A DNA stretch of 64,000 nucleotides from an uncultured Bradymonadales bacterium (lineage in GTDB: Bacteria > Myxococcota_A > Bradymonadia > JAFGEP01). The notes beneath the pieces were generated by a model. It did no database searches, was not told where the DNA came from, and saw nothing but the letters and a program-made list of their open reading frames with translations. Of the stretch, positions 1 to 64,000 are shown piece by piece (position 1 is the stretch's first letter; each line of letters begins with the position of its first letter). A program made the position numbers and the translations under genes. The DNA lies in the NCBI GenBank assembly GCA_964503485.1, contig CAZDBH010000002.1, positions 508-64,507 on the forward strand, in the 5' to 3' direction.

Positions 1-747
1 TTCAGCTGTCTCTGGGTCGAATCGCCACACGTCATTGCGAGGCTCGTAAGCCATGGAACTCAAGGATGTGTTTCCTCCAACCATCCAGAGCTGACCGCGG
101 CGCACGTCCCAGGCCATTGCAGCGTTCACGCGCGCAGATGGTTCCATCTCGCCCGACACCTCGACGGGCGACCAGGCCTCATCCTCGGCGTTGAAGCGCC
201 AGAGCGAATCGAAAATCGAGTAGGCGCCAGAGGCGCCGTCTGCCCGGTATCGTCCGCCGAACAGCCAATAGCCTCCGCCTCCGTAGGCCATCATATGGCG
301 TCCTCGAGCCTGTGGTGCGTCGCCCTCGATGAGTCGCCAGGCAGCGCACGGAACGTCGTACAACCAGGTGTCGCCGCTGAACTGGGAGGCCGGAAACCCG
401 CAATTCTCGGGTACCGACATGGAGCCACCAAACAAGAGCATCTGCTCCCGCTCGTAATCGTAGGCGACGGCGTGCTCGCTGAGGCGCTCAGGCTGCGCTT
501 CGCCAAAGGCTGCGCAGCGTTCTTCGGTCGCCTCGCACGCAAGTGCGGGCCAGTACTCGGTTTCTGACAAGACTATGTCCCCTTCGCCCGCGTCATTGGA
601 GCCGTCCGAAATGGAGTCGTCGACGGCATCCGAGCTTGCGGTGTCAGGATCCGACGAATCCGACGAGCCGTCGTCTGAAGAGCACGCTTGAAACAAAGTG
701 GCCGCACAAACAGCCCACAACACGGCAATCAAAATTCGGGTTTTCAT
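1..747 (-). CDS. Kelch-repeat (beta-propeller) lipoprotein, partial; the ORF runs off the window start. Manual minus-strand translation begins MKTRILIAVLWAVCAATLFQACSSDDGSS (lipobox LFQAC) and continues with Kelch-like GG...W..D..W repeats (LLFGG, YGGGGYWLFGG, WMVGG).
   Basis: Manual reverse-complement translation. ATG at 747..745, signal peptide plus Cys, repeated GG/W Kelch-like motifs. It is absent from the ORF track because there is no stop within the window. Confidence 0.5.
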   Translation of the reverse strand, partial: MKTRILIAVLWAVCAATLFQACSSDDGSSDSSDPDTASSDAVDDSISDGSNDAGEGDIVLSETEYWPALACEATEERCAAFGEAQPERLSEHAVAYDYEREQMLLFGGSMSVPENCGFPASQFSGDTWLYDVPCAAWRLIEGDAPQARGRHMMAYGGGGYWLFGGRYRADGASGAYSIFDSLWRFNAEDEAWSPVEVSGEMEPSARVNAAMAWDVRRGQLWMVGGNTSLSSMAYEPRNDVWRFDPETAE

Positions 748-917
748 TCACGCCTCAGAGTTCTAACTGGGTTATGCCCGTGGCCTTATAGCGAGCAATC
801 CAAGTAGATACCAGCGGATTCCACAGTTGAGGGTCTCCTTGGCGGTTTTGCCTGCCTACGTCCCCCTTCCGCTCACCGACGACTGGTGATAGAGCCAACA
901 CAGACACATCAAAGCAG

Positions 918-3185
918 GTGACGAAGCCCATGAGCATTCGCCCGAAAGACGTTCTCGAGTATCACGAGTTCCCAGCTCCTGGTAAGGTTGCGATCAAACC
1001 GACCAAACCGATGGTGACGCAACGCGATCTCTCGATCGCCTACTCGCCGGGGGTGGCAATCCCCTGCGAACACATTGCAGAGAAGCAGGGTGACGTCTAT
1101 CGCTACACGGCCAAGGGCAACCTGGTGGCTGTAGTCAGCAACGGGACCGCAGTACTGGGCTTGGGCAACATCGGGCCCCACGCCGCTAAGCCAGTGATGG
1201 AAGGCAAAGGCATCCTGTTCAAGAAATTCGCTGACATCGATGTCTTCGACATCGAGCTCGACGCGCCCGACCCCGACGACGTCATCCGTGCTGTGCAGAT
1301 GCTAGCCCCCACCTTTGGCGGCATCAACTTGGAGGACATCAAAGCCCCCGAGTGCTTCTACATCGAACGTAAGCTGCGCGAGACGTGCGACATTCCGATC
1401 TTTCACGACGACCAGCACGGCACCGCAATCATTACGGCCGCCGCCTTCATCAACGCGATGGACCTGATCGGCAAATCGATGGCAGACGTGAAAATCGTGT
1501 TTTCGGGCGCTGGAGCGGCCGCGGTTTCGTGTGCTCGTCTACTGATTCATATGGGCGCTTCGCGCGAAAACCTCATCATGTGCGACTCCCGCGGTGTTAT
1601 CTATGAAGGCCGCACCGACGGCATGAACCCCTACAAGGCCGAGTTTGCGATCGCCACCGACAACCGGACGCTCGGCGAAGCCATGGTGGGCGCCGACGCC
1701 TTCATTGGGGTCTCCGTGGCGAATCTACTGAAACCAGAAATGGTCAAGACGATGGCCGATGACCCGATTGTCTTCGCCATGGCCAACCCCGACCCGGAAA
1801 TCCGACCCGAAGACGCACACGCAGTTCGACCCGACGTGATCATGGCCACCGGCCGCAGCGACTATCCGAATCAGGTGAACAACGTGCTGGGCTTCCCCTT
1901 CATTTTTCGGGGTGCCTTGGACATTCGGGCCACCACCATCAACGAAGAGATGAAAGTGGCGGCAGTTCACGCGCTCGCGGAACTGGCTCGCGAAGATGTC
2001 CCAGAAGAGGTCAGGCGCGCATACGGTGGCAAACATTTTCGCTTCGGGCGGGACTACCTCATTCCCAAACCCTTCGACTGGCGTGTCCTGCTTTGGGTGG
2101 CACCCGCCGTTGCGAAGGCTGGAATGGACTCCGGCGTTGCCCGGGAACCGCTTCCTGACTTGGATGCCTATCGAAACAGGCTCGCCCAGCTGATCGACCC
2201 GTCCTGGCGCTTCATGGAACCCATCTACGATATCGCCTGCCAGGACCCGAAGCGAATCGTCTTCCCCGAGGGCCACCACCGGGCCATCATGAAGGCCGCC
2301 GAGTTGTGCGTGGACGAGGGCATTGCTCACCCAATTCTACTGGGCGAGGAGGCACGAATTCGCACCCTTGCCGAGGAGTTTGATATCGATCTCACCGGGG
2401 TCGAGGTTCTCGATCCACTCCAAGCGGAGGCGCTTGACGGCTACGTCGACAGCTACCTAGCCCAGCGCCAACGGAAAGGAATCACACCAGACGTCGCGTC
2501 CAAGCATATGCGCCGCAGAACCCATTTCGCGACCATGATGGTCGAGAAAGGTGACGCCGATGGCATGGTTTCAGGCTGGAACAAGGCCTATCCCGAGACC
2601 ATTCGTCCAGCTCTTCAAATCTCAGGGTTGAAGGAAGGGACCACAAAAGCCGTTGGTCTCTACATGGTAATTCAAGGACGTGAGCTGAAGTTCTTTGCCG
2701 ACACAACCGTCAACATCGATCCGGGTGCCGAGACCCTCGCCGAAATCGCAATCGCGTCGGCTGATTTTGCACAGTCGATGAAGCGAACCCCCCACGTCGC
2801 GATGCTCAGCTTCTCGAGCTTCGGAACCACTGACCACCCCGACGTCACCAAGATTCGCGAGGCGACAGAGCTCGTGAAGGAACGACGCCCAGATATCCAG
2901 GTTGACGGAGAAATGCAGGTCGATGTGGCGCTCGACAGCCAGCTCAGGGATCGGATTTTCCCCTTCTCGAGCTTGAAGGGTGAAGCAAATGTGCTGGTGT
3001 TTCCAAATCTCGCGTCTGGCAACATCGCCTACAAGCTCATGGGCAAGCTCGGCGATGCCCACTTGATAGGACCAATCCTCTTGGGACTCGACAAGCCGAT
3101 CAGCGTGCTCGAACGCCACTGCGACGTGAGGACAATCGTCAATATGACGGCTTTGACCACGATTCGTGCCCAGGGTAGATGGTGA
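918..3185 (+). CDS. maeB: NADP-dependent malic enzyme: malic enzyme N-terminal domain fused to a phosphotransacetylase-like C-terminal domain.
   Basis: 755 aa. Typical malic-enzyme N-terminus ([37 protein letters not shown]) followed by a PTA-like C-terminal half. This domain fusion is the classic MaeB architecture. Confidence 0.88.
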
Positions 3186-3186
3186 A

Positions 3187-4101
3187 ATGAACACTTCTTC
3201 TCTACTTGGTCCATTCGCCGATCTCCATCGCCATCTCGACGGTTCCCTTCGTCTACAGACGCTACAGGAACTCGCGGCCCAGCTGTCGATAGAGGTCCCG
3301 CAAGAGCTGTGCTTCTTCCAGGGAATGGGCCTCATGGAAGCGTTATCGCGATTTGAGGTGACCCTTTCGGTGCTTCAGACAGCGGATGCGGTGAAGCGGG
3401 TCGCCGGAGAGATCTGCGAGGACGCGATTTCAGACAACGTCACGAACCTCGAGATTCGGTTTGCCCCCCAACTCCATAAGGGGGCACCGATCGAGACCAT
3501 AGTCGACGCCGCACTCGATGGCATCGACGGCCGAGCTGGACTCATTCTGTGCGTGTTGTTCGGCGAGTCGCCCGAGGTCCCAGCGAAGCTGGTCGAGGTG
3601 GCCAGCTCCCGTTCAGGGGTAGTGGGGCTCGACTTGGCGGGGGGGCCGAGCGGTTCAGACCGTTGGGCCATGGCCGACTATGCTCAGGCGTTCGATGAGG
3701 CGCGGCAGGTGGGCATTGGACGGACCGTGCACGCCGGTGAGGGTCGCCCGCCCGAAGAGATTCGCACCGCTATCGAACTGCTGCATGCTCAGAGAATTGG
3801 CCACGGTACGACCATGCTCGATGATATGTCCGTGGTCGACCTGGTCTTGGAGCGCGACGTGACCATCGAGGCGTGTCCCACGTCGAATATGCATGTCGGC
3901 GCGATAGCGACGGTTGCCGACCATCCGATTGCCAAGTGGCTCGAGCTCGGCGTCACCGTGTGTGTGTGTCCGGACAATACCCTTCTGTCCGATGTCACAT
4001 CCAGCCAGGAACACCAGCGGGTCGCCAGGATTCAAGGAATCGAAGCGGAGCAGATGGCGCGCATTATCGAAGCTGGCCATCGGGGCATATTCTCGAGGTA
4101 G
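3187..4101 (+). CDS. Adenosine/adenine deaminase family metallo-amidohydrolase.
   Basis: HRHLDGS Zn-binding H-x-H motif near the N-terminus, TVHAGE and RIGHG motifs typical of the ADA family. The ATG lies 1 nt after the maeB stop (tgaaATG). At ~305 aa it is shorter than E. coli Add. Confidence 0.68.
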   Translation: MNTSSLLGPFADLHRHLDGSLRLQTLQELAAQLSIEVPQELCFFQGMGLMEALSRFEVTLSVLQTADAVKRVAGEICEDAISDNVTNLEIRFAPQLHKGAPIETIVDAALDGIDGRAGLILCVLFGESPEVPAKLVEVASSRSGVVGLDLAGGPSGSDRWAMADYAQAFDEARQVGIGRTVHAGEGRPPEEIRTAIELLHAQRIGHGTTMLDDMSVVDLVLERDVTIEACPTSNMHVGAIATVADHPIAKWLELGVTVCVCPDNTLLSDVTSSQEHQRVARIQGIEAEQMARIIEAGHRGIFSR

Positions 4102-4140
4102 GGCGGCCAGCTCTTCCACTGAGCGGTTGCCTGTGGCAGC

Positions 4141-4983
4141 TTGACGGGCATGGACGATTCGCCTCCAACCCTTCTGACGATCGCGGGAACCTCTCCGACG
4201 CTGGGTGCCGGTGTTGGAGCCGATGTCCAGGTCTTCAGAGATTTTGGCTACGAGCCCTTGTGGGTTCCGACCGTCCTGCTAGACCAAGACACGAGAACGG
4301 TTCGTTCGAGACAGAGCGTCGACCCGGGCTGGCTCACCGGGACCATTAGTACCGCCGTGCGGGTTGGCCAGCCCAAAGCAATCAAAATCGGCCTTCTGCC
4401 AAGCCCAGCCACCGTTGACGCTGTACTCACGGGACTCGGAAGCGTACCGCGGGATACCCCGATCGTGTTGGACCCGGTTTTGTCGACGGGATCGGGCGTG
4501 TCGTTGCACGAGGATGGGCTCGTGCACTGCCTTCGGGACACGTTGCTGAAAAGAGTGGCGCTGCTCACACCGAACATACCTGAGGCTGAAGCTCTGACGG
4601 GCCGTTCGATAAAGACCCTCGCAGAAGCAGAATCAGCGGCGGCTGCCCTTGTAGAGAGAGGGGCTCGAGCAGTGCTACTCAAAGGCGGGCATCTGCCAGA
4701 TGCGCCGGGCGATGTGCTGGCCACACCCGATAGTACTCGGGTTTTGAGCAACGATGCCCAGTTCGGGGTGGATGTACACGGGACCGGATGTCACCTCAGC
4801 AGCGCGCTTGCAGCGTTGCTCGCCCAGGGGCACGACATCGACACGGCATGTCGCAGGGCGCGCAGATATCTGGTCTTTTGTGTCTCTCTGGCGCGCTGCC
4901 TTCCAGGCGGAGGGCGCCCAATCATTCCACACAATGACGAGACCCAAAGCGTAGCCCGAAACTTGCGGTTCGAGATTCGATAA
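4141..4983 (+). CDS. Hydroxymethylpyrimidine/phosphomethylpyrimidine kinase (ThiD) / pyridoxal kinase family, ribokinase-like fold.
   Basis: N-terminal LTIAGTSPTLGAGVGADVQVF matches the ThiD/PdxK signature (TIAGSD..GGAGIQAD). Length 280 aa. Confidence 0.6.
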   Translation: MTGMDDSPPTLLTIAGTSPTLGAGVGADVQVFRDFGYEPLWVPTVLLDQDTRTVRSRQSVDPGWLTGTISTAVRVGQPKAIKIGLLPSPATVDAVLTGLGSVPRDTPIVLDPVLSTGSGVSLHEDGLVHCLRDTLLKRVALLTPNIPEAEALTGRSIKTLAEAESAAAALVERGARAVLLKGGHLPDAPGDVLATPDSTRVLSNDAQFGVDVHGTGCHLSSALAALLAQGHDIDTACRRARRYLVFCVSLARCLPGGGRPIIPHNDETQSVARNLRFEIR

Positions 4984-5010
4984 AACCGGTTGAACAAGGG
5001 AGCAGGAACC

Positions 5011-6285
5011 ATGACGAAGCGAGCTCACAGCAGTGGAAACCGGCCCTTCAACGCAGAAACGCTTGCGCTTGGGTACGGCTATGACCCCGCACTTTCACAG
5101 GGCTCGCTGAAGCCCCCAGTTTTTTTGACGTCCACCTTCGAGTTCACCTCGGCGCAGGAGGGGAAGCAGTTCTTCGAGTTGGCCTACGGACTGCGCGAGC
5201 CCGCTGACGGAGAAGAGATCGGCCTGATCTACAGTCGACTCAACAACCCGAACCTACAGATTTTTGAAGAGCGGATGGCGGTTTGGGACCACACCGAAAC
5301 CGGGGCGACGTTTGCCTCGGGCATGGCCGCGATCTCGACCACGGTTTTGGGGTTGTTGAGACCCGGAGACGTACTCATCTCGACCACGCCGGTCTATGGA
5401 GGGACTCACTACCTCTTTGAGCACATTCTACCGAGCTTCGGAATTCGGGTGTGCTGGGTCCCAGCGGGAGACGACGCCGCCGATGCCATGCGCCTTGCCG
5501 CCGACGAGGCTGGCGCGGACAAGGTCAGGTTGTTGTATCTCGAGACTCCAGCCAACCCGAGCAATGTTCACACTGACATCCAGGCGGTGAGCAATCTGGC
5601 GAAGGAACTCAGGGATGCCCACGGATCGCCGGTCTACACAGCCGTCGACAACACGTTCTTGGGCCCAGTTTTCCAACGTCCAGCCGACTTTGGGGCAGAC
5701 CTGGTGATTTGCTCAGCCACCAAATTTCTCGGCGGCCACAGCGATCTCATCGCGGGTGTGGTGACCGGCTCCAAAGAGCTTATTCACAACTTGCTCGACG
5801 TGCGAACCATCCTCGGGACGATGACAACGCCGTTCAACGGGTGGCTGCTGTTGCGCTCACTCGAGACGGTGTCAGTCAGAATGCGCCGCCAAGCCAAAAG
5901 CGCCCGAATTTTGGCTAAGCGTCTGAAGGAACATCCCAAGGTCAACTCGGTGAGCTTCCCCGGCTTGTTGTGCGAGGGGGATCCCCAATACGACCTCTGG
6001 AAGCGGCAATGTACAGGTACTGGCTCCCTCATTTCTTTTGAAGTCGAGGGGGGCGAAGAGGCCGCATTCAAGGTGCTCGACTCGTTCGAGGTGTTCAGGC
6101 TTGCGGTCTCACTGGGTGGAACCGAAAGCCTGGTCGAGCATCCGATGGCGATGACCCACGCCGATGTACCGCCCGAGCAGCTCGAAGCGCTCGGCGTATC
6201 CCCTGGGTTGATTCGGATGTCGGTCGGACTGGAGCACCTTTCTGACCTCAAACGGGACCTGAGTCACGCCTTGTCGGTCTTATAG
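5011..6285 (+). CDS. PLP-dependent Cys/Met-metabolism enzyme (O-acetylhomoserine sulfhydrylase / cystathionine gamma-synthase / methionine gamma-lyase family).
   Basis: [20 protein letters not shown]-lysine motif. ~425 aa. RBS gggagcagg lies upstream of the ATG at 5011 (the track ORF starts at a TTG at 4990). Confidence 0.75.
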
Positions 6286-6386
6286 GCTGGAGGCCCGGTG
6301 GCTGGAGGCCCTGATCGACCAGTTTTTCAACATCCCTTCCAATTGAACTGGATGATCGCTATGATGCCGTCGGACCTGGGATACGA

Positions 6387-7559
6387 GTGAGAACGATTGT
6401 GGCTGACAAGTGGATTCTAAGGAATGCGATCGCCTCGTTGGGCGCCTGTTTACTCATCTTCGGAGGCTGCGGAGGTGACACAGCGGGCTCGACAAACCGA
6501 GACGCTTCTGTGGTTGGCGGCGACCAAGGAAGCGACATCGCGTTCTTTGATGGACCGCAGGACACAGGCGACGCGGCAGATGCGGGAGACACCGCGCCAG
6601 ATATAGTGGACCCCGACGAGAGTTTCGAAGATCAGGCAACTGATACCGTCGAGGAGACCTCTGCCGATGTGATCGAAGATTCGGCAGATCTCGGTGAGGA
6701 TGATCTTGGCGAGGACTCGGACCTAGTTGACCTCTACGATGGGTTTGACAGCTTCGATGGAGATGACCTCTGGGATTGGTGGGACGGTGGCGACTGGGAC
6801 GACTGGGACGCGGACGAGGAGGTCGATTCGGGTGGCCCGGGTACGATCAGTATCTACCTGGCAGGCGATCTCACCGAGCGAAGCTTTGAGGCTGGGACGT
6901 CAGGACAAACGCCACGCGACTATTTCATCGCACTCAGCACATACTACATCCTGACCAATGCAGAGGACTCCGACCCTGACCTGTGCTTCGATCACGGCGA
7001 GGACCCGGTGGTTGCGAATATTCATCGTGACAACTTCATGGGGGCCTGCGACACGTCGTCGATTCCGAGCGCGACATACACTCACGGGCGCGTCAAAGTC
7101 GATTGGGTTCGCTACACGGTGGACGGCACGCTACAGACCGGAGCCGCGATTCCCGGCCAATTCGAGTTCTTTCGGGCCTTTTCAGACACGGAATACGAGG
7201 AAGAGGAGTACGAACCGGGCGAAGGGTACGTCGAGTTTTCGACCATCGGCTATTCGGCCAAATTCCCGTTCACATTCCCTCCGCTCGAGGACCCAGAGGG
7301 TGGGGACTTCGACCTGGATGAAGAGGGCAACTTCTGGATGACGTTCCCCTATGGCAGGCCGTTGCCCATCGTATCCGAAAGCGAGGGTGAGCACTGGGCC
7401 CGCTTCCATTGGGAGATTTTCGAGGGGTTTCGCTGGGTGGACTTGAGGTCGCTCGGGTTCGTTGCAGGAGTCTGGGACACCACGCCAAACTACACGTCGG
7501 GCGAGCAAGTCGTCGTCCCAGGTGTAACGGGATACTACGTAACGACGTCGATCGACTGA
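6387..7559 (+). CDS. Hypothetical secreted lipoprotein with a very acidic D/E/W-rich N-terminal region.
   Basis: Signal peptide with lipobox (LLIFGGCGGD). Long Asp-rich low-complexity stretch (DDLWDWWDGGDWDDWDADEE). No recognisable catalytic motif. Confidence 0.45.
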   Translation: MRTIVADKWILRNAIASLGACLLIFGGCGGDTAGSTNRDASVVGGDQGSDIAFFDGPQDTGDAADAGDTAPDIVDPDESFEDQATDTVEETSADVIEDSADLGEDDLGEDSDLVDLYDGFDSFDGDDLWDWWDGGDWDDWDADEEVDSGGPGTISIYLAGDLTERSFEAGTSGQTPRDYFIALSTYYILTNAEDSDPDLCFDHGEDPVVANIHRDNFMGACDTSSIPSATYTHGRVKVDWVRYTVDGTLQTGAAIPGQFEFFRAFSDTEYEEEEYEPGEGYVEFSTIGYSAKFPFTFPPLEDPEGGDFDLDEEGNFWMTFPYGRPLPIVSESEGEHWARFHWEIFEGFRWVDLRSLGFVAGVWDTTPNYTSGEQVVVPGVTGYYVTTSID

Positions 7560-7586
7560 AACAGCCTCTAGCCCGCCAACTAGCGC

Positions 7587-8504
7587 TTGCATCGATCGAG
7601 TTTGTCGGATATTGCCTCACGGGTGACTGATCGTTCTCCACAGTCCCGTTTCGGGCAGAAATCGCCCGCGCAGCGAACCAACCTGGAACCAGAGGCTGGC
7701 GACACGCTGAGGATATTCCACACGGAACTCACGTTCGCGCAGACCATGCGAAGGCCAACTGTGTGGACAGTGGGCCTTCTGGTGGCGATTGGAGTCGTGT
7801 ATGGGCTCATCGTTTTGGCCCAGGCGCTCATGAACGACTCGCTCAGTCTTCCTTCGATCCAATACATGGAAGTCGCCATTCTGGGGGCGAAAAACAACGA
7901 GGGGATCGAGGACGGCCAGATTTGGCGGTTGGGTACGAGTATTCTCCTGCACGCGAACCTCGTGCACTTGCTGATCAATGGGTACGCCCTCTGGGTTTTG
8001 GGTCGAATCCTCGAGAAACTATACGGCCCGAGACGCTTTGCAATCGTGTTCTTCTTTTCTGGCTTCGCTGGCGCATTGGCGAGTTTTGCCTTCATGGATC
8101 AGAACTCTGTGGGGGCCAGCGGGGCAATCTTCGGGCTGTTGGGTGCGGCTGTGGTGTTCGGATTCCGCTTCAAGGCAGAACTCCCTCCCCGGGTACGGCG
8201 CGCGCTCACGGTCGGTTTGCTGCCATGGGTGGCGATCAATCTGGCTATTGGGTTCAGCTGGAAGGGAATCGACAACGCTGCCCATCTCGGTGGACTAGTC
8301 GGAGGAGGGGTGGTGGCCCTGTTTCTGGGTTCTGCCCTGTCGGGACGAGAAACGAAGGCGGCGCGCGGGCTACAATTGGCTATCCTTGCGGGCTGTCTGT
8401 GTTATATGGGATGGAGCGTCTACTCGGGGATCAGCTATGGCGCTGGCTGCGCCGCCTCCGAGGCTGACTTGGTTCAATGTTGGGAGCTTCTGGTAAAAAG
8501 GTAG
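7587..8504 (+). CDS. Rhomboid-family intramembrane serine protease.
   Basis: Multi-TM protein with the rhomboid GASGAIFGLLGA (GxSG) motif and a downstream AAHLGGLVGG His-containing helix. The start may be an internal Met (MRRPTVW). Confidence 0.75.
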   Translation: MHRSSLSDIASRVTDRSPQSRFGQKSPAQRTNLEPEAGDTLRIFHTELTFAQTMRRPTVWTVGLLVAIGVVYGLIVLAQALMNDSLSLPSIQYMEVAILGAKNNEGIEDGQIWRLGTSILLHANLVHLLINGYALWVLGRILEKLYGPRRFAIVFFFSGFAGALASFAFMDQNSVGASGAIFGLLGAAVVFGFRFKAELPPRVRRALTVGLLPWVAINLAIGFSWKGIDNAAHLGGLVGGGVVALFLGSALSGRETKAARGLQLAILAGCLCYMGWSVYSGISYGAGCAASEADLVQCWELLVKR

Positions 8505-8542
8505 ACGCTCCGGGCACCGGAGCACCATTGGAGCTGTAAGAA

Positions 8543-9856
8543 ATGAAAATCTGCGTTGTTGGTACAGGGTATGTTGGTTTAGTCGTCGGGTGTTGTGTGG
8601 CCGGATCCGGTAATCACGTGATCTGGTCGGATCTGGAGGAGGACAATGTGGCTCGGGTGAAGGATGGACAGTGTCCGATCTACGAACCAGGTCTCGAAGA
8701 GATCTTGCGCAACAACTTCGCGGCCGGACGACTCGAGTTCACCACGGATGTCGGTCGCGGTGTCCGAGAGTCCGATGTTGTGTTCGTGGCGGTCGGCACG
8801 CCCCAGGGTGAGGACGGATCGGCCGACCTCCAGCACGTCGAAGCCGTGGCCCGAACGATCGCAGCCAACCTCAATGACTACAAGGTGGTCGTGTGCAAGA
8901 GCACGGTGCCGGTGGGTACCTGTGATCGCGTGCGCGAGATTATCTCGGAAAGCGCACAACATCCCTTCGACGTCGTCAGCAACCCCGAGTTCCTCAAAGA
9001 GGGGCATGCGGTTGAGGATTTCTTGCGCCCCAACCGGATCATCGTCGGCACGAACTCCGCCCGCGCCCGTGAAATGATGGAGCGGGTCTACGCGCCCTTC
9101 AATCGAACCAGTAATCGCATGGTCTTCATGGACGTTCGGAGCAGCGAGATGACCAAGTACGCTGCGAACGCGATGCTGGCGACCCGTATCAGCTTCATGA
9201 ACGAGATTGCCGGGTTATGCGATGCCGTGGGAGCAGATGTCGAGCTCGTTAGGCGCGGGATTGGTAGCGATCCCCGTATTGGTCCCAAGTTCATCTTCCC
9301 CGGCACTGGCTTTGGTGGTTCGTGCTTTCCGAAGGACCTTCGGGCGCTGATCGGGACGGGCAAAGAGAACGGCCACCAGCTGACCATTCTGGAGTCTGTG
9401 GTCGCAGTGAACCAGAGGCAGAAGACGACGCTCATCACGCGCTTTGTTGAACACTTCAACGGCAACACGAAGGGACTCAAGGTCGCAATCTGGGGCCTCG
9501 CCTTCAAGCCCCGAACCGATGATATTCGCGAAGCACCGGCCCTACAGATCATCGATAAGCTGCTCGAGCTCGGTGTGGAGGTGTGCGCCACCGACCCAGT
9601 GGCTATCGAGAACACCCAACAGATCTTCGGCGATCGCGTTCGCTGGAGCGGGAACGAGTACGCCGCTCTCGAAGGCGCTGATGCGCTCTTCATCGTCACC
9701 GAGTGGAATTCGTACCGGCAACCGGATTTCGAGAGAATGAAGGAGCTGCTGGCCCAGCCAGTAATCTTCGACGGTCGCAATCTCTACGACTTGGACCGAA
9801 TCCGTGATCGAGGCTTCTCGTACTACGCAATCGGCCGCCCGGTCGTAAACAGCTGA
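8543..9856 (+). CDS. ugd: UDP-glucose 6-dehydrogenase.
   Basis: MKICVVGTGYVGLV Rossmann N-terminus, catalytic GFGGSCFPKD motif, 437 aa. Confidence 0.9.
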   Translation: MKICVVGTGYVGLVVGCCVAGSGNHVIWSDLEEDNVARVKDGQCPIYEPGLEEILRNNFAAGRLEFTTDVGRGVRESDVVFVAVGTPQGEDGSADLQHVEAVARTIAANLNDYKVVVCKSTVPVGTCDRVREIISESAQHPFDVVSNPEFLKEGHAVEDFLRPNRIIVGTNSARAREMMERVYAPFNRTSNRMVFMDVRSSEMTKYAANAMLATRISFMNEIAGLCDAVGADVELVRRGIGSDPRIGPKFIFPGTGFGGSCFPKDLRALIGTGKENGHQLTILESVVAVNQRQKTTLITRFVEHFNGNTKGLKVAIWGLAFKPRTDDIREAPALQIIDKLLELGVEVCATDPVAIENTQQIFGDRVRWSGNEYAALEGADALFIVTEWNSYRQPDFERMKELLAQPVIFDGRNLYDLDRIRDRGFSYYAIGRPVVNS

Positions 9857-9874
9857 CGGCCCCGCTCGACCTGC

Positions 9875-11353
9875 TCACAGATCGAATCGTGCTCCAACTC
9901 CGATGCCCCAGTCATCCACCGGTTCATAGGTGCCGTCCTCTTGTGCTGCGAAGCGTCGGGAGAACTGACCGATCACGTAGAGCGGGCCGTAAACGCCGAC
10001 GCGCGCCTCACTGACAAGCAGCGCGTTGTCGAGGTCGAAGAACTCACCGACGCCATCGAAGTTCTGGTTCACATAGTAGGCGCCGATATCGACAGGTCCC
10101 AGCCCGGCAAGAGCGAGGCGGGCAAAGAAGCTCGAGTTGTCGTCGCCTTCGTAGTCCTCGTAGCCGGCTGTGATGAAGATCATCCCCAGAATGCCCAGCG
10201 TACCCTCGCCGTACCAACCAATTCGAGACTCAGGTGGTGAGTTGAGGAGGACCTGAAGTTTCGGGCGTCGCTGCCCAGTCGGATCCAGGGGTTGGAACAG
10301 GAGTCGCTCCAACTCGTACAGCGAGTCGAAATAGCCTGCGTAGTACCCCTCACCCAATACGCGAAATTCGAGCCGGGTATTGAGCGCCACAGCGTCGGTA
10401 AACGAGAAGTTGGCCAGGTTCCCGATGTGCAGTCCTGTGCCGTGCCCAAGGTGGACGTTGACGTCCGTGTACGGGGTCAGGCTCACGAATTCATTGGTGA
10501 AGGCCTGCAATTCTACATCGAAGCCCAGAACGCCGGTTCCCTCGTCCTCAGCGACCACCAGGTTCTGCTCGTCGTCCACGACGTAGGTCCCGTCTGTGGC
10601 CTGGGCAAGGGTACGTGGGGCCGCTGTGTCGCCGATTAGCGAGATACCGAAGGCCAAGTTTGTCAGGTAACTCTCAGGATCGATGAAGTGCCACGGTCGT
10701 ACGAATAGTCGGAGGCCCATGAGATCGGGATCGACGATGTTATCTAGAAGAACTTCACCGCCTCCGAAATTGAGATTGACCGCGCCGGTGAGTCCCCACT
10801 GGAAGTGATTCACGTCGATCACGTTGTTGTAGCCAGAGACGATTGTGCCGTGCCCGATCACGACGCTGGCAAGCTCGCCCGCTCGTCCGTAGAAGGTGTC
10901 TCCGCGGGAGCCATACTGGATATAGCGAAGGACTCGGAGGTAGTCGCTCGGCTCGTCCCAGTCCTGGGACCGAATGACCCCGTCGTCTTCAGGTGGATCA
11001 TCAATGACCCGAAAGCGTAGGGGCACGAGGACGCCGAGCTCGAGTTTGCCGATACCGAAGCTAAAGCCCAGATTGGTGTCGATGAAGCTATCTTCGGCGA
11101 TTTGGCTAAAGCCGACTCCCAGGTCCAAGCTCATCGAAGTCGCATCCTGCGGTTCGGTGAGTTCGCCTACGCCGGGTACATCCGCATCAGAATCCTGAGC
11201 AAGGGCTGGGGCCGACGAGAGGACTGTTGAGAGCAAAATCGAGACCGAGGCCAAATGAAAAACTGTGCGCTGCACCGTAAACTCCTTCCCTCTGGGGGAT
11301 GTCCAGAGCGATTCTTCCAGATTCTTTGCGACGACGCCAAAATCGCGCAGCAA
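9875..11353 (-). CDS. Hypothetical secreted / outer-membrane protein (predicted beta-barrel-like).
   Basis: Internal signal peptide (SVSILLSTVLSSAPALAQD), so the true start is probably downstream of the track Met. Alternating amphipathic strands, aromatic-rich C-terminus. No functional motif recognised. Confidence 0.4.
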   Translation of the reverse strand: MLRDFGVVAKNLEESLWTSPRGKEFTVQRTVFHLASVSILLSTVLSSAPALAQDSDADVPGVGELTEPQDATSMSLDLGVGFSQIAEDSFIDTNLGFSFGIGKLELGVLVPLRFRVIDDPPEDDGVIRSQDWDEPSDYLRVLRYIQYGSRGDTFYGRAGELASVVIGHGTIVSGYNNVIDVNHFQWGLTGAVNLNFGGGEVLLDNIVDPDLMGLRLFVRPWHFIDPESYLTNLAFGISLIGDTAAPRTLAQATDGTYVVDDEQNLVVAEDEGTGVLGFDVELQAFTNEFVSLTPYTDVNVHLGHGTGLHIGNLANFSFTDAVALNTRLEFRVLGEGYYAGYFDSLYELERLLFQPLDPTGQRRPKLQVLLNSPPESRIGWYGEGTLGILGMIFITAGYEDYEGDDNSSFFARLALAGLGPVDIGAYYVNQNFDGVGEFFDLDNALLVSEARVGVYGPLYVIGQFSRRFAAQEDGTYEPVDDWGIGVGARFDL

Positions 11354-11465
11354 AGGGCCCGAATTAGAACTGCGACGGCCTTCAAATCAATAACGAACGG
11401 GGAAACACCTCACTTTGACGTTCACACGCATTGAGGAATTCACAAAATGAGCACACAATCCGCCG

Positions 11466-12461
11466 ATGACTTGGTCAGTACAAAAACTGCTGGAGGCTGC
11501 AGCTTGGGAGGGGAACGGAATCCGCATAGCCGGGTCTCCTCTGTGGCTCGATTCGACTGAAGCGCGGGAACTGGCCGTAATCTCCCACGCTCATCGGGAC
11601 CACGTGGCGGACCACAGCCGGATCTTGGCTACAGCCGAGACGCTCTCCCTCTTGGGCATGTCGAACCGGCCTGGAGCGATGCCGTGCTCTTACCGGCGCA
11701 GTGTGACACTCGGTGAAATGCGCCTCGAACTTCTGCCCTCAGGCCACATCTACGGCGGGGCCCAGGTGCTGCTGGATTGGAAGGGCACCCGCATTCTCTA
11801 CACCGGCGACATCTACGATGGACGGCAGCGTTTTTCGGAGCCTCTGGTGATGACGACCTGCGATTTACTCATCATCGAGGCGACGTATGGGACTCCCGCC
11901 CATCGGTTTCCAAGTCGTGAAGAGGCCGCAGACGAACTAAGGCAAGAGGTGGGGACCGCGCTCGAGGAGGGCAAGGTGCCGCTGGTCTTGGTGGAAGGTA
12001 GCTTAGGCCGCGCCCAAGAAATCTGTACCGAGTTGGTGGAGTCCGGCTTTCGAGTCTTGGGAAGTAAGTCGGTCGCCCGTTGGACCAAGGCCCTGCAAGG
12101 TTGCGGCGTACCCGTCGCAAATGTGATGCCGACGAGAGGGCGCCCTCCCCGCGGCGCAGTGATGGTCTATCCGATGCGAAGCAGGGGATTGGCGGGACTC
12201 AACCGCCTCAAGAACCTCTACAAGATCGCATGTTCGGGGCAGGTTGGGCGCGGTGTCGCCCGGCGGCTCGGTGTCGATGTGGTGGTTCCGTTCGTCGATC
12301 ACGCTGATTTCGACGGCCTAATCCGAGTCGCCGAAGCATGCCGACCTCGAGCGATTATGACTGTCTTCGGCCATCCCGAGACCTTGGCCTCCGCTCTTCG
12401 CGATCGGGGCTATCGAGCACAGCCTCTTCCAGAAGCCTCCCAGCTGTGGTTGGAGTTGTGA
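11466..12461 (+). CDS. MBL-fold metallo-hydrolase (possibly nucleic-acid processing / beta-CASP-like).
   Basis: HAHRDH (HxHxDH) metallo-beta-lactamase motif. 331 aa. Its stop overlaps the next start (ATGA). Confidence 0.6.
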   Translation: MTWSVQKLLEAAAWEGNGIRIAGSPLWLDSTEARELAVISHAHRDHVADHSRILATAETLSLLGMSNRPGAMPCSYRRSVTLGEMRLELLPSGHIYGGAQVLLDWKGTRILYTGDIYDGRQRFSEPLVMTTCDLLIIEATYGTPAHRFPSREEAADELRQEVGTALEEGKVPLVLVEGSLGRAQEICTELVESGFRVLGSKSVARWTKALQGCGVPVANVMPTRGRPPRGAVMVYPMRSRGLAGLNRLKNLYKIACSGQVGRGVARRLGVDVVVPFVDHADFDGLIRVAEACRPRAIMTVFGHPETLASALRDRGYRAQPLPEASQLWLEL

Positions 12462-13606
12462 TGACACAAAAGTGGACCGGACATCCCGAGCACTGGGTGG
12501 TTCAGCTACGCAATCTCCTCGCTGAGGCCGGCCCCGAATCCGGTATCAGTGACGTAATCGATTTGAGCATCGGTCAACCCGATGGCGACCCACCGACAGC
12601 GGCGGTCACTGCCCTGGCCGACTCCGCAAAGGGTCTTCACAGCTACGCACCGAGTGTGGGACGGCCCGACCTGCGTCAGAGCATTGCGAGTTGGTGCACG
12701 CAGACGCTCGGTGTCCAGTCAGCAGCCGAGGATGTTCTGGTCCATCACGGCGCTAAACTGGCTGTCGCACTTGCGGTTAGTGCGTTCTCGAAGTTGGGCG
12801 ACACCGTAGTTGTCCCGACCCCCGGCTATCCGACGTATTGGATGGCGGTGCAGCACGCTGAAAGAAGTCTGAGATGGCTCCCACTCGCCTTCGAGGATAG
12901 CTACCTGCCATCGAACGACTCGCTCCGCACCGCCTTTGACGGTGCGGCGATGGCCTACCTGAACTATCCCTGCAACCCGACGGGAGCCGTTGCGAGCACC
13001 GAGTTTTTCGAGCAAGTGGTAGAAATAGCGAGGGACACGGGAACAATCGTTGTCCACGATGCGGCCTACGCCGCGCTTTGCCACGAGGGCCAACCCTCCA
13101 GTCTCATGGCGGTTCATGGGGCTGCTGAGGTTGCAATCGAGATCCACAGCTTCAGCAAAATGTTTCATTTGGCCGGATACCGAGTTGCGTTCACGATCGG
13201 CAAGGGTGGGCAAGGTTCGCTTATCGAACGGCTCGCACGAACTCTCCAACTTCATGACACCGGTGCATCTCAGCCGGCTCAGCAGGCGGCATTGGCTGCC
13301 ATCGAAGATGAGCCCGACTTCGCGCTGAAACGTCGTTCTCGGGACCATTCCAAAACCCACAAAATGGCGAGCGGGCTCCGAGATCTCGGTTGTCTAGTGG
13401 CCGAGCCAAAGGGGGCTTTCTACGTTTGGTTCAAGCCGCCCGATGGAAAGCCAGGCTGGGAGCGTATTGTCGCTGAGGCCAGGGTGGCATGTGCTCCCGG
13501 ACACGCATTTGGACCCGAAGGGCAGGGTTATGTTCGTTTCTCTTGTACGGCACCCCAATCGGAGCTAGATGAAGCGTTGCTGCGCTTGGCGCAACTCTGG
13601 GTGTAA
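12461..13606 (+). CDS. Class I/II PLP-dependent aminotransferase.
   Basis: SFSKMFHLAGYRVAF (SxSK..G.R) PLP-lysine motif. NYPCNPTG motif. ATG overlaps the upstream stop (gtgATGAca). The track ORF 12338.. has a longer, unlikely N-terminus. Confidence 0.7.
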   Translation: MTQKWTGHPEHWVVQLRNLLAEAGPESGISDVIDLSIGQPDGDPPTAAVTALADSAKGLHSYAPSVGRPDLRQSIASWCTQTLGVQSAAEDVLVHHGAKLAVALAVSAFSKLGDTVVVPTPGYPTYWMAVQHAERSLRWLPLAFEDSYLPSNDSLRTAFDGAAMAYLNYPCNPTGAVASTEFFEQVVEIARDTGTIVVHDAAYAALCHEGQPSSLMAVHGAAEVAIEIHSFSKMFHLAGYRVAFTIGKGGQGSLIERLARTLQLHDTGASQPAQQAALAAIEDEPDFALKRRSRDHSKTHKMASGLRDLGCLVAEPKGAFYVWFKPPDGKPGWERIVAEARVACAPGHAFGPEGQGYVRFSCTAPQSELDEALLRLAQLWV

Positions 13607-13677
13607 ATATGAAGGTAGATTTCGCTCGCGATTGTTGATAGCTGATAGCGAGTATCTGCTCGATAGGGGAAGAATCC

Positions 13678-14259
13678 TTGTTCGGCATGTCGATGACAGA
13701 AGTGGTCCTGATTCTCGCCATAGCCCTGGTGGTGTTGGGACCCGAGAAACTGCCCAGCATGGCAAAAGCGCTGGGGCGGGCTATGCGGGAGTTCCGAAAG
13801 GCGACCCGTGAGATTCAGGCCAGCCTTCATGTCGAGGAAGTGCGGCGCAACATAGGCCTCAAAGAGAAAGAAGAAGAACGGGCGCGGAAACACAAACAGA
13901 ACCGCGCCAAAGCCGCCAAGACCGAAGAGAGCGAGTCCGCCGAGTCCGAAGAGGCCGAAGAGGCCGAGTCCGCCGAAACTGACGAAGCCGACACCGAGAT
14001 CGAGTCCGACGAATCAGCGCCGGACGAGTCCGAGCCGACCATCAAGCCCGCGACGGGTACGGTGGCAACGGGAAGCACCGTCAAGGCCACCCCGAAGGCA
14101 AAAGCGACTCCCAAAAAGAAAGAACAACCAGCAGCCGAAAAGGCCGCGGCAGCTAAGAAGGCAGGGACTTCCAAGAAGAAAGTAGCCGCCAAAAACAATG
14201 CGGAGACCGAGAAGAAGACAAAGGCTGCCGCGAAGTCCAAGTCGATCTCTAAAGAATAG
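13678..14259 (+). CDS. TatA/TatB-family Sec-independent translocase component with a long Lys/Ala/Glu-rich C-terminal tail.
   Basis: N-terminus MFGMSMTEVVLILAIALVVLGPEKLPSMAKALGRAMREFRKA is the canonical TatA/B TM + amphipathic helix. The ~130-aa K/A/E-rich tail resembles histone H1. tatC lies downstream. Confidence 0.7.
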   Translation: MFGMSMTEVVLILAIALVVLGPEKLPSMAKALGRAMREFRKATREIQASLHVEEVRRNIGLKEKEEERARKHKQNRAKAAKTEESESAESEEAEEAESAETDEADTEIESDESAPDESEPTIKPATGTVATGSTVKATPKAKATPKKKEQPAAEKAAAAKKAGTSKKKVAAKNNAETEKKTKAAAKSKSISKE

Positions 14260-14316
14260 GCGCCTACAAAGATGAAGGCCGCTTAAAAGTCGAAGGCGGG
14301 GGGTAAGTCTTCTTCT

Positions 14317-14583
14317 ATGTCGAAAGAAGACGCCCCGGCCAAGAAGAAGGCCGCATCAAAGCCGAAAGCCAAGGCGGGTGGGAAAGCGGCAGCCAAGTCG
14401 AAACCTGCCACGAAGGCAAAGCCTGGCTCAAAATCGAAGCCGAGCAAAAAAGTTCAACCCGACGATAGCGCCAAGGCCGATCCTGACCGCGAAGACGATG
14501 CAAACAAGGAAGCGCTCGACGCATATCTGGACGGATCCGATCGCCAACCTGCTGATTCTGACAACCGAGACGAGTTGAGCTGA
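14317..14583 (+). CDS. Small Lys/Ala-rich histone H1-like protein (or a decayed extension of the TatB tail).
   Basis: MSKEDAPAKKKAASKPKAKAGGKAAAKSKPATKAKPGSKSKPSKK. In the same frame as the upstream TatB, separated only by TAG and TAA. Its stop overlaps the tatC ATG (tgatATG). Confidence 0.4.
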   Translation: MSKEDAPAKKKAASKPKAKAGGKAAAKSKPATKAKPGSKSKPSKKVQPDDSAKADPDREDDANKEALDAYLDGSDRQPADSDNRDELS

Positions 14584-14584
14584 T

Positions 14585-15427
14585 ATGGACGCCCCTGAAC
14601 CCGTCATCCAGCAAAAAATGCCCTTCCTGGAGCATCTGTCAGAGCTTCGCTGGCGAATACTGTGGTGTTTGGCGTCGATTGTCGTCGGTTTCATAGTCGC
14701 TTGGACCTTCCACACCGAGATCTTCAATTGGCTCATGGTGCCCTACGAGGACGCAGTCCGCTCCCTACCGGACCCCCTCCACACGGCCATCTTGAGCACA
14801 ATACCCGAGAGTGGGGTGGCGTTCGAGCCGCAGCACGTCCCGATATTGACCTACAAATCGCTGATCGAGCCCTTCTTCGTCTATTTGAAGACGGCGCTCC
14901 TGGCGGGTCTATTTCTCGCCATCCCCGTCATCTTCTGGCAGCTCTGGCTGTTTATCTCGCCGGGCCTGTACAAGAAGGAACGTAGGCTAGCGGCGCCGTT
15001 TATTATCGGTAGCACCCTGTTCTTTCTGTTGGGCGCATCGTTTTGCCGTTACTTCGTCATGGAGCCGGCCTGCAAAGTGCTGATGTCAATCGGTGCCCGA
15101 AACACTGAACCTCTCATCATGATGCAGGACTACTTCGGGCTCATGTCCCGCTTCCTGCTCGTGTTTGGGGCCGTTTTCGAGATGCCGATTATCATCGGGT
15201 TCCTGTCCGTTCTGGGCTTTGTGACCCACAAGACCCTGATTAAGCACTGGAAAGTCGCATTGGTCTGCTCGTTCATCATGGGGGCGATGCTGACACCACC
15301 AGATCCATTCACGCAGACCGCTCTCGCGGTGCCGCTGATCCTCCTGTACGGGATCAGTATCGGCGTAGCGTACGTATTCAGCACCCGAAGGCGGAAAAAG
15401 GTCGAAGCCTCTGTCTCGCTGGATTGA
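14585..15427 (+). CDS. tatC: Sec-independent protein translocase TatC.
   Basis: LEHLSELRWRILWCL N-terminus, six TM segments, FISPGLYKKERR motif. 280 aa. Confidence 0.9.
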   Translation: MDAPEPVIQQKMPFLEHLSELRWRILWCLASIVVGFIVAWTFHTEIFNWLMVPYEDAVRSLPDPLHTAILSTIPESGVAFEPQHVPILTYKSLIEPFFVYLKTALLAGLFLAIPVIFWQLWLFISPGLYKKERRLAAPFIIGSTLFFLLGASFCRYFVMEPACKVLMSIGARNTEPLIMMQDYFGLMSRFLLVFGAVFEMPIIIGFLSVLGFVTHKTLIKHWKVALVCSFIMGAMLTPPDPFTQTALAVPLILLYGISIGVAYVFSTRRRKKVEASVSLD

Positions 15428-15448
15428 CGCCGCCCGAGGCGATTCACC

Positions 15449-17977
15449 CTAGAACGTCCGATCGATCCGATCCAAGGTCCTCATATCCAGCTGTTCCGGG
15501 GTCAGGGCGTACTCCACAGGCTCCGTTCCTTCACGAAATGGAAGCCAAACACCGGGCGCACCCTCCTGGGCGAGCAGGCCGGTTTCGACATCGACTCGAA
15601 TCAGGTGAATGCCAGGTGGCAGCGGGTCTGTAAGGGAACGCTGCTCTAGGCCATCGAGAGCCGTCTGCATGAAGTCGAGCCAGATTGGTAGGGCGACCTC
15701 GGAGCCGTGTTCTCCTCTTCCCAGTGGGCGCGTGTTCCGATCGGTCCCGATCCACACCGTGGATACGATCCGCTCCGTGAATCCCACGAACCAGGCATCA
15801 AAGGCGTTGGTCGTCCCGGTCTTTCCCGCTGCTGGGTGGCCCAGCTCTCGGGCCGCGTGGCCCGTTCCCATCCGCACTACGTCGCGCAGCACAAACGTTA
15901 TCAGGTAAGCTGTCGTCGAATTGATGACGGGGTAGTCGATTTCTGACAGATCCCGGTAGGCCCGGTGCAACATCGCAGACACCTCCCCGGAGCTGTCGAA
16001 GAAGGCGCCCCGGTCGGCGATGAGTTCATCTCTGCCACTCACAACGGTGACGACACTGGTCGGACGATTACGGTACCCGCGGTTTGCGAACACTCCATAG
16101 GTCGTTGTGACGTCGATTGGGTGAACACAGGAAGCGCCCAGCGAAAGTGAATCGACTGATTCCATCGGCGTGGTAATGCCGAGTGCCCGCGCCCGCTCAA
16201 TGACATTGTAGACGCCAACCCGTTTGTATACCCGGATTGTGGGCAAGTTCCTGGAACGTATGAGCGCGTCTCGCAGCAGCAAATCGCCGTGAAAGTTGCC
16301 ATCAGCGTTGCGAGGCCGCCAAATCTCGATTCCGCCCTGGAAGAGCTGCATCGGCACATCGATGAGCGGCGTCGCCAACGTCATACCCAGGTCTAGCGCT
16401 CGGCTGAAGACGACCGGCTTGAAGGTACTTCCAGGCTGTCGGCATGCCCGCGTGACACGATTGAATTGGCTTCGGTCGTAGTCCGTTCCCGCGGCCATCG
16501 CCACGAGATAGCCCGTGTCCAGATCCATTGCCGATAGGGACCCTTCCAACCGTGGAACCTGAGTAAGAGTGGCGCCGGCAAGGTCATGAGCAAGCACCAC
16601 GACATCGCCGGGCGATACGACTCCGATAGCCGACTCCACCTCGACAGCGTTTTCCTCGGACTCCACATCGAAGGGCGACGCCCATCGCCAAGCGTCCAAC
16701 CCCAGTTCGATCTGGGCACCGTCACTCCACACCAGAATGCTGTTTTCATCCACGACCTCGACAAGCCCCGGGCGACGGGTCTGATGGTCTGGAAAGTGGC
16801 GCTCCGTCAGTTCGTCGAAGGTCTCTCGGCTGATGGACAGGTCCGAGCGGAGCGGGCCCCTATAGCCCTGCCGATGGTCTATCTCCTCGACGCCGCGAAG
16901 AAGGGCTGCCTCGGCTGTTCGCTGTTGGGTCAGGGAGGTCGCAGCAACCACCCGTAGGCCTCCATGTCGCCAGGCCTCTGGCCCGAACTCGTCGCGAACG
17001 TCGAGCCGAATCTGATCGGTGAGGAAGGGCAGAAGCCGCTCCGGAACCTCGCCCCGCTCTCTCAATACGAGGGGTTCCAAGGCCGCCAGTCGAGCCGCCT
17101 CGGTGCTCGCGAAGCCGAGAGCAGACATCCGCTCGAGCACCATATTCCGTCGTGTAAGGGCGCGTTCCGGGTAGTCGTACGGTTCAAAAGTGGAGGGAGC
17201 GGAGGCGATTCCCGCCAGTACTGCCACCTCAGCGAGAGACAATCCGTCCAGAGTTTGATCGAAGTACATCAGAGCAGCGGCCCGAACGCCGTAGGCCCCG
17301 GCGCCAAGGTAGATTCGGTTGAGGTAGGCCTCGAGTATATCTTCCTTGCTGTAGTTTGCTTCGATGCGCCGAGAAAGCAGGAGTTCGATGAGCTTGCGCT
17401 CGTAGGTTCGCGATTGCCCGACAAAAATCTTGGCTAGTTGCTGGGTGATCGTCGATCCGCCCTGCTGGATCTGGCCGCTTTGAAAGTTCGCGATTGCAGC
17501 TCGCGCAATGGCCCGAAGGTCCACCCCGCCGTGGAGAAAGAAGTCATCATCCTCAGCCGCAAGAAAGGCTTCGACCAGAAGTGGGGGCAACTCATTGTAG
17601 TTGGCCCAAGGAGCGCCGCCCCGCACGAGACCGCCGATCGGCGTCCCGTCAACCGTGTAGACTTGAGTTGCACTGCCCCGGGGTGGCTCCAAGATCAGCG
17701 GGCTCGCTTGGACGCTGTCGAGCATCGCTCCGTAGTAGACTGCCAGTGCGAGGCACGAGGGGAGTGGAAGCCAAATCGCGACGACGAACAACGCGCGCAG
17801 CAGAGTCCAGAGGAAGAACTTGCTTTGAGTGTTGCCGAGTATCAGCACGATACAGTCTATTCTGCTCCGTCTGGTGAGTCGTCGTCGCAGCCGTTGGGTG
17901 TGTCTCCCGGTGCATGAGCCGATTCGGGAGGGGTCTCGCCCAGGTCGCCCGGTGGCGACGAGAATGGCTCGTGACAC
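15449..17977 (-). CDS. Class A penicillin-binding protein (PBP1A-type bifunctional glycosyltransferase/transpeptidase).
   Basis: GT51 motifs (EDDDFFLHGGVDLRAI, QGGSTITQQLAKI), an N-terminal TM anchor, and a transpeptidase domain with STFKP-like and KTGT motifs (GSTFKPVVF, AGKTGTTNA). Confidence 0.85.
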   Translation of the reverse strand: MSRAILVATGRPGRDPSRIGSCTGRHTQRLRRRLTRRSRIDCIVLILGNTQSKFFLWTLLRALFVVAIWLPLPSCLALAVYYGAMLDSVQASPLILEPPRGSATQVYTVDGTPIGGLVRGGAPWANYNELPPLLVEAFLAAEDDDFFLHGGVDLRAIARAAIANFQSGQIQQGGSTITQQLAKIFVGQSRTYERKLIELLLSRRIEANYSKEDILEAYLNRIYLGAGAYGVRAAALMYFDQTLDGLSLAEVAVLAGIASAPSTFEPYDYPERALTRRNMVLERMSALGFASTEAARLAALEPLVLRERGEVPERLLPFLTDQIRLDVRDEFGPEAWRHGGLRVVAATSLTQQRTAEAALLRGVEEIDHRQGYRGPLRSDLSISRETFDELTERHFPDHQTRRPGLVEVVDENSILVWSDGAQIELGLDAWRWASPFDVESEENAVEVESAIGVVSPGDVVVLAHDLAGATLTQVPRLEGSLSAMDLDTGYLVAMAAGTDYDRSQFNRVTRACRQPGSTFKPVVFSRALDLGMTLATPLIDVPMQLFQGGIEIWRPRNADGNFHGDLLLRDALIRSRNLPTIRVYKRVGVYNVIERARALGITTPMESVDSLSLGASCVHPIDVTTTYGVFANRGYRNRPTSVVTVVSGRDELIADRGAFFDSSGEVSAMLHRAYRDLSEIDYPVINSTTAYLITFVLRDVVRMGTGHAARELGHPAAGKTGTTNAFDAWFVGFTERIVSTVWIGTDRNTRPLGRGEHGSEVALPIWLDFMQTALDGLEQRSLTDPLPPGIHLIRVDVETGLLAQEGAPGVWLPFREGTEPVEYALTPEQLDMRTLDRIDRTF

Positions 17978-18144
17978 TCTCTAACCTGACTGCCCCCACA
18001 AGCTACCGTGAGTGTCAGGACCATGAGCGCACCTAAACAGAACGCGTTGGGCAAGCTGAAGTTCATGTCTCGTAGGCTGCCCTGCGAGCGAGGGATTGTC
18101 AAAGGTGACGAGCGGTCGCGTCGGCAACGTTACCTGGCTGACAG

Positions 18145-20724
18145 CTACTCTCGACAGGTCCCCAGACCGGGGACAGTGCCCTCGACACAACTGAGCTGGA
18201 GTCGATCCCGCATCAGGATATCCTCGGCACCGCTGGCGGCGTTTACCAGTCGCAGAAGAGCCTCTCCGGTGCCGGCACCCGGAAGCTCGGGCACATCGAT
18301 AATCCAGTCCAACAGGTAGGGCGCTTCGTCAGCGTCAATCTCGAAGAGCATTTCGGTAACGTCCCCGTCGACAAAGTTCACGCTTGCGCCTTCGTACAGA
18401 AATGGGTCGCTCGGGTCGTCATTACTTGCTCGGACAACAACCTCTCGGGGGCCCGACCGGGTAGTGAACGTAGCGCCCGTCACCGGATACCTCTGACCGA
18501 CATCGAACCCCAATCCACCAGCTACCCTGGCGACGTTGACATCGCGGTGACTGAGGTTCGTGAATCGGTACTGAATTGAGTCGCCCACAGGAGTGCCAGG
18601 CCGCAGAATCATCAGTTCGCGATCGGAGCCGTCCGGATTGTCCCAGAAGACGACAGTGATGACGTCATCCGGAGCGATGAACTCGACACTCAACGTCGTT
18701 GAGTCGCCACCATCGTCGTCCCATGAGAGAGTTAGGCTGATGTTGCTACTGGAGCTGTCAGCCGGCACATTCTTGATTCGCCAATCGCTAGTCGTCTCGC
18801 CAAACCCTAGGTCATCCTGGTCTCCACTCGTGGTTCCCAACCAGTCGACATCGATGGGTCCGGTGCTGGCCGATGCATGAACGACCTGCAGGGCCGCGTC
18901 GCGGTCTCCCAAGGCGGGCGCGACCACCGGTACCGGGACTATCTCTGCCGGGTTGCCGTCTCCCTCTGGGTCGACATCGCCGATAAGCAAGAGTTCGACA
19001 TAGTCGTCGACGTTGAGGTCTTCGCCACCAACGGAGCTGAACACCGTCCAAGGCGTCGTGTCGGCCAGCCTACCTTTGGCGTAGAAACCCAGGCCCAGGT
19101 CAGTGTCTGCGGTAGCAGCTACAGTCAGCTCGGCGGCGCTGTCGCCCGACTCCAACTCGCCGAGCACGAGTTCGAAGAGCGCGCCAAACACATCTATCGG
19201 CTCATCGGTCAGGTTGTAGATGGTCACCCCGACTTGGTCCGAGGCAGGCGCTTGGCTATCTGTGGTCCAGTCTTCGACAACTGCAGTTTCGGCGCTGTGA
19301 AGCGCGATCACTGAATAGGCTATGCCCTCGCTCAGAGCCAAGTCATCAATCGTGGTGTGGCGTAGCTCCGTACCGTCGACCTCCCACAGATCGACAAGGC
19401 TGAGACTCGCATCTACGACAGCGTACTCGGACGCCTTCCCAACTTCGGTGGCCCCTACTTCAGCCCCGAGTAACGCGTCACCAGGGAGCCAGGGACAGTT
19501 GGCTAGGGCAGCATCGCTGCCTTCGGTTGGGTCGCAGTACTGCACACAGATGCCGTCACTATCCGCCGGCTCGCAGAAGTGGCCCTCGGAGCAGACGGTT
19601 ATCGGATCCGCAGCGGTGTCGCAAACCTCACTAGTCCCCACGAAATCTCCGTTAAAGTCGGCGAAATCTTGGCAATACCAGACGCTTGCAGATTCACCGG
19701 CCCCGTCGGTAAGCAGCGTACACAACGAGCTGTCTTGGCCGCACTCGCCGACTGTGAACGCTGAGCACGACTCGCCACAGATGCCGGGCCAGTTGTCACC
19801 AGCTCCCTGAAAGACCGGTATACAGACATCCGCACCGCAACCGAATTCTGGGTTGTCGGGATCGAAGGCGCAGGGTGCGACGCAGCTACCGTCGAAGCAG
19901 CGCAGACCGGGCTCGCACGGCAAACCCTCCTCAGTGGGATCGATGGGCAGTTCACATTCGTCGCTCTCAGCTCCCAACCCAGCCTCGAGACAGAGGTTGA
20001 CGTCGACAGACATGGCGACGCACGTTCGGGTACCGCTGGCGCACGAAAAGGCTGGATCGTCCCCACAGCTACCGGGGTCAAAACAAACGTCGTCGCAATC
20101 CGACCGACGACAAATGCCGTCCAACCCACCAACGGGCCGATCGGCGGGGACGCACCAACTCGCCGAGGGGCAAGTCGGGTCGTCGACCGTATCGCAGCGG
20201 CGACTACAGATGCCGTTCGATACGCTGCAAATGAACTCGTCACTGTCGAAGTCACCACTGTCGCAGGGTTGGTCGAGTGCCGCACAGGTGAAATTCGGTA
20301 CGCAGCAGCCATCGAAGCAATTGGTATCGCTACTGCAGCTGCCGCTTGTACCGCATACAGCCAATTCGCCGCACTCCGTGTCTGCGTCCGCCACGGGCCC
20401 GCCGTCCGTTGAATCAGCGGTTTGGTCCACAGTTCGGTCGGTCGAGTCTGCGAGGTTGGCATCAGTTACGTCGCCGTCGACCGTGTCACTGAGGTCGTCT
20501 TCATCGGGCCCTTCCGTCGAGTCGTTAGAGCTGTCTGGATTTGTGATTGGATTGTCGCTGCAGCCCCAACACAGCGTACCTAAAACCAGAAGCAAGCTGC
20601 CAAACGCTCGTGTGAACATACCCTGACCCTCCACCGCCCAGTGGCAACACAGCTCCCAGACCGGAGCACCCTTTGCTGGACAGCCACTCGTTGTGCCTGA
20701 TTTGTAGACGAGGCTGAAGCTCAA
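18145..20724 (-). CDS. Secreted Cys-rich repeat protein with C-terminal DUF4397-like repeats (probable lipoprotein).
   Basis: Signal peptide MFTRAFGSLLLVLGTLCWGCSD; the start is probably the internal Met at ~20617. Many CxxxC / Cys-rich modules similar to the other Cys-rich proteins in this window. The C-terminal half has repeated VVHAS..IDVDW-like segments reminiscent of DUF4397. Confidence 0.5.
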   Translation of the reverse strand: MSFSLVYKSGTTSGCPAKGAPVWELCCHWAVEGQGMFTRAFGSLLLVLGTLCWGCSDNPITNPDSSNDSTEGPDEDDLSDTVDGDVTDANLADSTDRTVDQTADSTDGGPVADADTECGELAVCGTSGSCSSDTNCFDGCCVPNFTCAALDQPCDSGDFDSDEFICSVSNGICSRRCDTVDDPTCPSASWCVPADRPVGGLDGICRRSDCDDVCFDPGSCGDDPAFSCASGTRTCVAMSVDVNLCLEAGLGAESDECELPIDPTEEGLPCEPGLRCFDGSCVAPCAFDPDNPEFGCGADVCIPVFQGAGDNWPGICGESCSAFTVGECGQDSSLCTLLTDGAGESASVWYCQDFADFNGDFVGTSEVCDTAADPITVCSEGHFCEPADSDGICVQYCDPTEGSDAALANCPWLPGDALLGAEVGATEVGKASEYAVVDASLSLVDLWEVDGTELRHTTIDDLALSEGIAYSVIALHSAETAVVEDWTTDSQAPASDQVGVTIYNLTDEPIDVFGALFELVLGELESGDSAAELTVAATADTDLGLGFYAKGRLADTTPWTVFSSVGGEDLNVDDYVELLLIGDVDPEGDGNPAEIVPVPVVAPALGDRDAALQVVHASASTGPIDVDWLGTTSGDQDDLGFGETTSDWRIKNVPADSSSSNISLTLSWDDDGGDSTTLSVEFIAPDDVITVVFWDNPDGSDRELMILRPGTPVGDSIQYRFTNLSHRDVNVARVAGGLGFDVGQRYPVTGATFTTRSGPREVVVRASNDDPSDPFLYEGASVNFVDGDVTEMLFEIDADEAPYLLDWIIDVPELPGAGTGEALLRLVNAASGAEDILMRDRLQLSCVEGTVPGLGTCRE

Positions 20725-20835
20725 ATCAAGTTTAGTAGCGGAAAGAGACGGCGTCGCCAGCCCTAATTGCGCTGCAGCGTAGAAGCGCGATGCACTGGCT
20801 GTTTCGAGAAGGTGTCGGTCGAAGGGAATGATCGT

Positions 20836-20847
20836 CCCCGCGCGGGG
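20836..20847 (-). terminator. Perfect GC palindrome ccccgcgcgggg 20 nt downstream of the 600-aa gene stop. Candidate intrinsic terminator, weak U-tract.
   Basis: Seen directly in the sequence. Followed on the minus strand by ACGAUCAUUCCCUUC. Confidence 0.25.
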
Positions 20848-20865
20848 CGGGGAACTCAGTCAGAC

Positions 20866-22668
20866 TTACTCGCAGCCTTCCTCGCCGCGGGTGTCGATTC
20901 CGCGGAACGGATTGAAGCAGTAGGTGTGCTCAAAGTCGTGGTCGAAGGAAAAGTGGGCTTCGAGAGCGAAGGCCGGGTCGACGAACCACATACCCTTGGT
21001 GGTGCAATCGTCGCAGGAGGTATCGATATCGAGGTCGACTCTAAAGGGAGCGGCTCGGCCCGAGTCGCTGACGCTACCACCGTGCTCTCCATCATCCGCC
21101 AAACGGCTCGGAAGCGGAACGACCTCACCCGTATTCTCGGGCGTATTGTAGTCGTAGTCGCCGCCGTAGAAGGCGGGGTTGCTGCGCTGTGTCCAGAACA
21201 GGTCGAGGAACGATGACAGACCGTAGCTGATTTCGGTGTCAGGCTCGACGCCATCTTCTACGTCTGTCCAGTTTCCGGCGACTCCCGGTGTCAGGATTCG
21301 GCTCCAGCTTGTATTCGCAAAAGGCGTGTCATCGTCGCCGCTCGGGACGTTATGACCACAGTAGTTGCTGGGAATTCGGGTCCGACCCGAACCATCGGAA
21401 CTCACAAGGCAGCTGGCATGAAGAATGTCGGACATGTAGAGCGCATAGCGACGGTCGTCTACGAGTGTGTCAGCCGACATGGTCTCCGTGATCGGAGGGC
21501 CGTCGCCATCGATGATGGCGCCGTGGCAGACGTCTTGTCCGTCACCGCCGCACTCGCTATCGGGATTCGGATACGAGTCGAGATTCCAACCCCAAATTTG
21601 CCCGTTTCCGAGACCTTCAGCCAACACAAAGTAGCCGAGCTCTTCCGTTTCCGACTTCCGCACAACAACCAAACTATACGCGAAATCATGTTCTACAGCG
21701 GTGCTATAGACCGTGCCGGATTCTTCCGCGCCGAGCGGATAGTAGAAGACGTACTGCACGAAGTAATGCGTCGTGGTCTCGAGCACGTTCCAGTAGGCGT
21801 GGGCCGGAAGCAGGTCGCCGGAGCGAGCGTTTGTCCAGTTGTTGGCAGCGTCCAAATCACCGTCGAAGTCGACTTTCGTGAACCAATCGATACGGTTGTT
21901 TCGGTTTCGGCCGTCAGCCGGGCGAACCTCGGCGTAGACGACGGGTGCGTAGGCTTCTGCAATCGCTTGATAGTCAGTCAAGTCGTAGCCGACGGTCGTG
22001 AACTCGAGGACGAAGTCCTGGGCCATGTTCAAGCTGTTCTCAGCGCGCACTTCGCGTTTGACCCGAAGAAGGTACGGCGAAGAGGGCTCGAAAGGCTGGC
22101 GGTCGCCACCTTCGGCCAACGCCAGAGTCACTGTCCGAGAACTCTCGTCGTAGGTCACAGTTCGGGTCAGTCGGTTTCCTCGCCAATCCTCGATGAAGAT
22201 GTTTGGCGGAATGCTGGTCGAACGCATTGGCTGGTCGAAGGTTACGCTGATGTCAGCGTCCAAAGCCACGTCGGTTGCTGCGTCAGCCGCGGGAACCGAA
22301 CTAACGACAGTCGGGGCGTCAGCGAAGACCTCCTCGGGAGCATCTTCAGTAGCGTCAGGCGTGACCGTGTCAGGTGTGCCTGTGTCAGGTGTGCCTGTAT
22401 CGTCGTCGGTGACGTCCCGGTCTGCTTCGCAGCTGCCTGCATTACAGATTTCGCCGGAGCGACAATCGTCGTTGTCTCTGCAGGCATCATCATTATTGCC
22501 ATCAACGCACTGGCCGCCTGTGCAGACCTGGCCTGTAGCACAATCCGAAGACAGGATGCAGCCACCTGGTTCATCGTCACCGCACGCCACAAAAAGTGTG
22601 AGCGACAATAGACTCAGGAGCGAAAGACATGAGAGTAGTGGGGAGAATAATCGATTGCGATGCGTCAT
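20866..22668 (-). CDS. Cys-rich secreted lipoprotein with an SbsA-like Ig domain and a TPDTG tandem-repeat linker.
   Basis: Signal + lipobox (LSLLSLTLFVACGDD). CxxGxxC modules (CATGQVCTGGQCVDGNNDDACRDNDDCRSGEICNAGSCE). Ig-like segment VVSSVPAADAATDVALDADISVTFDQPM. DTGTPDTGTPDTVTPD repeat encoded by a 15-bp tandem repeat at ~22340-22400. Confidence 0.5.
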   Translation of the reverse strand: MTHRNRLFSPLLSCLSLLSLLSLTLFVACGDDEPGGCILSSDCATGQVCTGGQCVDGNNDDACRDNDDCRSGEICNAGSCEADRDVTDDDTGTPDTGTPDTVTPDATEDAPEEVFADAPTVVSSVPAADAATDVALDADISVTFDQPMRSTSIPPNIFIEDWRGNRLTRTVTYDESSRTVTLALAEGGDRQPFEPSSPYLLRVKREVRAENSLNMAQDFVLEFTTVGYDLTDYQAIAEAYAPVVYAEVRPADGRNRNNRIDWFTKVDFDGDLDAANNWTNARSGDLLPAHAYWNVLETTTHYFVQYVFYYPLGAEESGTVYSTAVEHDFAYSLVVVRKSETEELGYFVLAEGLGNGQIWGWNLDSYPNPDSECGGDGQDVCHGAIIDGDGPPITETMSADTLVDDRRYALYMSDILHASCLVSSDGSGRTRIPSNYCGHNVPSGDDDTPFANTSWSRILTPGVAGNWTDVEDGVEPDTEISYGLSSFLDLFWTQRSNPAFYGGDYDYNTPENTGEVVPLPSRLADDGEHGGSVSDSGRAAPFRVDLDIDTSCDDCTTKGMWFVDPAFALEAHFSFDHDFEHTYCFNPFRGIDTRGEEGCE

Positions 22669-22837
22669 TTTTACAACATCCGAAATAAGGAAAACAAATG
22701 GACCATTGTTTCACTGGGGTGACGTCAGTATCATGCGGCGATTTTTGGTCGTCCGACGATGCCGGCGCACGGTGTTGCGGTTTATAGCAGACGCGCCAGG
22801 CGTTTCAAAGGAAAAGTAACAGCGAGTACCGCGGACA

Positions 22838-24085
22838 TTGTTTTACGAGACTTTCATTTCTACACGCTACCTCAGGGCGACCCGCAAGTCGTTTTTGAGC
22901 ACCATCACGCTGATCAGTGCGGTCGGGGTGATCCTCGGTGTAACCGCTCTGACCGCAGTTGTCAGCGTCACCGGTGGGTTCCAAACCGCCTATCGAGAGC
23001 GGGTCCTCGGCGTGTATCCGCACATCATGTTGTTGCCGACCTCGAGCCATTTTCCCGAATACCGCGAGGTGATGGCCGCCATTGATGGCGTCGACGGTGT
23101 GAGCAGCGTGAACGCCTTCGTGCGGCAGCCCCTCATGGTCTACACCGAGTCAGCGCGAGCCATGATTGTGGCCCGCGGAATGGATATGGAGTACCTCACC
23201 GGCGAGGCGGGGCTCGCCGAGTATGTCACCGAAGGTGAGCTCTCGGACCTCGCGTACGATCCCTATTCGCCCGACGAGCAGCTCCCCGGTCTCTTTTTGG
23301 GGAGCGAACTGGCTCGTACCCTCCAGGCGGAGATAGGGACTGAGGTGACAGCGGTCTCTCACCTACGCGGAACAGGCTTTGCCCTTGGGCCGAGTCAGAT
23401 GGCGCCAACCAGCGTTCGCTTCAGGGTCGCTGGTGTCTTCGAGGTCGGCTACAACGACTTCGACAGTCACTTGGCACTCACTGACCTGCGGACCGTCCAG
23501 CACTTTCTCAACCGGGGCGATGTGGTGACGGGAATCGATGTCCGGGTGGACGACATCTTCGCGACTGCCGCCATCGGTTCGACGATAACGGGACGCCTGC
23601 CAGCCGGTGGCTACCAAGCCCTTGGATGGGATGAAATCCACCGAAATCTCTTTCGAAGTCTCGCGCTCCAGAAGCTCGCGCTGAGCCTCATCATGATCAT
23701 CATCGTTGTCGTAGCCAGTTTCAACATCGTGAGTACCCTCGTGATGATGGTGCTCGACAAGACCAAAGAGATCGCCATTCTCAAGTCGCTCGGGGCGAGC
23801 AGGGGCGGGATCAGACGGATATTCATGACCCAGGGGCTCATCATCGGGACCGTGGGTACGTCGCTGGGCCTCGCGATGGGCTACGTCGTCTGCCGTCTCG
23901 TCGAACGCGTCGACTTCGGGCTCGATCCCAGCGTCTACAAGATCTCCTCTCTACCCGTGGACATGCAGCTGCACGAGTTCCTGTTCGTGGCCCTGATCTC
24001 TGTTTGCATCAGTATCGCCGCGACGGCGGTGCCGGCCGTTCTAGCGGGTCGCATCAAGCCAGTAGACGGTCTGCGATACGACTGA
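22838..24085 (+). CDS. Lipoprotein-releasing system permease, LolC/LolE (FtsX-like) family.
   Basis: N-terminus FISTRYLRATRKSFLSTITLISAVGVILGVTAL matches the LolC/E start (F..RYLR...F.S.IS.ISM.G...GV.AL). Large periplasmic loop and C-terminal FtsX-type 3-TM module. No adjacent LolD ATPase. Confidence 0.75.
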   Translation: MFYETFISTRYLRATRKSFLSTITLISAVGVILGVTALTAVVSVTGGFQTAYRERVLGVYPHIMLLPTSSHFPEYREVMAAIDGVDGVSSVNAFVRQPLMVYTESARAMIVARGMDMEYLTGEAGLAEYVTEGELSDLAYDPYSPDEQLPGLFLGSELARTLQAEIGTEVTAVSHLRGTGFALGPSQMAPTSVRFRVAGVFEVGYNDFDSHLALTDLRTVQHFLNRGDVVTGIDVRVDDIFATAAIGSTITGRLPAGGYQALGWDEIHRNLFRSLALQKLALSLIMIIIVVVASFNIVSTLVMMVLDKTKEIAILKSLGASRGGIRRIFMTQGLIIGTVGTSLGLAMGYVVCRLVERVDFGLDPSVYKISSLPVDMQLHEFLFVALISVCISIAATAVPAVLAGRIKPVDGLRYD

Positions 24086-24145
24086 TCTCGGCGTCGCCGT
24101 AGTCCGGACAGCCAACCTTGTGAGTAGGGAACGGAGCCTGGGCTG

Positions 24146-27100
24146 CTACCCGAGGCGCCTAGCTCTCATGTAGTGACCCTGGCTCGCGGCCAGCTGGACC
24201 GCCCGAGGAGTAGCATCTCGCCCTTTGCCGACCAGTCGCTCGGTCTCGGCGATCAACCAGGCGATATAGAGTGTATCGCCAGTCCGACCAGCGTCGTCAG
24301 CTAGTTTGAGCGAGGCTTCGAGCGGGGTCATTTGATCCGCCAGAGATTTGGGGTTGCGAAGCGCTCCCAGAGCGTGGGTCAGCGAACGCAAACGGTTTTC
24401 CACTGGCTTGGAGTCCAGCCGCCTAGCCAAGGCGCTAAACTCACTCAGACGAGAGGCCGCTTCCTTGGCGCGATCGGGAACAAGCAGCGACTCAACGATC
24501 CAGGGAGCGAGGCGCAAACAGAAGTCGTTGAGGCCTGCGTTGTGGGCCGCCACGAACGCTTCGTTCAACAGCTCAGCAGCCGACTCATTTTCGCCCGAGG
24601 CCAAGGCCAACAGTCCTTTGAGCTGTGCCGCGACGATGTCTCTGCCTTCCACCGGGCAGGCAGAGAGCAGTGACAAGACGGTCTCTCCGGTGCCCCTTCG
24701 GATTTCACAGCTGCCCAGTCGTGAAACAACCGCCACCCCTAACTGGGGACTACAGCGAACGACTGAAATAGCACGGACAGCGTCACTGTAGAGCTTTGAG
24801 GCTCGCTTCAGGTGGCCCTGAAAGTCATGCCACTCGCCCAGCGCCAGGGCCACACGTCCCACCGAACGGGCCGACGACGATCCAGATGCGTCCACTGACA
24901 GGCAAGCGATCGTGTCCGCGACCCCGTCCTCCTCTCCCGTCCGCAGAGCCAAGCGGAGCTGCTGCGACATAACTTGAAGGATTGCGTCTTCAGCCTTTAG
25001 CTCGGCACTCTGAGTGGCCAGTCTACCGAGGGCCTCGCGGACGCGGGCGATTCGGTGCGCGCTGAGGCCGTGGTCGACCTGCTCAATGCGGATTCGAACC
25101 GCCTGCGAGGAGTGTCTTCGACCGCCCGACATCGTTCGGGCCACAGAGCCGAGATAGTTGATTGCCAAGTCGGTGAAACCGGAAAACGCCAACAAGGAGG
25201 CGTGTTCTTTGGCGAGACTCTCGGCTCTATCCAAGTCGCCTACGTTGGCGAACAGTCGGGCAGCACGGGGTTTGCGAAGAACGGACCCTGGTCCTGGACC
25301 GGCCAGCCGCGTGGCAAGCCTGCGGGTCATTCGGAGCTGTTCTCTGTGGTCAGGCTCGCCGCCGAAGGCCTCGTAGACCGTTCTGAGGCCGATGGACCAA
25401 TGATCGACCGGCAGTTCGACCAGCAGATGCATACCCGCAAGGCGTCGGCACACCCGATGAACAGTCCCAGCCTCGTCTCCCACCAACCGCGCAAGCGAGA
25501 CACTGGGTATCGCGATTCGGGTGGCCGCCAACAGGGCCAGGATTCGAGCGGGCAGGGGTTCCAAACCCAAGGGAAGCCAGTCGAGACGCTCGGGACGTTT
25601 GCTCGGCGCTCGACCGAACTTCTGGCGGAGGGCTTGGTCCACCGCCAGCTGCGGACTGCCAGCCGCAACTCGCACCGCCTCGTCCGGCACCTCCTCATCG
25701 GTGATGTGGCCAATCAGCTTGCGAATCGCTACTTCTTCGAGGGGAGGCAACACAATCGTCGACCGTATGCTCTCGTCGGCTGCTCGGCCCAGCTGGGTCA
25801 GCAGACCCCGATTGCTGCTCGCGATGACGAGCAGCAGTGGCACCTTCTCGGAGGCAGCCAGCGCGCCGTGAATCAGCTCGAGTGACATCACGTCCGCTAG
25901 CTCGGCCGAATCGATGAGAACGGCTAACGCACTCTTTTCACATTCTGTCGTCGACTGAATCAGCGAGCCGATGCTGGTTCGAGCCTCTCGCATCGACGTG
26001 TTTTGCAGATTCATCAGCGATTTGAGGGCGGCACGAGTGGTGCTGTCGCCGATTTTGCTCCGCTCGAGGCCAGTTGCTAGCTCAGCGCCCGGGTCTGGAC
26101 CCCAGGAGAGGTCCTTGCCGGTGGTAATGAAGCTGAGTAGGTCGGCCATACAGCTGTACGGGTGGGCCGCCGAGTCCGAGTGAGGCTGAATCAAAAAGGC
26201 CCTGACGCCGCTCTCGTTCAGCTTCGAATGGGCAACTCGCAGCAAATGCGTCTTACCGCTACCGCGAGTTCCGCTCACAAACACAACCTGCGAAGCGCCC
26301 TTGCCCACCTTCTTGGAGGCCTCCACGATCAGATCGAGTTGCTCCTCGCGGCCGTTCGATTCCAGCAGTTCCTCGGCCTGATCGCGGAGCCGAAGCACGA
26401 AAAGCTCGCCCGAGGGCGGGCCGCTCCCGTCGACTCCCCATAAATCGTTTGTGGTGACGGCCTCGATCGCTCCGAGACCGGGATCGGACGTGAAGGAGCC
26501 GGTACCGATTTGGCTCGCGAGCATGCCCGAATACACGACAGACGTGCTCAGCTCGATGTCGCCCACATCTTCCAAAAACCGAGCCAGGGCTCTGGCTCCC
26601 ACATCCGGATGGCGAGCGTGCAAGTACGACACGATGCGGTCATAGAGGAGGTTCAGATCGACCCGGCGGTCGGCCGGGTTTTTGGAAAGCATGGCCTCGA
26701 CGATCTCTCGAAACGGCTCGGGCACACTTCGAAGAAGTTCCTCACCGACGTCACCCTTTTTCGCGTTCTTGCGTACCCGACTCGCTGTGCTGTCCGCGTA
26801 GGGATGGACTCCCGAGCACACCTCGACGATGTGAAGCCCCAGCGAGAAGAAGTCACTTCTCGGATCGGCCCATCCCCCCTCAGCCACCTCGGGGCTGGCA
26901 TAGCCGAATGCTCGAAGGACACCATCTTTCTCACTGAGGTCGAGCTCCTCTATTGGCCGAAACACACCGAAGTCCGCGACCTTGATTTCGCCCTGGACGC
27001 CGATGAGGACGTTGCGCGGATGCAAGTCGCAGTGGGCGAGTCGCACCGGCTCCAGTGAATTGCCAGCCGAGCGCCGGTGGGCATACTCTACGGCCTTCAC

Positions 27101-27484
27101 CAACTCCGAGACAATGAAGAGTCCGAGTGGGGCGTTCAAGACGAGGTTGCCGCTGTGGGCCGTATCACGAAGTTTTGCGAGATCGTATCCCTCGACGAAC
27201 TCTTCGGTGAGATAGTATTCACCGTCGAGCTCACCCAGATCGAGCGCTTGTACGATATTGGCGTGAGATAGTGAGCAGTGCAGACGAATCTGTTGCAGGT
27301 AGCGCTTTATGAACGCTTCGTCGGCAATGTCCTGGCGCAGCCGCTTTATGACGACGGTTCGACGAAAACCCTCGACTCCATGACTTGTCGCCAGAAAAAT
27401 CTCTGAGATACGCCCGATCGCTATGCGCTCGGCTAACTCGTACCGCCCAAAGAAGACCTGGCCGCTATTGGCCTCGTCCGACAT
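24146..27484 (-). CDS. STAND-type signalling protein: N-terminal Ser/Thr-kinase-like domain (atypical motifs) + AAA+/NACHT-like P-loop NTPase + TPR-like C-terminal repeats.
   Basis: Kinase-like motifs: VVIKRL, HCDLHPRN (in place of HRDLKPxN), DFG, SPE. Walker A VFVSGTRGSGKTHLL at ~aa 400. Long helical repeat C-terminus. 1112 aa. Confidence 0.7.
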   Translation of the reverse strand: MSDEANSGQVFFGRYELAERIAIGRISEIFLATSHGVEGFRRTVVIKRLRQDIADEAFIKRYLQQIRLHCSLSHANIVQALDLGELDGEYYLTEEFVEGYDLAKLRDTAHSGNLVLNAPLGLFIVSELVKAVEYAHRRSAGNSLEPVRLAHCDLHPRNVLIGVQGEIKVADFGVFRPIEELDLSEKDGVLRAFGYASPEVAEGGWADPRSDFFSLGLHIVEVCSGVHPYADSTASRVRKNAKKGDVGEELLRSVPEPFREIVEAMLSKNPADRRVDLNLLYDRIVSYLHARHPDVGARALARFLEDVGDIELSTSVVYSGMLASQIGTGSFTSDPGLGAIEAVTTNDLWGVDGSGPPSGELFVLRLRDQAEELLESNGREEQLDLIVEASKKVGKGASQVVFVSGTRGSGKTHLLRVAHSKLNESGVRAFLIQPHSDSAAHPYSCMADLLSFITTGKDLSWGPDPGAELATGLERSKIGDSTTRAALKSLMNLQNTSMREARTSIGSLIQSTTECEKSALAVLIDSAELADVMSLELIHGALAASEKVPLLLVIASSNRGLLTQLGRAADESIRSTIVLPPLEEVAIRKLIGHITDEEVPDEAVRVAAGSPQLAVDQALRQKFGRAPSKRPERLDWLPLGLEPLPARILALLAATRIAIPSVSLARLVGDEAGTVHRVCRRLAGMHLLVELPVDHWSIGLRTVYEAFGGEPDHREQLRMTRRLATRLAGPGPGSVLRKPRAARLFANVGDLDRAESLAKEHASLLAFSGFTDLAINYLGSVARTMSGGRRHSSQAVRIRIEQVDHGLSAHRIARVREALGRLATQSAELKAEDAILQVMSQQLRLALRTGEEDGVADTIACLSVDASGSSSARSVGRVALALGEWHDFQGHLKRASKLYSDAVRAISVVRCSPQLGVAVVSRLGSCEIRRGTGETVLSLLSACPVEGRDIVAAQLKGLLALASGENESAAELLNEAFVAAHNAGLNDFCLRLAPWIVESLLVPDRAKEAASRLSEFSALARRLDSKPVENRLRSLTHALGALRNPKSLADQMTPLEASLKLADDAGRTGDTLYIAWLIAETERLVGKGRDATPRAVQLAASQGHYMRARRLG

Positions 27485-27679
27485 GCCGCCCCTATTGCAC
27501 CTTCAACACTGGAAATTACTCCGTCTTGAGGCAATTTGCCAAACGATCGCCGACCATTGTTCACGATTTTTTTTGAGGGCGCCGCCCAGTGGCCTATTCT
27601 CCACAGTGCAGAGGAGCCCCGCGGGGTACTTTCTGGGCTACGGATGGCCGTGCGGAGTGTTTCACTATTGGAGGACAGG

Positions 27680-28453
27680 ATGTCTTCGTCATACGCTCGA
27701 TTCGTTTTTCCCATTCTGATTCTATCTGTTGCTCTGGCGTGTGGACCCAGCGCTCCCGAGTCGATGGAGGATACCGCTCTATACCACCTCGAGCTTGCAC
27801 AGGGGCACTGGGACGGCGGTGAGGTACCGGCAGCAATCGAGGAGTGCCAGTTCGCATTGGCTCTGGATCCCCAGCTTGCCGAGGCTCATTTTCTCTTGGC
27901 GTTCATTTTCAGCGGACGCAACTTGCTGCCCCAGGCAGTTCAGCACTACCGCCAAGCTCTGCTCCTGAGGCCGGACCACCATGAGATTACCAACAATCTC
28001 GGCGTCGTTTTCCTTCAACTCGAGCGATGGGAGGAGGCCGAGGAACTCTTCATGCAACTCACTGAGATTCCGAGCTACGCTACCCCAGGCCATGCATACA
28101 ACAACCTAGGTTGGGCTCGATTCAAACAGGATCGAATCCGTGAAGCCCTGGCCGATTTCGAGATGGCAACCTATCTTCAGCCCGATTTGTGCTTGGCCTA
28201 CAACAATCAAGGCCTAGCTCTTATCGAACTCGAACGATTCGATGACGCAACCGATATACTGTCTCGCTGTATCGAGCGATGCGCTCGCTATCCAGAACCG
28301 CGCTATCATCTCGGACGGATTTATCATGGAACCGGGCGATACACAGAAGCGGAGACGCTCTTCGAAGAATGCGTCGAAATGGGGCCCTACACTGATTTGG
28401 GTCGTCGCTGCACTGAGTATCTGGATGTATATCAACCTTCCGCCCGCAGATAG
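27680..28453 (+). CDS. Tetratricopeptide-repeat lipoprotein.
   Basis: Signal + lipobox (ILILSVALACGPS). Several TPR units (AEAHFLLAFIFSGRNLLPQAVQHYRQAL, AYNNLGWARFKQ, AYNNQGLALIE). RBS ggagg precedes the ATG at 27680. Confidence 0.6.
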   Translation: MSSSYARFVFPILILSVALACGPSAPESMEDTALYHLELAQGHWDGGEVPAAIEECQFALALDPQLAEAHFLLAFIFSGRNLLPQAVQHYRQALLLRPDHHEITNNLGVVFLQLERWEEAEELFMQLTEIPSYATPGHAYNNLGWARFKQDRIREALADFEMATYLQPDLCLAYNNQGLALIELERFDDATDILSRCIERCARYPEPRYHLGRIYHGTGRYTEAETLFEECVEMGPYTDLGRRCTEYLDVYQPSARR

Positions 28454-28546
28454 GGGCGCTCCTCCGTCCCTGAACCCGACACTCGGACAGGGGCCGTTTA
28501 GAGGTGGGCTGGTGAGTTCACCACCATTGCCGCCGCGGCGGATTCT

Positions 28547-29863
28547 CTAGAAATCCTGCCTCAACTCGAGACCGACATTCCAGATCGTACCTCCAGTCTC
28601 CATTGCCCCCTGTTCGAGGGCCCCGTGCTCGGTGTCTTTGACTGTATTGCGCGGAACGAGCTGGTTGAGTTGAAGATGAAAGTCAATCGTCATGGGGAGT
28701 TCGGCCACTTGCAAGGGATCGGGGAAGGTAGCACCGCCGCCCAGAGAGAAGACGTTCACGCTGTTGTCCATCATCGACGTGTAGCCGACCTGATCAGGTA
28801 GAATTGCCGGGCGGTGGAAATAGCCGGCCCGCGTCACGAATATGTCATTGATCTGCCACTCGATTCCAAATCGCGGAATGACCACGTCTTGTGCACCCAA
28901 GTTCAGATCCGTTGATTGAATATCGAAAAGGGTACTCACGGTATCCTCTTCGGGCCGCAGCTCTTCGTCAGTTACAACGGCGCTGATTTGTGCGGTGGGA
29001 TCGGGTGCAGAGCTCCACAGTGCGATGGTGAGATCGGCCGCGAGCAGGATGTCCGGTTCGGCGATTCGGTAGGCCGTCCCCACATTGACCTGTCGCGGCG
29101 AGTACAGCGTGGTTCCCGCGACGTCCAGAGTGAGGGTCCCAACGCCTTCGAAATCAAAGAGAATCGGAAGGTCGTAGGTGAGTTCCAATTCGTCCCTGAA
29201 GGTGACGCCGAGTTCGAAGGGCCCGTAGCCGGTGCTCAGACCGACAATGGGACCAGTGGTGCCGGATAGTTCGACGGTCAGCGATCGCGATTCCATACGG
29301 CGGTCAATGACGTCGCCGGTGACATTCACTCCGGAGTCGAGAGCCGCCAGGATCTGAACACCAACCCCGATGCGGAGCCAGTCGGTAATCCGAAATCCGA
29401 TCGCGGGAGCGATGACCAGATGGTCGGGCAGACCTTCGTACATGTAGAAAAAGGGTCTGGCAGGATCGATGGCTTCCAACCGCGTCAGTTCGATGAGCGG
29501 AACAAAGAGAGCGAATCCGATTGAGACCCGGTAGTCGATTCGACCCCCCAAGGGGAAAACAAAACCGAGACTCAAACCCATGTTTTGAGAGGGCAGTTCG
29601 GGCTCCGCTTGGTCGGGTACATCCGATTCGATGTACATCTGCGGATTGACGTAATTGGTCGCCAATCCGAAGTGGGTGTTGCGACGCAACACGAGATTTG
29701 CGGGATTGTAATAGATGGCTGCGTGGTCTCTAGCCGCTGCGCCTTGGGCGCTTCCCATAGCAGTGGCGCGCGAGCCAAACCCGAACACATCGAAGGGGGA
29801 GGCCTGGGCAGAACTGGACGAAACCAATAGGACTGCAAAAACGAGTGAGGAGAGGTACCGCAT
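28547..29863 (-). CDS. Outer-membrane transport protein, FadL/OmpP1/TodX-like family.
   Basis: Signal peptide, N-terminal hatch region with a conserved NPA motif (AAIYYNPANL), beta-strand-rich body, C-terminal aromatic (…LRQDF). The family assignment is tentative. Confidence 0.45.
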   Translation of the reverse strand: MRYLSSLVFAVLLVSSSSAQASPFDVFGFGSRATAMGSAQGAAARDHAAIYYNPANLVLRRNTHFGLATNYVNPQMYIESDVPDQAEPELPSQNMGLSLGFVFPLGGRIDYRVSIGFALFVPLIELTRLEAIDPARPFFYMYEGLPDHLVIAPAIGFRITDWLRIGVGVQILAALDSGVNVTGDVIDRRMESRSLTVELSGTTGPIVGLSTGYGPFELGVTFRDELELTYDLPILFDFEGVGTLTLDVAGTTLYSPRQVNVGTAYRIAEPDILLAADLTIALWSSAPDPTAQISAVVTDEELRPEEDTVSTLFDIQSTDLNLGAQDVVIPRFGIEWQINDIFVTRAGYFHRPAILPDQVGYTSMMDNSVNVFSLGGGATFPDPLQVAELPMTIDFHLQLNQLVPRNTVKDTEHGALEQGAMETGGTIWNVGLELRQDF

Positions 29864-29866
29864 CGC

Positions 29867-31150
29867 CTAAAAGCTGAGCAGGAGCCCCACATTCAAGTCG
29901 AGCTGGACGGACAGTTCATCGAAGAGCACCATCGAGTAGACATCGACGAGGAGGCCCACATTGTCGGTGAAGAAGTAGGCGTAGCCGAAGCCGACACCGC
30001 CGTGAAACGGGCCTTCTCTGGTTGTGTCGACAAACTCAACCGTGGGGCTGAGGTCGACGGTATGTCGGATGTGACCCCAACCGCCACCGAAGGAGGCGTA
30101 CATTCGGGTCGGTCCGTCGAGCAGGAAGTACCATTTCAGTTTGCCGCCGACGATGATTTCGAGCTCGACTCCGTTCTCGAGCAAGACAGTCTGAAGACGC
30201 AGGAAGGGACCAAACTGGAACGCGTCGGCAAAGTAGAAGCCGATATCGGCAAAGAAATGGAGTGGGGTTAGCGCAACACCCGGATTCAGGTCGACGCGCC
30301 CACCCATGACCAAGGGTTCGCCGGTGGCGAGTCCACCGCCAGAGCCGACCCCCAAGGCAATCGCGATGACTTCATTGATTGCGTTGCCGGTTTCTGGTCC
30401 ATCTCCGTCCAGAATGACCACGGTATGCGGGGCGTTCGGCGTGGCGCTGGTGGCCAGAATTCGGTCGTCGGGACCCACTGCCTGAAGGAAGTACTCGACT
30501 TGGAGCCCTGCATCCTCTGTGAAGCTGCCTGGAACCGTCGCGTAGAACTCCGTGGGGCTGCTCAACATCATATTCGAGAGATGGTACCGGGTCTGCCCGT
30601 GAGCTCTGTAACCCAACACGATTCGATGAACTCCGGCCCCGCCGGGAATGCTGGCGGTCACTGTCAGAGGTTGACCGGCCCGAACCGTAACGGGTGGGGC
30701 GTGGGTGAGTAGTTCTTCCGGTGGCTCGATCGTCTGATTGGGCACACGCTCCCGCGCGGCGGCGAGCAGAGCCTCAAGCTCGGGGTTCGTGTAGTAGGGA
30801 TTGAGAACGGCCTCAGGGGCCTCGAGCAGACCGTCAACGAACCGCTGAATCGTGATCTCGGGGTCCGCATACAGTGCGTGCTCAACGATACCCAACATCA
30901 TGTGGACATCGGCCAGGGCCTCGCCGTGGACCGCATTTTGCTCGGCGACACCGACCGCTTCTTCGAGAACTCGGACCGCATCTTCGAGCTGCAGCGTATC
31001 GTAGTGATCGAGCGACTGATCGACGAGCGCTTGAATCCGCTCCTCGGGCGTTGGGCTCTGGCCAAACGCCAGAGTCGGCGAGAGCACAATCAGAGCCCCG
31101 ATCAGCAACGTGACCGAAGTGAGGAGTCTATAACTTGAGACACATTTCAT
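29867..31150 (-). CDS. Hypothetical outer-membrane / secreted protein.
   Basis: Signal peptide (LLIGALIVLSPTLAFGQSP), Gly/aromatic-rich beta-strand C-terminal half ending …LLLSF. 3-bp gap to the downstream FadL-like gene. Confidence 0.45.
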   Translation of the reverse strand: MKCVSSYRLLTSVTLLIGALIVLSPTLAFGQSPTPEERIQALVDQSLDHYDTLQLEDAVRVLEEAVGVAEQNAVHGEALADVHMMLGIVEHALYADPEITIQRFVDGLLEAPEAVLNPYYTNPELEALLAAARERVPNQTIEPPEELLTHAPPVTVRAGQPLTVTASIPGGAGVHRIVLGYRAHGQTRYHLSNMMLSSPTEFYATVPGSFTEDAGLQVEYFLQAVGPDDRILATSATPNAPHTVVILDGDGPETGNAINEVIAIALGVGSGGGLATGEPLVMGGRVDLNPGVALTPLHFFADIGFYFADAFQFGPFLRLQTVLLENGVELEIIVGGKLKWYFLLDGPTRMYASFGGGWGHIRHTVDLSPTVEFVDTTREGPFHGGVGFGYAYFFTDNVGLLVDVYSMVLFDELSVQLDLNVGLLLSF

Positions 31151-31155
31151 TTGAG

Positions 31156-32286
31156 TTACTGCGCGACAATATGGAATTCAACACGGCGATTTGCAGCTCG
31201 ACCGTCAGCTGTCTCGTTCGTCTCGATAGGTGATTCTTCGCCGTGACCAACCGATGTGGTTCGCCCAGCGCTGATTCCCGCTCTAATCAAGTAGGACCGG
31301 ACGCTACCGGCGCGCTCATCGGAGAGGCGCAGGTTGTAGCGAGCCGATCCAGAGCTGTCGGTGTGGCCTTCTATGCGAAGCTCCATCCCCGGATTCGACG
31401 CGAGGATAGACACAATCTCGTCCAAGATTGGGTAGCTGTCAGGCAGAATATCCGACGAGTCATAGGCGAAGTGAATCTGCTCCGTGATTTCGATGCGATC
31501 GTCGTGAATGACGGTAAACTCGAGCTCGGGTTCGGGGTCATCCTCGGGACAGCCGTCCTCATCCTCGTCCCCATCGAAATCTTCGGGGTCGTTGGGGCAT
31601 TGGTCGTCGTAGTCGAGAACGCCGTCGCCATCGTTGTCTAGGTCCGGGCAGCCGTCCTCATCCTCGAATAGGTCGAAGTCCTCAGGATCGTTGGGACACT
31701 GATCCTCGAAGTCGTAGAGACCGTCGAGATCATTGTCTTCCTCGGGTCAGCCGTCCTCATCCTCAAAATCATCGAAGTCTTCTGGATCCAGCGGGCATAG
31801 GTCGTCGTTATCGAGGATCCCATCGCCGTCAGAGTCGGCTACGAAGTCGGGCCAACACTCCGGTCGGACATCGACGATCGCGGCCGCCGCATCGGCATTG
31901 ATGTGGGCGATCTCTAGGTGGTGCGTCGCTTCGAGATAGGAGCCCCGGTCGAGTTCGTAGTTTCCGAAATCGAGATTCGACTCGGCCATCGCGAGTTCAC
32001 GCTCGGCACAGCGATAAGCTGCCTCGCGAATCCGATCGAGGGTCGACCCAACGTAAAGCGCTTCGGCCTGCAGCTGTTTTCCAGATGCGCAGCCCGTTGT
32101 GGCCGTCGACAGGGCAGTTATCAAACCCAGCAGTCCCAGGATGACGACTGAAGCGTTGAGCTTCCAGTATGAAGCCGGCCCACTCTGCGAATGAACGACG
32201 ATGGGGCTGTGCACTGTATTCACCAACTGGGTTCGCACCAGATTCTCTCCATGTCTCCTGCAACTACGAGCCAGCGGAGACGCCAT
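31156..32286 (-). CDS. OmpA-family peptidoglycan-binding lipoprotein with thrombospondin type-3 (TSP3) Ca-binding repeats. The reading frame is continuous except for ONE in-frame TGA at 31747..31749 in place of a conserved Cys codon (either a pseudogene or recoding).
   Basis: Manual minus-strand translation in a single frame gives …CPLDPEDFDDFEDEDG*PEEDNDLDGLYDFEDQCPNDPEDFDLFEDEDGCPDLDNDGDGVLDYDDQCPNDPEDFDGDEDEDGCPEDD… then the OmpA C-terminal domain (LRIEGHTDSSGSARYNLRLSDERAGSVRSYL…NRRVEF). The track splits it into 31747..32286 and 31156..31425. Confidence 0.65.
31500..31860 (-). repeat. Tandem TSP3-repeat-encoding DNA repeats (units like gggcagccgtcctcatcctc).
   Basis: Near-identical ~24-nt units recur four times on the plus strand and encode EDEDGCP(D/E) on the minus strand. 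Confidence 0.6.
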
Positions 32287-32294
32287 TCTTGGTC

Positions 32295-32660
32295 CTATTC
32301 GCCCAGACCGTCGTCATCCAATCCCAAACCTGGAGCGTTCCTGTTGGGATTCGCAACCGCCCGCTCCAGAGCCGCTTCGGCCAACTCGCGGGCACGCTGT
32401 CCGTACTCTTCAGCGTGTTGGAAGTCGGAATACCCCCATTCTTCTTTGGCTTTCTCGAGATATTGAACTGCGCTCACATACTCGTATGTGGCGAACTCCT
32501 CCGCCTGCTCCATTTCTGCTGCCCGAACGGCGAGCTCGGCGTCTCGAATTGTGGGAGTCGAAATTACAGCCCCGCAAGCCCCTAAAAGGGTGACCATGCC
32601 GCAGAGGCACAGCACTGGGACGAAAAACGCTCTAACCATGTTCATACCCCATCGTCCCAA
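32295..32660 (-). CDS. Small lipoprotein, DUF4398-like (commonly partnered with OmpA-family proteins).
   Basis: Signal + lipobox (MVTLLGACGA). Helical AELAVRAAEMEQAEEFA…AKEEW content. Its stop lies 8 bp upstream of the OmpA/TSP3 gene. Domain assignment is from memory and tentative. Confidence 0.35.
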   Translation of the reverse strand: MGRWGMNMVRAFFVPVLCLCGMVTLLGACGAVISTPTIRDAELAVRAAEMEQAEEFATYEYVSAVQYLEKAKEEWGYSDFQHAEEYGQRARELAEAALERAVANPNRNAPGLGLDDDGLGE

Positions 32661-32873
32661 AGTGACAGGACGGCGGGTACAGGCATAGCAAGAGCGGAAT
32701 TACCATGTCAACTTAGTGTGAACATGGTAAAGCTCTATAAAGGGTTAGGTCTCCAATGATTCTACAGGTTTTATTTACCAGAAGACGTTGCTGGCCTATA
32801 CTCACGTCAATGCGGGTCACCACGCCCTAAATGGGCATGCAACCCAGTACCGCGTCGCGAAACGAGGGTTCCC

Positions 32874-34835
32874 ATGTCCCGGCCCAAGGGGCTACTTGAA
32901 TATGTCGTGGTTTTTGAGAACGGACGACGTTCCGACCCGCTATCTCTGTCTACTCTCAGAGAGATGATATCCGGAGGCCTCATTGGTGAGGGCGACCGGG
33001 TCTCGAAGGACGGCTCCGAGGCATCTGAGTACTACCTGTTCGATGAACTCGTCGACCTGTGGGATGTCGAATCCGCGACCTTCGATATTGGTGGAGATCC
33101 CCGCGACGACGGGCCCATCCTGGCAAGTATCAGGACAGCTTCCTCTCCGCCACCCGTGCCGAGCAGGCAACCGGCCCCGCAGAGTCCCCAGGAAGAAGAC
33201 GAAGGCAGCACCTCGAACCTGGGAGTTCGGGCCGCACAGGACGTATTGACTGCGAGTCTCGGAGTCGAGTCCGGTGAGCCCCTGCCAGCCGAGACCGCGG
33301 CACTTCTGGACGACATTGCTTCGATGTTGGAATTCGAGATCGCAGATCTCGGCTCGGCACCCGCAGCGCCGCCAGTACAACCCGTCAGCCCGGCGCCGCT
33401 GCCCGCACCACCAGGTTTTGCTGGCTACGACGCCCTGTCGGATGATCTACTCGACCCGGTCACGATTCGTGACCTTCTGTTTGACGCATCGCTCTACACG
33501 GCACTGGCCGTCTCCTACGAAGCCACCGAACAAGAGCTGAACGAGGCCTATCTCACACGCGCCGAGCTGATCGCTCAGCGTCAACGAGTCATGACGACCA
33601 AGGACATCGACCAGGTCGCGGCCCTCGAAGATATTAGGCGCCTGATTTTCCAATCCTTCGAGTTTCTTCGCAACGACGCAAAGCGGACCGCCTATGATCG
33701 TGCAGGCCAGCGCTCGGGTTCTTTCAAACCGTCAGCCCAGGAGTTGGGGCTGACCAGAATGGACCCAGACTCGCAAGAGTTCAGGACCACTGGCACCTTC
33801 TCGAGCGCGAGCAGAATGGCGCTCAAAAACCGCACCAAGGGCGACATCACGCAGCGCCTCAAGCAGTTCACGACCGCCAGCTTGCCGCAGGTCAATCGCT
33901 CTCGTTTGAGCGGTTCGATGCCTGCCCTGAGATCGATCGATGATCCACTGCTCGGGCAAAACGCGGGGCCGCGAGTTTACACCGCGCCGCACAAGGCCCT
34001 CGAGTCGGGTGAGCTGTCCACCATCGGGCTGAGTGACGCCAAACTCTTCAAGGGTGAAGTACCCACCGACGCACGCGAGCGGGAAGAGCGGTCGAAAACC
34101 TCCGACAAGCCGAGGGCACACCGCCGCACCTTCGAAGCGCTTGATATCACCGGCGAGCAAGATGCTGTCCAGTGGGGTTCCCTAAGCCACCAGAGGGGGA
34201 CCGGCTTTCTACAGGCCGCACTCCTGACAGTCGGGCTTTGCCTTATCTCGATTGTGGTCGTCCTCACCACCGAATTGGGTGCGAACGAATTCGACTACAA
34301 CGGCCCCACCGAGTGGTTCTACGGCAGAAATGGGCTTCTGATCGTGGGGGCGATCCTCGCACTGATCGCACTCCGGAAGGAGTCCCCAATCGCACTCGGT
34401 TTTCGGCCTGCCATACTCTTTTCGATCCTGGCCGTGATGATCGGAGTCGCCCTCGGCTTTGTTGGCTCATTTGTAGCCCCGATTCGGATTGCCGAACCAA
34501 AACCGCTCTTAATCATGGGCGTCATCCTGCTCCAGGCCGTGGCTCACGAAACCTACTTCCGCGGCTTTGTGACCCGAGTACTACTCCTCGAAATGAAGAG
34601 CCCAATGGTGGCGGTTTTCACAAGCTGCTTCTTCTACGGTGTGTTCTATCTGACCTTCAGAAACGTCATGGTCCAAGAGGGTTTCTGGCGCATCTACTAC
34701 AGCCTCTTGCTCTACGGCTTCGGGCTGGGCGGTGTCTACGGATGGCTCTACTACAAGTCGAAGAGCGTCTGGCCGAGCTTCCTCGCTCATTTCCTGACCA
34801 TCATGGTCACGTTCCTCACCTCTAGAGTAGCTTGA
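32874..34835 (+). CDS. Multi-domain membrane protein: N-terminal DUF4339/GYF-like domain, a degenerate J-domain-like segment (no HPD), Pro-rich linker, and a C-terminal CPBP (CAAX-protease/Abi-like) intramembrane metalloprotease domain.
   Basis: C-terminal TM region with HETYFRGFV (EExxxR-like CPBP motif 1), FYGVFYLTFRN, and HFLTIM (HxxxN/D-type motif). The N-terminus VVFENGRRSDPLSLSTLREMISGG resembles DUF4339. 653 aa. Confidence 0.5.
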   Translation: MSRPKGLLEYVVVFENGRRSDPLSLSTLREMISGGLIGEGDRVSKDGSEASEYYLFDELVDLWDVESATFDIGGDPRDDGPILASIRTASSPPPVPSRQPAPQSPQEEDEGSTSNLGVRAAQDVLTASLGVESGEPLPAETAALLDDIASMLEFEIADLGSAPAAPPVQPVSPAPLPAPPGFAGYDALSDDLLDPVTIRDLLFDASLYTALAVSYEATEQELNEAYLTRAELIAQRQRVMTTKDIDQVAALEDIRRLIFQSFEFLRNDAKRTAYDRAGQRSGSFKPSAQELGLTRMDPDSQEFRTTGTFSSASRMALKNRTKGDITQRLKQFTTASLPQVNRSRLSGSMPALRSIDDPLLGQNAGPRVYTAPHKALESGELSTIGLSDAKLFKGEVPTDAREREERSKTSDKPRAHRRTFEALDITGEQDAVQWGSLSHQRGTGFLQAALLTVGLCLISIVVVLTTELGANEFDYNGPTEWFYGRNGLLIVGAILALIALRKESPIALGFRPAILFSILAVMIGVALGFVGSFVAPIRIAEPKPLLIMGVILLQAVAHETYFRGFVTRVLLLEMKSPMVAVFTSCFFYGVFYLTFRNVMVQEGFWRIYYSLLLYGFGLGGVYGWLYYKSKSVWPSFLAHFLTIMVTFLTSRVA

Positions 34836-34838
34836 GTC

Positions 34839-35165
34839 GTGCGCAAGTCGGGCTGGGTACTTCCGACGTTGCTACTGATTCCTCTACTGGCCTGGTCATG
34901 GCGCCAGCTGCGCTCAGACCAGCCGCCCTTGACCTTCACAACCGCCAGTATGCAAGTCGAACTGGGAACCAAAGAGCCGCAACCCGGCCTGCTCCAGTGT
35001 ACTCCCAGCGACGAGGTGCTCAGCACAGAGCTGGCGGCGCTACAATACGTCCACTTCTCAGGGCAGCCATGCGCCGAAGATAGGGGCACGCATGTGCTCG
35101 AAGAGTGGCTCGGTGGCAGGTTGCTCTGGAGTCCTGGCAATACGATACGAGTCGAGAGATGGTAA
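34839..35165 (+). CDS. Possible small secreted protein (GTG start).
   Basis: 108-aa ORF in the gap between the CPBP gene and lnt, with a hydrophobic N-terminus (WVLPTLLLIPLLAWSW). No similarity recognised. May be spurious. Confidence 0.25.
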   Translation: MRKSGWVLPTLLLIPLLAWSWRQLRSDQPPLTFTTASMQVELGTKEPQPGLLQCTPSDEVLSTELAALQYVHFSGQPCAEDRGTHVLEEWLGGRLLWSPGNTIRVERW

Positions 35166-36637
35166 GCCGTCTTCTGTGGGCCAGCATTGCCGGAATCCTA
35201 TTTGCCCAAGCCTACCTCCACTCGGCCCCCTTCGCTCTGGCCGGTGCAGTCGCTCTGGGACTTGCGCTGAGGCCTCCCTTCGACCGGAATTGGCGACGGC
35301 AGATAGCGAGAGTCTTCATCGTTCAACAAATCTGGATCGCCCTGCACGGTTGGGGGTTCCTGCACTACGGCTGGAGGCTATATGTCGCCACGCTCTTCTA
35401 CTTCGCGCTTTCCGGCGCCCTGCTGTCGATTCTGGTGATCGGTTTCGCCCGCAGGCCTCGGGTAGGCCCGCTGCGGGTGGCCGCAGCTTGGATGACGGTG
35501 GAAGCGCTCCACCAGGTCGGATCCTTCGGCTTCCCGCTTTTTTTGGGCGGGACCCAAATCGAAATGCCGTGGCGCACCTCGATGGGCGTTATCGGGGCTG
35601 TCGGCCTGAGTGGTCTGATTATCGGGTTGGGCGTCGCTGCCACCCGTGCTCGCATGTCGGCCCTTCGCTGGGCAGCAGCCCTCGTTGTGTTTTCACTCTT
35701 GGGTCTGTGGCAGCCCGGGATAGAAGAGGTTGGCGAATCACAGGATGTAGCGATTGTTCAGGGCGGTGTCCCCAGTTGGTTCTACCAGATCGTGGATGAC
35801 TCGGAAGCGGCTGCCTATCTTGTCGAGGACCACTATTTCGGGCTCGCCGAAGAGGCATTTGTCGGCGGTCCTGATCTCGTCCTGCTACCCGAAGCTGCAC
35901 TCCACCACGCAATTGCCCAAACTGGTGACTATTCGGTTGATCCATTGTTTCGAGCCTCGGACAACCCAGAGAACGCAACGACCCAGCTTTTGACTGGAGC
36001 CTATCGAGAGACCTGGGTCGGAGACGATCTGCGCCTCTACAACTCGGCCCTCCTGCTCGATGCGTCAGACAGCCGGCACCTAATCGCTGTGGTCGACAAG
36101 CGTCTGCTGGCCCCCGTCGTCGAGTCCCTGTTTACGCCAGGAACCGGTGATGGTCTGGTCGAGGCCCGCGCTATGACGATCGGCGTGCTCATCTGCTTCG
36201 AATCGATCTATCCCAGAATGGGCAGGCAAGTTGCGGAATCGGCGAGCGTGGTAGCGATTCTCACCAACGACGCGGGCTTTGTACGAGCTCCAGTGAGCCT
36301 CACGCACGCCCGCCAGGGTTGGAGCCGAGCGATCGAACTGGGACGGCCGATCGTACGCTCTGCCCAAGCAGGTATCTCCTTCATCGTCGACCACCGGGGA
36401 CAGATCCAGGCCCAGCTCGACTTCTTCGAGCAAGGTGTTCTGCGTGGAACGGTTCAACCCACCACTGGCTGGACCTGGTTTACCCTCTTCGGCTTCATGC
36501 TCGCGCCGGTTGCGGGGTTACTACTCTGCCTCTTCATCGTTCTGGGTGACCGCCGGTTTGGAAAGCCCGCGGCGGTAGAGCCAGCCGAGGAGGCCAAGGA
36601 TGAGGGCGTAGCCGACAAGGAAACTGGCGTACCCTGA
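35162..36637 (+). CDS. lnt: Apolipoprotein N-acyltransferase (Lnt).
   Basis: N-terminal polytopic membrane region followed by a CN-hydrolase (nitrilase) domain with the catalytic-Cys context IGVLICFESIYP. Length ~490-510 aa. The start is ambiguous (35105 or 35162). Confidence 0.7.
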   Translation, partial: VSRLLWASIAGILFAQAYLHSAPFALAGAVALGLALRPPFDRNWRRQIARVFIVQQIWIALHGWGFLHYGWRLYVATLFYFALSGALLSILVIGFARRPRVGPLRVAAAWMTVEALHQVGSFGFPLFLGGTQIEMPWRTSMGVIGAVGLSGLIIGLGVAATRARMSALRWAAALVVFSLLGLWQPGIEEVGESQDVAIVQGGVPSWFYQIVDDSEAAAYLVEDHYFGLAEEAFVGGPDLVLLPEAALHHAIAQTGDYSVDPLFRASDNPENATTQLLTGAYRETWVGDDLRLYNSALLLDASDSRHLIAVVDKRLLAPVVESLFTPGTGDGLVEARAMTIGVLICFESIYPRMGRQVAESASVVAILTNDAGFVRAPVSLTHARQGWSRAIELGRPIVRSAQAGISFIVDHRGQIQAQLDFFEQGVLRGTVQPTTGWTWFTLFGFMLAPVAGLLLCLFIVLGDRRFGKPAAVEPAEEAKDEGVADKETGVP

Positions 36638-37378
36638 GACGTTGTGCATCGGACCCATCGCAAGCTCGCTGCCTCCGTGCTCACCCAGAGTCGAAATCGT
36701 GGCGATTCGAGTGCCGTTCACAAGCAGTGAGAAGGGCAGGGCCAGAACAACCAGAACCAGAAGTTGGCGCTCGCGAATCCGGAAAATTAGACCGAGAAGC
36801 AAGGTGTACAACGACAGTGCTGCCAACGTGTTGACCCCACTGCATGTCTCATCGACTAGGTTGTAGAAGGTAGGGGTGAGTATCAGGAGGTCTTGCTTTT
36901 GTACCTCGAAACCGAGGACCGTCAACCACACACAGGCCACGTTCGCCGACAAGTGTTGCAGCATCAGCTCGAATCGGGCCATCCATCCTGTAGTTAGAGG
37001 CGCCATCAAAATGAGTGGCGTGAGCGGCAGTAGGTAACGCCCGAGCAGTTCGCGTCCGCCGACTAGCCCAACAGCTGCCCCGACGGTGAGCCAAAACCCC
37101 ACAGCCCCGACGATCGGTTCATCCAACACCCAGGCGAGGCAGTTGACGCACAGGGCCAGTAACGTTGCGACGACAAGGACGTGCGAGGAGGTGCGTGAGC
37201 GGGTTCGGTCGTCGTCGGTTCGAAAACGGATCCAACAGGCGACGCCGGCGATAATCGGCATCATTGCGCTGAACGAAACGTCGATGAGTTCGTTGCTTCG
37301 CCACCAACCGAGGAGGTCTGTCAGGAATGGGACAGTCGAAGCGATGAGGACTACTGCGAAGGCGAGCCGGCGCATCAT
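36521..37378 (-). CDS. Exosortase/archaeosortase-family transpeptidase-like membrane protein.
   Basis: 8-TM-type protein of 285 aa with the family's catalytic-Cys motif (DETCSGVNTLAALS), an NxxR motif (LLVNGTRIATI) and a downstream His (GEHGG). It starts 11 bp after the stop of the 1365-aa gene, so the two are co-transcribed. Its 3' end overlaps lnt by ~117 nt. Confidence 0.6.
   Translation of the reverse strand: MMRRLAFAVVLIASTVPFLTDLLGWWRSNELIDVSFSAMMPIIAGVACWIRFRTDDDRTRSRTSSHVLVVATLLALCVNCLAWVLDEPIVGAVGFWLTVGAAVGLVGGRELLGRYLLPLTPLILMAPLTTGWMARFELMLQHLSANVACVWLTVLGFEVQKQDLLILTPTFYNLVDETCSGVNTLAALSLYTLLLGLIFRIRERQLLVLVVLALPFSLLVNGTRIATISTLGEHGGSELAMGPMHNVSGYASFLVGYALILGLLGWLYRRGLSKPAVTQNDEEAE
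36550..36575. other. Imperfect palindrome ccgccgg-tttggaaag-cccgcggcgg inside the lnt / exosortase convergent 3' overlap (possible bidirectional terminator, or a sign that one gene end is mis-called).
   Basis: Seen directly. Both convergent ORFs read through it. Confidence 0.3.
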
Positions 37379-37389
37379 CCTCTCTCGCG

Positions 37390-40300
37390 TTAGTCAGCGC
37401 ACTCGCAGCTGTCGCTGCAGCTGCTGCACTCCCCAATATGGCCCGTATCACAGTCTTCGTTTACAGACCAAAGAACCTGGCCGGCCTTCGACTCGTCCTC
37501 TCCTTCACCCGAAGTCACTGCGCCGACTGTTCCACCGCAGGCATCGTCATTGATGAAGATCTTGTAATACGGGTTCGGGAAGCCGCCGCCATACGGATAC
37601 TGGCGTACCCGCACTTGGTAGTCGCCCGCCGGCAGGTCATAGAAAGCGAATTCACGGCCCGGGAAGTCCGCGACCGATCGCGACACCTGAGTCTCGCAGA
37701 CGTAGTGGTCGCTCTCTGGGTCCAATTCGGGCAGACAGGGGCAGTCCTCGTCCGCCGGGAAACCACACTCGTAAACAGTCTGGTCAATCCCATCCCGCAA
37801 CGGATCGGGATACAGTAGGGCAATCGCCTGGCCTGCTTCATCGAAGTGCCTGAGGTACAGTTCGATGTCGCCGCCTTCGGTGGTGAATGAGAACCAGTCA
37901 TCTTTGTCCCAGCTACAGAGCGAGCCCACGTGATCAGACGCGGAAGTTCCCGGCTCTAGAACACAGGTCTCGTCAGTACAACCGAGGTCGTTTGGTCCGG
38001 GATAGCGATCCCAATCTTCGGGCGTCAAATCCCACGGATCGTAACGTTCCGGCGGTGGACAGTCTCGCCCGCCCGCGCCGTTTACCTCGACCAAGATGTC
38101 GTAATCGGCCCCAGCCACGAGACTTCCCGCGTCGACCGTAAGCCGGTAGGTCGCTACAATCTTGCCCGCTGGGGCGTTGGCTGTCCCGTCGATGAGGATG
38201 TCGTAACAGGTGTTCGCTGACTCGCAAGCCGGTGTCACATCGACCCCGTACCGGAATTGATCGGAGCCTTCTCGGCCGAAGAAGACTTCGACTTTCTCGG
38301 CGTTATCCTCGGCGTCATCGCCGTTCATTCGAACGCGCACTGTATACCGGTCACCTTCGAGAAAACGTAGGTGGTAGACGTCTTCGTCGGAGGGACAAAT
38401 CACGAGATTATCAGCCGGCAAACATTCGCAGAACGCCGTGTCGTCGGTACCGCAGGTCGTCGTGAGGAACTCGCCGCAGCCGTCGCCCCAACCAGCCAAC
38501 AACGTGGCTCGGTGAAGCAGTTCTGGATGCTCGGAGTCGTTGGGCTCGAGTTCGTCATCCTCACAGGGCGTTTCAATGTAGTCGATCGTCAACGAGTAGG
38601 ACTCGCCGAGTACCGGGATGAGTTCATCATCGTCCGGGTTGCTGCTGGCGACCCGCACGAAATAGATGGCTGCTTCCCCGTCGACTGTGCCGCCCACTCG
38701 TTCGTAGATGGGTTCGTCGGTCAGAAGCACACCACTGGGCAGACCGGTTGTATCCATCTCGACCAACTCCCGATCCTCCCCGTCGAGTACCCATTCGTAG
38801 ATGGTCATTTCGAGGGCGTCGTCTTCCTGGAAGAGGGAGGCTTGCAGGAACCCTTCTGATGGGGCCCGGAAAATCTGGACCAGATAGAAATCCTCATCTA
38901 GATCCACGGAATCATCGACTACTGCTGGGCAGATGCGCGCTTCCTCGAAGGACGCGGTGGCAGGCCGACTCGGGATGATGAACTTGCTATCGGTCGGCAA
39001 GTCCTGGGCATTTTCTGGGGTATTGTTGTGTCGGTCGGCACCCAGCGCGATGCTATCATAGTAGTCTCGTTCACAGCGCGCCGTTCCCATCCCGCTCTCG
39101 AACCGAAAGGTGTAGGCCGCTTCTGCGCTCCCTCCGGGGATTTGCATACGGAAGTAGTACTCATCGGTGGCAGCCACGGACCGGTCCAGAATCCGGTCGT
39201 CTGTGTCGTCCAAGTCGGCCGGATTGTCCCAGGCGCCGGCAGAAACGATGGAGTCGGCTTCCAAATCGACACCCCCATCTGTACCCAAGTCCATTTGTAT
39301 TCCGGGATGACCGTCACGCGAATCAGTGACCGCTGTCAGGGTTTGACCGGCAAAGAGCACCATGCTGAAGAAGTCCACGTCGCCCGTGCACATGGTGAGG
39401 TCGGTGAAACTGCGGTCGACCAGGCGGCCGGCTGAGCCCAGAGGTGTAGCAGAAATCGTGCTGTTGTTCACCTCGAGAGGGTCTGCTTCGCAGAGGAACG
39501 GGCGGTCGAGCAGCACTTCGAGTGAGTAGTCGACGCACTCGAGACCGACCGTGAAGACTTGAACGAAATAGAGTTCGCTTTCGGGCACGAGGTAATCGTT
39601 AACCTGAACGTCGGTCGGTACTTCGGAATCGGTCGGTCGGAACACCACGTCCCCACCGTTGTTGAAAAAGGACATCGCTATGAAGCCCTCCGATTGCGCG
39701 TGCACCGATATGCGGTCGCCGGCGTTGAGATACATGACGTAGTGGTCGAAATCGGCGCCGGTTGACGCGGTAGCATCGGCACACCAGCTGTCCTCAGTGT
39801 CGTCACATGGCCTCAGATCAGTTGAGCCGGTGCAGTCCCGGAAGCTGACCACGGCGTCGCCAGAGTAGAATGGAATACAGGTAGCCGTAGAGCGGGTATC
39901 GTCGCGAATCACGTCCGTCTCGAGGGCATCGAGACACCCGCTCTGGCATCGGCCGGTGAGTGGATTGCAGGATTGACCGTCCGGGCAACTGTCCTCGGTT
40001 TCGTCGCTCTCTGGCGTACAGTCGACTTCACATTCTGGGGTCGAACAATGCGTACCCAGCGGGCACTCCTCATCTGCGACGCAGCCGCACTGATCTGTCG
40101 CGACCGAGCAAACCTGCCCGTCGGGGCAGTGGCACTCGTCGCCGTCACAGCCAGGTATGCAGCGCTGCAGTGTCGGTGAGCAGAATTCGCCAAGCGGACA
40201 CTCGTCGCAGGCTCCGTCCGGGTCGCAGCGCGGGATCCCGCAGTCACGGGTTTCGGGATCGCATATGAGTTCGTCGAAACAGGTGTCCTCGTCGGCCTCT

Positions 40301-41487
40301 GTTTCCGGATCGTCCGGTAAGCAGCCGTCCTCACAAAACTCACCGTTGCAGTACAACCCGTTGTAGTCGCCGCCATCCCAACAGTCTTCGTCAGTGGCGC
40401 ACTCCTCAGCGCAGCACACATGATCGGGGCAGCAGTGGGTGTCCTTTCCGCACTCGCCCGGTTTACAGCCCGGCGAGCAGACCGGATTGTCGAGCTCCAG
40501 GTCGCAGTACGTTCCGAACGGGCAATCCGCGTCTCCGTGGCAGCCGTCGATACAGGTGTGCGTGGCCAGATCGCACAGCGTCCCGGGCCGACAGGTATCT
40601 GACCCATCGTTGCGGATTCGGCATCCAGGCTGGCACGTCTCGGTCGACTCCTCGCAGTAGAACGCGCTGATCCTCCCGTCGTCGTTGCAAAACGCATCAC
40701 ACGTTTCTGGATCGTCGTCTTCGGCGCAGGTGCACGGTGTCGCCTCACAGGAGTGCGACTCTGTGTCGCATTGCAGGCCGCTACCACAATTGTCCGGTTC
40801 GCTTCGGCAGCCCTCTAGGCAGACGTCCAAATCAGGATCGCAATAGAAGCCCTCTAGGCAGATTTCGTCACCGCGGCAGGCACTACCCTGGCATCGTCGA
40901 GAGACCTCGTCGCAGACTAAGGGCACCTCCCCAACGGGCGCGATTGGGCAGTTATTGGGCTCAATCCGGCAGCCTTCCTCACAGCCCGACTCAGGATCGC
41001 AGTATTGGTGATCCTCGCAGTCGTCATCTTCTTCACAACCAGCAACGCATTCCCTCGAGTTTGGGCTACAGTGAAAATCGTCTTCGCAGGTATTGGGATA
41101 GAGGTCGCAGTCACCGCAGTTGTCGGGATCGACCCGACAACCGGGCTCGCACTCTCCGTCGTCGCAGTATTGACCCGCGGCGCAATCTTCGTTCTCCGTC
41201 GCGTCGGTGCAGCCCGATCGTTCGTCCACGGTGTCAGGAGTTACGTCTACATCGCCCGAGTCAGGAATATCCATGTCCCCCGCGTCGGTCGGTGGGCGAA
41301 CACACAAACCAGCGTCGTCACAAACAAACGGTGCCGAGCAGTTGCATTCGAAGCCCGCGTCGTTGGTTGGCGGAGTATCGCAGTCGCAGGCCTGGAACCA
41401 AGCTAACGTGAGCGGGATGGCGAGGACCAGGAATCGGGCCCTGATCTGTTCGGATACCGAACGGGATCCGTCTCGTCGCATGTGCAC
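37390..41487 (-). CDS. Giant (1365 aa) secreted Cys-rich repeat protein: ~10 N-terminal Cys-rich modules (C..GCR…C..G..CD) followed by multiple PPC (pre-peptidase C-terminal)-like beta-sandwich domains.
   Basis: Signal peptide (LVLAIPLTLAWFQAC). Repeats such as EGCRIEPNNCPIAP, EGCRSEPDNCGSGLQCD, PGCRIRNDGSDTCRPGTLCD. C-terminal half with DxD(F/W/Y)(F/Y) PPC signatures (GDVDFFSMVLFAGQTLT, DEDFYLVQIF, KDDWFSFTTEGGDIELYL). Confidence 0.7.
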   Translation of the reverse strand: MHMRRDGSRSVSEQIRARFLVLAIPLTLAWFQACDCDTPPTNDAGFECNCSAPFVCDDAGLCVRPPTDAGDMDIPDSGDVDVTPDTVDERSGCTDATENEDCAAGQYCDDGECEPGCRVDPDNCGDCDLYPNTCEDDFHCSPNSRECVAGCEEDDDCEDHQYCDPESGCEEGCRIEPNNCPIAPVGEVPLVCDEVSRRCQGSACRGDEICLEGFYCDPDLDVCLEGCRSEPDNCGSGLQCDTESHSCEATPCTCAEDDDPETCDAFCNDDGRISAFYCEESTETCQPGCRIRNDGSDTCRPGTLCDLATHTCIDGCHGDADCPFGTYCDLELDNPVCSPGCKPGECGKDTHCCPDHVCCAEECATDEDCWDGGDYNGLYCNGEFCEDGCLPDDPETEADEDTCFDELICDPETRDCGIPRCDPDGACDECPLGEFCSPTLQRCIPGCDGDECHCPDGQVCSVATDQCGCVADEECPLGTHCSTPECEVDCTPESDETEDSCPDGQSCNPLTGRCQSGCLDALETDVIRDDTRSTATCIPFYSGDAVVSFRDCTGSTDLRPCDDTEDSWCADATASTGADFDHYVMYLNAGDRISVHAQSEGFIAMSFFNNGGDVVFRPTDSEVPTDVQVNDYLVPESELYFVQVFTVGLECVDYSLEVLLDRPFLCEADPLEVNNSTISATPLGSAGRLVDRSFTDLTMCTGDVDFFSMVLFAGQTLTAVTDSRDGHPGIQMDLGTDGGVDLEADSIVSAGAWDNPADLDDTDDRILDRSVAATDEYYFRMQIPGGSAEAAYTFRFESGMGTARCERDYYDSIALGADRHNNTPENAQDLPTDSKFIIPSRPATASFEEARICPAVVDDSVDLDEDFYLVQIFRAPSEGFLQASLFQEDDALEMTIYEWVLDGEDRELVEMDTTGLPSGVLLTDEPIYERVGGTVDGEAAIYFVRVASSNPDDDELIPVLGESYSLTIDYIETPCEDDELEPNDSEHPELLHRATLLAGWGDGCGEFLTTTCGTDDTAFCECLPADNLVICPSDEDVYHLRFLEGDRYTVRVRMNGDDAEDNAEKVEVFFGREGSDQFRYGVDVTPACESANTCYDILIDGTANAPAGKIVATYRLTVDAGSLVAGADYDILVEVNGAGGRDCPPPERYDPWDLTPEDWDRYPGPNDLGCTDETCVLEPGTSASDHVGSLCSWDKDDWFSFTTEGGDIELYLRHFDEAGQAIALLYPDPLRDGIDQTVYECGFPADEDCPCLPELDPESDHYVCETQVSRSVADFPGREFAFYDLPAGDYQVRVRQYPYGGGFPNPYYKIFINDDACGGTVGAVTSGEGEDESKAGQVLWSVNEDCDTGHIGECSSCSDSCECAD

Positions 41488-41571
41488 TTTCCTTTAACGG
41501 TGTACCTGGGGTGGCTACCTAAGCCTGACCACAAGGTAATGTAGCGATCACCGCGAGTGGAAGCAAGGAAG

Positions 41572-43137
41572 CTAAGGCCCGGTTGTTCCCGGTACCCGAT
41601 CGAGAGGTTGAGGCGCAGTAGGCTCCGGCATGTCCGGTTGAATAGAACGCACAAGTGGAAGAGTGTCCCACTGGATTCGTCCGTTGCGGACCCAGCCCAG
41701 TAGCACGTTTTCTGCACCGGCCGGATTGGAACAGATGGCCCTCGTACGAGCAGCGACAACCACGTGTGGATGGTCCATCGACTCGAGGTCGTCGCTCCAG
41801 GTCACAGAGTACGAATACCGGACCGAACTCGGCCGGAATGAGAGCAATTCCCAGCCGTTTTCTGACCAGCTGTCCTCTGTGGCGCGGGGTCTAGATATGC
41901 ACGGTGTGATGGCGGGCGTTCGAGGAAGCGACAGTTGGATTCCCCGCGAAAAGGCCTCGCCGACCGCTTGGCTCAACTCCAACAACAGTGCTTCGCCTTC
42001 AGACTCTTGTATCCACTTGATTCGATTGGCAATCGCGTTACCGAGTAAACTACCGACCATCATCGAGGTCACCTCGACCGAGGGTGATGCTGTGAACGTC
42101 GGCCCTCGAGCGCCAACACTCGCGACCATCCCCTCAAAGTACCTGAGGTCGTGTGGGTCCGCATTGCTCGCGACCACATCAGGAAACGCCGTCGCAGTCG
42201 CTGACGCTACGCTAGCCTCTGAAAACACGGCGTGGAGTGTCAGGTTCAAGACGTTTTCTGACGGAATCGTCCCACTCAGTTCGACCAATCGCGCCCGTTC
42301 CGAGGCCAAGAGAATGACGCCGACAGGCGCAAGCCGTTCACCGCTGTCCAAGAGGTGCACTGGTAGGTCCGGATCGAGAGCTTGGCCGAGGACGGATCGG
42401 TTGGCCAAAGTCCCACTCGAGGCTTGTTCCGCCCACTCGAGGATTCGACGCTCCCCGTCTGGCGCCACCCCGCGGCCCACGACGAGGAACTCCCCTCGAA
42501 GAATGAACACGCCGTTTCCGTAGAACTGCATTTCCGGAATATCACCCAACACGGGGTGAGCGACCTGCGGGGCATCCGGAAGCCAACCTGCTGTCGAGTA
42601 GTCACCTTGGCAGGCAAAAATCGACTCGCCGCCGCCCGCACCGAAGGCGCACGCTTCACTTGCCTCTAGAAACGGCGTGAAGTGTTCATCCAGAAACGCC
42701 AAATTGGCAGGAGTGAAAGACACGGGGTTGTTGTAGCGAAAGACCTCCTGCCAAGAATCATGAACTGACTCCATCTGAAGGACGCTGAGGTGAAAGTAAA
42801 GGGCGGACTCGCACACCTCGGGCAGAAAGCCGAGCAACGGAGCGCCCTGCCCGCTCGCCTGGAACAAGGTGCCGGCCGCCCCTTCGGGCATTTCTGCGAC
42901 CGGAATCTCCAGCTCGAAGTAGGCGGAGATGGGTGAAGGTTCTACGTCTTCCTCTGGCGTGACCGTGGGCTCCGCGTGCTCAGGGGCGGGCTCACTGGTG
43001 GTGGCTGCCGGGGCGACTGCCGGAGTCGGTTCCGGCTCTCCAGTCCCGCTCTGCTCCGTATCTTCCGCTGATCCGCATCCGAACGTGCCGACAAGACACA
43101 CGGTGATCATCGCTGTGAACGCTATTCTAACTGCCAT
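41572..43137 (-). CDS. Hypothetical lipoprotein.
   Basis: Probable start MAVRIAFTAMITVCLVGTFGCGSAED (lipobox). Pro/Glu/Thr-rich linker, then a ~450-aa domain with no recognised motifs. The track start 43179 would overlap the divergent neighbour. Confidence 0.5.
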   Translation of the reverse strand: MAVRIAFTAMITVCLVGTFGCGSAEDTEQSGTGEPEPTPAVAPAATTSEPAPEHAEPTVTPEEDVEPSPISAYFELEIPVAEMPEGAAGTLFQASGQGAPLLGFLPEVCESALYFHLSVLQMESVHDSWQEVFRYNNPVSFTPANLAFLDEHFTPFLEASEACAFGAGGGESIFACQGDYSTAGWLPDAPQVAHPVLGDIPEMQFYGNGVFILRGEFLVVGRGVAPDGERRILEWAEQASSGTLANRSVLGQALDPDLPVHLLDSGERLAPVGVILLASERARLVELSGTIPSENVLNLTLHAVFSEASVASATATAFPDVVASNADPHDLRYFEGMVASVGARGPTFTASPSVEVTSMMVGSLLGNAIANRIKWIQESEGEALLLELSQAVGEAFSRGIQLSLPRTPAITPCISRPRATEDSWSENGWELLSFRPSSVRYSYSVTWSDDLESMDHPHVVVAARTRAICSNPAGAENVLLGWVRNGRIQWDTLPLVRSIQPDMPEPTAPQPLDRVPGTTGP

Positions 43138-43238
43138 ATGAGTCTCCCAACGGACCGAGGCGACTCTACCATTTGTCATCCCAAAGTGAAGACGGATTTG
43201 AAGCGGTTGAGTTCAACGTCTACAATCGGGGCTCCATG

Positions 43239-45308
43239 TTGTGGCAACAAAAATCTCGCTACATTGCTTGCGTCACAGCGGCCCTGCTCGTTGGATGCTC
43301 GAGTCAGAACGAGATCTCCTCGGACCAATCCGACAGTTCAGCTGTGGTAGACTCGACCGACACGGCCCAACAGACCGATACCGAGCCAACCGATTCGTCA
43401 GCTGCTGACCTAGTCGCCCAAGATACCTCCGACGCATTGAGTTCGGACGCTGCTGAGGATCCCATCCTCACTGACCGGACCCAATTGGATAGGGACTCAG
43501 ACGGCGCGCTGGATCGACGACAAGACAGCGAACTGCACAATGTCGACCAACCGGATGCGTCAGCGGAACTCGATACTCCCGTCGACAGCGGCCCGGATGT
43601 CATTTCGGAGTTCGACATCCCGTCGGATCCGGATATCACGACCGATCCTGTGGATGGTCAAGACCCCGTGCTCGACCAGGACCTCGAATCAGACACCCCC
43701 GATCTCGCCGACGAGGACGTTCGGCCACCTATCGATTGCCCCGAGTCAGACTGGGAGGTGCAGTTCCAAGACCGCACCGACGAGGTCGGGCTTGCACCAT
43801 GGTCGACCAGAGGTCAGCCCCTCGGAGCCGTTGTCGTCCTAGACGTCAATGGCGACATCTACCCTGACCTGTTTTCGCCTTCGGACGGGGAGGTCGCTCA
43901 CCTGTACATCAATCAAGGTAGCTGGACATTCGTCGAAGCAACCGAAGGAAGTGGAATCGAAGACATCGCGCTCGGCGAGTTTGCCGCCGCGAGAGACTTC
44001 GATAATGACGGCATAACCGATCTGTTCGTATCAGCCGGGTGGCGAGACTACATCTTCCTCGGGGACGGGGAGGGCCATTTCGAGGATGTCAGTTCCGAGT
44101 GGGGCTTGGGCGCTTCTGTCGCGAGTCGGGAAGCGTTGGCTGTGGCCGATTTTGACGGCAATGGCTGGCTGGACGTCTACGAGAGCCGTGGAACGGTTCC
44201 TGTCTCGACTACCGGGAAAGCAGACCGGATTTTCTTCAACCAAGACGGCTATTTCACAGCCCAACTCCTCGATGCGATGGGCCACCCCAAAGCTGCCGCC
44301 GCTGTCGACTGGGACAGGGACGGTTGGGTCGACTTGTTCATCGGCAACGACTTCGGCTGGATTCTCGAAGGCAATGCGCTCTTGCGAAACCTCGGTGAAG
44401 CAGACGAGGAAGGTGATTGGCGCTTCGAAAACGTGGCATCCGAGTGGGATGTTGCCCAAGAACTCGCGAGCATGAGCGCCACCGTGGCCGACTTCGACAA
44501 CGACGGGGACCTAGACGCCTACGTAACCAATATGTGCGACAACCTCTTGCTGGTCTCCGAGGATGGCGTCGCCGTGGACCGTGCCCGCGAGTTTGGTGTG
44601 AACGCGGGGTACTTCTCCGATCCAGACCCACCCGAGCCCGAGCCCAACTGGCCTGAAGTCGATGAGGGCCGCACGCTGTTTTTCGAAACGTACTGCAGAG
44701 ACCGTGGACCTGACGACTGGGTCCTCACCAGCTGGGCCTCGGTCTTTGCCGATTTTGACCAGGACGGTTGGCAAGAACTCTTCGTAGCAAACGGAAACCT
44801 CGGGCATTCCTACGGCTATCCGGACGGCACGGCGCAGCCAAACCTGCTCTTCAGAAACCGCTGCGGCCAAGCCTTCGAGCCCGTGGTTTCCGAGTGGCCC
44901 GACCTCCGAGCGCCCTCCAGAGGTGCTGTCGTCGCCGACTTCGACGTTGACGGAGACCTCGATCTAGTTTGGGTCGAAGCTGGTCATGGTTCCGACAGAG
45001 GCCTACGCTTTTTGTCGAACGAAAGCGTCGCGGGAAACTGGTTGAAACTCGAGCTCGAGGCGACGAGCACCCATCCTTCGGCGATCGGCACCAGTGTCAC
45101 CCTCGCCAGCGGGTCAATCGAACAATACCGGCAACTCGATGGCGGCCAAGGGTACTTGGGGCAGCATGAGGCGATCGTGCATTTCGGATTGGCAGACGTC
45201 ACCGCAGCTGACACGATCACAATCCGCTGGCCTAGCGGTCGGACCCAGGTCCTCGAAGGGGTCGATGCGAATCAAACGCTCCGTTTGGTCGAACCAGCAG
45301 TCGAGTGA
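43239..45308 (+). CDS. CRTAC1-family protein: FG-GAP/VCBS beta-propeller repeats with a C-terminal ASPIC/UnbV domain; lipoprotein.
   Basis: Lipobox (AALLVGCSSQ). Repeated FDNDG…D, FDGNGWLDVY, DRDGWVDLFIGND, DQDGWQELFVANGN FG-GAP-type Ca-binding repeats. C-terminal NWLKLELEATSTHPSAIGTSVTL…RQLDGGQGYLGQHEAIVHFGL matches the UnbV_ASPIC signature. Confidence 0.7.
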   Translation: MWQQKSRYIACVTAALLVGCSSQNEISSDQSDSSAVVDSTDTAQQTDTEPTDSSAADLVAQDTSDALSSDAAEDPILTDRTQLDRDSDGALDRRQDSELHNVDQPDASAELDTPVDSGPDVISEFDIPSDPDITTDPVDGQDPVLDQDLESDTPDLADEDVRPPIDCPESDWEVQFQDRTDEVGLAPWSTRGQPLGAVVVLDVNGDIYPDLFSPSDGEVAHLYINQGSWTFVEATEGSGIEDIALGEFAAARDFDNDGITDLFVSAGWRDYIFLGDGEGHFEDVSSEWGLGASVASREALAVADFDGNGWLDVYESRGTVPVSTTGKADRIFFNQDGYFTAQLLDAMGHPKAAAAVDWDRDGWVDLFIGNDFGWILEGNALLRNLGEADEEGDWRFENVASEWDVAQELASMSATVADFDNDGDLDAYVTNMCDNLLLVSEDGVAVDRAREFGVNAGYFSDPDPPEPEPNWPEVDEGRTLFFETYCRDRGPDDWVLTSWASVFADFDQDGWQELFVANGNLGHSYGYPDGTAQPNLLFRNRCGQAFEPVVSEWPDLRAPSRGAVVADFDVDGDLDLVWVEAGHGSDRGLRFLSNESVAGNWLKLELEATSTHPSAIGTSVTLASGSIEQYRQLDGGQGYLGQHEAIVHFGLADVTAADTITIRWPSGRTQVLEGVDANQTLRLVEPAVE

Positions 45309-45333
45309 AAAAGAGGTCGTGCTGACCCGATGC

Positions 45334-48300
45334 CTAGAGGCAGCTGGGACAGCGAGGTATCGGAGCGAATTGGTACTCAAAAGGCTGATCCGCGTCCGAC
45401 GCGATGTGGACATAGATAGTCCGTTCGTCGGAGCCGGCGTTGATTTCGGGGGTGCGAATTCGTTTGTTTTCGACCACCGCTGTCTCATCGGTGACTGTCG
45501 CCAGAACTGTGCCGTCAGAATCGACGATCTCGAACACGAAGTCAGGTAATGGGTCGGTACTGCTCGGTTCGAAGTCGAAGGACAGATTCCAGTCGCCGCC
45601 CCTAGGCGGCGGAACGGTATAGGCCAACCAATCCTCATCCGTCCCTGTCGGGCACATGGCGAAGGCACCGCCTTGCCAGTTGATTTCGTAGGCTGTCCCA
45701 CGTGTGTCGTTCGCTCCCTCAGGAACGTCCGACGGGTCGATGAAACACTCGTCCTGGCTGACCCGCATGCAGTAATCGGTTGTGTCGCCGCCTTCGAGCT
45801 GAAAGTCGTACGTTCCAGCCTCTACGTAGCCCTCCATCACAATCTCGTCGACCTGGAACGATGCCATTTCGACTGCGGGGACAACGTCGCCGTCCTGCAG
45901 GACTCGGACAGATAAGTTGGAGAGGTCGTCCCCAGTAATAATGAGCCGTAGGATGCCGTCGTCGACGGTCACGCTGTAGAAATCCGAGTTGTCAGGACAG
46001 CGATTTGAGCACACGTCCTCCTCGTCGAGGACGAGCTCCACAGCGTCCTCGATCTCGTGATTGTCGCGCTCCGAGACGCACATGGGCGCCGCACTGGCCA
46101 GCAGAGTATAGTCCACCGGTTCGCCGAACTCTTCGTCGAGCGACGCGACCACATAGTAAACCGTCTCGCTCGGATAGGCTCCGACGGCCAGTTTCATCGG
46201 CATGAAGCGCGTGTCGTTAATCTGGGCGAGGACCTCGCTGTCGCTGTCGTAGATCGCGACCCGAAAGCGTGCCGCACGCTGAGCTAGACTCGCCTCGGTC
46301 GCCAAATCCCAACTCTCGTCCAGGAACTTGATTCCCAGCCCAGGCCCGCACGGGGGCTCTGAATCCTCTTCGCACCGGAAGCAGTCCGGGTCGCCACTAT
46401 CCGGATCACAGGTCACTACGGGCCCGACTGACGTCTGAAGCTGGAAGATATCCCTGTCCCCCGGGCACAACCGGAAAGCGTTCGGCTCACCGCTCTCGAC
46501 GTCGCGACGCAGCGCCACGTCGCCGTCGATCGGGTCGTCGAATGAATCGGGGCCACCTTCAAATTCATCGTTTTCGCACAGCGGTAGTTCTTCGATGGCC
46601 AACTGGTATGGCAGGCCGATCGATCCCACGTCTTCTTCACTCGAAACCCTCAGGTAATAGGTGTAGGCGTCTTCCGTGGAATTGGAAACCGCAAGTTGGC
46701 CCGGCGGAGTGTCGCCCGAAACGGTCACGTACCGCAGCTCAGTCTCGTCGGATGTGTGGAGGCATGCGACGAGCTCCGTCGGATTGCCTGTTGCGCCTTC
46801 GATCGTGACGAGCAACCCGGTCGTCGTCTCCAGAGTAAGGTAATCTTGTTCGTCCTGACAGATTCTAAACTCGCCGACAGTACCATCAAACGGTAACGGG
46901 TCGCCGGACCGGTCACTTGGCACCGAAGCGCCAGCGAAGCTCTCGTTCGGTTCCGACGTATCGTTGATGCATCCGCGCTCTTCCCTCTCGATGGTGAGTT
47001 GGTAGTCGGCGCCTTCGGAGTCGATGACGCCATCGGCCGAGACCTGGATGAGATAGGTTCCGGGGGACAATTCTGGCGCAAACAAGGTAACACCCTCACC
47101 GGAATCGCTGGTGTCCGACAGGGCCCCATCACAGGTCCAGGCCCCACTGCTGCCCGTGACGTCGCTCCCGGTGCAGCCTGCAACCGCAGTGGAACCGTCG
47201 GCCTCGTAGAGGTCGACCTGGAAACTGGCTCCCGATTCGGAACTCAGCCCAATGTAAATCTCGCCATCGGTCGACACGATTTCCTGGGAGTACCAATCGG
47301 ATTGAGCCGGGCAGAGATTGGCGCCATGGGCACCGCTGGACAGCGCAAATGGCTCAGACTTGGTGTCGTTCGGTTCAAACCCATCATCGATACACGGCGA
47401 GTCGTCCGACAGCGTATGCCACAACTTGTAGCGCAAACCGTCATCGCCAACACTAGCCGATACCCACACATAGTAGGTCGCAACCGGTAGATTGAAGGTC
47501 CAGAACCCCATGAAACCCAGGCTGCCCTCCACAAAGGAGTTTTCTGCCACTAAAACTCCGTCGCCGTCGAGCACGACGACCCGCACTGGGTTGTCCCCGG
47601 GGCTGTGCTGAATGCTGACACTCAGGTTTTGGCCCTCGACGGTGTTCACCACCCGATAGACGTCGACGTCGCCTGGGCAAAGGACTTGTGCACGCGAGTC
47701 GGACCGCTCTGGAATCAGCGGCAGACCTTCACCGATGCTGTCGTTGGGCTCGAACGGATCGAGGACGCACCCGTCGCTTTCACTGCTGATGCTCAAAACG
47801 TACGCTCTGCCCCGTTTCGGTGCGGCCGTCGTCGTCACTTGAACGTAGTAGGTACCCGCCGCCAAACTATTGAGAGACACCTCGCTTCCGTCGTCACCCA
47901 GTTCCTCCTCGGCGCCGTCCAATAACGTGATTGTGAATGGCCCTGGGTCGATCGGAGTCAAACTGGCGGTTATCGCCACCGGGCCGAGTGGGACCTCGAT
48001 TTTGTAGACATCAGCGTCCTCACAGGCCAGAGCGGCCAATGACGCCGTCGACTCCCCGAGAACTGTCGCAGTCGCGGGTGTGTCATTGCCCCCCTCTCCT
48101 TCGTATTGGTCGGTACAATCGAAAGGCTCATCGACAACGATTGACAGCGAGTAGTTTTCGCCGAGCTCGGATGGGTCAGTGGCTGTCACCCGAACGTAGA
48201 ACGTGCCGGGGTCGAGCTCGGTCTCAGATAGGCTAATCAGCGCGCCGCTTCCTGTCTGGCTGCTAATCTCGGTGCCGTCGTCTTCGAGAAACTCGAGTCG

Positions 48301-51300
48301 CATCGATACTGACGGAGCGACTCGACTGACAGACAGATCCAAACTGGCGGGACCTTCACCGACGATGACTTCGAAAACGTCGCTATCACCTTCGCAGGCG
48401 GTCAGGTTGAGAAACCCGGATTCGGCGCCCAGGAAGTCGCTGGCGGTCTCGATGGTGTCGTTGTCTTCGAGAGAGTCGGTGCATTCCAGCCGCCCGATTT
48501 CAACCGATAGCGAATAGGCGATTCCTGCAACAGGAATTCCGTCGCTCCCCGAAACGTGAACTGAGTAAACCCCACCGATCAGATCCGCCATGGCGAGGGT
48601 CTTGTCTGCATTGGTGTCCGTCACAGGCCCGGCAACTGTCTCGCCCTCAGAGTTTAGAATCACGAGTGTAAGTGGTGCCGAGGTGTCTGACTGGTGAATC
48701 GAGACCGTCACGTCCTTGGTGCCAATCACGTCGAAAGCGAACCAGTCGTCGTCTGCCTCGCAGAGCGACAAGGGCACATCCACGTCGCCAGCGATGTAGA
48801 CCGCCTGTTCAGCACTCTCGTTGGGCTCCAGGCGGTCACGGCATTCAGTGACCACCTCTGAAGTCGCGAGCAGAGTGAATGGCAGTCCGTTGATCGGGGC
48901 AGTCGCCTCGGGTTCGACCTTCAGCAGGGCCATGCCCTCCCAGGCCGACGATCGTACGATGACGGTGCTGCTGTCGCTCGTGGAATCTTGCGCGATCCAA
49001 ACCAGGTCTTCGCCGTCCAGCTGATAGAGCGTCAACTCGAGGTCGGCGGTCGCTCCGGTGTTGTCCAGAGTGAAACTGAACACCCGCTCGTCATCGACGG
49101 GTAAGATGTACCACAACTCGTGGCCGTCACAGACCTTTCCGGTGGTCGTTCGATCGAGGACTAGGCTCTGTGCGAATCCAGACTCACTGTTGGACGAAGG
49201 CTGACAGACATCGACGCTGCTCAAGATCACATCGAACCCGTAGGCGTCCCCCAGCTCCTCGGTCGACTCGTTGGAGTCAATCTCGATGATCACCGCTTGC
49301 CCCGTAAGGAAGTCACCCTCGACGATGCCCGACCCGTTCTGATTGTCGCGTAACACCAGGTCGTCTTCATCGCCGTCTGGGGGGAGCTCGTAGAGACGCA
49401 CTGCGCCTGATGCGCCGTCTTCGAATCTGACGTCCACCTCGACATGAGTCGGGCCACCGAGGCTGACCCACCAGTGATCGTTGTCTTCGGGGCACAGCCG
49501 CTCACAGAAGTAGGCTGGGTCGTCGGGCGATTCCGCATCGCACAGAGTTTCGGGCAGGACGGCCCAAGAGAACTCGAAGCCATTGTTGGGCTCTCGGCCC
49601 TCGTCGATGCATTCGACGTCATCCAGAGCCAGACGCGCAGTCAGTTGATACGTCGCCCCACCCAGAACCGGAATGAAACCGGTCTGTCGAACGCGAAGAT
49701 AGTAGAAACCCGCGGTCATGCGTTCATCGACGATACTGACCGCGCTTGCCGTACGAACACACTCCGACCCTCGGATGCACTGCTTGACCAACTCGAGCTC
49801 GCCGCCGTCTGTTTCGCGCAGAAGGTCCAGACCGAAGGAACTGGCAAAAAGCACCGGATTGACGGTTACGTTCAGAGTCGCGTCACGCCGGACCTCGAAC
49901 CGATAGTAGTCGACGTCTTCGACGCAAAGGACCGCGTCATCGCCACTGTCGAAAGTGGATGAACCGCTCAGAATCGAGGTGGCATCGTCCGACACGTCGT
50001 TCTCCTCGAATCCGTCAGTGCAGCGTGGCGTGGCGAATTGGAAGTCGATGTCGTAGTCCACGCCCTCGACATCCGCCCCATCGAGGCAGTCGAGGTTGGT
50101 GACCTGCACAGCATAGGAGCCGCTATCGAGCAGTCCCTCTACTTCGAGCTCCTTCGATGGGTGACTATTCTCAACCGTTTGAAGCGCCTCGCCGCTCGGG
50201 GCAAAGAGAGTGAGGCGAAGGGTGCAGGCCGCCGAGGACTGCTCGAAACTCACCCGGAGGTCGCCTCCAGTGATTCCCTGAGTGACGAACCAGTCCTCAT
50301 CATCTTGGCACGCCGTCAGGCCGTCGAAACTCTCTCCCGACTCCGCAAAAGTCGCACTCTCACGCTCATTGTCGGGCTCCAAGTCGTCGTCTGGGCAGGA
50401 GCCAAATCGGCTGTCCGTCCGGTAGAGTTCGTAGCCGCTCTCGTCTGACGAGGAGTGTCCCCTCACGGCCACGTACCAGGTCGATTCTTCCGAGGTCGGG
50501 CCCGCAAAGATCAGTTCCGTCTGCTCCCCGCTATCTACCCGGTCGACCTCGCTCCGGGTTTCGTCGTAGAGGATCAAGTCGAGGTTTTCCCCGGCTTCGG
50601 CGATGAAGAGGGTGATCTCAACCCGTTCGTCAGGCGCGACGTCGAAGATCCAGTAGTCAGTATCGTCTGCGCAGAGGGTGAGGCCCCGGGTCGGGCCGTC
50701 CTCGAGTCGCCTCGATTGACCGAACGAGTTGTTCTCTTCGTACTCGTCAGGTCGGCACTCATGCGACGGATAGCGCTCTACCCGGGTGTTGTACCCGACT
50801 TGTGAGCATCCCTGGTCATCGGTAATGCCCGCTCCGAAAATCGAGATATAGTACGTGCCGTCCACCGTGACCGGGTAGGCAATCTGAAGGAACTGGCCCG
50901 GTCCATCGATGGTCTCGTGGTGCTCGACGAGCGGTAAGCCATCCCAATTGGGACTATCATGAAGTTGAACGGTAATCTCACCTCGGTCGGGGGTCACCAG
51001 GACGTTTAGGGTCTCGCCGGCATTTCCAACCACGCGGTATCGGTCGATATCGGCGCCACACAACACGCCGAAGAAGAGGCTTTCAGAAGAGGGCGCGACT
51101 GTGTCGCCATCATCGATATCGGCCTCGTCGAAGCACTCGCAGTCGACGCAACGCCCGTTCTCTGGGTTACACATCGGCAGGTCGAAGAGTTCACAGTCGA
51201 CGTTCCGATCGCAGCTCGCCACGCAATGCTCGTCGACACAAACTAGGTCTTCGAGACCCGCACAGCTGAAGTCCGATTCACACCGGCAGCTCCGAGTCGT

Positions 51301-52185
51301 CAGATCGCAGGGCTGGTCCTCGGAGCAATCGGCATTGCTGCGGCAACCGGGGCGACAACGGTCGATGTCACACACATAACCCACAGGACACAGATCATTA
51401 TGCGGGTCACACAGTAGGCGCTCGCAGTATCGGAGCTCGTCGTTGCACACCCAATCGGGCTCGTTCCCCCACGCCGTCGCGCAATCGTCCTCGTTTTCGG
51501 GCGTGTCGGGGTCGTCAACTCGGCAACCCGACCGACATTCGGCCGCCTCTTCTTCGCCTTCCTCCGAAAAGCAAAACTCGAGGTTGCTGCACTCGTCGTC
51601 CGCCGTGCAGGCATAGGCCACACAGGTGTGCTCCTCAGAGCAGAACGAGTCGCTACCGCAACAATGCGAGATGTCGGCGTTCGGGCATTCCTCGGCCTCC
51701 AGACGGCAGCCCACGAGGCACCGTTCGGTCTCTGGGTCGCACCAGGTACCATCGTCGCAGGCGGAGTTGTCTTCGCAGCCTGGCTCACAGCCGGGCAACG
51801 TGTGATTCTCGACGCATGTACGGGTCTCGATATCGCAGCTGTGGCACGACGCTTCGCAGCTTCCCGCGCCGGGTCGGTCCCCAGCTCGGCATCCATTCAG
51901 GCAGTCGCCCGATTCGATGTCGCAATACAGACCCTCATCGCACGCGTCGTCTTCTTCGCATGGCACGAAGACATCAATTTCTTCCGTCGCGTCAGGCTCG
52001 TCCTGGACGTCCTCGTCAGGCTCAGCGTCGATATCCGCGTCCGCATCGCCGGTCGCCGTATCGGCAGTCGGAGGGGTCACCGGAGGAGGATCTTCGCCGC
52101 ACGATGCGGCAGCGAGCAGGACGACAACTAAAACACCACAGATCGATCGCAAATGTTGGGAGCAGATCAAGCTAGAATCCGGCAT
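45334..52185 (-). CDS. Giant (2283 aa) secreted lipoprotein: N-terminal Cys-rich modules (paralogous to those of the 1365-aa protein) followed by a long tandem array (>12) of PPC-like domains.
   Basis: Lipobox (LLAAASCGED). Cys-rich NGCRAGDRPGAGSCEASCHSCD, VGCRLEAEECP, SGCRVDD…, PGCRSNADCSEDQPCD modules. Then repeated C..D.D(Y/W/V)(Y/F)..(V/I) PPC signatures (DIDRYRVVG, DTDYWIFDVAPDERVEITLF, DVDYYRFEV, DDDWFAFDVIGTKDVTVSI, DSDVFEVIVG, DADVYKIEVPLG, DVDVYRVVNTVEG…). Confidence 0.75.
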   Translation of the reverse strand: MPDSSLICSQHLRSICGVLVVVLLAAASCGEDPPPVTPPTADTATGDADADIDAEPDEDVQDEPDATEEIDVFVPCEEDDACDEGLYCDIESGDCLNGCRAGDRPGAGSCEASCHSCDIETRTCVENHTLPGCEPGCEDNSACDDGTWCDPETERCLVGCRLEAEECPNADISHCCGSDSFCSEEHTCVAYACTADDECSNLEFCFSEEGEEEAAECRSGCRVDDPDTPENEDDCATAWGNEPDWVCNDELRYCERLLCDPHNDLCPVGYVCDIDRCRPGCRSNADCSEDQPCDLTTRSCRCESDFSCAGLEDLVCVDEHCVASCDRNVDCELFDLPMCNPENGRCVDCECFDEADIDDGDTVAPSSESLFFGVLCGADIDRYRVVGNAGETLNVLVTPDRGEITVQLHDSPNWDGLPLVEHHETIDGPGQFLQIAYPVTVDGTYYISIFGAGITDDQGCSQVGYNTRVERYPSHECRPDEYEENNSFGQSRRLEDGPTRGLTLCADDTDYWIFDVAPDERVEITLFIAEAGENLDLILYDETRSEVDRVDSGEQTELIFAGPTSEESTWYVAVRGHSSSDESGYELYRTDSRFGSCPDDDLEPDNERESATFAESGESFDGLTACQDDEDWFVTQGITGGDLRVSFEQSSAACTLRLTLFAPSGEALQTVENSHPSKELEVEGLLDSGSYAVQVTNLDCLDGADVEGVDYDIDFQFATPRCTDGFEENDVSDDATSILSGSSTFDSGDDAVLCVEDVDYYRFEVRRDATLNVTVNPVLFASSFGLDLLRETDGGELELVKQCIRGSECVRTASAVSIVDERMTAGFYYLRVRQTGFIPVLGGATYQLTARLALDDVECIDEGREPNNGFEFSWAVLPETLCDAESPDDPAYFCERLCPEDNDHWWVSLGGPTHVEVDVRFEDGASGAVRLYELPPDGDEDDLVLRDNQNGSGIVEGDFLTGQAVIIEIDSNESTEELGDAYGFDVILSSVDVCQPSSNSESGFAQSLVLDRTTTGKVCDGHELWYILPVDDERVFSFTLDNTGATADLELTLYQLDGEDLVWIAQDSTSDSSTVIVRSSAWEGMALLKVEPEATAPINGLPFTLLATSEVVTECRDRLEPNESAEQAVYIAGDVDVPLSLCEADDDWFAFDVIGTKDVTVSIHQSDTSAPLTLVILNSEGETVAGPVTDTNADKTLAMADLIGGVYSVHVSGSDGIPVAGIAYSLSVEIGRLECTDSLEDNDTIETASDFLGAESGFLNLTACEGDSDVFEVIVGEGPASLDLSVSRVAPSVSMRLEFLEDDGTEISSQTGSGALISLSETELDPGTFYVRVTATDPSELGENYSLSIVVDEPFDCTDQYEGEGGNDTPATATVLGESTASLAALACEDADVYKIEVPLGPVAITASLTPIDPGPFTITLLDGAEEELGDDGSEVSLNSLAAGTYYVQVTTTAAPKRGRAYVLSISSESDGCVLDPFEPNDSIGEGLPLIPERSDSRAQVLCPGDVDVYRVVNTVEGQNLSVSIQHSPGDNPVRVVVLDGDGVLVAENSFVEGSLGFMGFWTFNLPVATYYVWVSASVGDDGLRYKLWHTLSDDSPCIDDGFEPNDTKSEPFALSSGAHGANLCPAQSDWYSQEIVSTDGEIYIGLSSESGASFQVDLYEADGSTAVAGCTGSDVTGSSGAWTCDGALSDTSDSGEGVTLFAPELSPGTYLIQVSADGVIDSEGADYQLTIEREERGCINDTSEPNESFAGASVPSDRSGDPLPFDGTVGEFRICQDEQDYLTLETTTGLLVTIEGATGNPTELVACLHTSDETELRYVTVSGDTPPGQLAVSNSTEDAYTYYLRVSSEEDVGSIGLPYQLAIEELPLCENDEFEGGPDSFDDPIDGDVALRRDVESGEPNAFRLCPGDRDIFQLQTSVGPVVTCDPDSGDPDCFRCEEDSEPPCGPGLGIKFLDESWDLATEASLAQRAARFRVAIYDSDSEVLAQINDTRFMPMKLAVGAYPSETVYYVVASLDEEFGEPVDYTLLASAAPMCVSERDNHEIEDAVELVLDEEDVCSNRCPDNSDFYSVTVDDGILRLIITGDDLSNLSVRVLQDGDVVPAVEMASFQVDEIVMEGYVEAGTYDFQLEGGDTTDYCMRVSQDECFIDPSDVPEGANDTRGTAYEINWQGGAFAMCPTGTDEDWLAYTVPPPRGGDWNLSFDFEPSSTDPLPDFVFEIVDSDGTVLATVTDETAVVENKRIRTPEINAGSDERTIYVHIASDADQPFEYQFAPIPRCPSCL

Positions 52186-52696
52186 CGGGTGAACGCCTCC
52201 GCCCGTTTGTTTGTTTCAAATGCGCATTTGTGGCTACCAGACCGCACACGGGCGCCACTACTCGGGAACAATAGCCGTGTGGCCAGTTCGATGCAAGGAA
52301 CCCCAGGATTGCACGGTTATCCACCGAACTGGCTCCCGGGTTCTCAATTCCCACGGCCAGTCGACAGCCGTAGTACGCCGTTTGAGCCGGTGCTGGCTCG
52401 TTTTCGGTCTACAAGGTCTGGAAATGGGTTTGCGCCCTGATTTGTACCATAATGGAACGTTGTGTGGGGCGGTGTGGTTGTTCGGCCTACCACATGCTCG
52501 CAGAGCCTCGGTTTCTACCCCCCGTTAGCTTGATTTTTTCGCACTTCTTCCATATTAATGGTTCGGGTACTTTGGGTAAGGTCCCGTGCATCATTTTCAT
52601 TTGCTAACTGACAGTATTGCTAACTTCTTGAAGTTCAACGGTAAATTCCGCATTCGCGTGCCGGGTCGCTCTAGTCGTGGCATTGTCGGGGGTCGT
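52186..52696. promoter_or_regulatory. 510-bp comparatively AT-rich divergent intergenic region between the two giant genes; presumed divergent promoters/regulatory sites.
   Basis: Drop in GC and loss of coding periodicity. Contains tttgtttgtttcaaatgcgcatttg and ttttcatttgctaactgacagtattgctaacttcttgaag (direct repeat ttgctaac x2). No ORF with recognisable features. Confidence 0.35.
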
Positions 52697-55600
52697 ATGA
52701 GTCATTTCTTGAGACGGTTGATCAGTGTCTTGGCTGTTGTGGGCGTGGTCTGCGGCTTCGTACCGCTCGCCACCGCCCACGATCCGATCACAGACGAAAC
52801 CATGAACAACATAGGGAACTGCAGCTCAGGAACCCCAGGTTACAACTGCCAAAACCTGGCGCAATCCGGGTCGGATCTTGCCCTGCTCGGCAACACCTCG
52901 GGGTTGAGTACGTGGGCTTTCAACGATGGCGGCACAGCCGTGATTTCAGTCGGGACGGGGTTTCCAATCCTGTTCGGCGGCAACACCTACACGACGGCCT
53001 ACATCAGCCCGAACGGCTTCGTTTCTTTTAACAACGAGCCTGGGATCGAGCCTCCGATGTACAACGACTACCCGGCTCTCCCCAACGGTACGGGAGCCGG
53101 AAACCGACCGAACAACGGTGTGGCGATCCACGGAACCGATTTGCAGCACAACGGCACCCTTTGGCAAGGAGACAACGATGGCGTCATTCGGTACGGTACC
53201 CGCGGTAGCACCCCCAACCGTCAGTTCATTGTCTGGTTTCACAGCGGCAAGCACTTTGCGAATTCCGATCACTGTGGTCCTACGGAAAACTATCGGATCA
53301 ACTCGATGGCGGTCTGGGAGGAAAACAACCCGGGTTACTTCCGGCTCATCCTCGACAACGCCTCCACTGATTGCCCAACTCCTATCGTCCTGTCGGGCGA
53401 AGAAGCAGAGACGATTGGCTTCGAGAACGCGGCCGGAAACGGAGCCACCTTCTGGCGGGAACGATCACGCAGCTCGTTCCACGGTTTCGGTTGGGCGCAC
53501 CACGAACAACATCGAGATCGGGTGGTCAACCGCACCCTTCACATGACACACGACGAGGCACCCCGCCCTTGTGTGACTCCAGTTGCCGATGGGTCGTTCA
53601 CCTGTACAAACGCCGCCTGGGGGCCCTGGGAGGGTACCGCGGGGGCATACGATATCGGTCGGGCCGACGATGGAAGTGTGTACATCGACCTGAACAACTT
53701 CCCAGGGGGCGGGTCTTGCGTCGATGCGGGCGCGCCAACTTGGTACGCGTACATCGGTGGTGATGCACAGCCCGGCGTGTACATGAACCGCAACGGCTGG
53801 GTCGGGTTGGAATCGAGCACCTCCTCAGACTACGTACCAGAACCAGGGGACAATTCCTCCGATCCAAACACCATCGTGGCCGGGTTTTGGGACGATCTGT
53901 ACTCGCTTGGGGGTAACGGCGCAGTGTACGCCGAATGCAAGGGTACCGCCCCCAACCGGGAGGCTTACTTCACATGGGAGAACGTGCCCCATCTGTGGAA
54001 CTCGACTAAAACTGCCACGTTCCAAATTGTACTCAAAGAGAATCTGGGTGACTTCGAAATCCGGTGGCTCATGGCAACGCCCGATTCGAGTCCAAACAAT
54101 GTCAGCAGCTGGCAAAATCCGGCTGGCGATGGCGAAGTCATCTACGTCGGTAACACCGACCCGATCATCGAAGAAAGGGTCCTGTTGGACAACCACCTGA
54201 ACGGTTGCGGTGTCGTTCCCGAGATCATTGTCGGCAACGGCGAGAATCGTGAAATCAACTGTGACGTGCTCACCACTCGCCTCGACGTCCACCCCAACGG
54301 AACCCTCACCATCGCCAACAACTCGACCTTTATCGCCAAATACGAGGACGATATCGTCCGTTACATCGGCGGCGACTTGATCATCGAGGCTGGCAGCGTC
54401 TTTCAGACAGATGAGATCGACCGCTGGAACAGTTGCCTCGAATCAAACGCCAGTTTCACAGACAGTGCGAATGATCGCTTCGTCTTCGACGAAAACGCCA
54501 CGATCACTGTGAACGGAGAGATGAACCTCGACCTGTGCATCTCAGATTGGCAAACCGACTGGGAGTTTCACTGGTTGGGCGACATCACGGTCAACGCCGG
54601 AGGCAAGATTCAATCTGTTCGCTCGGGCGGCGGCTCATTGCCGTTCCCACCCCCAACCCCCGAGATCACGGACTACGGTCTGTGGCGGATGCGAAACACG
54701 AACCAGAACGCGTCCCTCACCATCAACGGAGGAACGACCAGCCTCGGCCAACTCTACGTCATGGATCAAGGCATCCTCACCATCAATGCGGCCACGGTGC
54801 AGATCGCCAAAATCCTGCGTATTGGTGACAATTCGACCATGAATTTGGGCGTCGGCACAGGTCTTCACATCACAGACGGTACCCTGATCTGCGAGGGCGA
54901 CATCACCATGAGCGGTGGTACACTCAACATCGATGGTGATGCCGACTTCCCCACCGGTGGTACGCCCGGCGGATACAACATCTTCACCGATATCACGACC
55001 AACGATGTCTACGAACGAATCTGGGAGACCGGTGTCACAGATACCATCATCATCGGGTACGCGCCTGATACCTTCTACCGCAGCCTTCATGTGACCGATA
55101 CCTGTAACTTCGTGATGAATTCCGGCACCTTAACCGCTGAGACGGGTCTCTCTGTCGACGGCGGTACCTTCGACCTCAACGGCGGTAATGTCGTCTTCGG
55201 CGACTCGCCAGCACCGGTCGCAATGACCGGTCTCACCAATGTCACCGATGGCGGAACCCTCGACCTCAACGGTGGCACCTTTACAACCGCCTACGTCGGT
55301 GCCGATCTGCTGCAGACCAACGGCGACGTCAACTGGAGTGGCGGAACGGTATCGATCGGGGGCGATGTGCTCGTCAGCCTGTCAGAGACATTCGTCGCTA
55401 CAGCTGGCGCCACCGATTTCGACGTCGCTGGCAACTTCGCTCTCTACGGCACCATGGACCACACTGGCAATGGCACGTTCGATATTGCTAGCCAGCTGCG
55501 TACCTACGGCGGCGGTGACTGGAATTCGTCGGCCGGAATGCTCGAAGCCGGGACGATTCAAATCGACGCCGACAGTGAACTCGATATCACCTCCACCGGC

Positions 55601-58600
55601 GACCTCAACGTCATCGATACGGTCAGTGTGGTCTGCAATACCACCACCGACATGGCCCACTTCGGCCTCGACGGCAACATCACCAAGGAGGTGGGCGAGG
55701 TATTCATCGGCAACGGTACCGATAACGACTGTCGAGCCGAGATGGTCATGACGGGCACGGGCCGAGTCGATTGCGACAACATCGTTATCGCCAACACGGG
55801 TCTGTTTCAAATGGACAATGGAACCCTCGATTGTGACGATGGTTCAGGCGGATACGGATTGCGGGTCGGTGACTATGGCCGCTACGAGCAGAACGGCGGT
55901 ATTGCTGACTTTTACTACGACGTGTTGATCGGCGAAGACATCAATGGCTTCACCGGTCCCTCAAGTCCCCATGGCGACGGTGACAACTTCGAATTGACGG
56001 GTGGCCAATTCTCGACCAGCCGCTTCTCGGCCGATTTCGACTTGGTGAACTCAGGCCGAGCTCACCTAGTAAACGGGGTTGTCCTGCTCATCAACGCCAA
56101 CGCAGACCTCCGCCTTTTCGATAACTCGTACATGGACGTCGACCCCGGAGCGAGATTGAGCGCTGCCGACGGACTCCACGTCTTGGACACCTCGACACTC
56201 GACCTCGATGACAATGTCACATCAACATCGCCATATGACATGGACTTTGGCGGACCCATCGAGGTCGAAGGAACCCTGACTCTTCGAGACCGTGCGGACA
56301 TTCGCGGGGTCGGATACTACAGCTACGACTACACCTTGGGTGGTACCCCTGACGGCGGCGGTGGAAGCGTCGACATGCTAAACCGGTCCACGATGGTCAT
56401 CAACGGCGACTTCGACGGCCGTGAGGACGGCCAGATTAGCCTCGCGAACCGAGCCGTCCTGACGGTTAACGGTAACGTCGCCAATACCGACAACCACGAC
56501 TTCTTGGTGAACAACGGAAACACCGGTTTTGGCGTCATAGTCAACGGGAACGTGACGAACTCGGGGACTGGATCCACCATCAACGTCGGTAACAAGGGTG
56601 GGTTCGACGTCACAGGTCTCTTTGACAATCTGGCTAGCGGCAGTTTTCTGTACCTCTCGAGCGATACCAGCACGATCAATCAGTTCTCGAACGCCGGTAC
56701 ATTCATCAAGAATCTGGCGAACTCGACGCTCGTATTCTCGAACGGCTGGGCCAACACAGGGACGTCTACCCACAGCGACGGTGTCATCCGGCTCGACGCG
56801 GGCGTCTTCTCGGTAGCTGGCGGCAACGTCTATCTAAATGAAACCTTCGACCAAAACTCCAATTCAGCCGCCTCGGTGACGGGCGGTGTGGTGCACGTCA
56901 CCAACAGCAACAGCGACTGGAACAATCCGAACGCCCACATCAATGTCAACAGCACGGGCGGCGGCCAGATTCTGATGAGCGATGGCAACATCGATCACGG
57001 TGTTGGTTTCGACATCAACGTAGACGGCGACAACGCCCTCGATTGGAGCGGTGGTGACATCAACGGCGGTGGTCTCCGGGTAAACTCTGGCGCTCAGACA
57101 TTCGACGGGACCGCTGAGGGCGTGTTCGCACGGACCTTCTTCGTTGAAGACGGAGCCACAGTGGTGCTCGACGCGGCCAACGGCGGCGGCTGGGAGTTTG
57201 ACCTCCAGGGCGGCACGTTGCTCGAAGGCAACGTGACCCAAAGCGGTGCCAACGAGGTCCGTACCACCACATTCCAGGTCGATGTCGGCTCCATCACAAC
57301 CGATGGTCGCTACCGTCAGGACACGTCTGAACTCGAGGTCACCGGTAACGCTACCTTCAACGGCGGCGATTTTCTCAGCCAGGGTGCCGCGGTGACCGAC
57401 TTTCAGGGCAGTCTTACGACAAACGCGGGTGGAGATGGCCCAGACCTCCTGTTCCGCGGAAACACCTCCGTCGGCGACGTCGTTGATCAAAACGCTGGTA
57501 CGCTTATCATCGACGGCATAGGGGCAGCGCCGGGCCAATTCATCGTTTCTGGCTCGACGATTCCCTCCCATACCATCAATAACGCCGATTTCAGTGCCAT
57601 CATGGGCGCGGTCTATCTCAACTCGACCGGTTTCACCCACACCTCTGGTACTTTCAACGCAAACGACTCCTCTGTCCGCCTCAGTTTCGGTGCGGGCAAT
57701 GACGCCGTTTTCTCGAGTGTCACGGGGACGATCACGGACGCAGGGATCAGTGTAGCCGATCGCCTCGAGATCAAGGATGGGTCTGCGTTTACCGTGACTG
57801 ACGGAGCGTCCCCCTATTCAATCTCGGTCGGCGGTACCCTCGAAGTCTCGAGTGTGGCGGCCAGCCAAAGCACCTTCACGATCGACCAACTGCCGGCAAC
57901 ATCAGTCAGTTTTGGTGGGCTGTGGGTGGGCGGCAATGCCGAAGCCACCTTCTCTGCGTCGGGCGGGGCCAAGACCTACGACTTTGGTCTGGTCAGTGTC
58001 TCAACCGGCGGGCACTACTGCGACGGAGCGACAAACCGCTGCAGCGTCGTTGTCGACAACAAGGGCGTGGCGTTCACCGGCAGGCTGATTGTCGGCGACA
58101 ACGTCACCTTCGACCTCGATGAGTCCGTCTACATTAGCCGAGGCGACCTAGAAGTTGGTGAGACCGCAATCGTCAACGTCACCGGTTCGGGCCTGCAAGA
58201 CGAAGTGTTTTTGGACACTGTCTACGGCACGCCCCGAATCGAGATCGACGGCGAAGTGCACGTCAATAACTTCATCAGCGAGGGTGACACCATTCTCTCA
58301 GATAGCGGGGGCGCAGCCCTCTTGGATGTCTGGACTGATGCAACATTCAACGGTGGAACAGGCGACCTCAACGCCAACGGCGTGTTCGACGTAGGAAACA
58401 ACTTGACCACCTCGAGCGCCGCAATCGACTCGGAGTCGCTGGTCACGGTCGGAAACAACATGACCGTCGATGGGGGCAACTGGTACCAAGACACCAACGA
58501 TCTCAGTGTAGCTTCACGCCTGATCGTTGACGGGGCCGCGGCTGATCACGGCGACCTGCAAACACTGGGTGGGGTCACGTCATTCGAGACGCTGCTCGTA

Positions 58601-61600
58601 CGTAGCTACGGTGACTGGCTCATCACCACGCCAGGCTCGGCCGAAACGACGAACACTCAGACCGGGATTCCGGTCCCCGCTGCCGCCAGGGTTCTGGCAA
58701 ACGGCACACTGACCGTGACCAATACCACTCTGGACCTCATCAATGGCGTTGTAGACGGAACCGGAGTCTCGCCCGGCGGAGCGAATCTGCTGGTTCGAGG
58801 TGACGTAACCAACAACGGTACGATTTGGGTCCATCGCCAGCTCGCTGTCGACGATTTAGGCCAGCTCAACACCAGTGGCGTATTCAATGTGTCTCGAAAC
58901 ACGGGCGGCCAGTACTCGATGATCGGGTGCGGTACCAACGGCAACTGCTCGAGTCCCGGTGTGGCTGGAATATTGAACTCAGGTGATCTCAATTTCGGAA
59001 ACGACCTGCTGGTAGCCAGACGCTACGATTCGGTCGGCGGCAACCAAAATACTGGCTGCCGGTCCTTCCCGTGCTTCCCTGGAAACACGAACGGGACAGA
59101 CGAAGGAGCCATCTGGGTCGAGCCAGGCGCACTGTTTTTGACGAGTGCCAATTCCACCGTTACGACGGCCACTGGGACCGCGGCGCGCAACGGTTGCTCG
59201 GCCACAGACGCCTTCATCTCGGCAGGTACAAGCACCTTCGGAGGCGGGCTAGCCACAATCAACGGCGACGTCTGTGTATCCGGTACCGGCGATATGGCAG
59301 CCGACGGTACAGCCGGCTTCTCGCGGATCATCATCGCGGGCGTTTCCGGCGGAGTCGACGATGCCGTCATTACCGTCAATAGTGGCGGTTCTTTCGCCCT
59401 CGACGGCGACGCACTAGTGCAGGGCAACGACTATCTCGGTTCGCCTGGCAGTACGCTCAGCTTGACCGGCAACGGACCCAACCAGAACATCGACTTCAAC
59501 GGCGACGGCCTTGGAGCGTTCGACGTCCCGGGTCCCGTTCTCCAACTGGATGCCGACGTCGGGGGCGTTGCCGAGAACGTCGTCCGCACCGGTACGCTCG
59601 ACCAGCAAGACGGTACAGTCTGGGCGGACAGCATCGTGTCGATTCTCGGCGTTGGAAGCGTCAGTGTAGTTGAGGCCGACGCCCGTCTGTATGGCCAATA
59701 CCTGCAAGTTTCCTCAGTCACGACGAGCTTCACGGTCAACGACACCGCCCAGGTCATCATGGCCGCAGACGCCTTTGACAACACCACCCAGAACCAATTC
59801 AACAGTCAGGTCCTATTCGACGATTCGAGTGTGTTCACCACAACTCAGGACGTCTTCGTCGGAGGCGCAGGTCAGCTCGCATTCCGAGGTACGACATTTA
59901 CAATGGACGACGCGGTGACGACTGACCTGGTTCTATCGGTGGCCCCCGATTCAACTGCCAGCTTCGAAGGTGGTGTGGCGAACGTCGATGGACATCTCCA
60001 TCTGACAGAAGGAACCGCCGGTCCGGTCCAGCCGGCAACCTTGTCAATGTCGAACAACGCCCAGCTGACGGTGACTACAAACGATGACTCGGCGTACTTC
60101 CTCGGCGGCATCGTCAATCTCTTGGATACCAGCCGTTTGACCCTGTCCTCGTTCATGCTCAAGTCAAACACCGATCCGGACACCAACGCCGCCGATCGCG
60201 CCCAGATCACTGTGTATCAAGACGCCTGGTTGATCGCCGACTTGCCAGGGACCACGCTCCCGGCGGGTTATAGCTGTACCGATCCGGCCTACGGACCATC
60301 AGGTGCAGGCCCCACATTCTCGAATCATCAGTGGTGTTCGCGACTGCACGGAAATGCCCGAATCGACGTCGTCGACAACGGGACATTCGACACAGACAAC
60401 CGACTCATCATCAACAGCGATTCGAGCTTCACAGCAAACGGGCAATGGGACGCCGACCCCTCCACTCGTTTAGGTCTACACGTCGTCGATACCGCAGATC
60501 TCGTTTCCCGTTGGTTGCCCGGCGGCAACTCGCTGCACGGCATCTCGGTTCGACAGGACGCCGTTCTCGTGGCCGAAGACTCGGCAACGATTGATGCTGG
60601 TGTCATTCACGCCAACACCGTAGGAACCAATTCGGGTTGGGCTGGCACGTTGGTCTTGGCCGATTCTGCGTCACTCCAGGTCGACTACCTCAATCTCGAT
60701 GGCAACAGTCGGATGCTGTACTACGGGCTTCCTACGACCGTGATCCGCAACCTGCCGGCTTATGCCGCGCTCCACGCACTGTTGCCCTGGGAGCTCGACC
60801 TGCCCGACAACTCCGTCGTGGCGGCTCCTGCCGATGGACTATACGGGACCACCAATCCCGGGCCGGGTACGCCGCCCGGATTCGCATGCGGCGGAGGCGG
60901 CGGTGGCCAGGTTACGCCAGGTGGCGGTGGCCAGGACGATAGCAACAACCCGTCTGGCGTAGGCGGAATCTGTGGTGGCTGCGATACATTCGACGTTCAC
61001 CCAACAAGTACCGAAACCATGTTCGTGCCGCCCGGTGTCTCGAGCCGCGGTGGGGACGGTGGCCCGGCAATCTTTGGTGGATTCGCGTCCAGCCGAATCT
61101 ACTTCTACGGCGAAGACGGAACGCTCCTACACTTGTGGGGCGACATGTTGGCCAATGGTGGCGACGCGCCCGACAACAACTGTGCCGGCGGCGGGGCTTC
61201 CGGCGGCTCGATCTACGTGGAAGGCGACGACCTCGATATCGGCAGCTCGCTAACGGTTACGGCAGACGGCGGTGATGGAGGCCAGAACGCTGCTCAGACC
61301 GAATGGCGCGGCGGCGGCGGAGCCGGCGGCACGATTCAGTTTATCTATCGCAACAACGCGGGCGGTAGCGGTGACTTCCGCCGAGTCTACTCACGCGGTG
61401 GATCTGGTTACGAGGACGGTACACACGGGACAGCGGTTCTGGCCGAATGGAACCCAATACTGAACCGAATTCAGAATGTCGACTCGACCTACTTGGTCTT
61501 CAAATCGGCGGCCACCGATTCATTCACCTTCTATTCGCGCTGGAACCAGCTCAATCCAATCAACCCGAGCATTCGCGGCGAAGTGACCGAGTTTGGTGAC

Positions 61601-64000
61601 ACACTGTTGACCGTCCACGGCGACATCACGATGGAAGACAGCGACTGGCGCCAGCGTTCTGCTGCCTTGGATATCGTTATGCTGCCCAACGCGCCCGAAG
61701 ACGGCAGCATCCACATGGATGACTCCACCATCGTTCTGCTCGACAGCGCGCCCGACCCAGCTGTTAGTTTTACCAGCTCGGGTGTTGGCAACCTTCTGGA
61801 CCAGGGCTCCTTTGTCGAGATTCCCAACATCAACGTGATTGGCGCCAGTGGCGTCTGGAATATCAATGGGACCAGTGCCGCCAATCGAAGCGGGATGAAG
61901 GGCACTAACATCACCTTTACCAACATCGACGACCTAACTGTCGGCACTTGGGCGTACCTGGAAGGCAACGTCGATGTCACAGCCAACAACACCATCACCA
62001 CGTCCCGCTCAACAGACCCGGCATCAGCGACCTATGTATCGGCCGATGGTGTCGCTTGTGCAGGACCGCAACCCGGAGGCGCAGCCGCGGGCGGCGGGCA
62101 CGGTGGGGCAGGCGGTGACGGTATCGGCCTTGGTGGCGACTACTACGACAACGCAATCCTACCGCTTCTCGGTGGCAGCGAGGGCGGCAACGGGGCAACC
62201 GGAACCGGCGGCTGCGGCGGAGGTGTCGTCACCTTCACCGCACCCACATGCACCATCGACTCTCTGGTAACCGCCAACGGCGCAGATGGCATTGTGGACG
62301 GTGGAGGCGGATCAGGTGGATCGATCGTCCTCGCCTGCGCGGCCCTCACGTTTACCAACCCATCGACCAGTGTGCTCACCGCCCAGGGCGGAGACGGCAC
62401 GGGCGTAGCCGGCGGCGGTGGCGGTGGAACTGTGAGTATCGTCACTGACACTGAGGTGGCGAATGTCGAGTGTGACGTCGACGGTGGTACCGGAGCCACA
62501 GGCGACGGTGGAATCGGAAACTGTAGTCAACGCTACGGAACCGCCGCGCCATACTCGCTGCGAGTCGCCGAAGGCTTCCGAATGCAGGAGAACGACCGCG
62601 CCAACCTCGGGGCCGGCGCCGCGCCCCCGGCGGTGGCTCTAGATACCTTCCTCGCCGAGTCTGGAACTGAGGTGACGAGCAACTTCAGTGAGACCTCGGG
62701 CGGAACGGGTCTGATCGAGGCCGACAATGACTTCACGCTAGAAACTGTCGCAAAATGGGACCCCTGGGCCGCGACGAACCTGACCGTGCACGAGACGCTC
62801 TACTGGCAGCAAGACAGCTACGTAGGCAGCTCGGTCAACTCACCAGATATGGCGTTGAACGTCGGCACCTTCGCTTTCTTCCGAAATCAAGCCGAACTGG
62901 GCGACGTGATCGTGCGGGCAATCCCCGGAAAGGCCCCGAGTGTCGAATTTGGCGATCTGGCTGGAGGGTCCTTCGGACCGTGGTACGCCAACCGCACAGA
63001 CGTCCATCTCACAAACACGGGAGTCCTAACCGGCGACATTACTCACTTCTCTCCCTACCAAATCGACGCCAATGGGCGCGGTAGCGCGGGTGGTGTCTCC
63101 GAAGACGAGTCAGGCACCGGTCCCGGCGGTGGAGAATACGGTCGCAATGCAGGTGGCGCCGGCGGCGGTTCGGGCGGCCGAGGTGCCCAGCCGCAGGTCG
63201 TTATCGGGTCAACACCCTCCCCCGGGCTCTACGCAGGTACTTCTCGCAATCCCAATGCCACGGGCGGCGGTGGCGGCGTTGGTTTCATTACGGCTCCCGG
63301 CCTCTCGGCCGGCGGTAACGGTGGTGGTCAAGTACGGTTGGCGGCGACACTCGTCGATGTAGCCAGTACGATCAGCGCCGACGGAGCCGCTGGCTCGACG
63401 AGTTCCGACTTCCAAACAGGCGGCGGCGGCGGCGGTGGTGGCCAAATCGCGATTCAGGCAGCAGGGCTCACAGTCAATCCAGCGACGACTCTCTTCTTTG
63501 CTCGCGGTGGCGCGTCTGGAACCGGTGTACAGGCGGCAGGTGGTGCCGGTGGTGGCGGTCGCGTCATGATCACACTCGAAGGGGGATCGGCTGCTGCTGC
63601 CGAGACCCTCGCGGACCAACTCAACGCGACATTGGGCCACGTCGATCCCGGCCTGAACTGGGATCCGGCCAATGGTGCTGAGGTTGGGACGATGGGTGTT
63701 CTCTGGGTCGGCCCGCCCAACCAGGATCAGCTCTTCGCCGTCAGCGGTTGGCGACACGACGACTTCCAAGCGGTTCTTCTAGATCGCTTCGATGCCACAC
63801 GGTCCGTTTTTGTTCACGATTTGGGTCTTCCGGCTGTCACAATCAGCGCTGGAACGCAGCTCGAGCTCGACGGGGTGGAATGGGGCGCGAATGACGACGT
63901 CACCTTCATCACTCCGTCTATTCTGTTTGACGCCGTCGTCTTCAAGATGGTCGGAACACTCTCATTTCAGGTCGATACGCCAACCACGGTCAACGGCTCA
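52697..64000 (+). CDS. Giant (>3760 aa, 3'-truncated by the window end) secreted glycine/Asn/Thr-rich beta-helical repeat protein (adhesin/autotransporter-passenger-like).
   Basis: ATG at 52697 (frame 2) opens MSHFLRRLISVLAVVGVVCGFVPLATAHDP (signal peptide). No stop in this frame to position 64000; every track ORF in this span lies in another frame or strand. Recurrent G.L.LNGGT(F/L), DGG…, NGN…, and poly-Gly tracts (GGGGGGGQIAIQAAG, GGAGGGGRVMITLEGG) typical of parallel beta-helix/pectate-lyase-like adhesin repeats. Confidence 0.7.
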   Translation, partial: MSHFLRRLISVLAVVGVVCGFVPLATAHDPITDETMNNIGNCSSGTPGYNCQNLAQSGSDLALLGNTSGLSTWAFNDGGTAVISVGTGFPILFGGNTYTTAYISPNGFVSFNNEPGIEPPMYNDYPALPNGTGAGNRPNNGVAIHGTDLQHNGTLWQGDNDGVIRYGTRGSTPNRQFIVWFHSGKHFANSDHCGPTENYRINSMAVWEENNPGYFRLILDNASTDCPTPIVLSGEEAETIGFENAAGNGATFWRERSRSSFHGFGWAHHEQHRDRVVNRTLHMTHDEAPRPCVTPVADGSFTCTNAAWGPWEGTAGAYDIGRADDGSVYIDLNNFPGGGSCVDAGAPTWYAYIGGDAQPGVYMNRNGWVGLESSTSSDYVPEPGDNSSDPNTIVAGFWDDLYSLGGNGAVYAECKGTAPNREAYFTWENVPHLWNSTKTATFQIVLKENLGDFEIRWLMATPDSSPNNVSSWQNPAGDGEVIYVGNTDPIIEERVLLDNHLNGCGVVPEIIVGNGENREINCDVLTTRLDVHPNGTLTIANNSTFIAKYEDDIVRYIGGDLIIEAGSVFQTDEIDRWNSCLESNASFTDSANDRFVFDENATITVNGEMNLDLCISDWQTDWEFHWLGDITVNAGGKIQSVRSGGGSLPFPPPTPEITDYGLWRMRNTNQNASLTINGGTTSLGQLYVMDQGILTINAATVQIAKILRIGDNSTMNLGVGTGLHITDGTLICEGDITMSGGTLNIDGDADFPTGGTPGGYNIFTDITTNDVYERIWETGVTDTIIIGYAPDTFYRSLHVTDTCNFVMNSGTLTAETGLSVDGGTFDLNGGNVVFGDSPAPVAMTGLTNVTDGGTLDLNGGTFTTAYVGADLLQTNGDVNWSGGTVSIGGDVLVSLSETFVATAGATDFDVAGNFALYGTMDHTGNGTFDIASQLRTYGGGDWNSSAGMLEAGTIQIDADSELDITSTGDLNVIDTVSVVCNTTTDMAHFGLDGNITKEVGEVFIGNGTDNDCRAEMVMTGTGRVDCDNIVIANTGLFQMDNGTLDCDDGSGGYGLRVGDYGRYEQNGGIADFYYDVLIGEDINGFTGPSSPHGDGDNFELTGGQFSTSRFSADFDLVNSGRAHLVNGVVLLINANADLRLFDNSYMDVDPGARLSAADGLHVLDTSTLDLDDNVTSTSPYDMDFGGPIEVEGTLTLRDRADIRGVGYYSYDYTLGGTPDGGGGSVDMLNRSTMVINGDFDGREDGQISLANRAVLTVNGNVANTDNHDFLVNNGNTGFGVIVNGNVTNSGTGSTINVGNKGGFDVTGLFDNLASGSFLYLSSDTSTINQFSNAGTFIKNLANSTLVFSNGWANTGTSTHSDGVIRLDAGVFSVAGGNVYLNETFDQNSNSAASVTGGVVHVTNSNSDWNNPNAHINVNSTGGGQILMSDGNIDHGVGFDINVDGDNALDWSGGDINGGGLRVNSGAQTFDGTAEGVFARTFFVEDGATVVLDAANGGGWEFDLQGGTLLEGNVTQSGANEVRTTTFQVDVGSITTDGRYRQDTSELEVTGNATFNGGDFLSQGAAVTDFQGSLTTNAGGDGPDLLFRGNTSVGDVVDQNAGTLIIDGIGAAPGQFIVSGSTIPSHTINNADFSAIMGAVYLNSTGFTHTSGTFNANDSSVRLSFGAGNDAVFSSVTGTITDAGISVADRLEIKDGSAFTVTDGASPYSISVGGTLEVSSVAASQSTFTIDQLPATSVSFGGLWVGGNAEATFSASGGAKTYDFGLVSVSTGGHYCDGATNRCSVVVDNKGVAFTGRLIVGDNVTFDLDESVYISRGDLEVGETAIVNVTGSGLQDEVFLDTVYGTPRIEIDGEVHVNNFISEGDTILSDSGGAALLDVWTDATFNGGTGDLNANGVFDVGNNLTTSSAAIDSESLVTVGNNMTVDGGNWYQDTNDLSVASRLIVDGAAADHGDLQTLGGVTSFETLLVRSYGDWLITTPGSAETTNTQTGIPVPAAARVLANGTLTVTNTTLDLINGVVDGTGVSPGGANLLVRGDVTNNGTIWVHRQLAVDDLGQLNTSGVFNVSRNTGGQYSMIGCGTNGNCSSPGVAGILNSGDLNFGNDLLVARRYDSVGGNQNTGCRSFPCFPGNTNGTDEGAIWVEPGALFLTSANSTVTTATGTAARNGCSATDAFISAGTSTFGGGLATINGDVCVSGTGDMAADGTAGFSRIIIAGVSGGVDDAVITVNSGGSFALDGDALVQGNDYLGSPGSTLSLTGNGPNQNIDFNGDGLGAFDVPGPVLQLDADVGGVAENVVRTGTLDQQDGTVWADSIVSILGVGSVSVVEADARLYGQYLQVSSVTTSFTVNDTAQVIMAADAFDNTTQNQFNSQVLFDDSSVFTTTQDVFVGGAGQLAFRGTTFTMDDAVTTDLVLSVAPDSTASFEGGVANVDGHLHLTEGTAGPVQPATLSMSNNAQLTVTTNDDSAYFLGGIVNLLDTSRLTLSSFMLKSNTDPDTNAADRAQITVYQDAWLIADLPGTTLPAGYSCTDPAYGPSGAGPTFSNHQWCSRLHGNARIDVVDNGTFDTDNRLIINSDSSFTANGQWDADPSTRLGLHVVDTADLVSRWLPGGNSLHGISVRQDAVLVAEDSATIDAGVIHANTVGTNSGWAGTLVLADSASLQVDYLNLDGNSRMLYYGLPTTVIRNLPAYAALHALLPWELDLPDNSVVAAPADGLYGTTNPGPGTPPGFACGGGGGGQVTPGGGGQDDSNNPSGVGGICGGCDTFDVHPTSTETMFVPPGVSSRGGDGGPAIFGGFASSRIYFYGEDGTLLHLWGDMLANGGDAPDNNCAGGGASGGSIYVEGDDLDIGSSLTVTADGGDGGQNAAQTEWRGGGGAGGTIQFIYRNNAGGSGDFRRVYSRGGSGYEDGTHGTAVLAEWNPILNRIQNVDSTYLVFKSAATDSFTFYSRWNQLNPINPSIRGEVTEFGDTLLTVHGDITMEDSDWRQRSAALDIVMLPNAPEDGSIHMDDSTIVLLDSAPDPAVSFTSSGVGNLLDQGSFVEIPNINVIGASGVWNINGTSAANRSGMKGTNITFTNIDDLTVGTWAYLEGNVDVTANNTITTSRSTDPASATYVSADGVACAGPQPGGAAAGGGHGGAGGDGIGLGGDYYDNAILPLLGGSEGGNGATGTGGCGGGVVTFTAPTCTIDSLVTANGADGIVDGGGGSGGSIVLACAALTFTNPSTSVLTAQGGDGTGVAGGGGGGTVSIVTDTEVANVECDVDGGTGATGDGGIGNCSQRYGTAAPYSLRVAEGFRMQENDRANLGAGAAPPAVALDTFLAESGTEVTSNFSETSGGTGLIEADNDFTLETVAKWDPWAATNLTVHETLYWQQDSYVGSSVNSPDMALNVGTFAFFRNQAELGDVIVRAIPGKAPSVEFGDLAGGSFGPWYANRTDVHLTNTGVLTGDITHFSPYQIDANGRGSAGGVSEDESGTGPGGGEYGRNAGGAGGGSGGRGAQPQVVIGSTPSPGLYAGTSRNPNATGGGGGVGFITAPGLSAGGNGGGQVRLAATLVDVASTISADGAAGSTSSDFQTGGGGGGGGQIAIQAAGLTVNPATTLFFARGGASGTGVQAAGGAGGGGRVMITLEGGSAAAAETLADQLNATLGHVDPGLNWDPANGAEVGTMGVLWVGPPNQDQLFAVSGWRHDDFQAVLLDRFDATRSVFVHDLGLPAVTISAGTQLELDGVEWGANDDVTFITPSILFDAVVFKMVGTLSFQVDTPTTVNGS

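What the first reader, a model, noticed from the sequence alone, without database searches (positions are those of the whole stretch)
52697..64000. >11.3-kb uninterrupted ORF encoding a glycine-rich beta-helical giant protein, divergent from the 2283-aa gene
Frame 2 is open from the ATG at 52697 to the window end (no ORF-track entry, because no stop occurs). The product is >3760 aa: signal peptide, N/T/G-rich repeats (…LDLNGGTFTT…, …TVNGN…), and toward the distal end dense poly-Gly/Ala segments (GGGGAGGTIQF, GGGGGGGQIAIQAAG). This resembles autotransporter-passenger or filamentous-adhesin beta-helices, yet it is in a Myxococcota-like background and paired divergently with another giant gene across a 510-bp AT-rich control region. 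It is a candidate fibre/adhesin or S-layer-like component.
Basis: seen in the sequence. Interest (0 to 1): 0.5.

Follow-up and report, generated by a model that had tools for sequence, protein, structure and literature searches.

The report
Truncated giant beta-helix surface protein gene
The window holds the first ~56% of a real gene for a ~6,600-residue secreted rod-shaped (beta-helix) protein, probably a cell-surface fibre or adhesin, from a very rare, unannotated family that resembles type V secretion adhesins in fold but lacks their secretion hallmarks.

Summary
Positions 52697-64000 (+) form one open frame of 3768 codons with no stop. It has a coding-type composition, a signal peptide and no DNA repeats.

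It is a real gene, cut by the window end. Three metagenomic relatives align collinearly over the whole length: 6590 aa, 6726 aa, and one split by an in-frame TAG. The full protein is therefore probably about 6.6 kaa.

Architecture:
- Sec signal peptide.
- Two NIDO-like domains.
- At least 3 units of ~360 aa (5 in relatives), each with a Gly-rich beta-helix module. No Pfam model covers the module, and it weakly matches the NCBIfam AgmC N-terminal model.

In the relatives the missing half carries LamG, a weak HYR match and a conserved Cys-containing helix-looking tail. There is no beta-barrel, TPS domain or toxin tip.

In all four loci the gene is divergently paired with the 2283-aa acidic lipoprotein. 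The window cluster also encodes an exosortase. Two relatives have a 60-aa PEP-CTERM-like mini-ORF overlapping the giant gene's stop.

Best reading: a giant surface fibre/adhesin that does not use type V secretion. Function is inferred. It is a new variant of a known kind, of moderate interest.

The parts
52697..64000 (+). Giant ORF, 3768 codons with no stop, cut by the window end. This is about 56% of a gene expected to encode ~6.6 kaa.
   Evidence: open frame, codon-position GC. (collinear relatives P0033 at 6590 aa and P0032 at 6726 aa, 25-60% identity per 100 aa with very few gaps).
52697..52777 (+). Predicted Sec signal peptide (aa 1-27: basic RR, a 17-residue hydrophobic core, then ATA|HD).
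   Evidence: Read from the sequence. The relatives have equivalent N-termini ending A-H-D/S. No signal-peptide predictor was available.
52919..53269 (+). NIDO-like domain A (aa ~75-191; motifs ISPNGFVSF and PNRQFIVWF).
   Evidence: A profile built from 247 homologous segments of domain B hits this region at E 2e-20.
53624..54175 (+). NIDO-like domain B (aa 310-493; motifs NRNGWVGL, FWDDL, PNREAYFTWENV).
   Evidence: Hundreds of proteins share this domain. Four of seven tested score above the Pfam NIDO PF06119 threshold; in P0043 the NIDO hit lies inside the region aligned to the giant. The giant itself gives no direct Pfam hit.
54254..60796 (+). Central non-repetitive right-handed parallel beta-helix region (aa ~520-2700). 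Modelled part: aa 860-1855, i.e. 55274-58261.
60911..61429 (+). Gly-rich beta-helix module 1 (aa 2739-2911), the most divergent copy.
   Evidence: Local module HMM, i-Evalue 1.6e-4.
61985..62506 (+). Gly-rich beta-helix module 2 (aa 3097-3270). Consensus: ..dGkGY..GpG.G..GGGHGGaGG..YGs...P..GSGGG..GGaGGGaI.l.a..l.vdG.isAnG.dG..gGGSGGSI.l....l.G.G.i.A.GG.G..GGGGGGRIA.
63059..63601 (+). Gly-rich beta-helix module 3 (aa 3455-3635).
   Evidence: HMM i-Evalue 2.3e-16. Matches positions 238-404 of 412 in NCBIfam NF047640 gliding_AgmC_N at E 6e-7 and 28.7 bits, against a family cut-off of 275.
52186..52696 (.). 511-bp divergent intergenic region shared with the 2283-aa gene.
   Evidence: GC 0.54 and a few short blocks conserved with L003/L004. 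No sigma-70 consensus, no Rfam match, and folding no better than shuffles, z 0.36.
45334..52185 (-). Conserved divergent partner: a 2283-aa acidic (D+E 20.8%), Cys-rich (4.2%) predicted lipoprotein with a PPC domain. It is unrelated in sequence to the giant.
   Evidence: Pfam PPC at E 1.8e-14. No similarity to the giant. 39% identical over its full length to the 2296-aa divergent neighbour of P0033. The partner is also present in L004 and L008.
43173..45308 (+). FG-GAP / UnbV_ASPIC protein. A cluster member that sits downstream of the giant gene in relative L003.
   Evidence: Pfam. 33% identical to the 650-aa gene in L003.
41572..43179 (-). 535-aa predicted lipoprotein, conserved cluster member.
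   Evidence: 26% identity over 438 aa to the 543-aa gene in L003, E 6e-46. Lipobox-like N-terminus.
37390..41487 (-). 1365-aa Cys-rich protein, conserved cluster member.
   Evidence: 47% identity to the 1340-aa gene in L003. Weak Dickkopf_N-like Cys-rich hit.
36521..37378 (-). Exosortase (EpsH family, no named subtype), adjacent to the 1365-aa gene.
   Evidence: Pfam PF09721 at 131 bits. NCBIfam signature TIGR04178 at 57 bits against a cut-off of 23; all subtype models are below their cut-offs. The adjacency is conserved in L005/L006.

Best explanation
The ORF is the 5' ~56% of a genuine gene for a ~6,600-residue secreted protein that forms a very long, rigid right-handed parallel beta-helix rod.

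Shown:
- An N-terminal signal peptide is followed by two NIDO-like domains.
- About 2,200 residues of non-repetitive beta-helix come next.
- They are followed by ~360-residue units (3 in the window, 5 in full-length relatives), each containing a ~175-residue glycine-rich beta-helix module.
- In the relatives the missing half adds a LamG lectin-type domain, a weak HYR match, regions that by eye look IPT-like and Cys/Asp-rich, and a conserved Cys-containing C-terminal region that looks helical.

Inferred:
- The protein is exported by Sec and reaches the cell surface by a route other than type V secretion.
- There it acts as a ~50-80 nm fibre or adhesin. One end carries the NIDO-like pair. The other end carries the lectin/Ig-like domains and associates with the envelope.
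- It works together with the conserved divergently transcribed 2283-aa acidic lipoprotein and the other cluster lipoproteins.
- Anchoring may involve the cluster's exosortase and a small PEP-CTERM-like protein that is translationally coupled to the giant gene in relatives.
For: A real gene under constraint:
- 0 stops in 3768 codons, against 57-207 in the other frames, with GC3 0.70.
- No DNA repeats.
- Three relatives are collinear over aa 10-3767 with very few gaps.

Fold:

N-terminal domains: two NIDO-like domains by profile and transitive Pfam evidence.

Gly module:
- Three periodic modules.
- They belong to a wider family of multi-module proteins, several carrying G8 domains.
- They are similar to the AgmC N-terminal model.

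Missing half, seen in relatives: Laminin_G_3 at E 1e-18 and a weak HYR hit.

Conserved cluster and divergent pairing in 4 of 4 loci.

Exosortase in the window, and PEP-CTERM-like mini-ORFs overlapping the giant gene's stop by 4 nt in L003 and L004.

Literature: bacterial proteins of 5,000 aa or more are rare, relatively frequent in Myxococcota among other phyla, and generally linked to adhesion (bioRxiv 10.1101/2023.11.21.568195).
Against: - No functional assay or expression evidence exists.
- The C-terminus of this particular gene is not in the window. It is probably also missing from the 70,216-bp source contig.
- The surface location, export route and adhesin role are inferred from fold and domain types only.
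- The PEP-CTERM matches of the mini-ORFs fall just below the curated cut-off: 14.2 and 14.9 bits against 16.
- The exosortase link is by proximity only.
- The NIDO assignment is transitive. The giant itself does not reach Pfam significance.
Confidence: 0.6

Rival explanations
1. It is a classical type V secretion substrate: either an autotransporter passenger with a C-terminal barrel beyond the window, or a TpsA filamentous adhesin exported by a TpsB partner.
For: The best structural matches are autotransporter passengers and TpsA proteins. The C-terminus of this copy is unseen.
Against: - The N-terminus is a NIDO-like pair, not a TPS domain, and no Pfam or NCBIfam type V model hits.
- Full-length relatives end in a Cys-containing region that looks helical, with no autotransporter barrel. 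The precomputed Pfam for P0033 lists only Laminin_G_3, and for P0032 nothing.
- No TpsB/Omp85/POTRA gene is in the window or in L003.
Confidence: 0.04
2. It is a contact-dependent polymorphic toxin (CdiA/Rhs/MafB-like): a beta-helical stalk delivering a variable C-terminal toxin, with the small downstream ORF acting as the immunity protein.
For: It has a giant beta-helix stalk. A small ORF overlaps the giant gene's stop by 4 nt in two relatives.
Against: - The C-terminal halves of P0032 and P0033 stay 44-77% identical up to the last block compared, about 90 residues from the end, with no abrupt divergence.
- No toxin domain is found by Pfam or by PDB sequence search.
- The small ORF is itself conserved and looks like a signal peptide followed by a PEP-CTERM-like anchor, not a cytoplasmic immunity protein.
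Confidence: 0.04
3. It is a giant extracellular carbohydrate-active enzyme or depolymerase (pectate-lyase-like fold), for example for degrading prey cell walls or exopolysaccharide, rather than an adhesin.
For: - The relatives carry LamG lectin-type domains.
- The literature links giant genes to cell-wall degradation by predatory bacteria.
Against: - Adhesin and passenger helices score higher than enzymes.
- No PbH1, pectate-lyase or glycoside-hydrolase model hits at E <= 0.1.
- A helix of more than 3000 residues far exceeds known catalytic beta-helix domains.
- No catalytic motif was identified, and none was specifically searched for.
Confidence: 0.1
4. It is a surface-motility (gliding) adhesin related in role to Myxococcus AgmC. 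The Gly-rich modules would form the substrate-contacting part of a motility machine.
For: Module 3 and 6 of 33 family modules match NCBIfam NF047640 'adventurous gliding motility protein AgmC, N-terminal'. This is a special case of the adhesin explanation.
Against: - The score of 28.7 bits is far below the 275-bit equivalog cut-off, so only a module is shared.
- No Agl/Glt motility genes were seen in the window.
- No accessible literature describes AgmC's role.
- The organism's phylum is undetermined.
Confidence: 0.12
5. It is an S-layer-like lattice component.
For: It is large, acidic, low in lysine and secreted.
Against: - No SLH or S-layer family hit.
- A 50-80 nm rod is unlike lattice-forming S-layer subunits.
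- The family is very rare, and the gene shows no sign of the high-expression features expected of an S-layer gene (not tested).
Confidence: 0.03
6. It is not a functional gene: a chance open frame, an assembly chimera or a pseudogene.
For: One relative (L008) carries an in-frame TAG in the middle of the gene.
Against: - 3768 stop-free codons with coding composition.
- Collinear conservation with three relatives at 25-60% identity.
- No repeats that could drive misassembly.
- Confident fold predictions.
Confidence: 0.01

Closest known systems
Autotransporter (type Va) passenger domains: Vag8, Hap, pertactin, VacA p55, UpaB
   Different: There is no C-terminal beta-barrel translocator in the full-length relatives. 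The helix is 5-10 times longer. The N-terminus carries NIDO-like domains. LamG and a weak HYR match lie C-terminal to the helix. There is no sequence-level family match.
Two-partner-secretion (type Vb) TpsA adhesins: EtpA, HMW1, FHA, HxuA
   Different: There is no TPS secretion domain at the N-terminus and no TpsB partner gene nearby.
Myxococcus AgmC (NCBIfam NF047640, gliding_AgmC_N)
   Same: The C-terminal half of that model (positions 238-404 of 412) aligns with the Gly-rich module.
   Different: Only one module is shared, at 28.7 bits against the 275-bit cut-off. The overall architecture and size differ, and AgmC's mechanism is not described in the searchable literature.
Uncharacterised multi-module Gly-rich / G8-domain proteins of 840-1700 aa (e.g. 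MBI2441109.1 from Lentisphaerota, HTI98662.1 from Dongiaceae)
   Same: They carry the same ~175-aa Gly-rich beta-helix module, repeated 2-6 times at ~280-360-aa spacing.
   Different: They are 4-8 times shorter. They lack the NIDO pair and the 2200-aa central helix. Several have G8 or InlB-B-repeat-like domains instead. All are annotated 'hypothetical protein'.
NIDO domain proteins (Pfam PF06119; nidogen, mucin-4, tectorin in animals, plus many bacterial proteins)
   Same: The two N-terminal domains share the NG(f)(v)sF, (F)WdDL and PnR..v.W.nv motifs. They are homologous to bacterial domains that pass the NIDO threshold.
   Different: The giant's own domains do not reach Pfam significance. 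The function of bacterial NIDO-like domains is unknown.
Other giant bacterial surface proteins (Omnitrophota giant proteins, Apilactobacillus Giant1-5, MpIBP/RTX adhesins)
   Same: Similar size class (over 5,000 aa), extracellular location, and a presumed adhesion role.
   Different: Those are built mainly from tandem Ig-like or other repeats, or from antiparallel beta-helices. This one is a non-repetitive parallel beta-helix with no detectable tandem repeats.

Membership tests
Autotransporter (type Va secretion) | N-terminal Sec signal peptide | tested here: met
   aa 1-27 have a basic n-region, a hydrophobic core and ATA|HD. The feature is conserved in relatives. This was read by eye; no predictor was run.
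Autotransporter (type Va secretion) | Right-handed beta-helical passenger | tested here: met
Autotransporter (type Va secretion) | C-terminal 12-stranded beta-barrel translocator (PF03797) | tested here: not met
   The window copy lacks its C-terminus. In the collinear full-length relative P0033, a Pfam scan of the last 2290 aa finds only Laminin_G_3 and a weak HYR hit. The precomputed Pfam lists Laminin_G_3 only for P0033 and nothing for P0032. By eye the tail is Cys-containing and helix-rich.
Two-partner secretion TpsA (type Vb) | N-terminal TPS secretion domain (PF05860 Haemagg_act) | tested here: not met
   No Pfam or NCBIfam hit at E <= 0.1 over all 3768 aa. The N-terminus is occupied by two NIDO-like domains.
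Two-partner secretion TpsA (type Vb) | Adjacent TpsB (POTRA + Omp85-type barrel) gene | tested here: not met
   None of the larger window ORFs scanned with Pfam is a TpsB, and none of the genes flanking P0033 in L003 is.
NIDO domain (Pfam PF06119) | Direct match of the protein to the Pfam model above the gathering score | tested here: not met
   No Pfam family hits the giant at E <= 0.1.
NIDO domain (Pfam PF06119) | Homology to domains that do pass the NIDO threshold | tested here: met
   - Domain B (aa ~310-493) hits hundreds of proteins.
- P0038, P0043, P0049 and P0050 score 37-81 bits on NIDO, against a cut-off of 25.
- In P0043 the NIDO hit (336-392) lies inside the segment aligned to the giant (281-436).
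- Domain A is detected by the domain-B profile at E 2e-20.
AgmC (NCBIfam NF047640, equivalog domain) | Score at or above the curated cut-off of 275 bits over the 412-position model | tested here: not met
   28.7 bits, E 6e-7, covering only model positions 238-404. Only a module is shared; this is not membership.
Exosortase / PEP-CTERM sorting system | Exosortase (EpsH family) encoded nearby | tested here: met
   Window 36521-37378 (-): PF09721 at 131 bits and TIGR04178 at 57 bits against a cut-off of 23.
Exosortase / PEP-CTERM sorting system | PEP-CTERM signal at the C-terminus of the giant protein | not testable with these tools
   The C-terminus lies outside the window. The tails of the relatives P0032 and P0033 show no PEP + transmembrane + basic motif.
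Exosortase / PEP-CTERM sorting system | A cognate PEP-CTERM protein in the cluster | tested here: inconclusive
   The 60- and 63-aa mini-ORFs overlapping the giant gene's stop in L003 and L004 score 14.2 and 14.9 bits on TIGR02595, against a cut-off of 16. A motif screen recovers them and finds no credible candidate inside the window.
RTX / beta-roll (GGxGxD) and PE_PGRS-type Gly-rich repeats | Nonapeptide Ca-binding repeats (PF00353) | tested here: not met
   No Pfam hit. The Gly runs are followed by a beta-strand (GGGGSGGSI.l), and the module is modelled as a pectate-lyase-type helix, not a beta-roll.
Polymorphic toxin (CdiA-like) | Variable C-terminal toxin domain after a conserved stalk | tested here: not met
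   The C-terminal halves of P0032 and P0033 remain 44-77% identical up to the last block compared, about 90 residues from the end. No toxin family or PDB match was found.

The most novel reading that the evidence does not exclude
This is the founding example of a previously undescribed class of ~6.6-kaa surface fibres that fold like type V adhesins but are exported and anchored differently. The giant protein has no sorting signal of its own. It would be tethered through a translationally coupled 60-aa PEP-CTERM-like mini-protein, processed by the cluster's untyped exosortase, and would work with a conserved 2283-aa acidic lipoprotein partner. The same Gly-rich beta-helix module, absent from Pfam, is shared with the gliding-motility protein AgmC. 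That would point to a role in surface motility or cell-cell/prey contact in an uncultured lineage.
Probability: 0.12. Interest if true: 0.7.

Novelty: new variant of a known kind. Interest (0 to 1): 0.45.

Why it matters
Giant beta-helical adhesins are known almost entirely from type V secretion. This one has the same fold at 5-10 times the length, with none of the defining type V parts. That raises the question of how a ~700-kDa rod crosses an outer membrane and stays attached.

The family is very rare. Only three relatives were found among 1.84 billion representative proteins, and none among the GTDB species representatives. It is invisible to Pfam and NCBIfam.

The work also defines a ~175-aa Gly-rich beta-helix module that recurs in dozens of 'hypothetical' proteins and in the AgmC model. 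It could be curated as a new domain family.

The conserved gene cluster gives concrete hypotheses that can be tested. It comprises the partner lipoprotein, an FG-GAP/ASPIC protein, Cys-rich proteins, an exosortase and a PEP-CTERM-like mini-ORF.

In practice, the finding shows that this gene is truncated in the assembly and that word-index searches miss its true orthologues.

Tried and rejected
Sequence-family and structure searches that found nothing:
- Pfam and NCBIfam on all 3768 aa gave no hits.
- PDB sequence searches with the protein, the module profile and a relative's tail gave nothing meaningful.

Homology searches:
- The full-length word-index search timed out.
- The N-terminal 900 aa gave no hits, although 33-37% orthologues exist, so that index is insensitive here.
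- The partner search likewise missed the known 39% orthologue.

Attempts to recover the missing 3' end all failed:
- GTDB genome scan with the last 400 aa and with the family alignment.
- JGI metagenome scan with the alignment and with a wobble-masked DNA pattern from the window end.
- Exact look-ups of the 2283-aa and 427-aa neighbours.
- The NCBI source contig (70,216 bp) is not in the position index.
- Walking along a related species' 57-kb contig was blocked, because arbitrary proteins cannot be looked up. That species is only 78-83% identical in DNA.

Other dead ends:
- The afdb50 fold library was unavailable.
- The literature held nothing on AgmC or on the sample accessions.
- No riboswitch or structured leader was found upstream, and no sigma-70 consensus promoter.
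- There is no similarity between the giant and its 2283-aa partner.

Ideas considered and rejected: the ALK-type glycine-rich domain with polyglycine-II helices, and the RTX beta-roll. These were recalled from memory. There is no Pfam hit, and the module is modelled as an ordinary three-faced beta-helix.
Full report
**1. The observation**

Translating window 52697-64000 (+) gives 3768 codons without a stop. The five other frames of the same stretch contain 57-207 stops. GC by codon position is 0.589/0.498/0.699, the pattern expected of a real gene in a 59% GC genome.

The nearest upstream in-frame stop is at 52577. The ATG at 52697 follows a GGGGG motif and opens a typical signal peptide, MSHFLRRLISVLAVVGVVCGFVPLATA|HD. 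An independent gene call from a metagenome, P0030 (241 aa, 100% identical), begins at the same methionine.

Composition is G 15.2%, T 9.7%, D 8.3%, N 7.2% and only 0.5% K.

Two refinements are needed:
- The strong glycine enrichment (25-28%) is limited to three blocks.
- There are no sequence repeats. Self-BLASTP, TRF and a direct-repeat search find essentially nothing. The 'repeats' are degenerate beta-helix rungs, and a repeat-driven misassembly is unlikely.

The spacer to the divergent 2283-aa gene is 511 bp. Its GC is 0.54 against 0.593 for the window, so it is only mildly AT-rich.

**2. The gene is truncated and has true orthologue-like relatives**

Pfam and NCBIfam give no hit at E <= 0.1 for the 3768 aa, and PDB sequences give none. 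The word-index homology search found nothing for the N-terminal 900 aa.

The exhaustive HMMER search with aa 1-1200 found 447 proteins. Three of them are family members:
- P0033, 6590 aa.
- P0032, 6726 aa.
- P0031, 1826 aa.

P0032 and P0033 align with the window protein from aa ~10 to ~3767 in a single collinear stretch, at 2250 and 2172 bits. Identity per 100 aa is 15-60%, with very few gaps, and is highest from aa ~1300 onward.

P0031 is the first part of a copy interrupted by one in-frame TAG. The next ORF continues collinearly with window aa 1868-3740.

The window therefore holds about 56% of a gene expected to encode ~6.6 kaa. The source contig is an NCBI record of 70,216 bp. At most 6.2 kb lies outside the window, whereas about 8.5 kb more is needed, so the gene is probably cut by the contig end as well.

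No family member was found among 185,579 GTDB species representatives or in JGI metagenomes by pattern scans. The family is very rare in current data.

**3. Architecture of the part in the window**

(a) Signal peptide, aa 1-27. This was read from the sequence. It is conserved in the relatives, which all end A-H-D/S.

(b) Two NIDO-like domains.
- Domain B (aa 310-493) is shared with hundreds of proteins, some holding up to 14 copies.
- Four of seven such proteins pass the Pfam NIDO threshold. In P0043 the NIDO hit lies inside the segment aligned to the giant.
- A profile of 247 domain-B homologues also detects aa 75-191 at E 2e-20.
- The giant's own domains do not reach Pfam significance, so the assignment is transitive.

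(c) Central region, aa ~520-2700.
- An AF2 model of aa 860-1855 was built from a four-sequence family alignment. It has mean pLDDT 77.9, about 100 short strands and essentially no helix.
- These are followed by a phage tail fibre, then HxuA and EtpA at ~19 and, lower down, tailspikes and polysaccharide lyases.

(d) Three ~360-aa units, each holding a ~175-aa Gly-rich module (aa 2739-2911, 3097-3270, 3455-3635).
- The module occurs 2-6 times per protein in 29 uncharacterised proteins of 840-1700 aa. Several also have a G8 domain. Those with names are all 'hypothetical protein', from Lentisphaerota and Dongiaceae MAGs.
- No Pfam model covers the module in any of 33 instances, and no PDB sequence matches its profile.
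- The only named relation is weak. Module 3 and 6 of 33 family modules match the C-terminal half of NCBIfam NF047640, 'adventurous gliding motility protein AgmC, N-terminal'. The score is 28.7 bits against a 275-bit cut-off. A module is shared; this is not family membership.

A rough size estimate follows, as inference. About 30 residues per rung at 4.8 Å rise gives ~50 nm for the helical part in the window, and ~60-80 nm for the complete protein.

**4. What the missing half probably contains (from relatives)**

P0032, P0033 and the L008 copy each have five Gly modules. P0032 and P0033 continue for ~2300 further residues. Reading that sequence by eye suggests:
- an IPT-like segment;
- a Cys/Asp-rich segment;
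- a possible propeller-like stretch;
- a conserved Cys-containing tail that looks helical.

Pfam adds a solid Laminin_G_3 domain (E 1e-18) and a weak HYR match.

There is no autotransporter barrel. By eye there is no PEP-CTERM or other sorting tail.

There is also no polymorphic-toxin pattern. The two tails remain 44-77% identical up to the last block compared, about 90 residues from the end, and they match nothing in PDB sequences.

**5. Genomic context**

The divergent pairing is conserved in all four loci. The window's 2283-aa gene has these properties:
- It is a predicted acidic, Cys-rich lipoprotein with a PPC domain.
- It is 39% identical over its full length to the 2296-aa divergent neighbour of P0033.
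- It matches the partial divergent genes in L004 and L008.
- It shares no sequence similarity with the giant.

The 1365-aa Cys-rich gene (47% identity), the 535-aa lipoprotein (26%) and the FG-GAP/UnbV_ASPIC gene (33%) are also conserved. The last one sits at a different position in L003.

Next to the 1365-aa gene the window encodes an exosortase:
- PF09721 scores 131 bits, and TIGR04178 scores 57 bits against a cut-off of 23.
- No named subtype fits.
- The adjacency is conserved in a related species.

In L003 and L004 a 63- or 60-aa ORF overlaps the giant gene's stop by 4 nt.
- It encodes a signal peptide followed by a PEP...hydrophobic...basic tail.
- It scores 14.2 and 14.9 bits on PEP_CTERM against a cut-off of 16.
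- A calibrated motif screen recovers these two and finds nothing credible inside the window. Any equivalent in this organism lies beyond position 64000.

No TpsB/Omp85 gene is present. The spacer has no sigma-70 consensus, no Rfam match and no unusual RNA structure (z 0.36). A few short blocks are conserved among the three spacers.

**6. Most likely mechanism**

Shown: this is a real, conserved, Sec-targeted giant protein. Most of the part in the window is modelled, or inferred from sequence character, to be a right-handed beta-helix. It has NIDO-like domains at one end. In relatives it has lectin/Ig-type domains at the other. It sits in a conserved cluster of lipoproteins with an exosortase.

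Inferred: it is an extracellular or cell-surface fibre or adhesin that does not use type V secretion. It probably acts with the divergent partner. It may be tethered through the exosortase and the mini PEP-CTERM protein.

Rivals are less supported. The sections and calls cited in the rival list give the evidence against each:
- type V substrate;
- CdiA-like toxin;
- giant depolymerase;
- AgmC-like gliding adhesin, which is a special case of the main explanation;
- S-layer component;
- non-gene.

**7. Comparison and novelty**

The protein works like, and folds like, autotransporter and TpsA adhesins. It fails the defining membership features of both, namely the barrel, the TPS domain and TpsB. 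It also falls far below the AgmC equivalog threshold.

Giant bacterial surface proteins are a known, rare category usually tied to adhesion. Myxococcota are among the phyla relatively rich in them. This gene is best classed as a new variant of a known kind: a non-repetitive, non-type-V, ~6.6-kaa parallel beta-helix protein with an uncurated Gly-rich module.

The organism's phylum was not determined. Exact copies of neighbouring proteins occur only in unnamed NCBI, ENA, JGI and Logan metagenome records.

**8. Verdict**

Interest is moderate at 0.45. The gene is real, unusual and unannotated. However, its function is inferred, the gene is incomplete in the window, and giant beta-helical adhesin-like proteins are an established concept.

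Noticed in passing
window 36521-37378 (-), with 35105-36637 (+) and 32874-34835 (+): An exosortase of no named subtype sits next to an apolipoprotein N-acyltransferase (Lnt, 131.4 bits against a cut-off of 132.9) and a 653-aa protein with a C-terminal CPBP/Rce1-like intramembrane protease domain. That is three envelope-protein-processing enzymes side by side, adjacent to the giant-protein cluster. The Lnt and exosortase ORFs overlap convergently by ~117 bp as listed.
   Followed up: partly
L003 29770-29961 (+) and L004 21158-21340 (+): 63- and 60-aa ORFs overlap the stop of the relatives' giant genes by 4 nt. They encode a signal peptide, a PPPP linker and a PEP-CTERM-like tail (..SPEPLSALLLAAGAAPAYLTYRWVRRK..). 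They score just below the PEP_CTERM cut-off. The equivalent position in this organism lies beyond the window.
   Followed up: partly
L008 7149-7151: One family member has a single in-frame TAG (..LDGELYA*NFTSEGTF..) at the position equivalent to window aa ~1857, after which the frame continues for at least 3324 aa. This could be a sequencing error, a recent pseudogene or read-through. It was not resolved.
   Followed up: no
window 45334-52185 (-): The 2283-aa partner is extremely acidic (D 11.3%, E 9.5%), Cys-rich (4.2%) and nearly lysine-free (0.6%). It has a lipobox (LLAAASC) and a PPC domain. Both giant proteins share the near-absence of lysine.
   Followed up: partly
window 7587-8504 (+): A rhomboid-family protease scores 54.7 bits on the rhombosortase model, below the cut-off of 84. 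It is another possible sorting protease in the same window.
   Followed up: no
window 24146-27484 (-): A 1112-aa Ser/Thr protein kinase is fused to an AAA_16 ATPase domain. It is conserved at 90% identity or more in several metagenome contigs.
   Followed up: no
window 37390-41487 (-), 20866-22668 (-), 41572-43179 (-), 43173-45308 (+): Most large neighbours have lipobox-like N-termini and Cys-rich or eukaryote-ECM-like domains (a weak Dickkopf_N-like hit, Big_5, FG-GAP/UnbV_ASPIC). The region looks like a dense island of surface lipoproteins.
   Followed up: partly
L003 and L005 (both from ENA sample ERZ24794645): The same metagenome contains two relevant organisms. One carries the distant family member P0033. 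The other is a species 78-83% identical in DNA to window region 20.8-41.1 kb. Its 57-kb contig, NODE_4122, should by geometry extend ~9 kb past the window-equivalent end. It could not be walked with the permitted look-ups.
   Followed up: partly
method note: The word-index homology search missed all true orthologues at 33-39% identity, both of the giant protein and of its partner. Only the exhaustive HMMER search found them. The low-complexity, Gly/Thr/Asn-rich composition probably saturates the candidate list.
   Followed up: yes
window 52186-52696 compared with L003 9664-10000 and L004 520-980: Short conserved blocks (e.g. ..TAGC..N..ATGCAAG.. and ..AATAATGG..) occur in the divergent spacers of three loci despite 33-39% protein identity. 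They may be shared regulatory sites. Their significance was not assessed.
   Followed up: no
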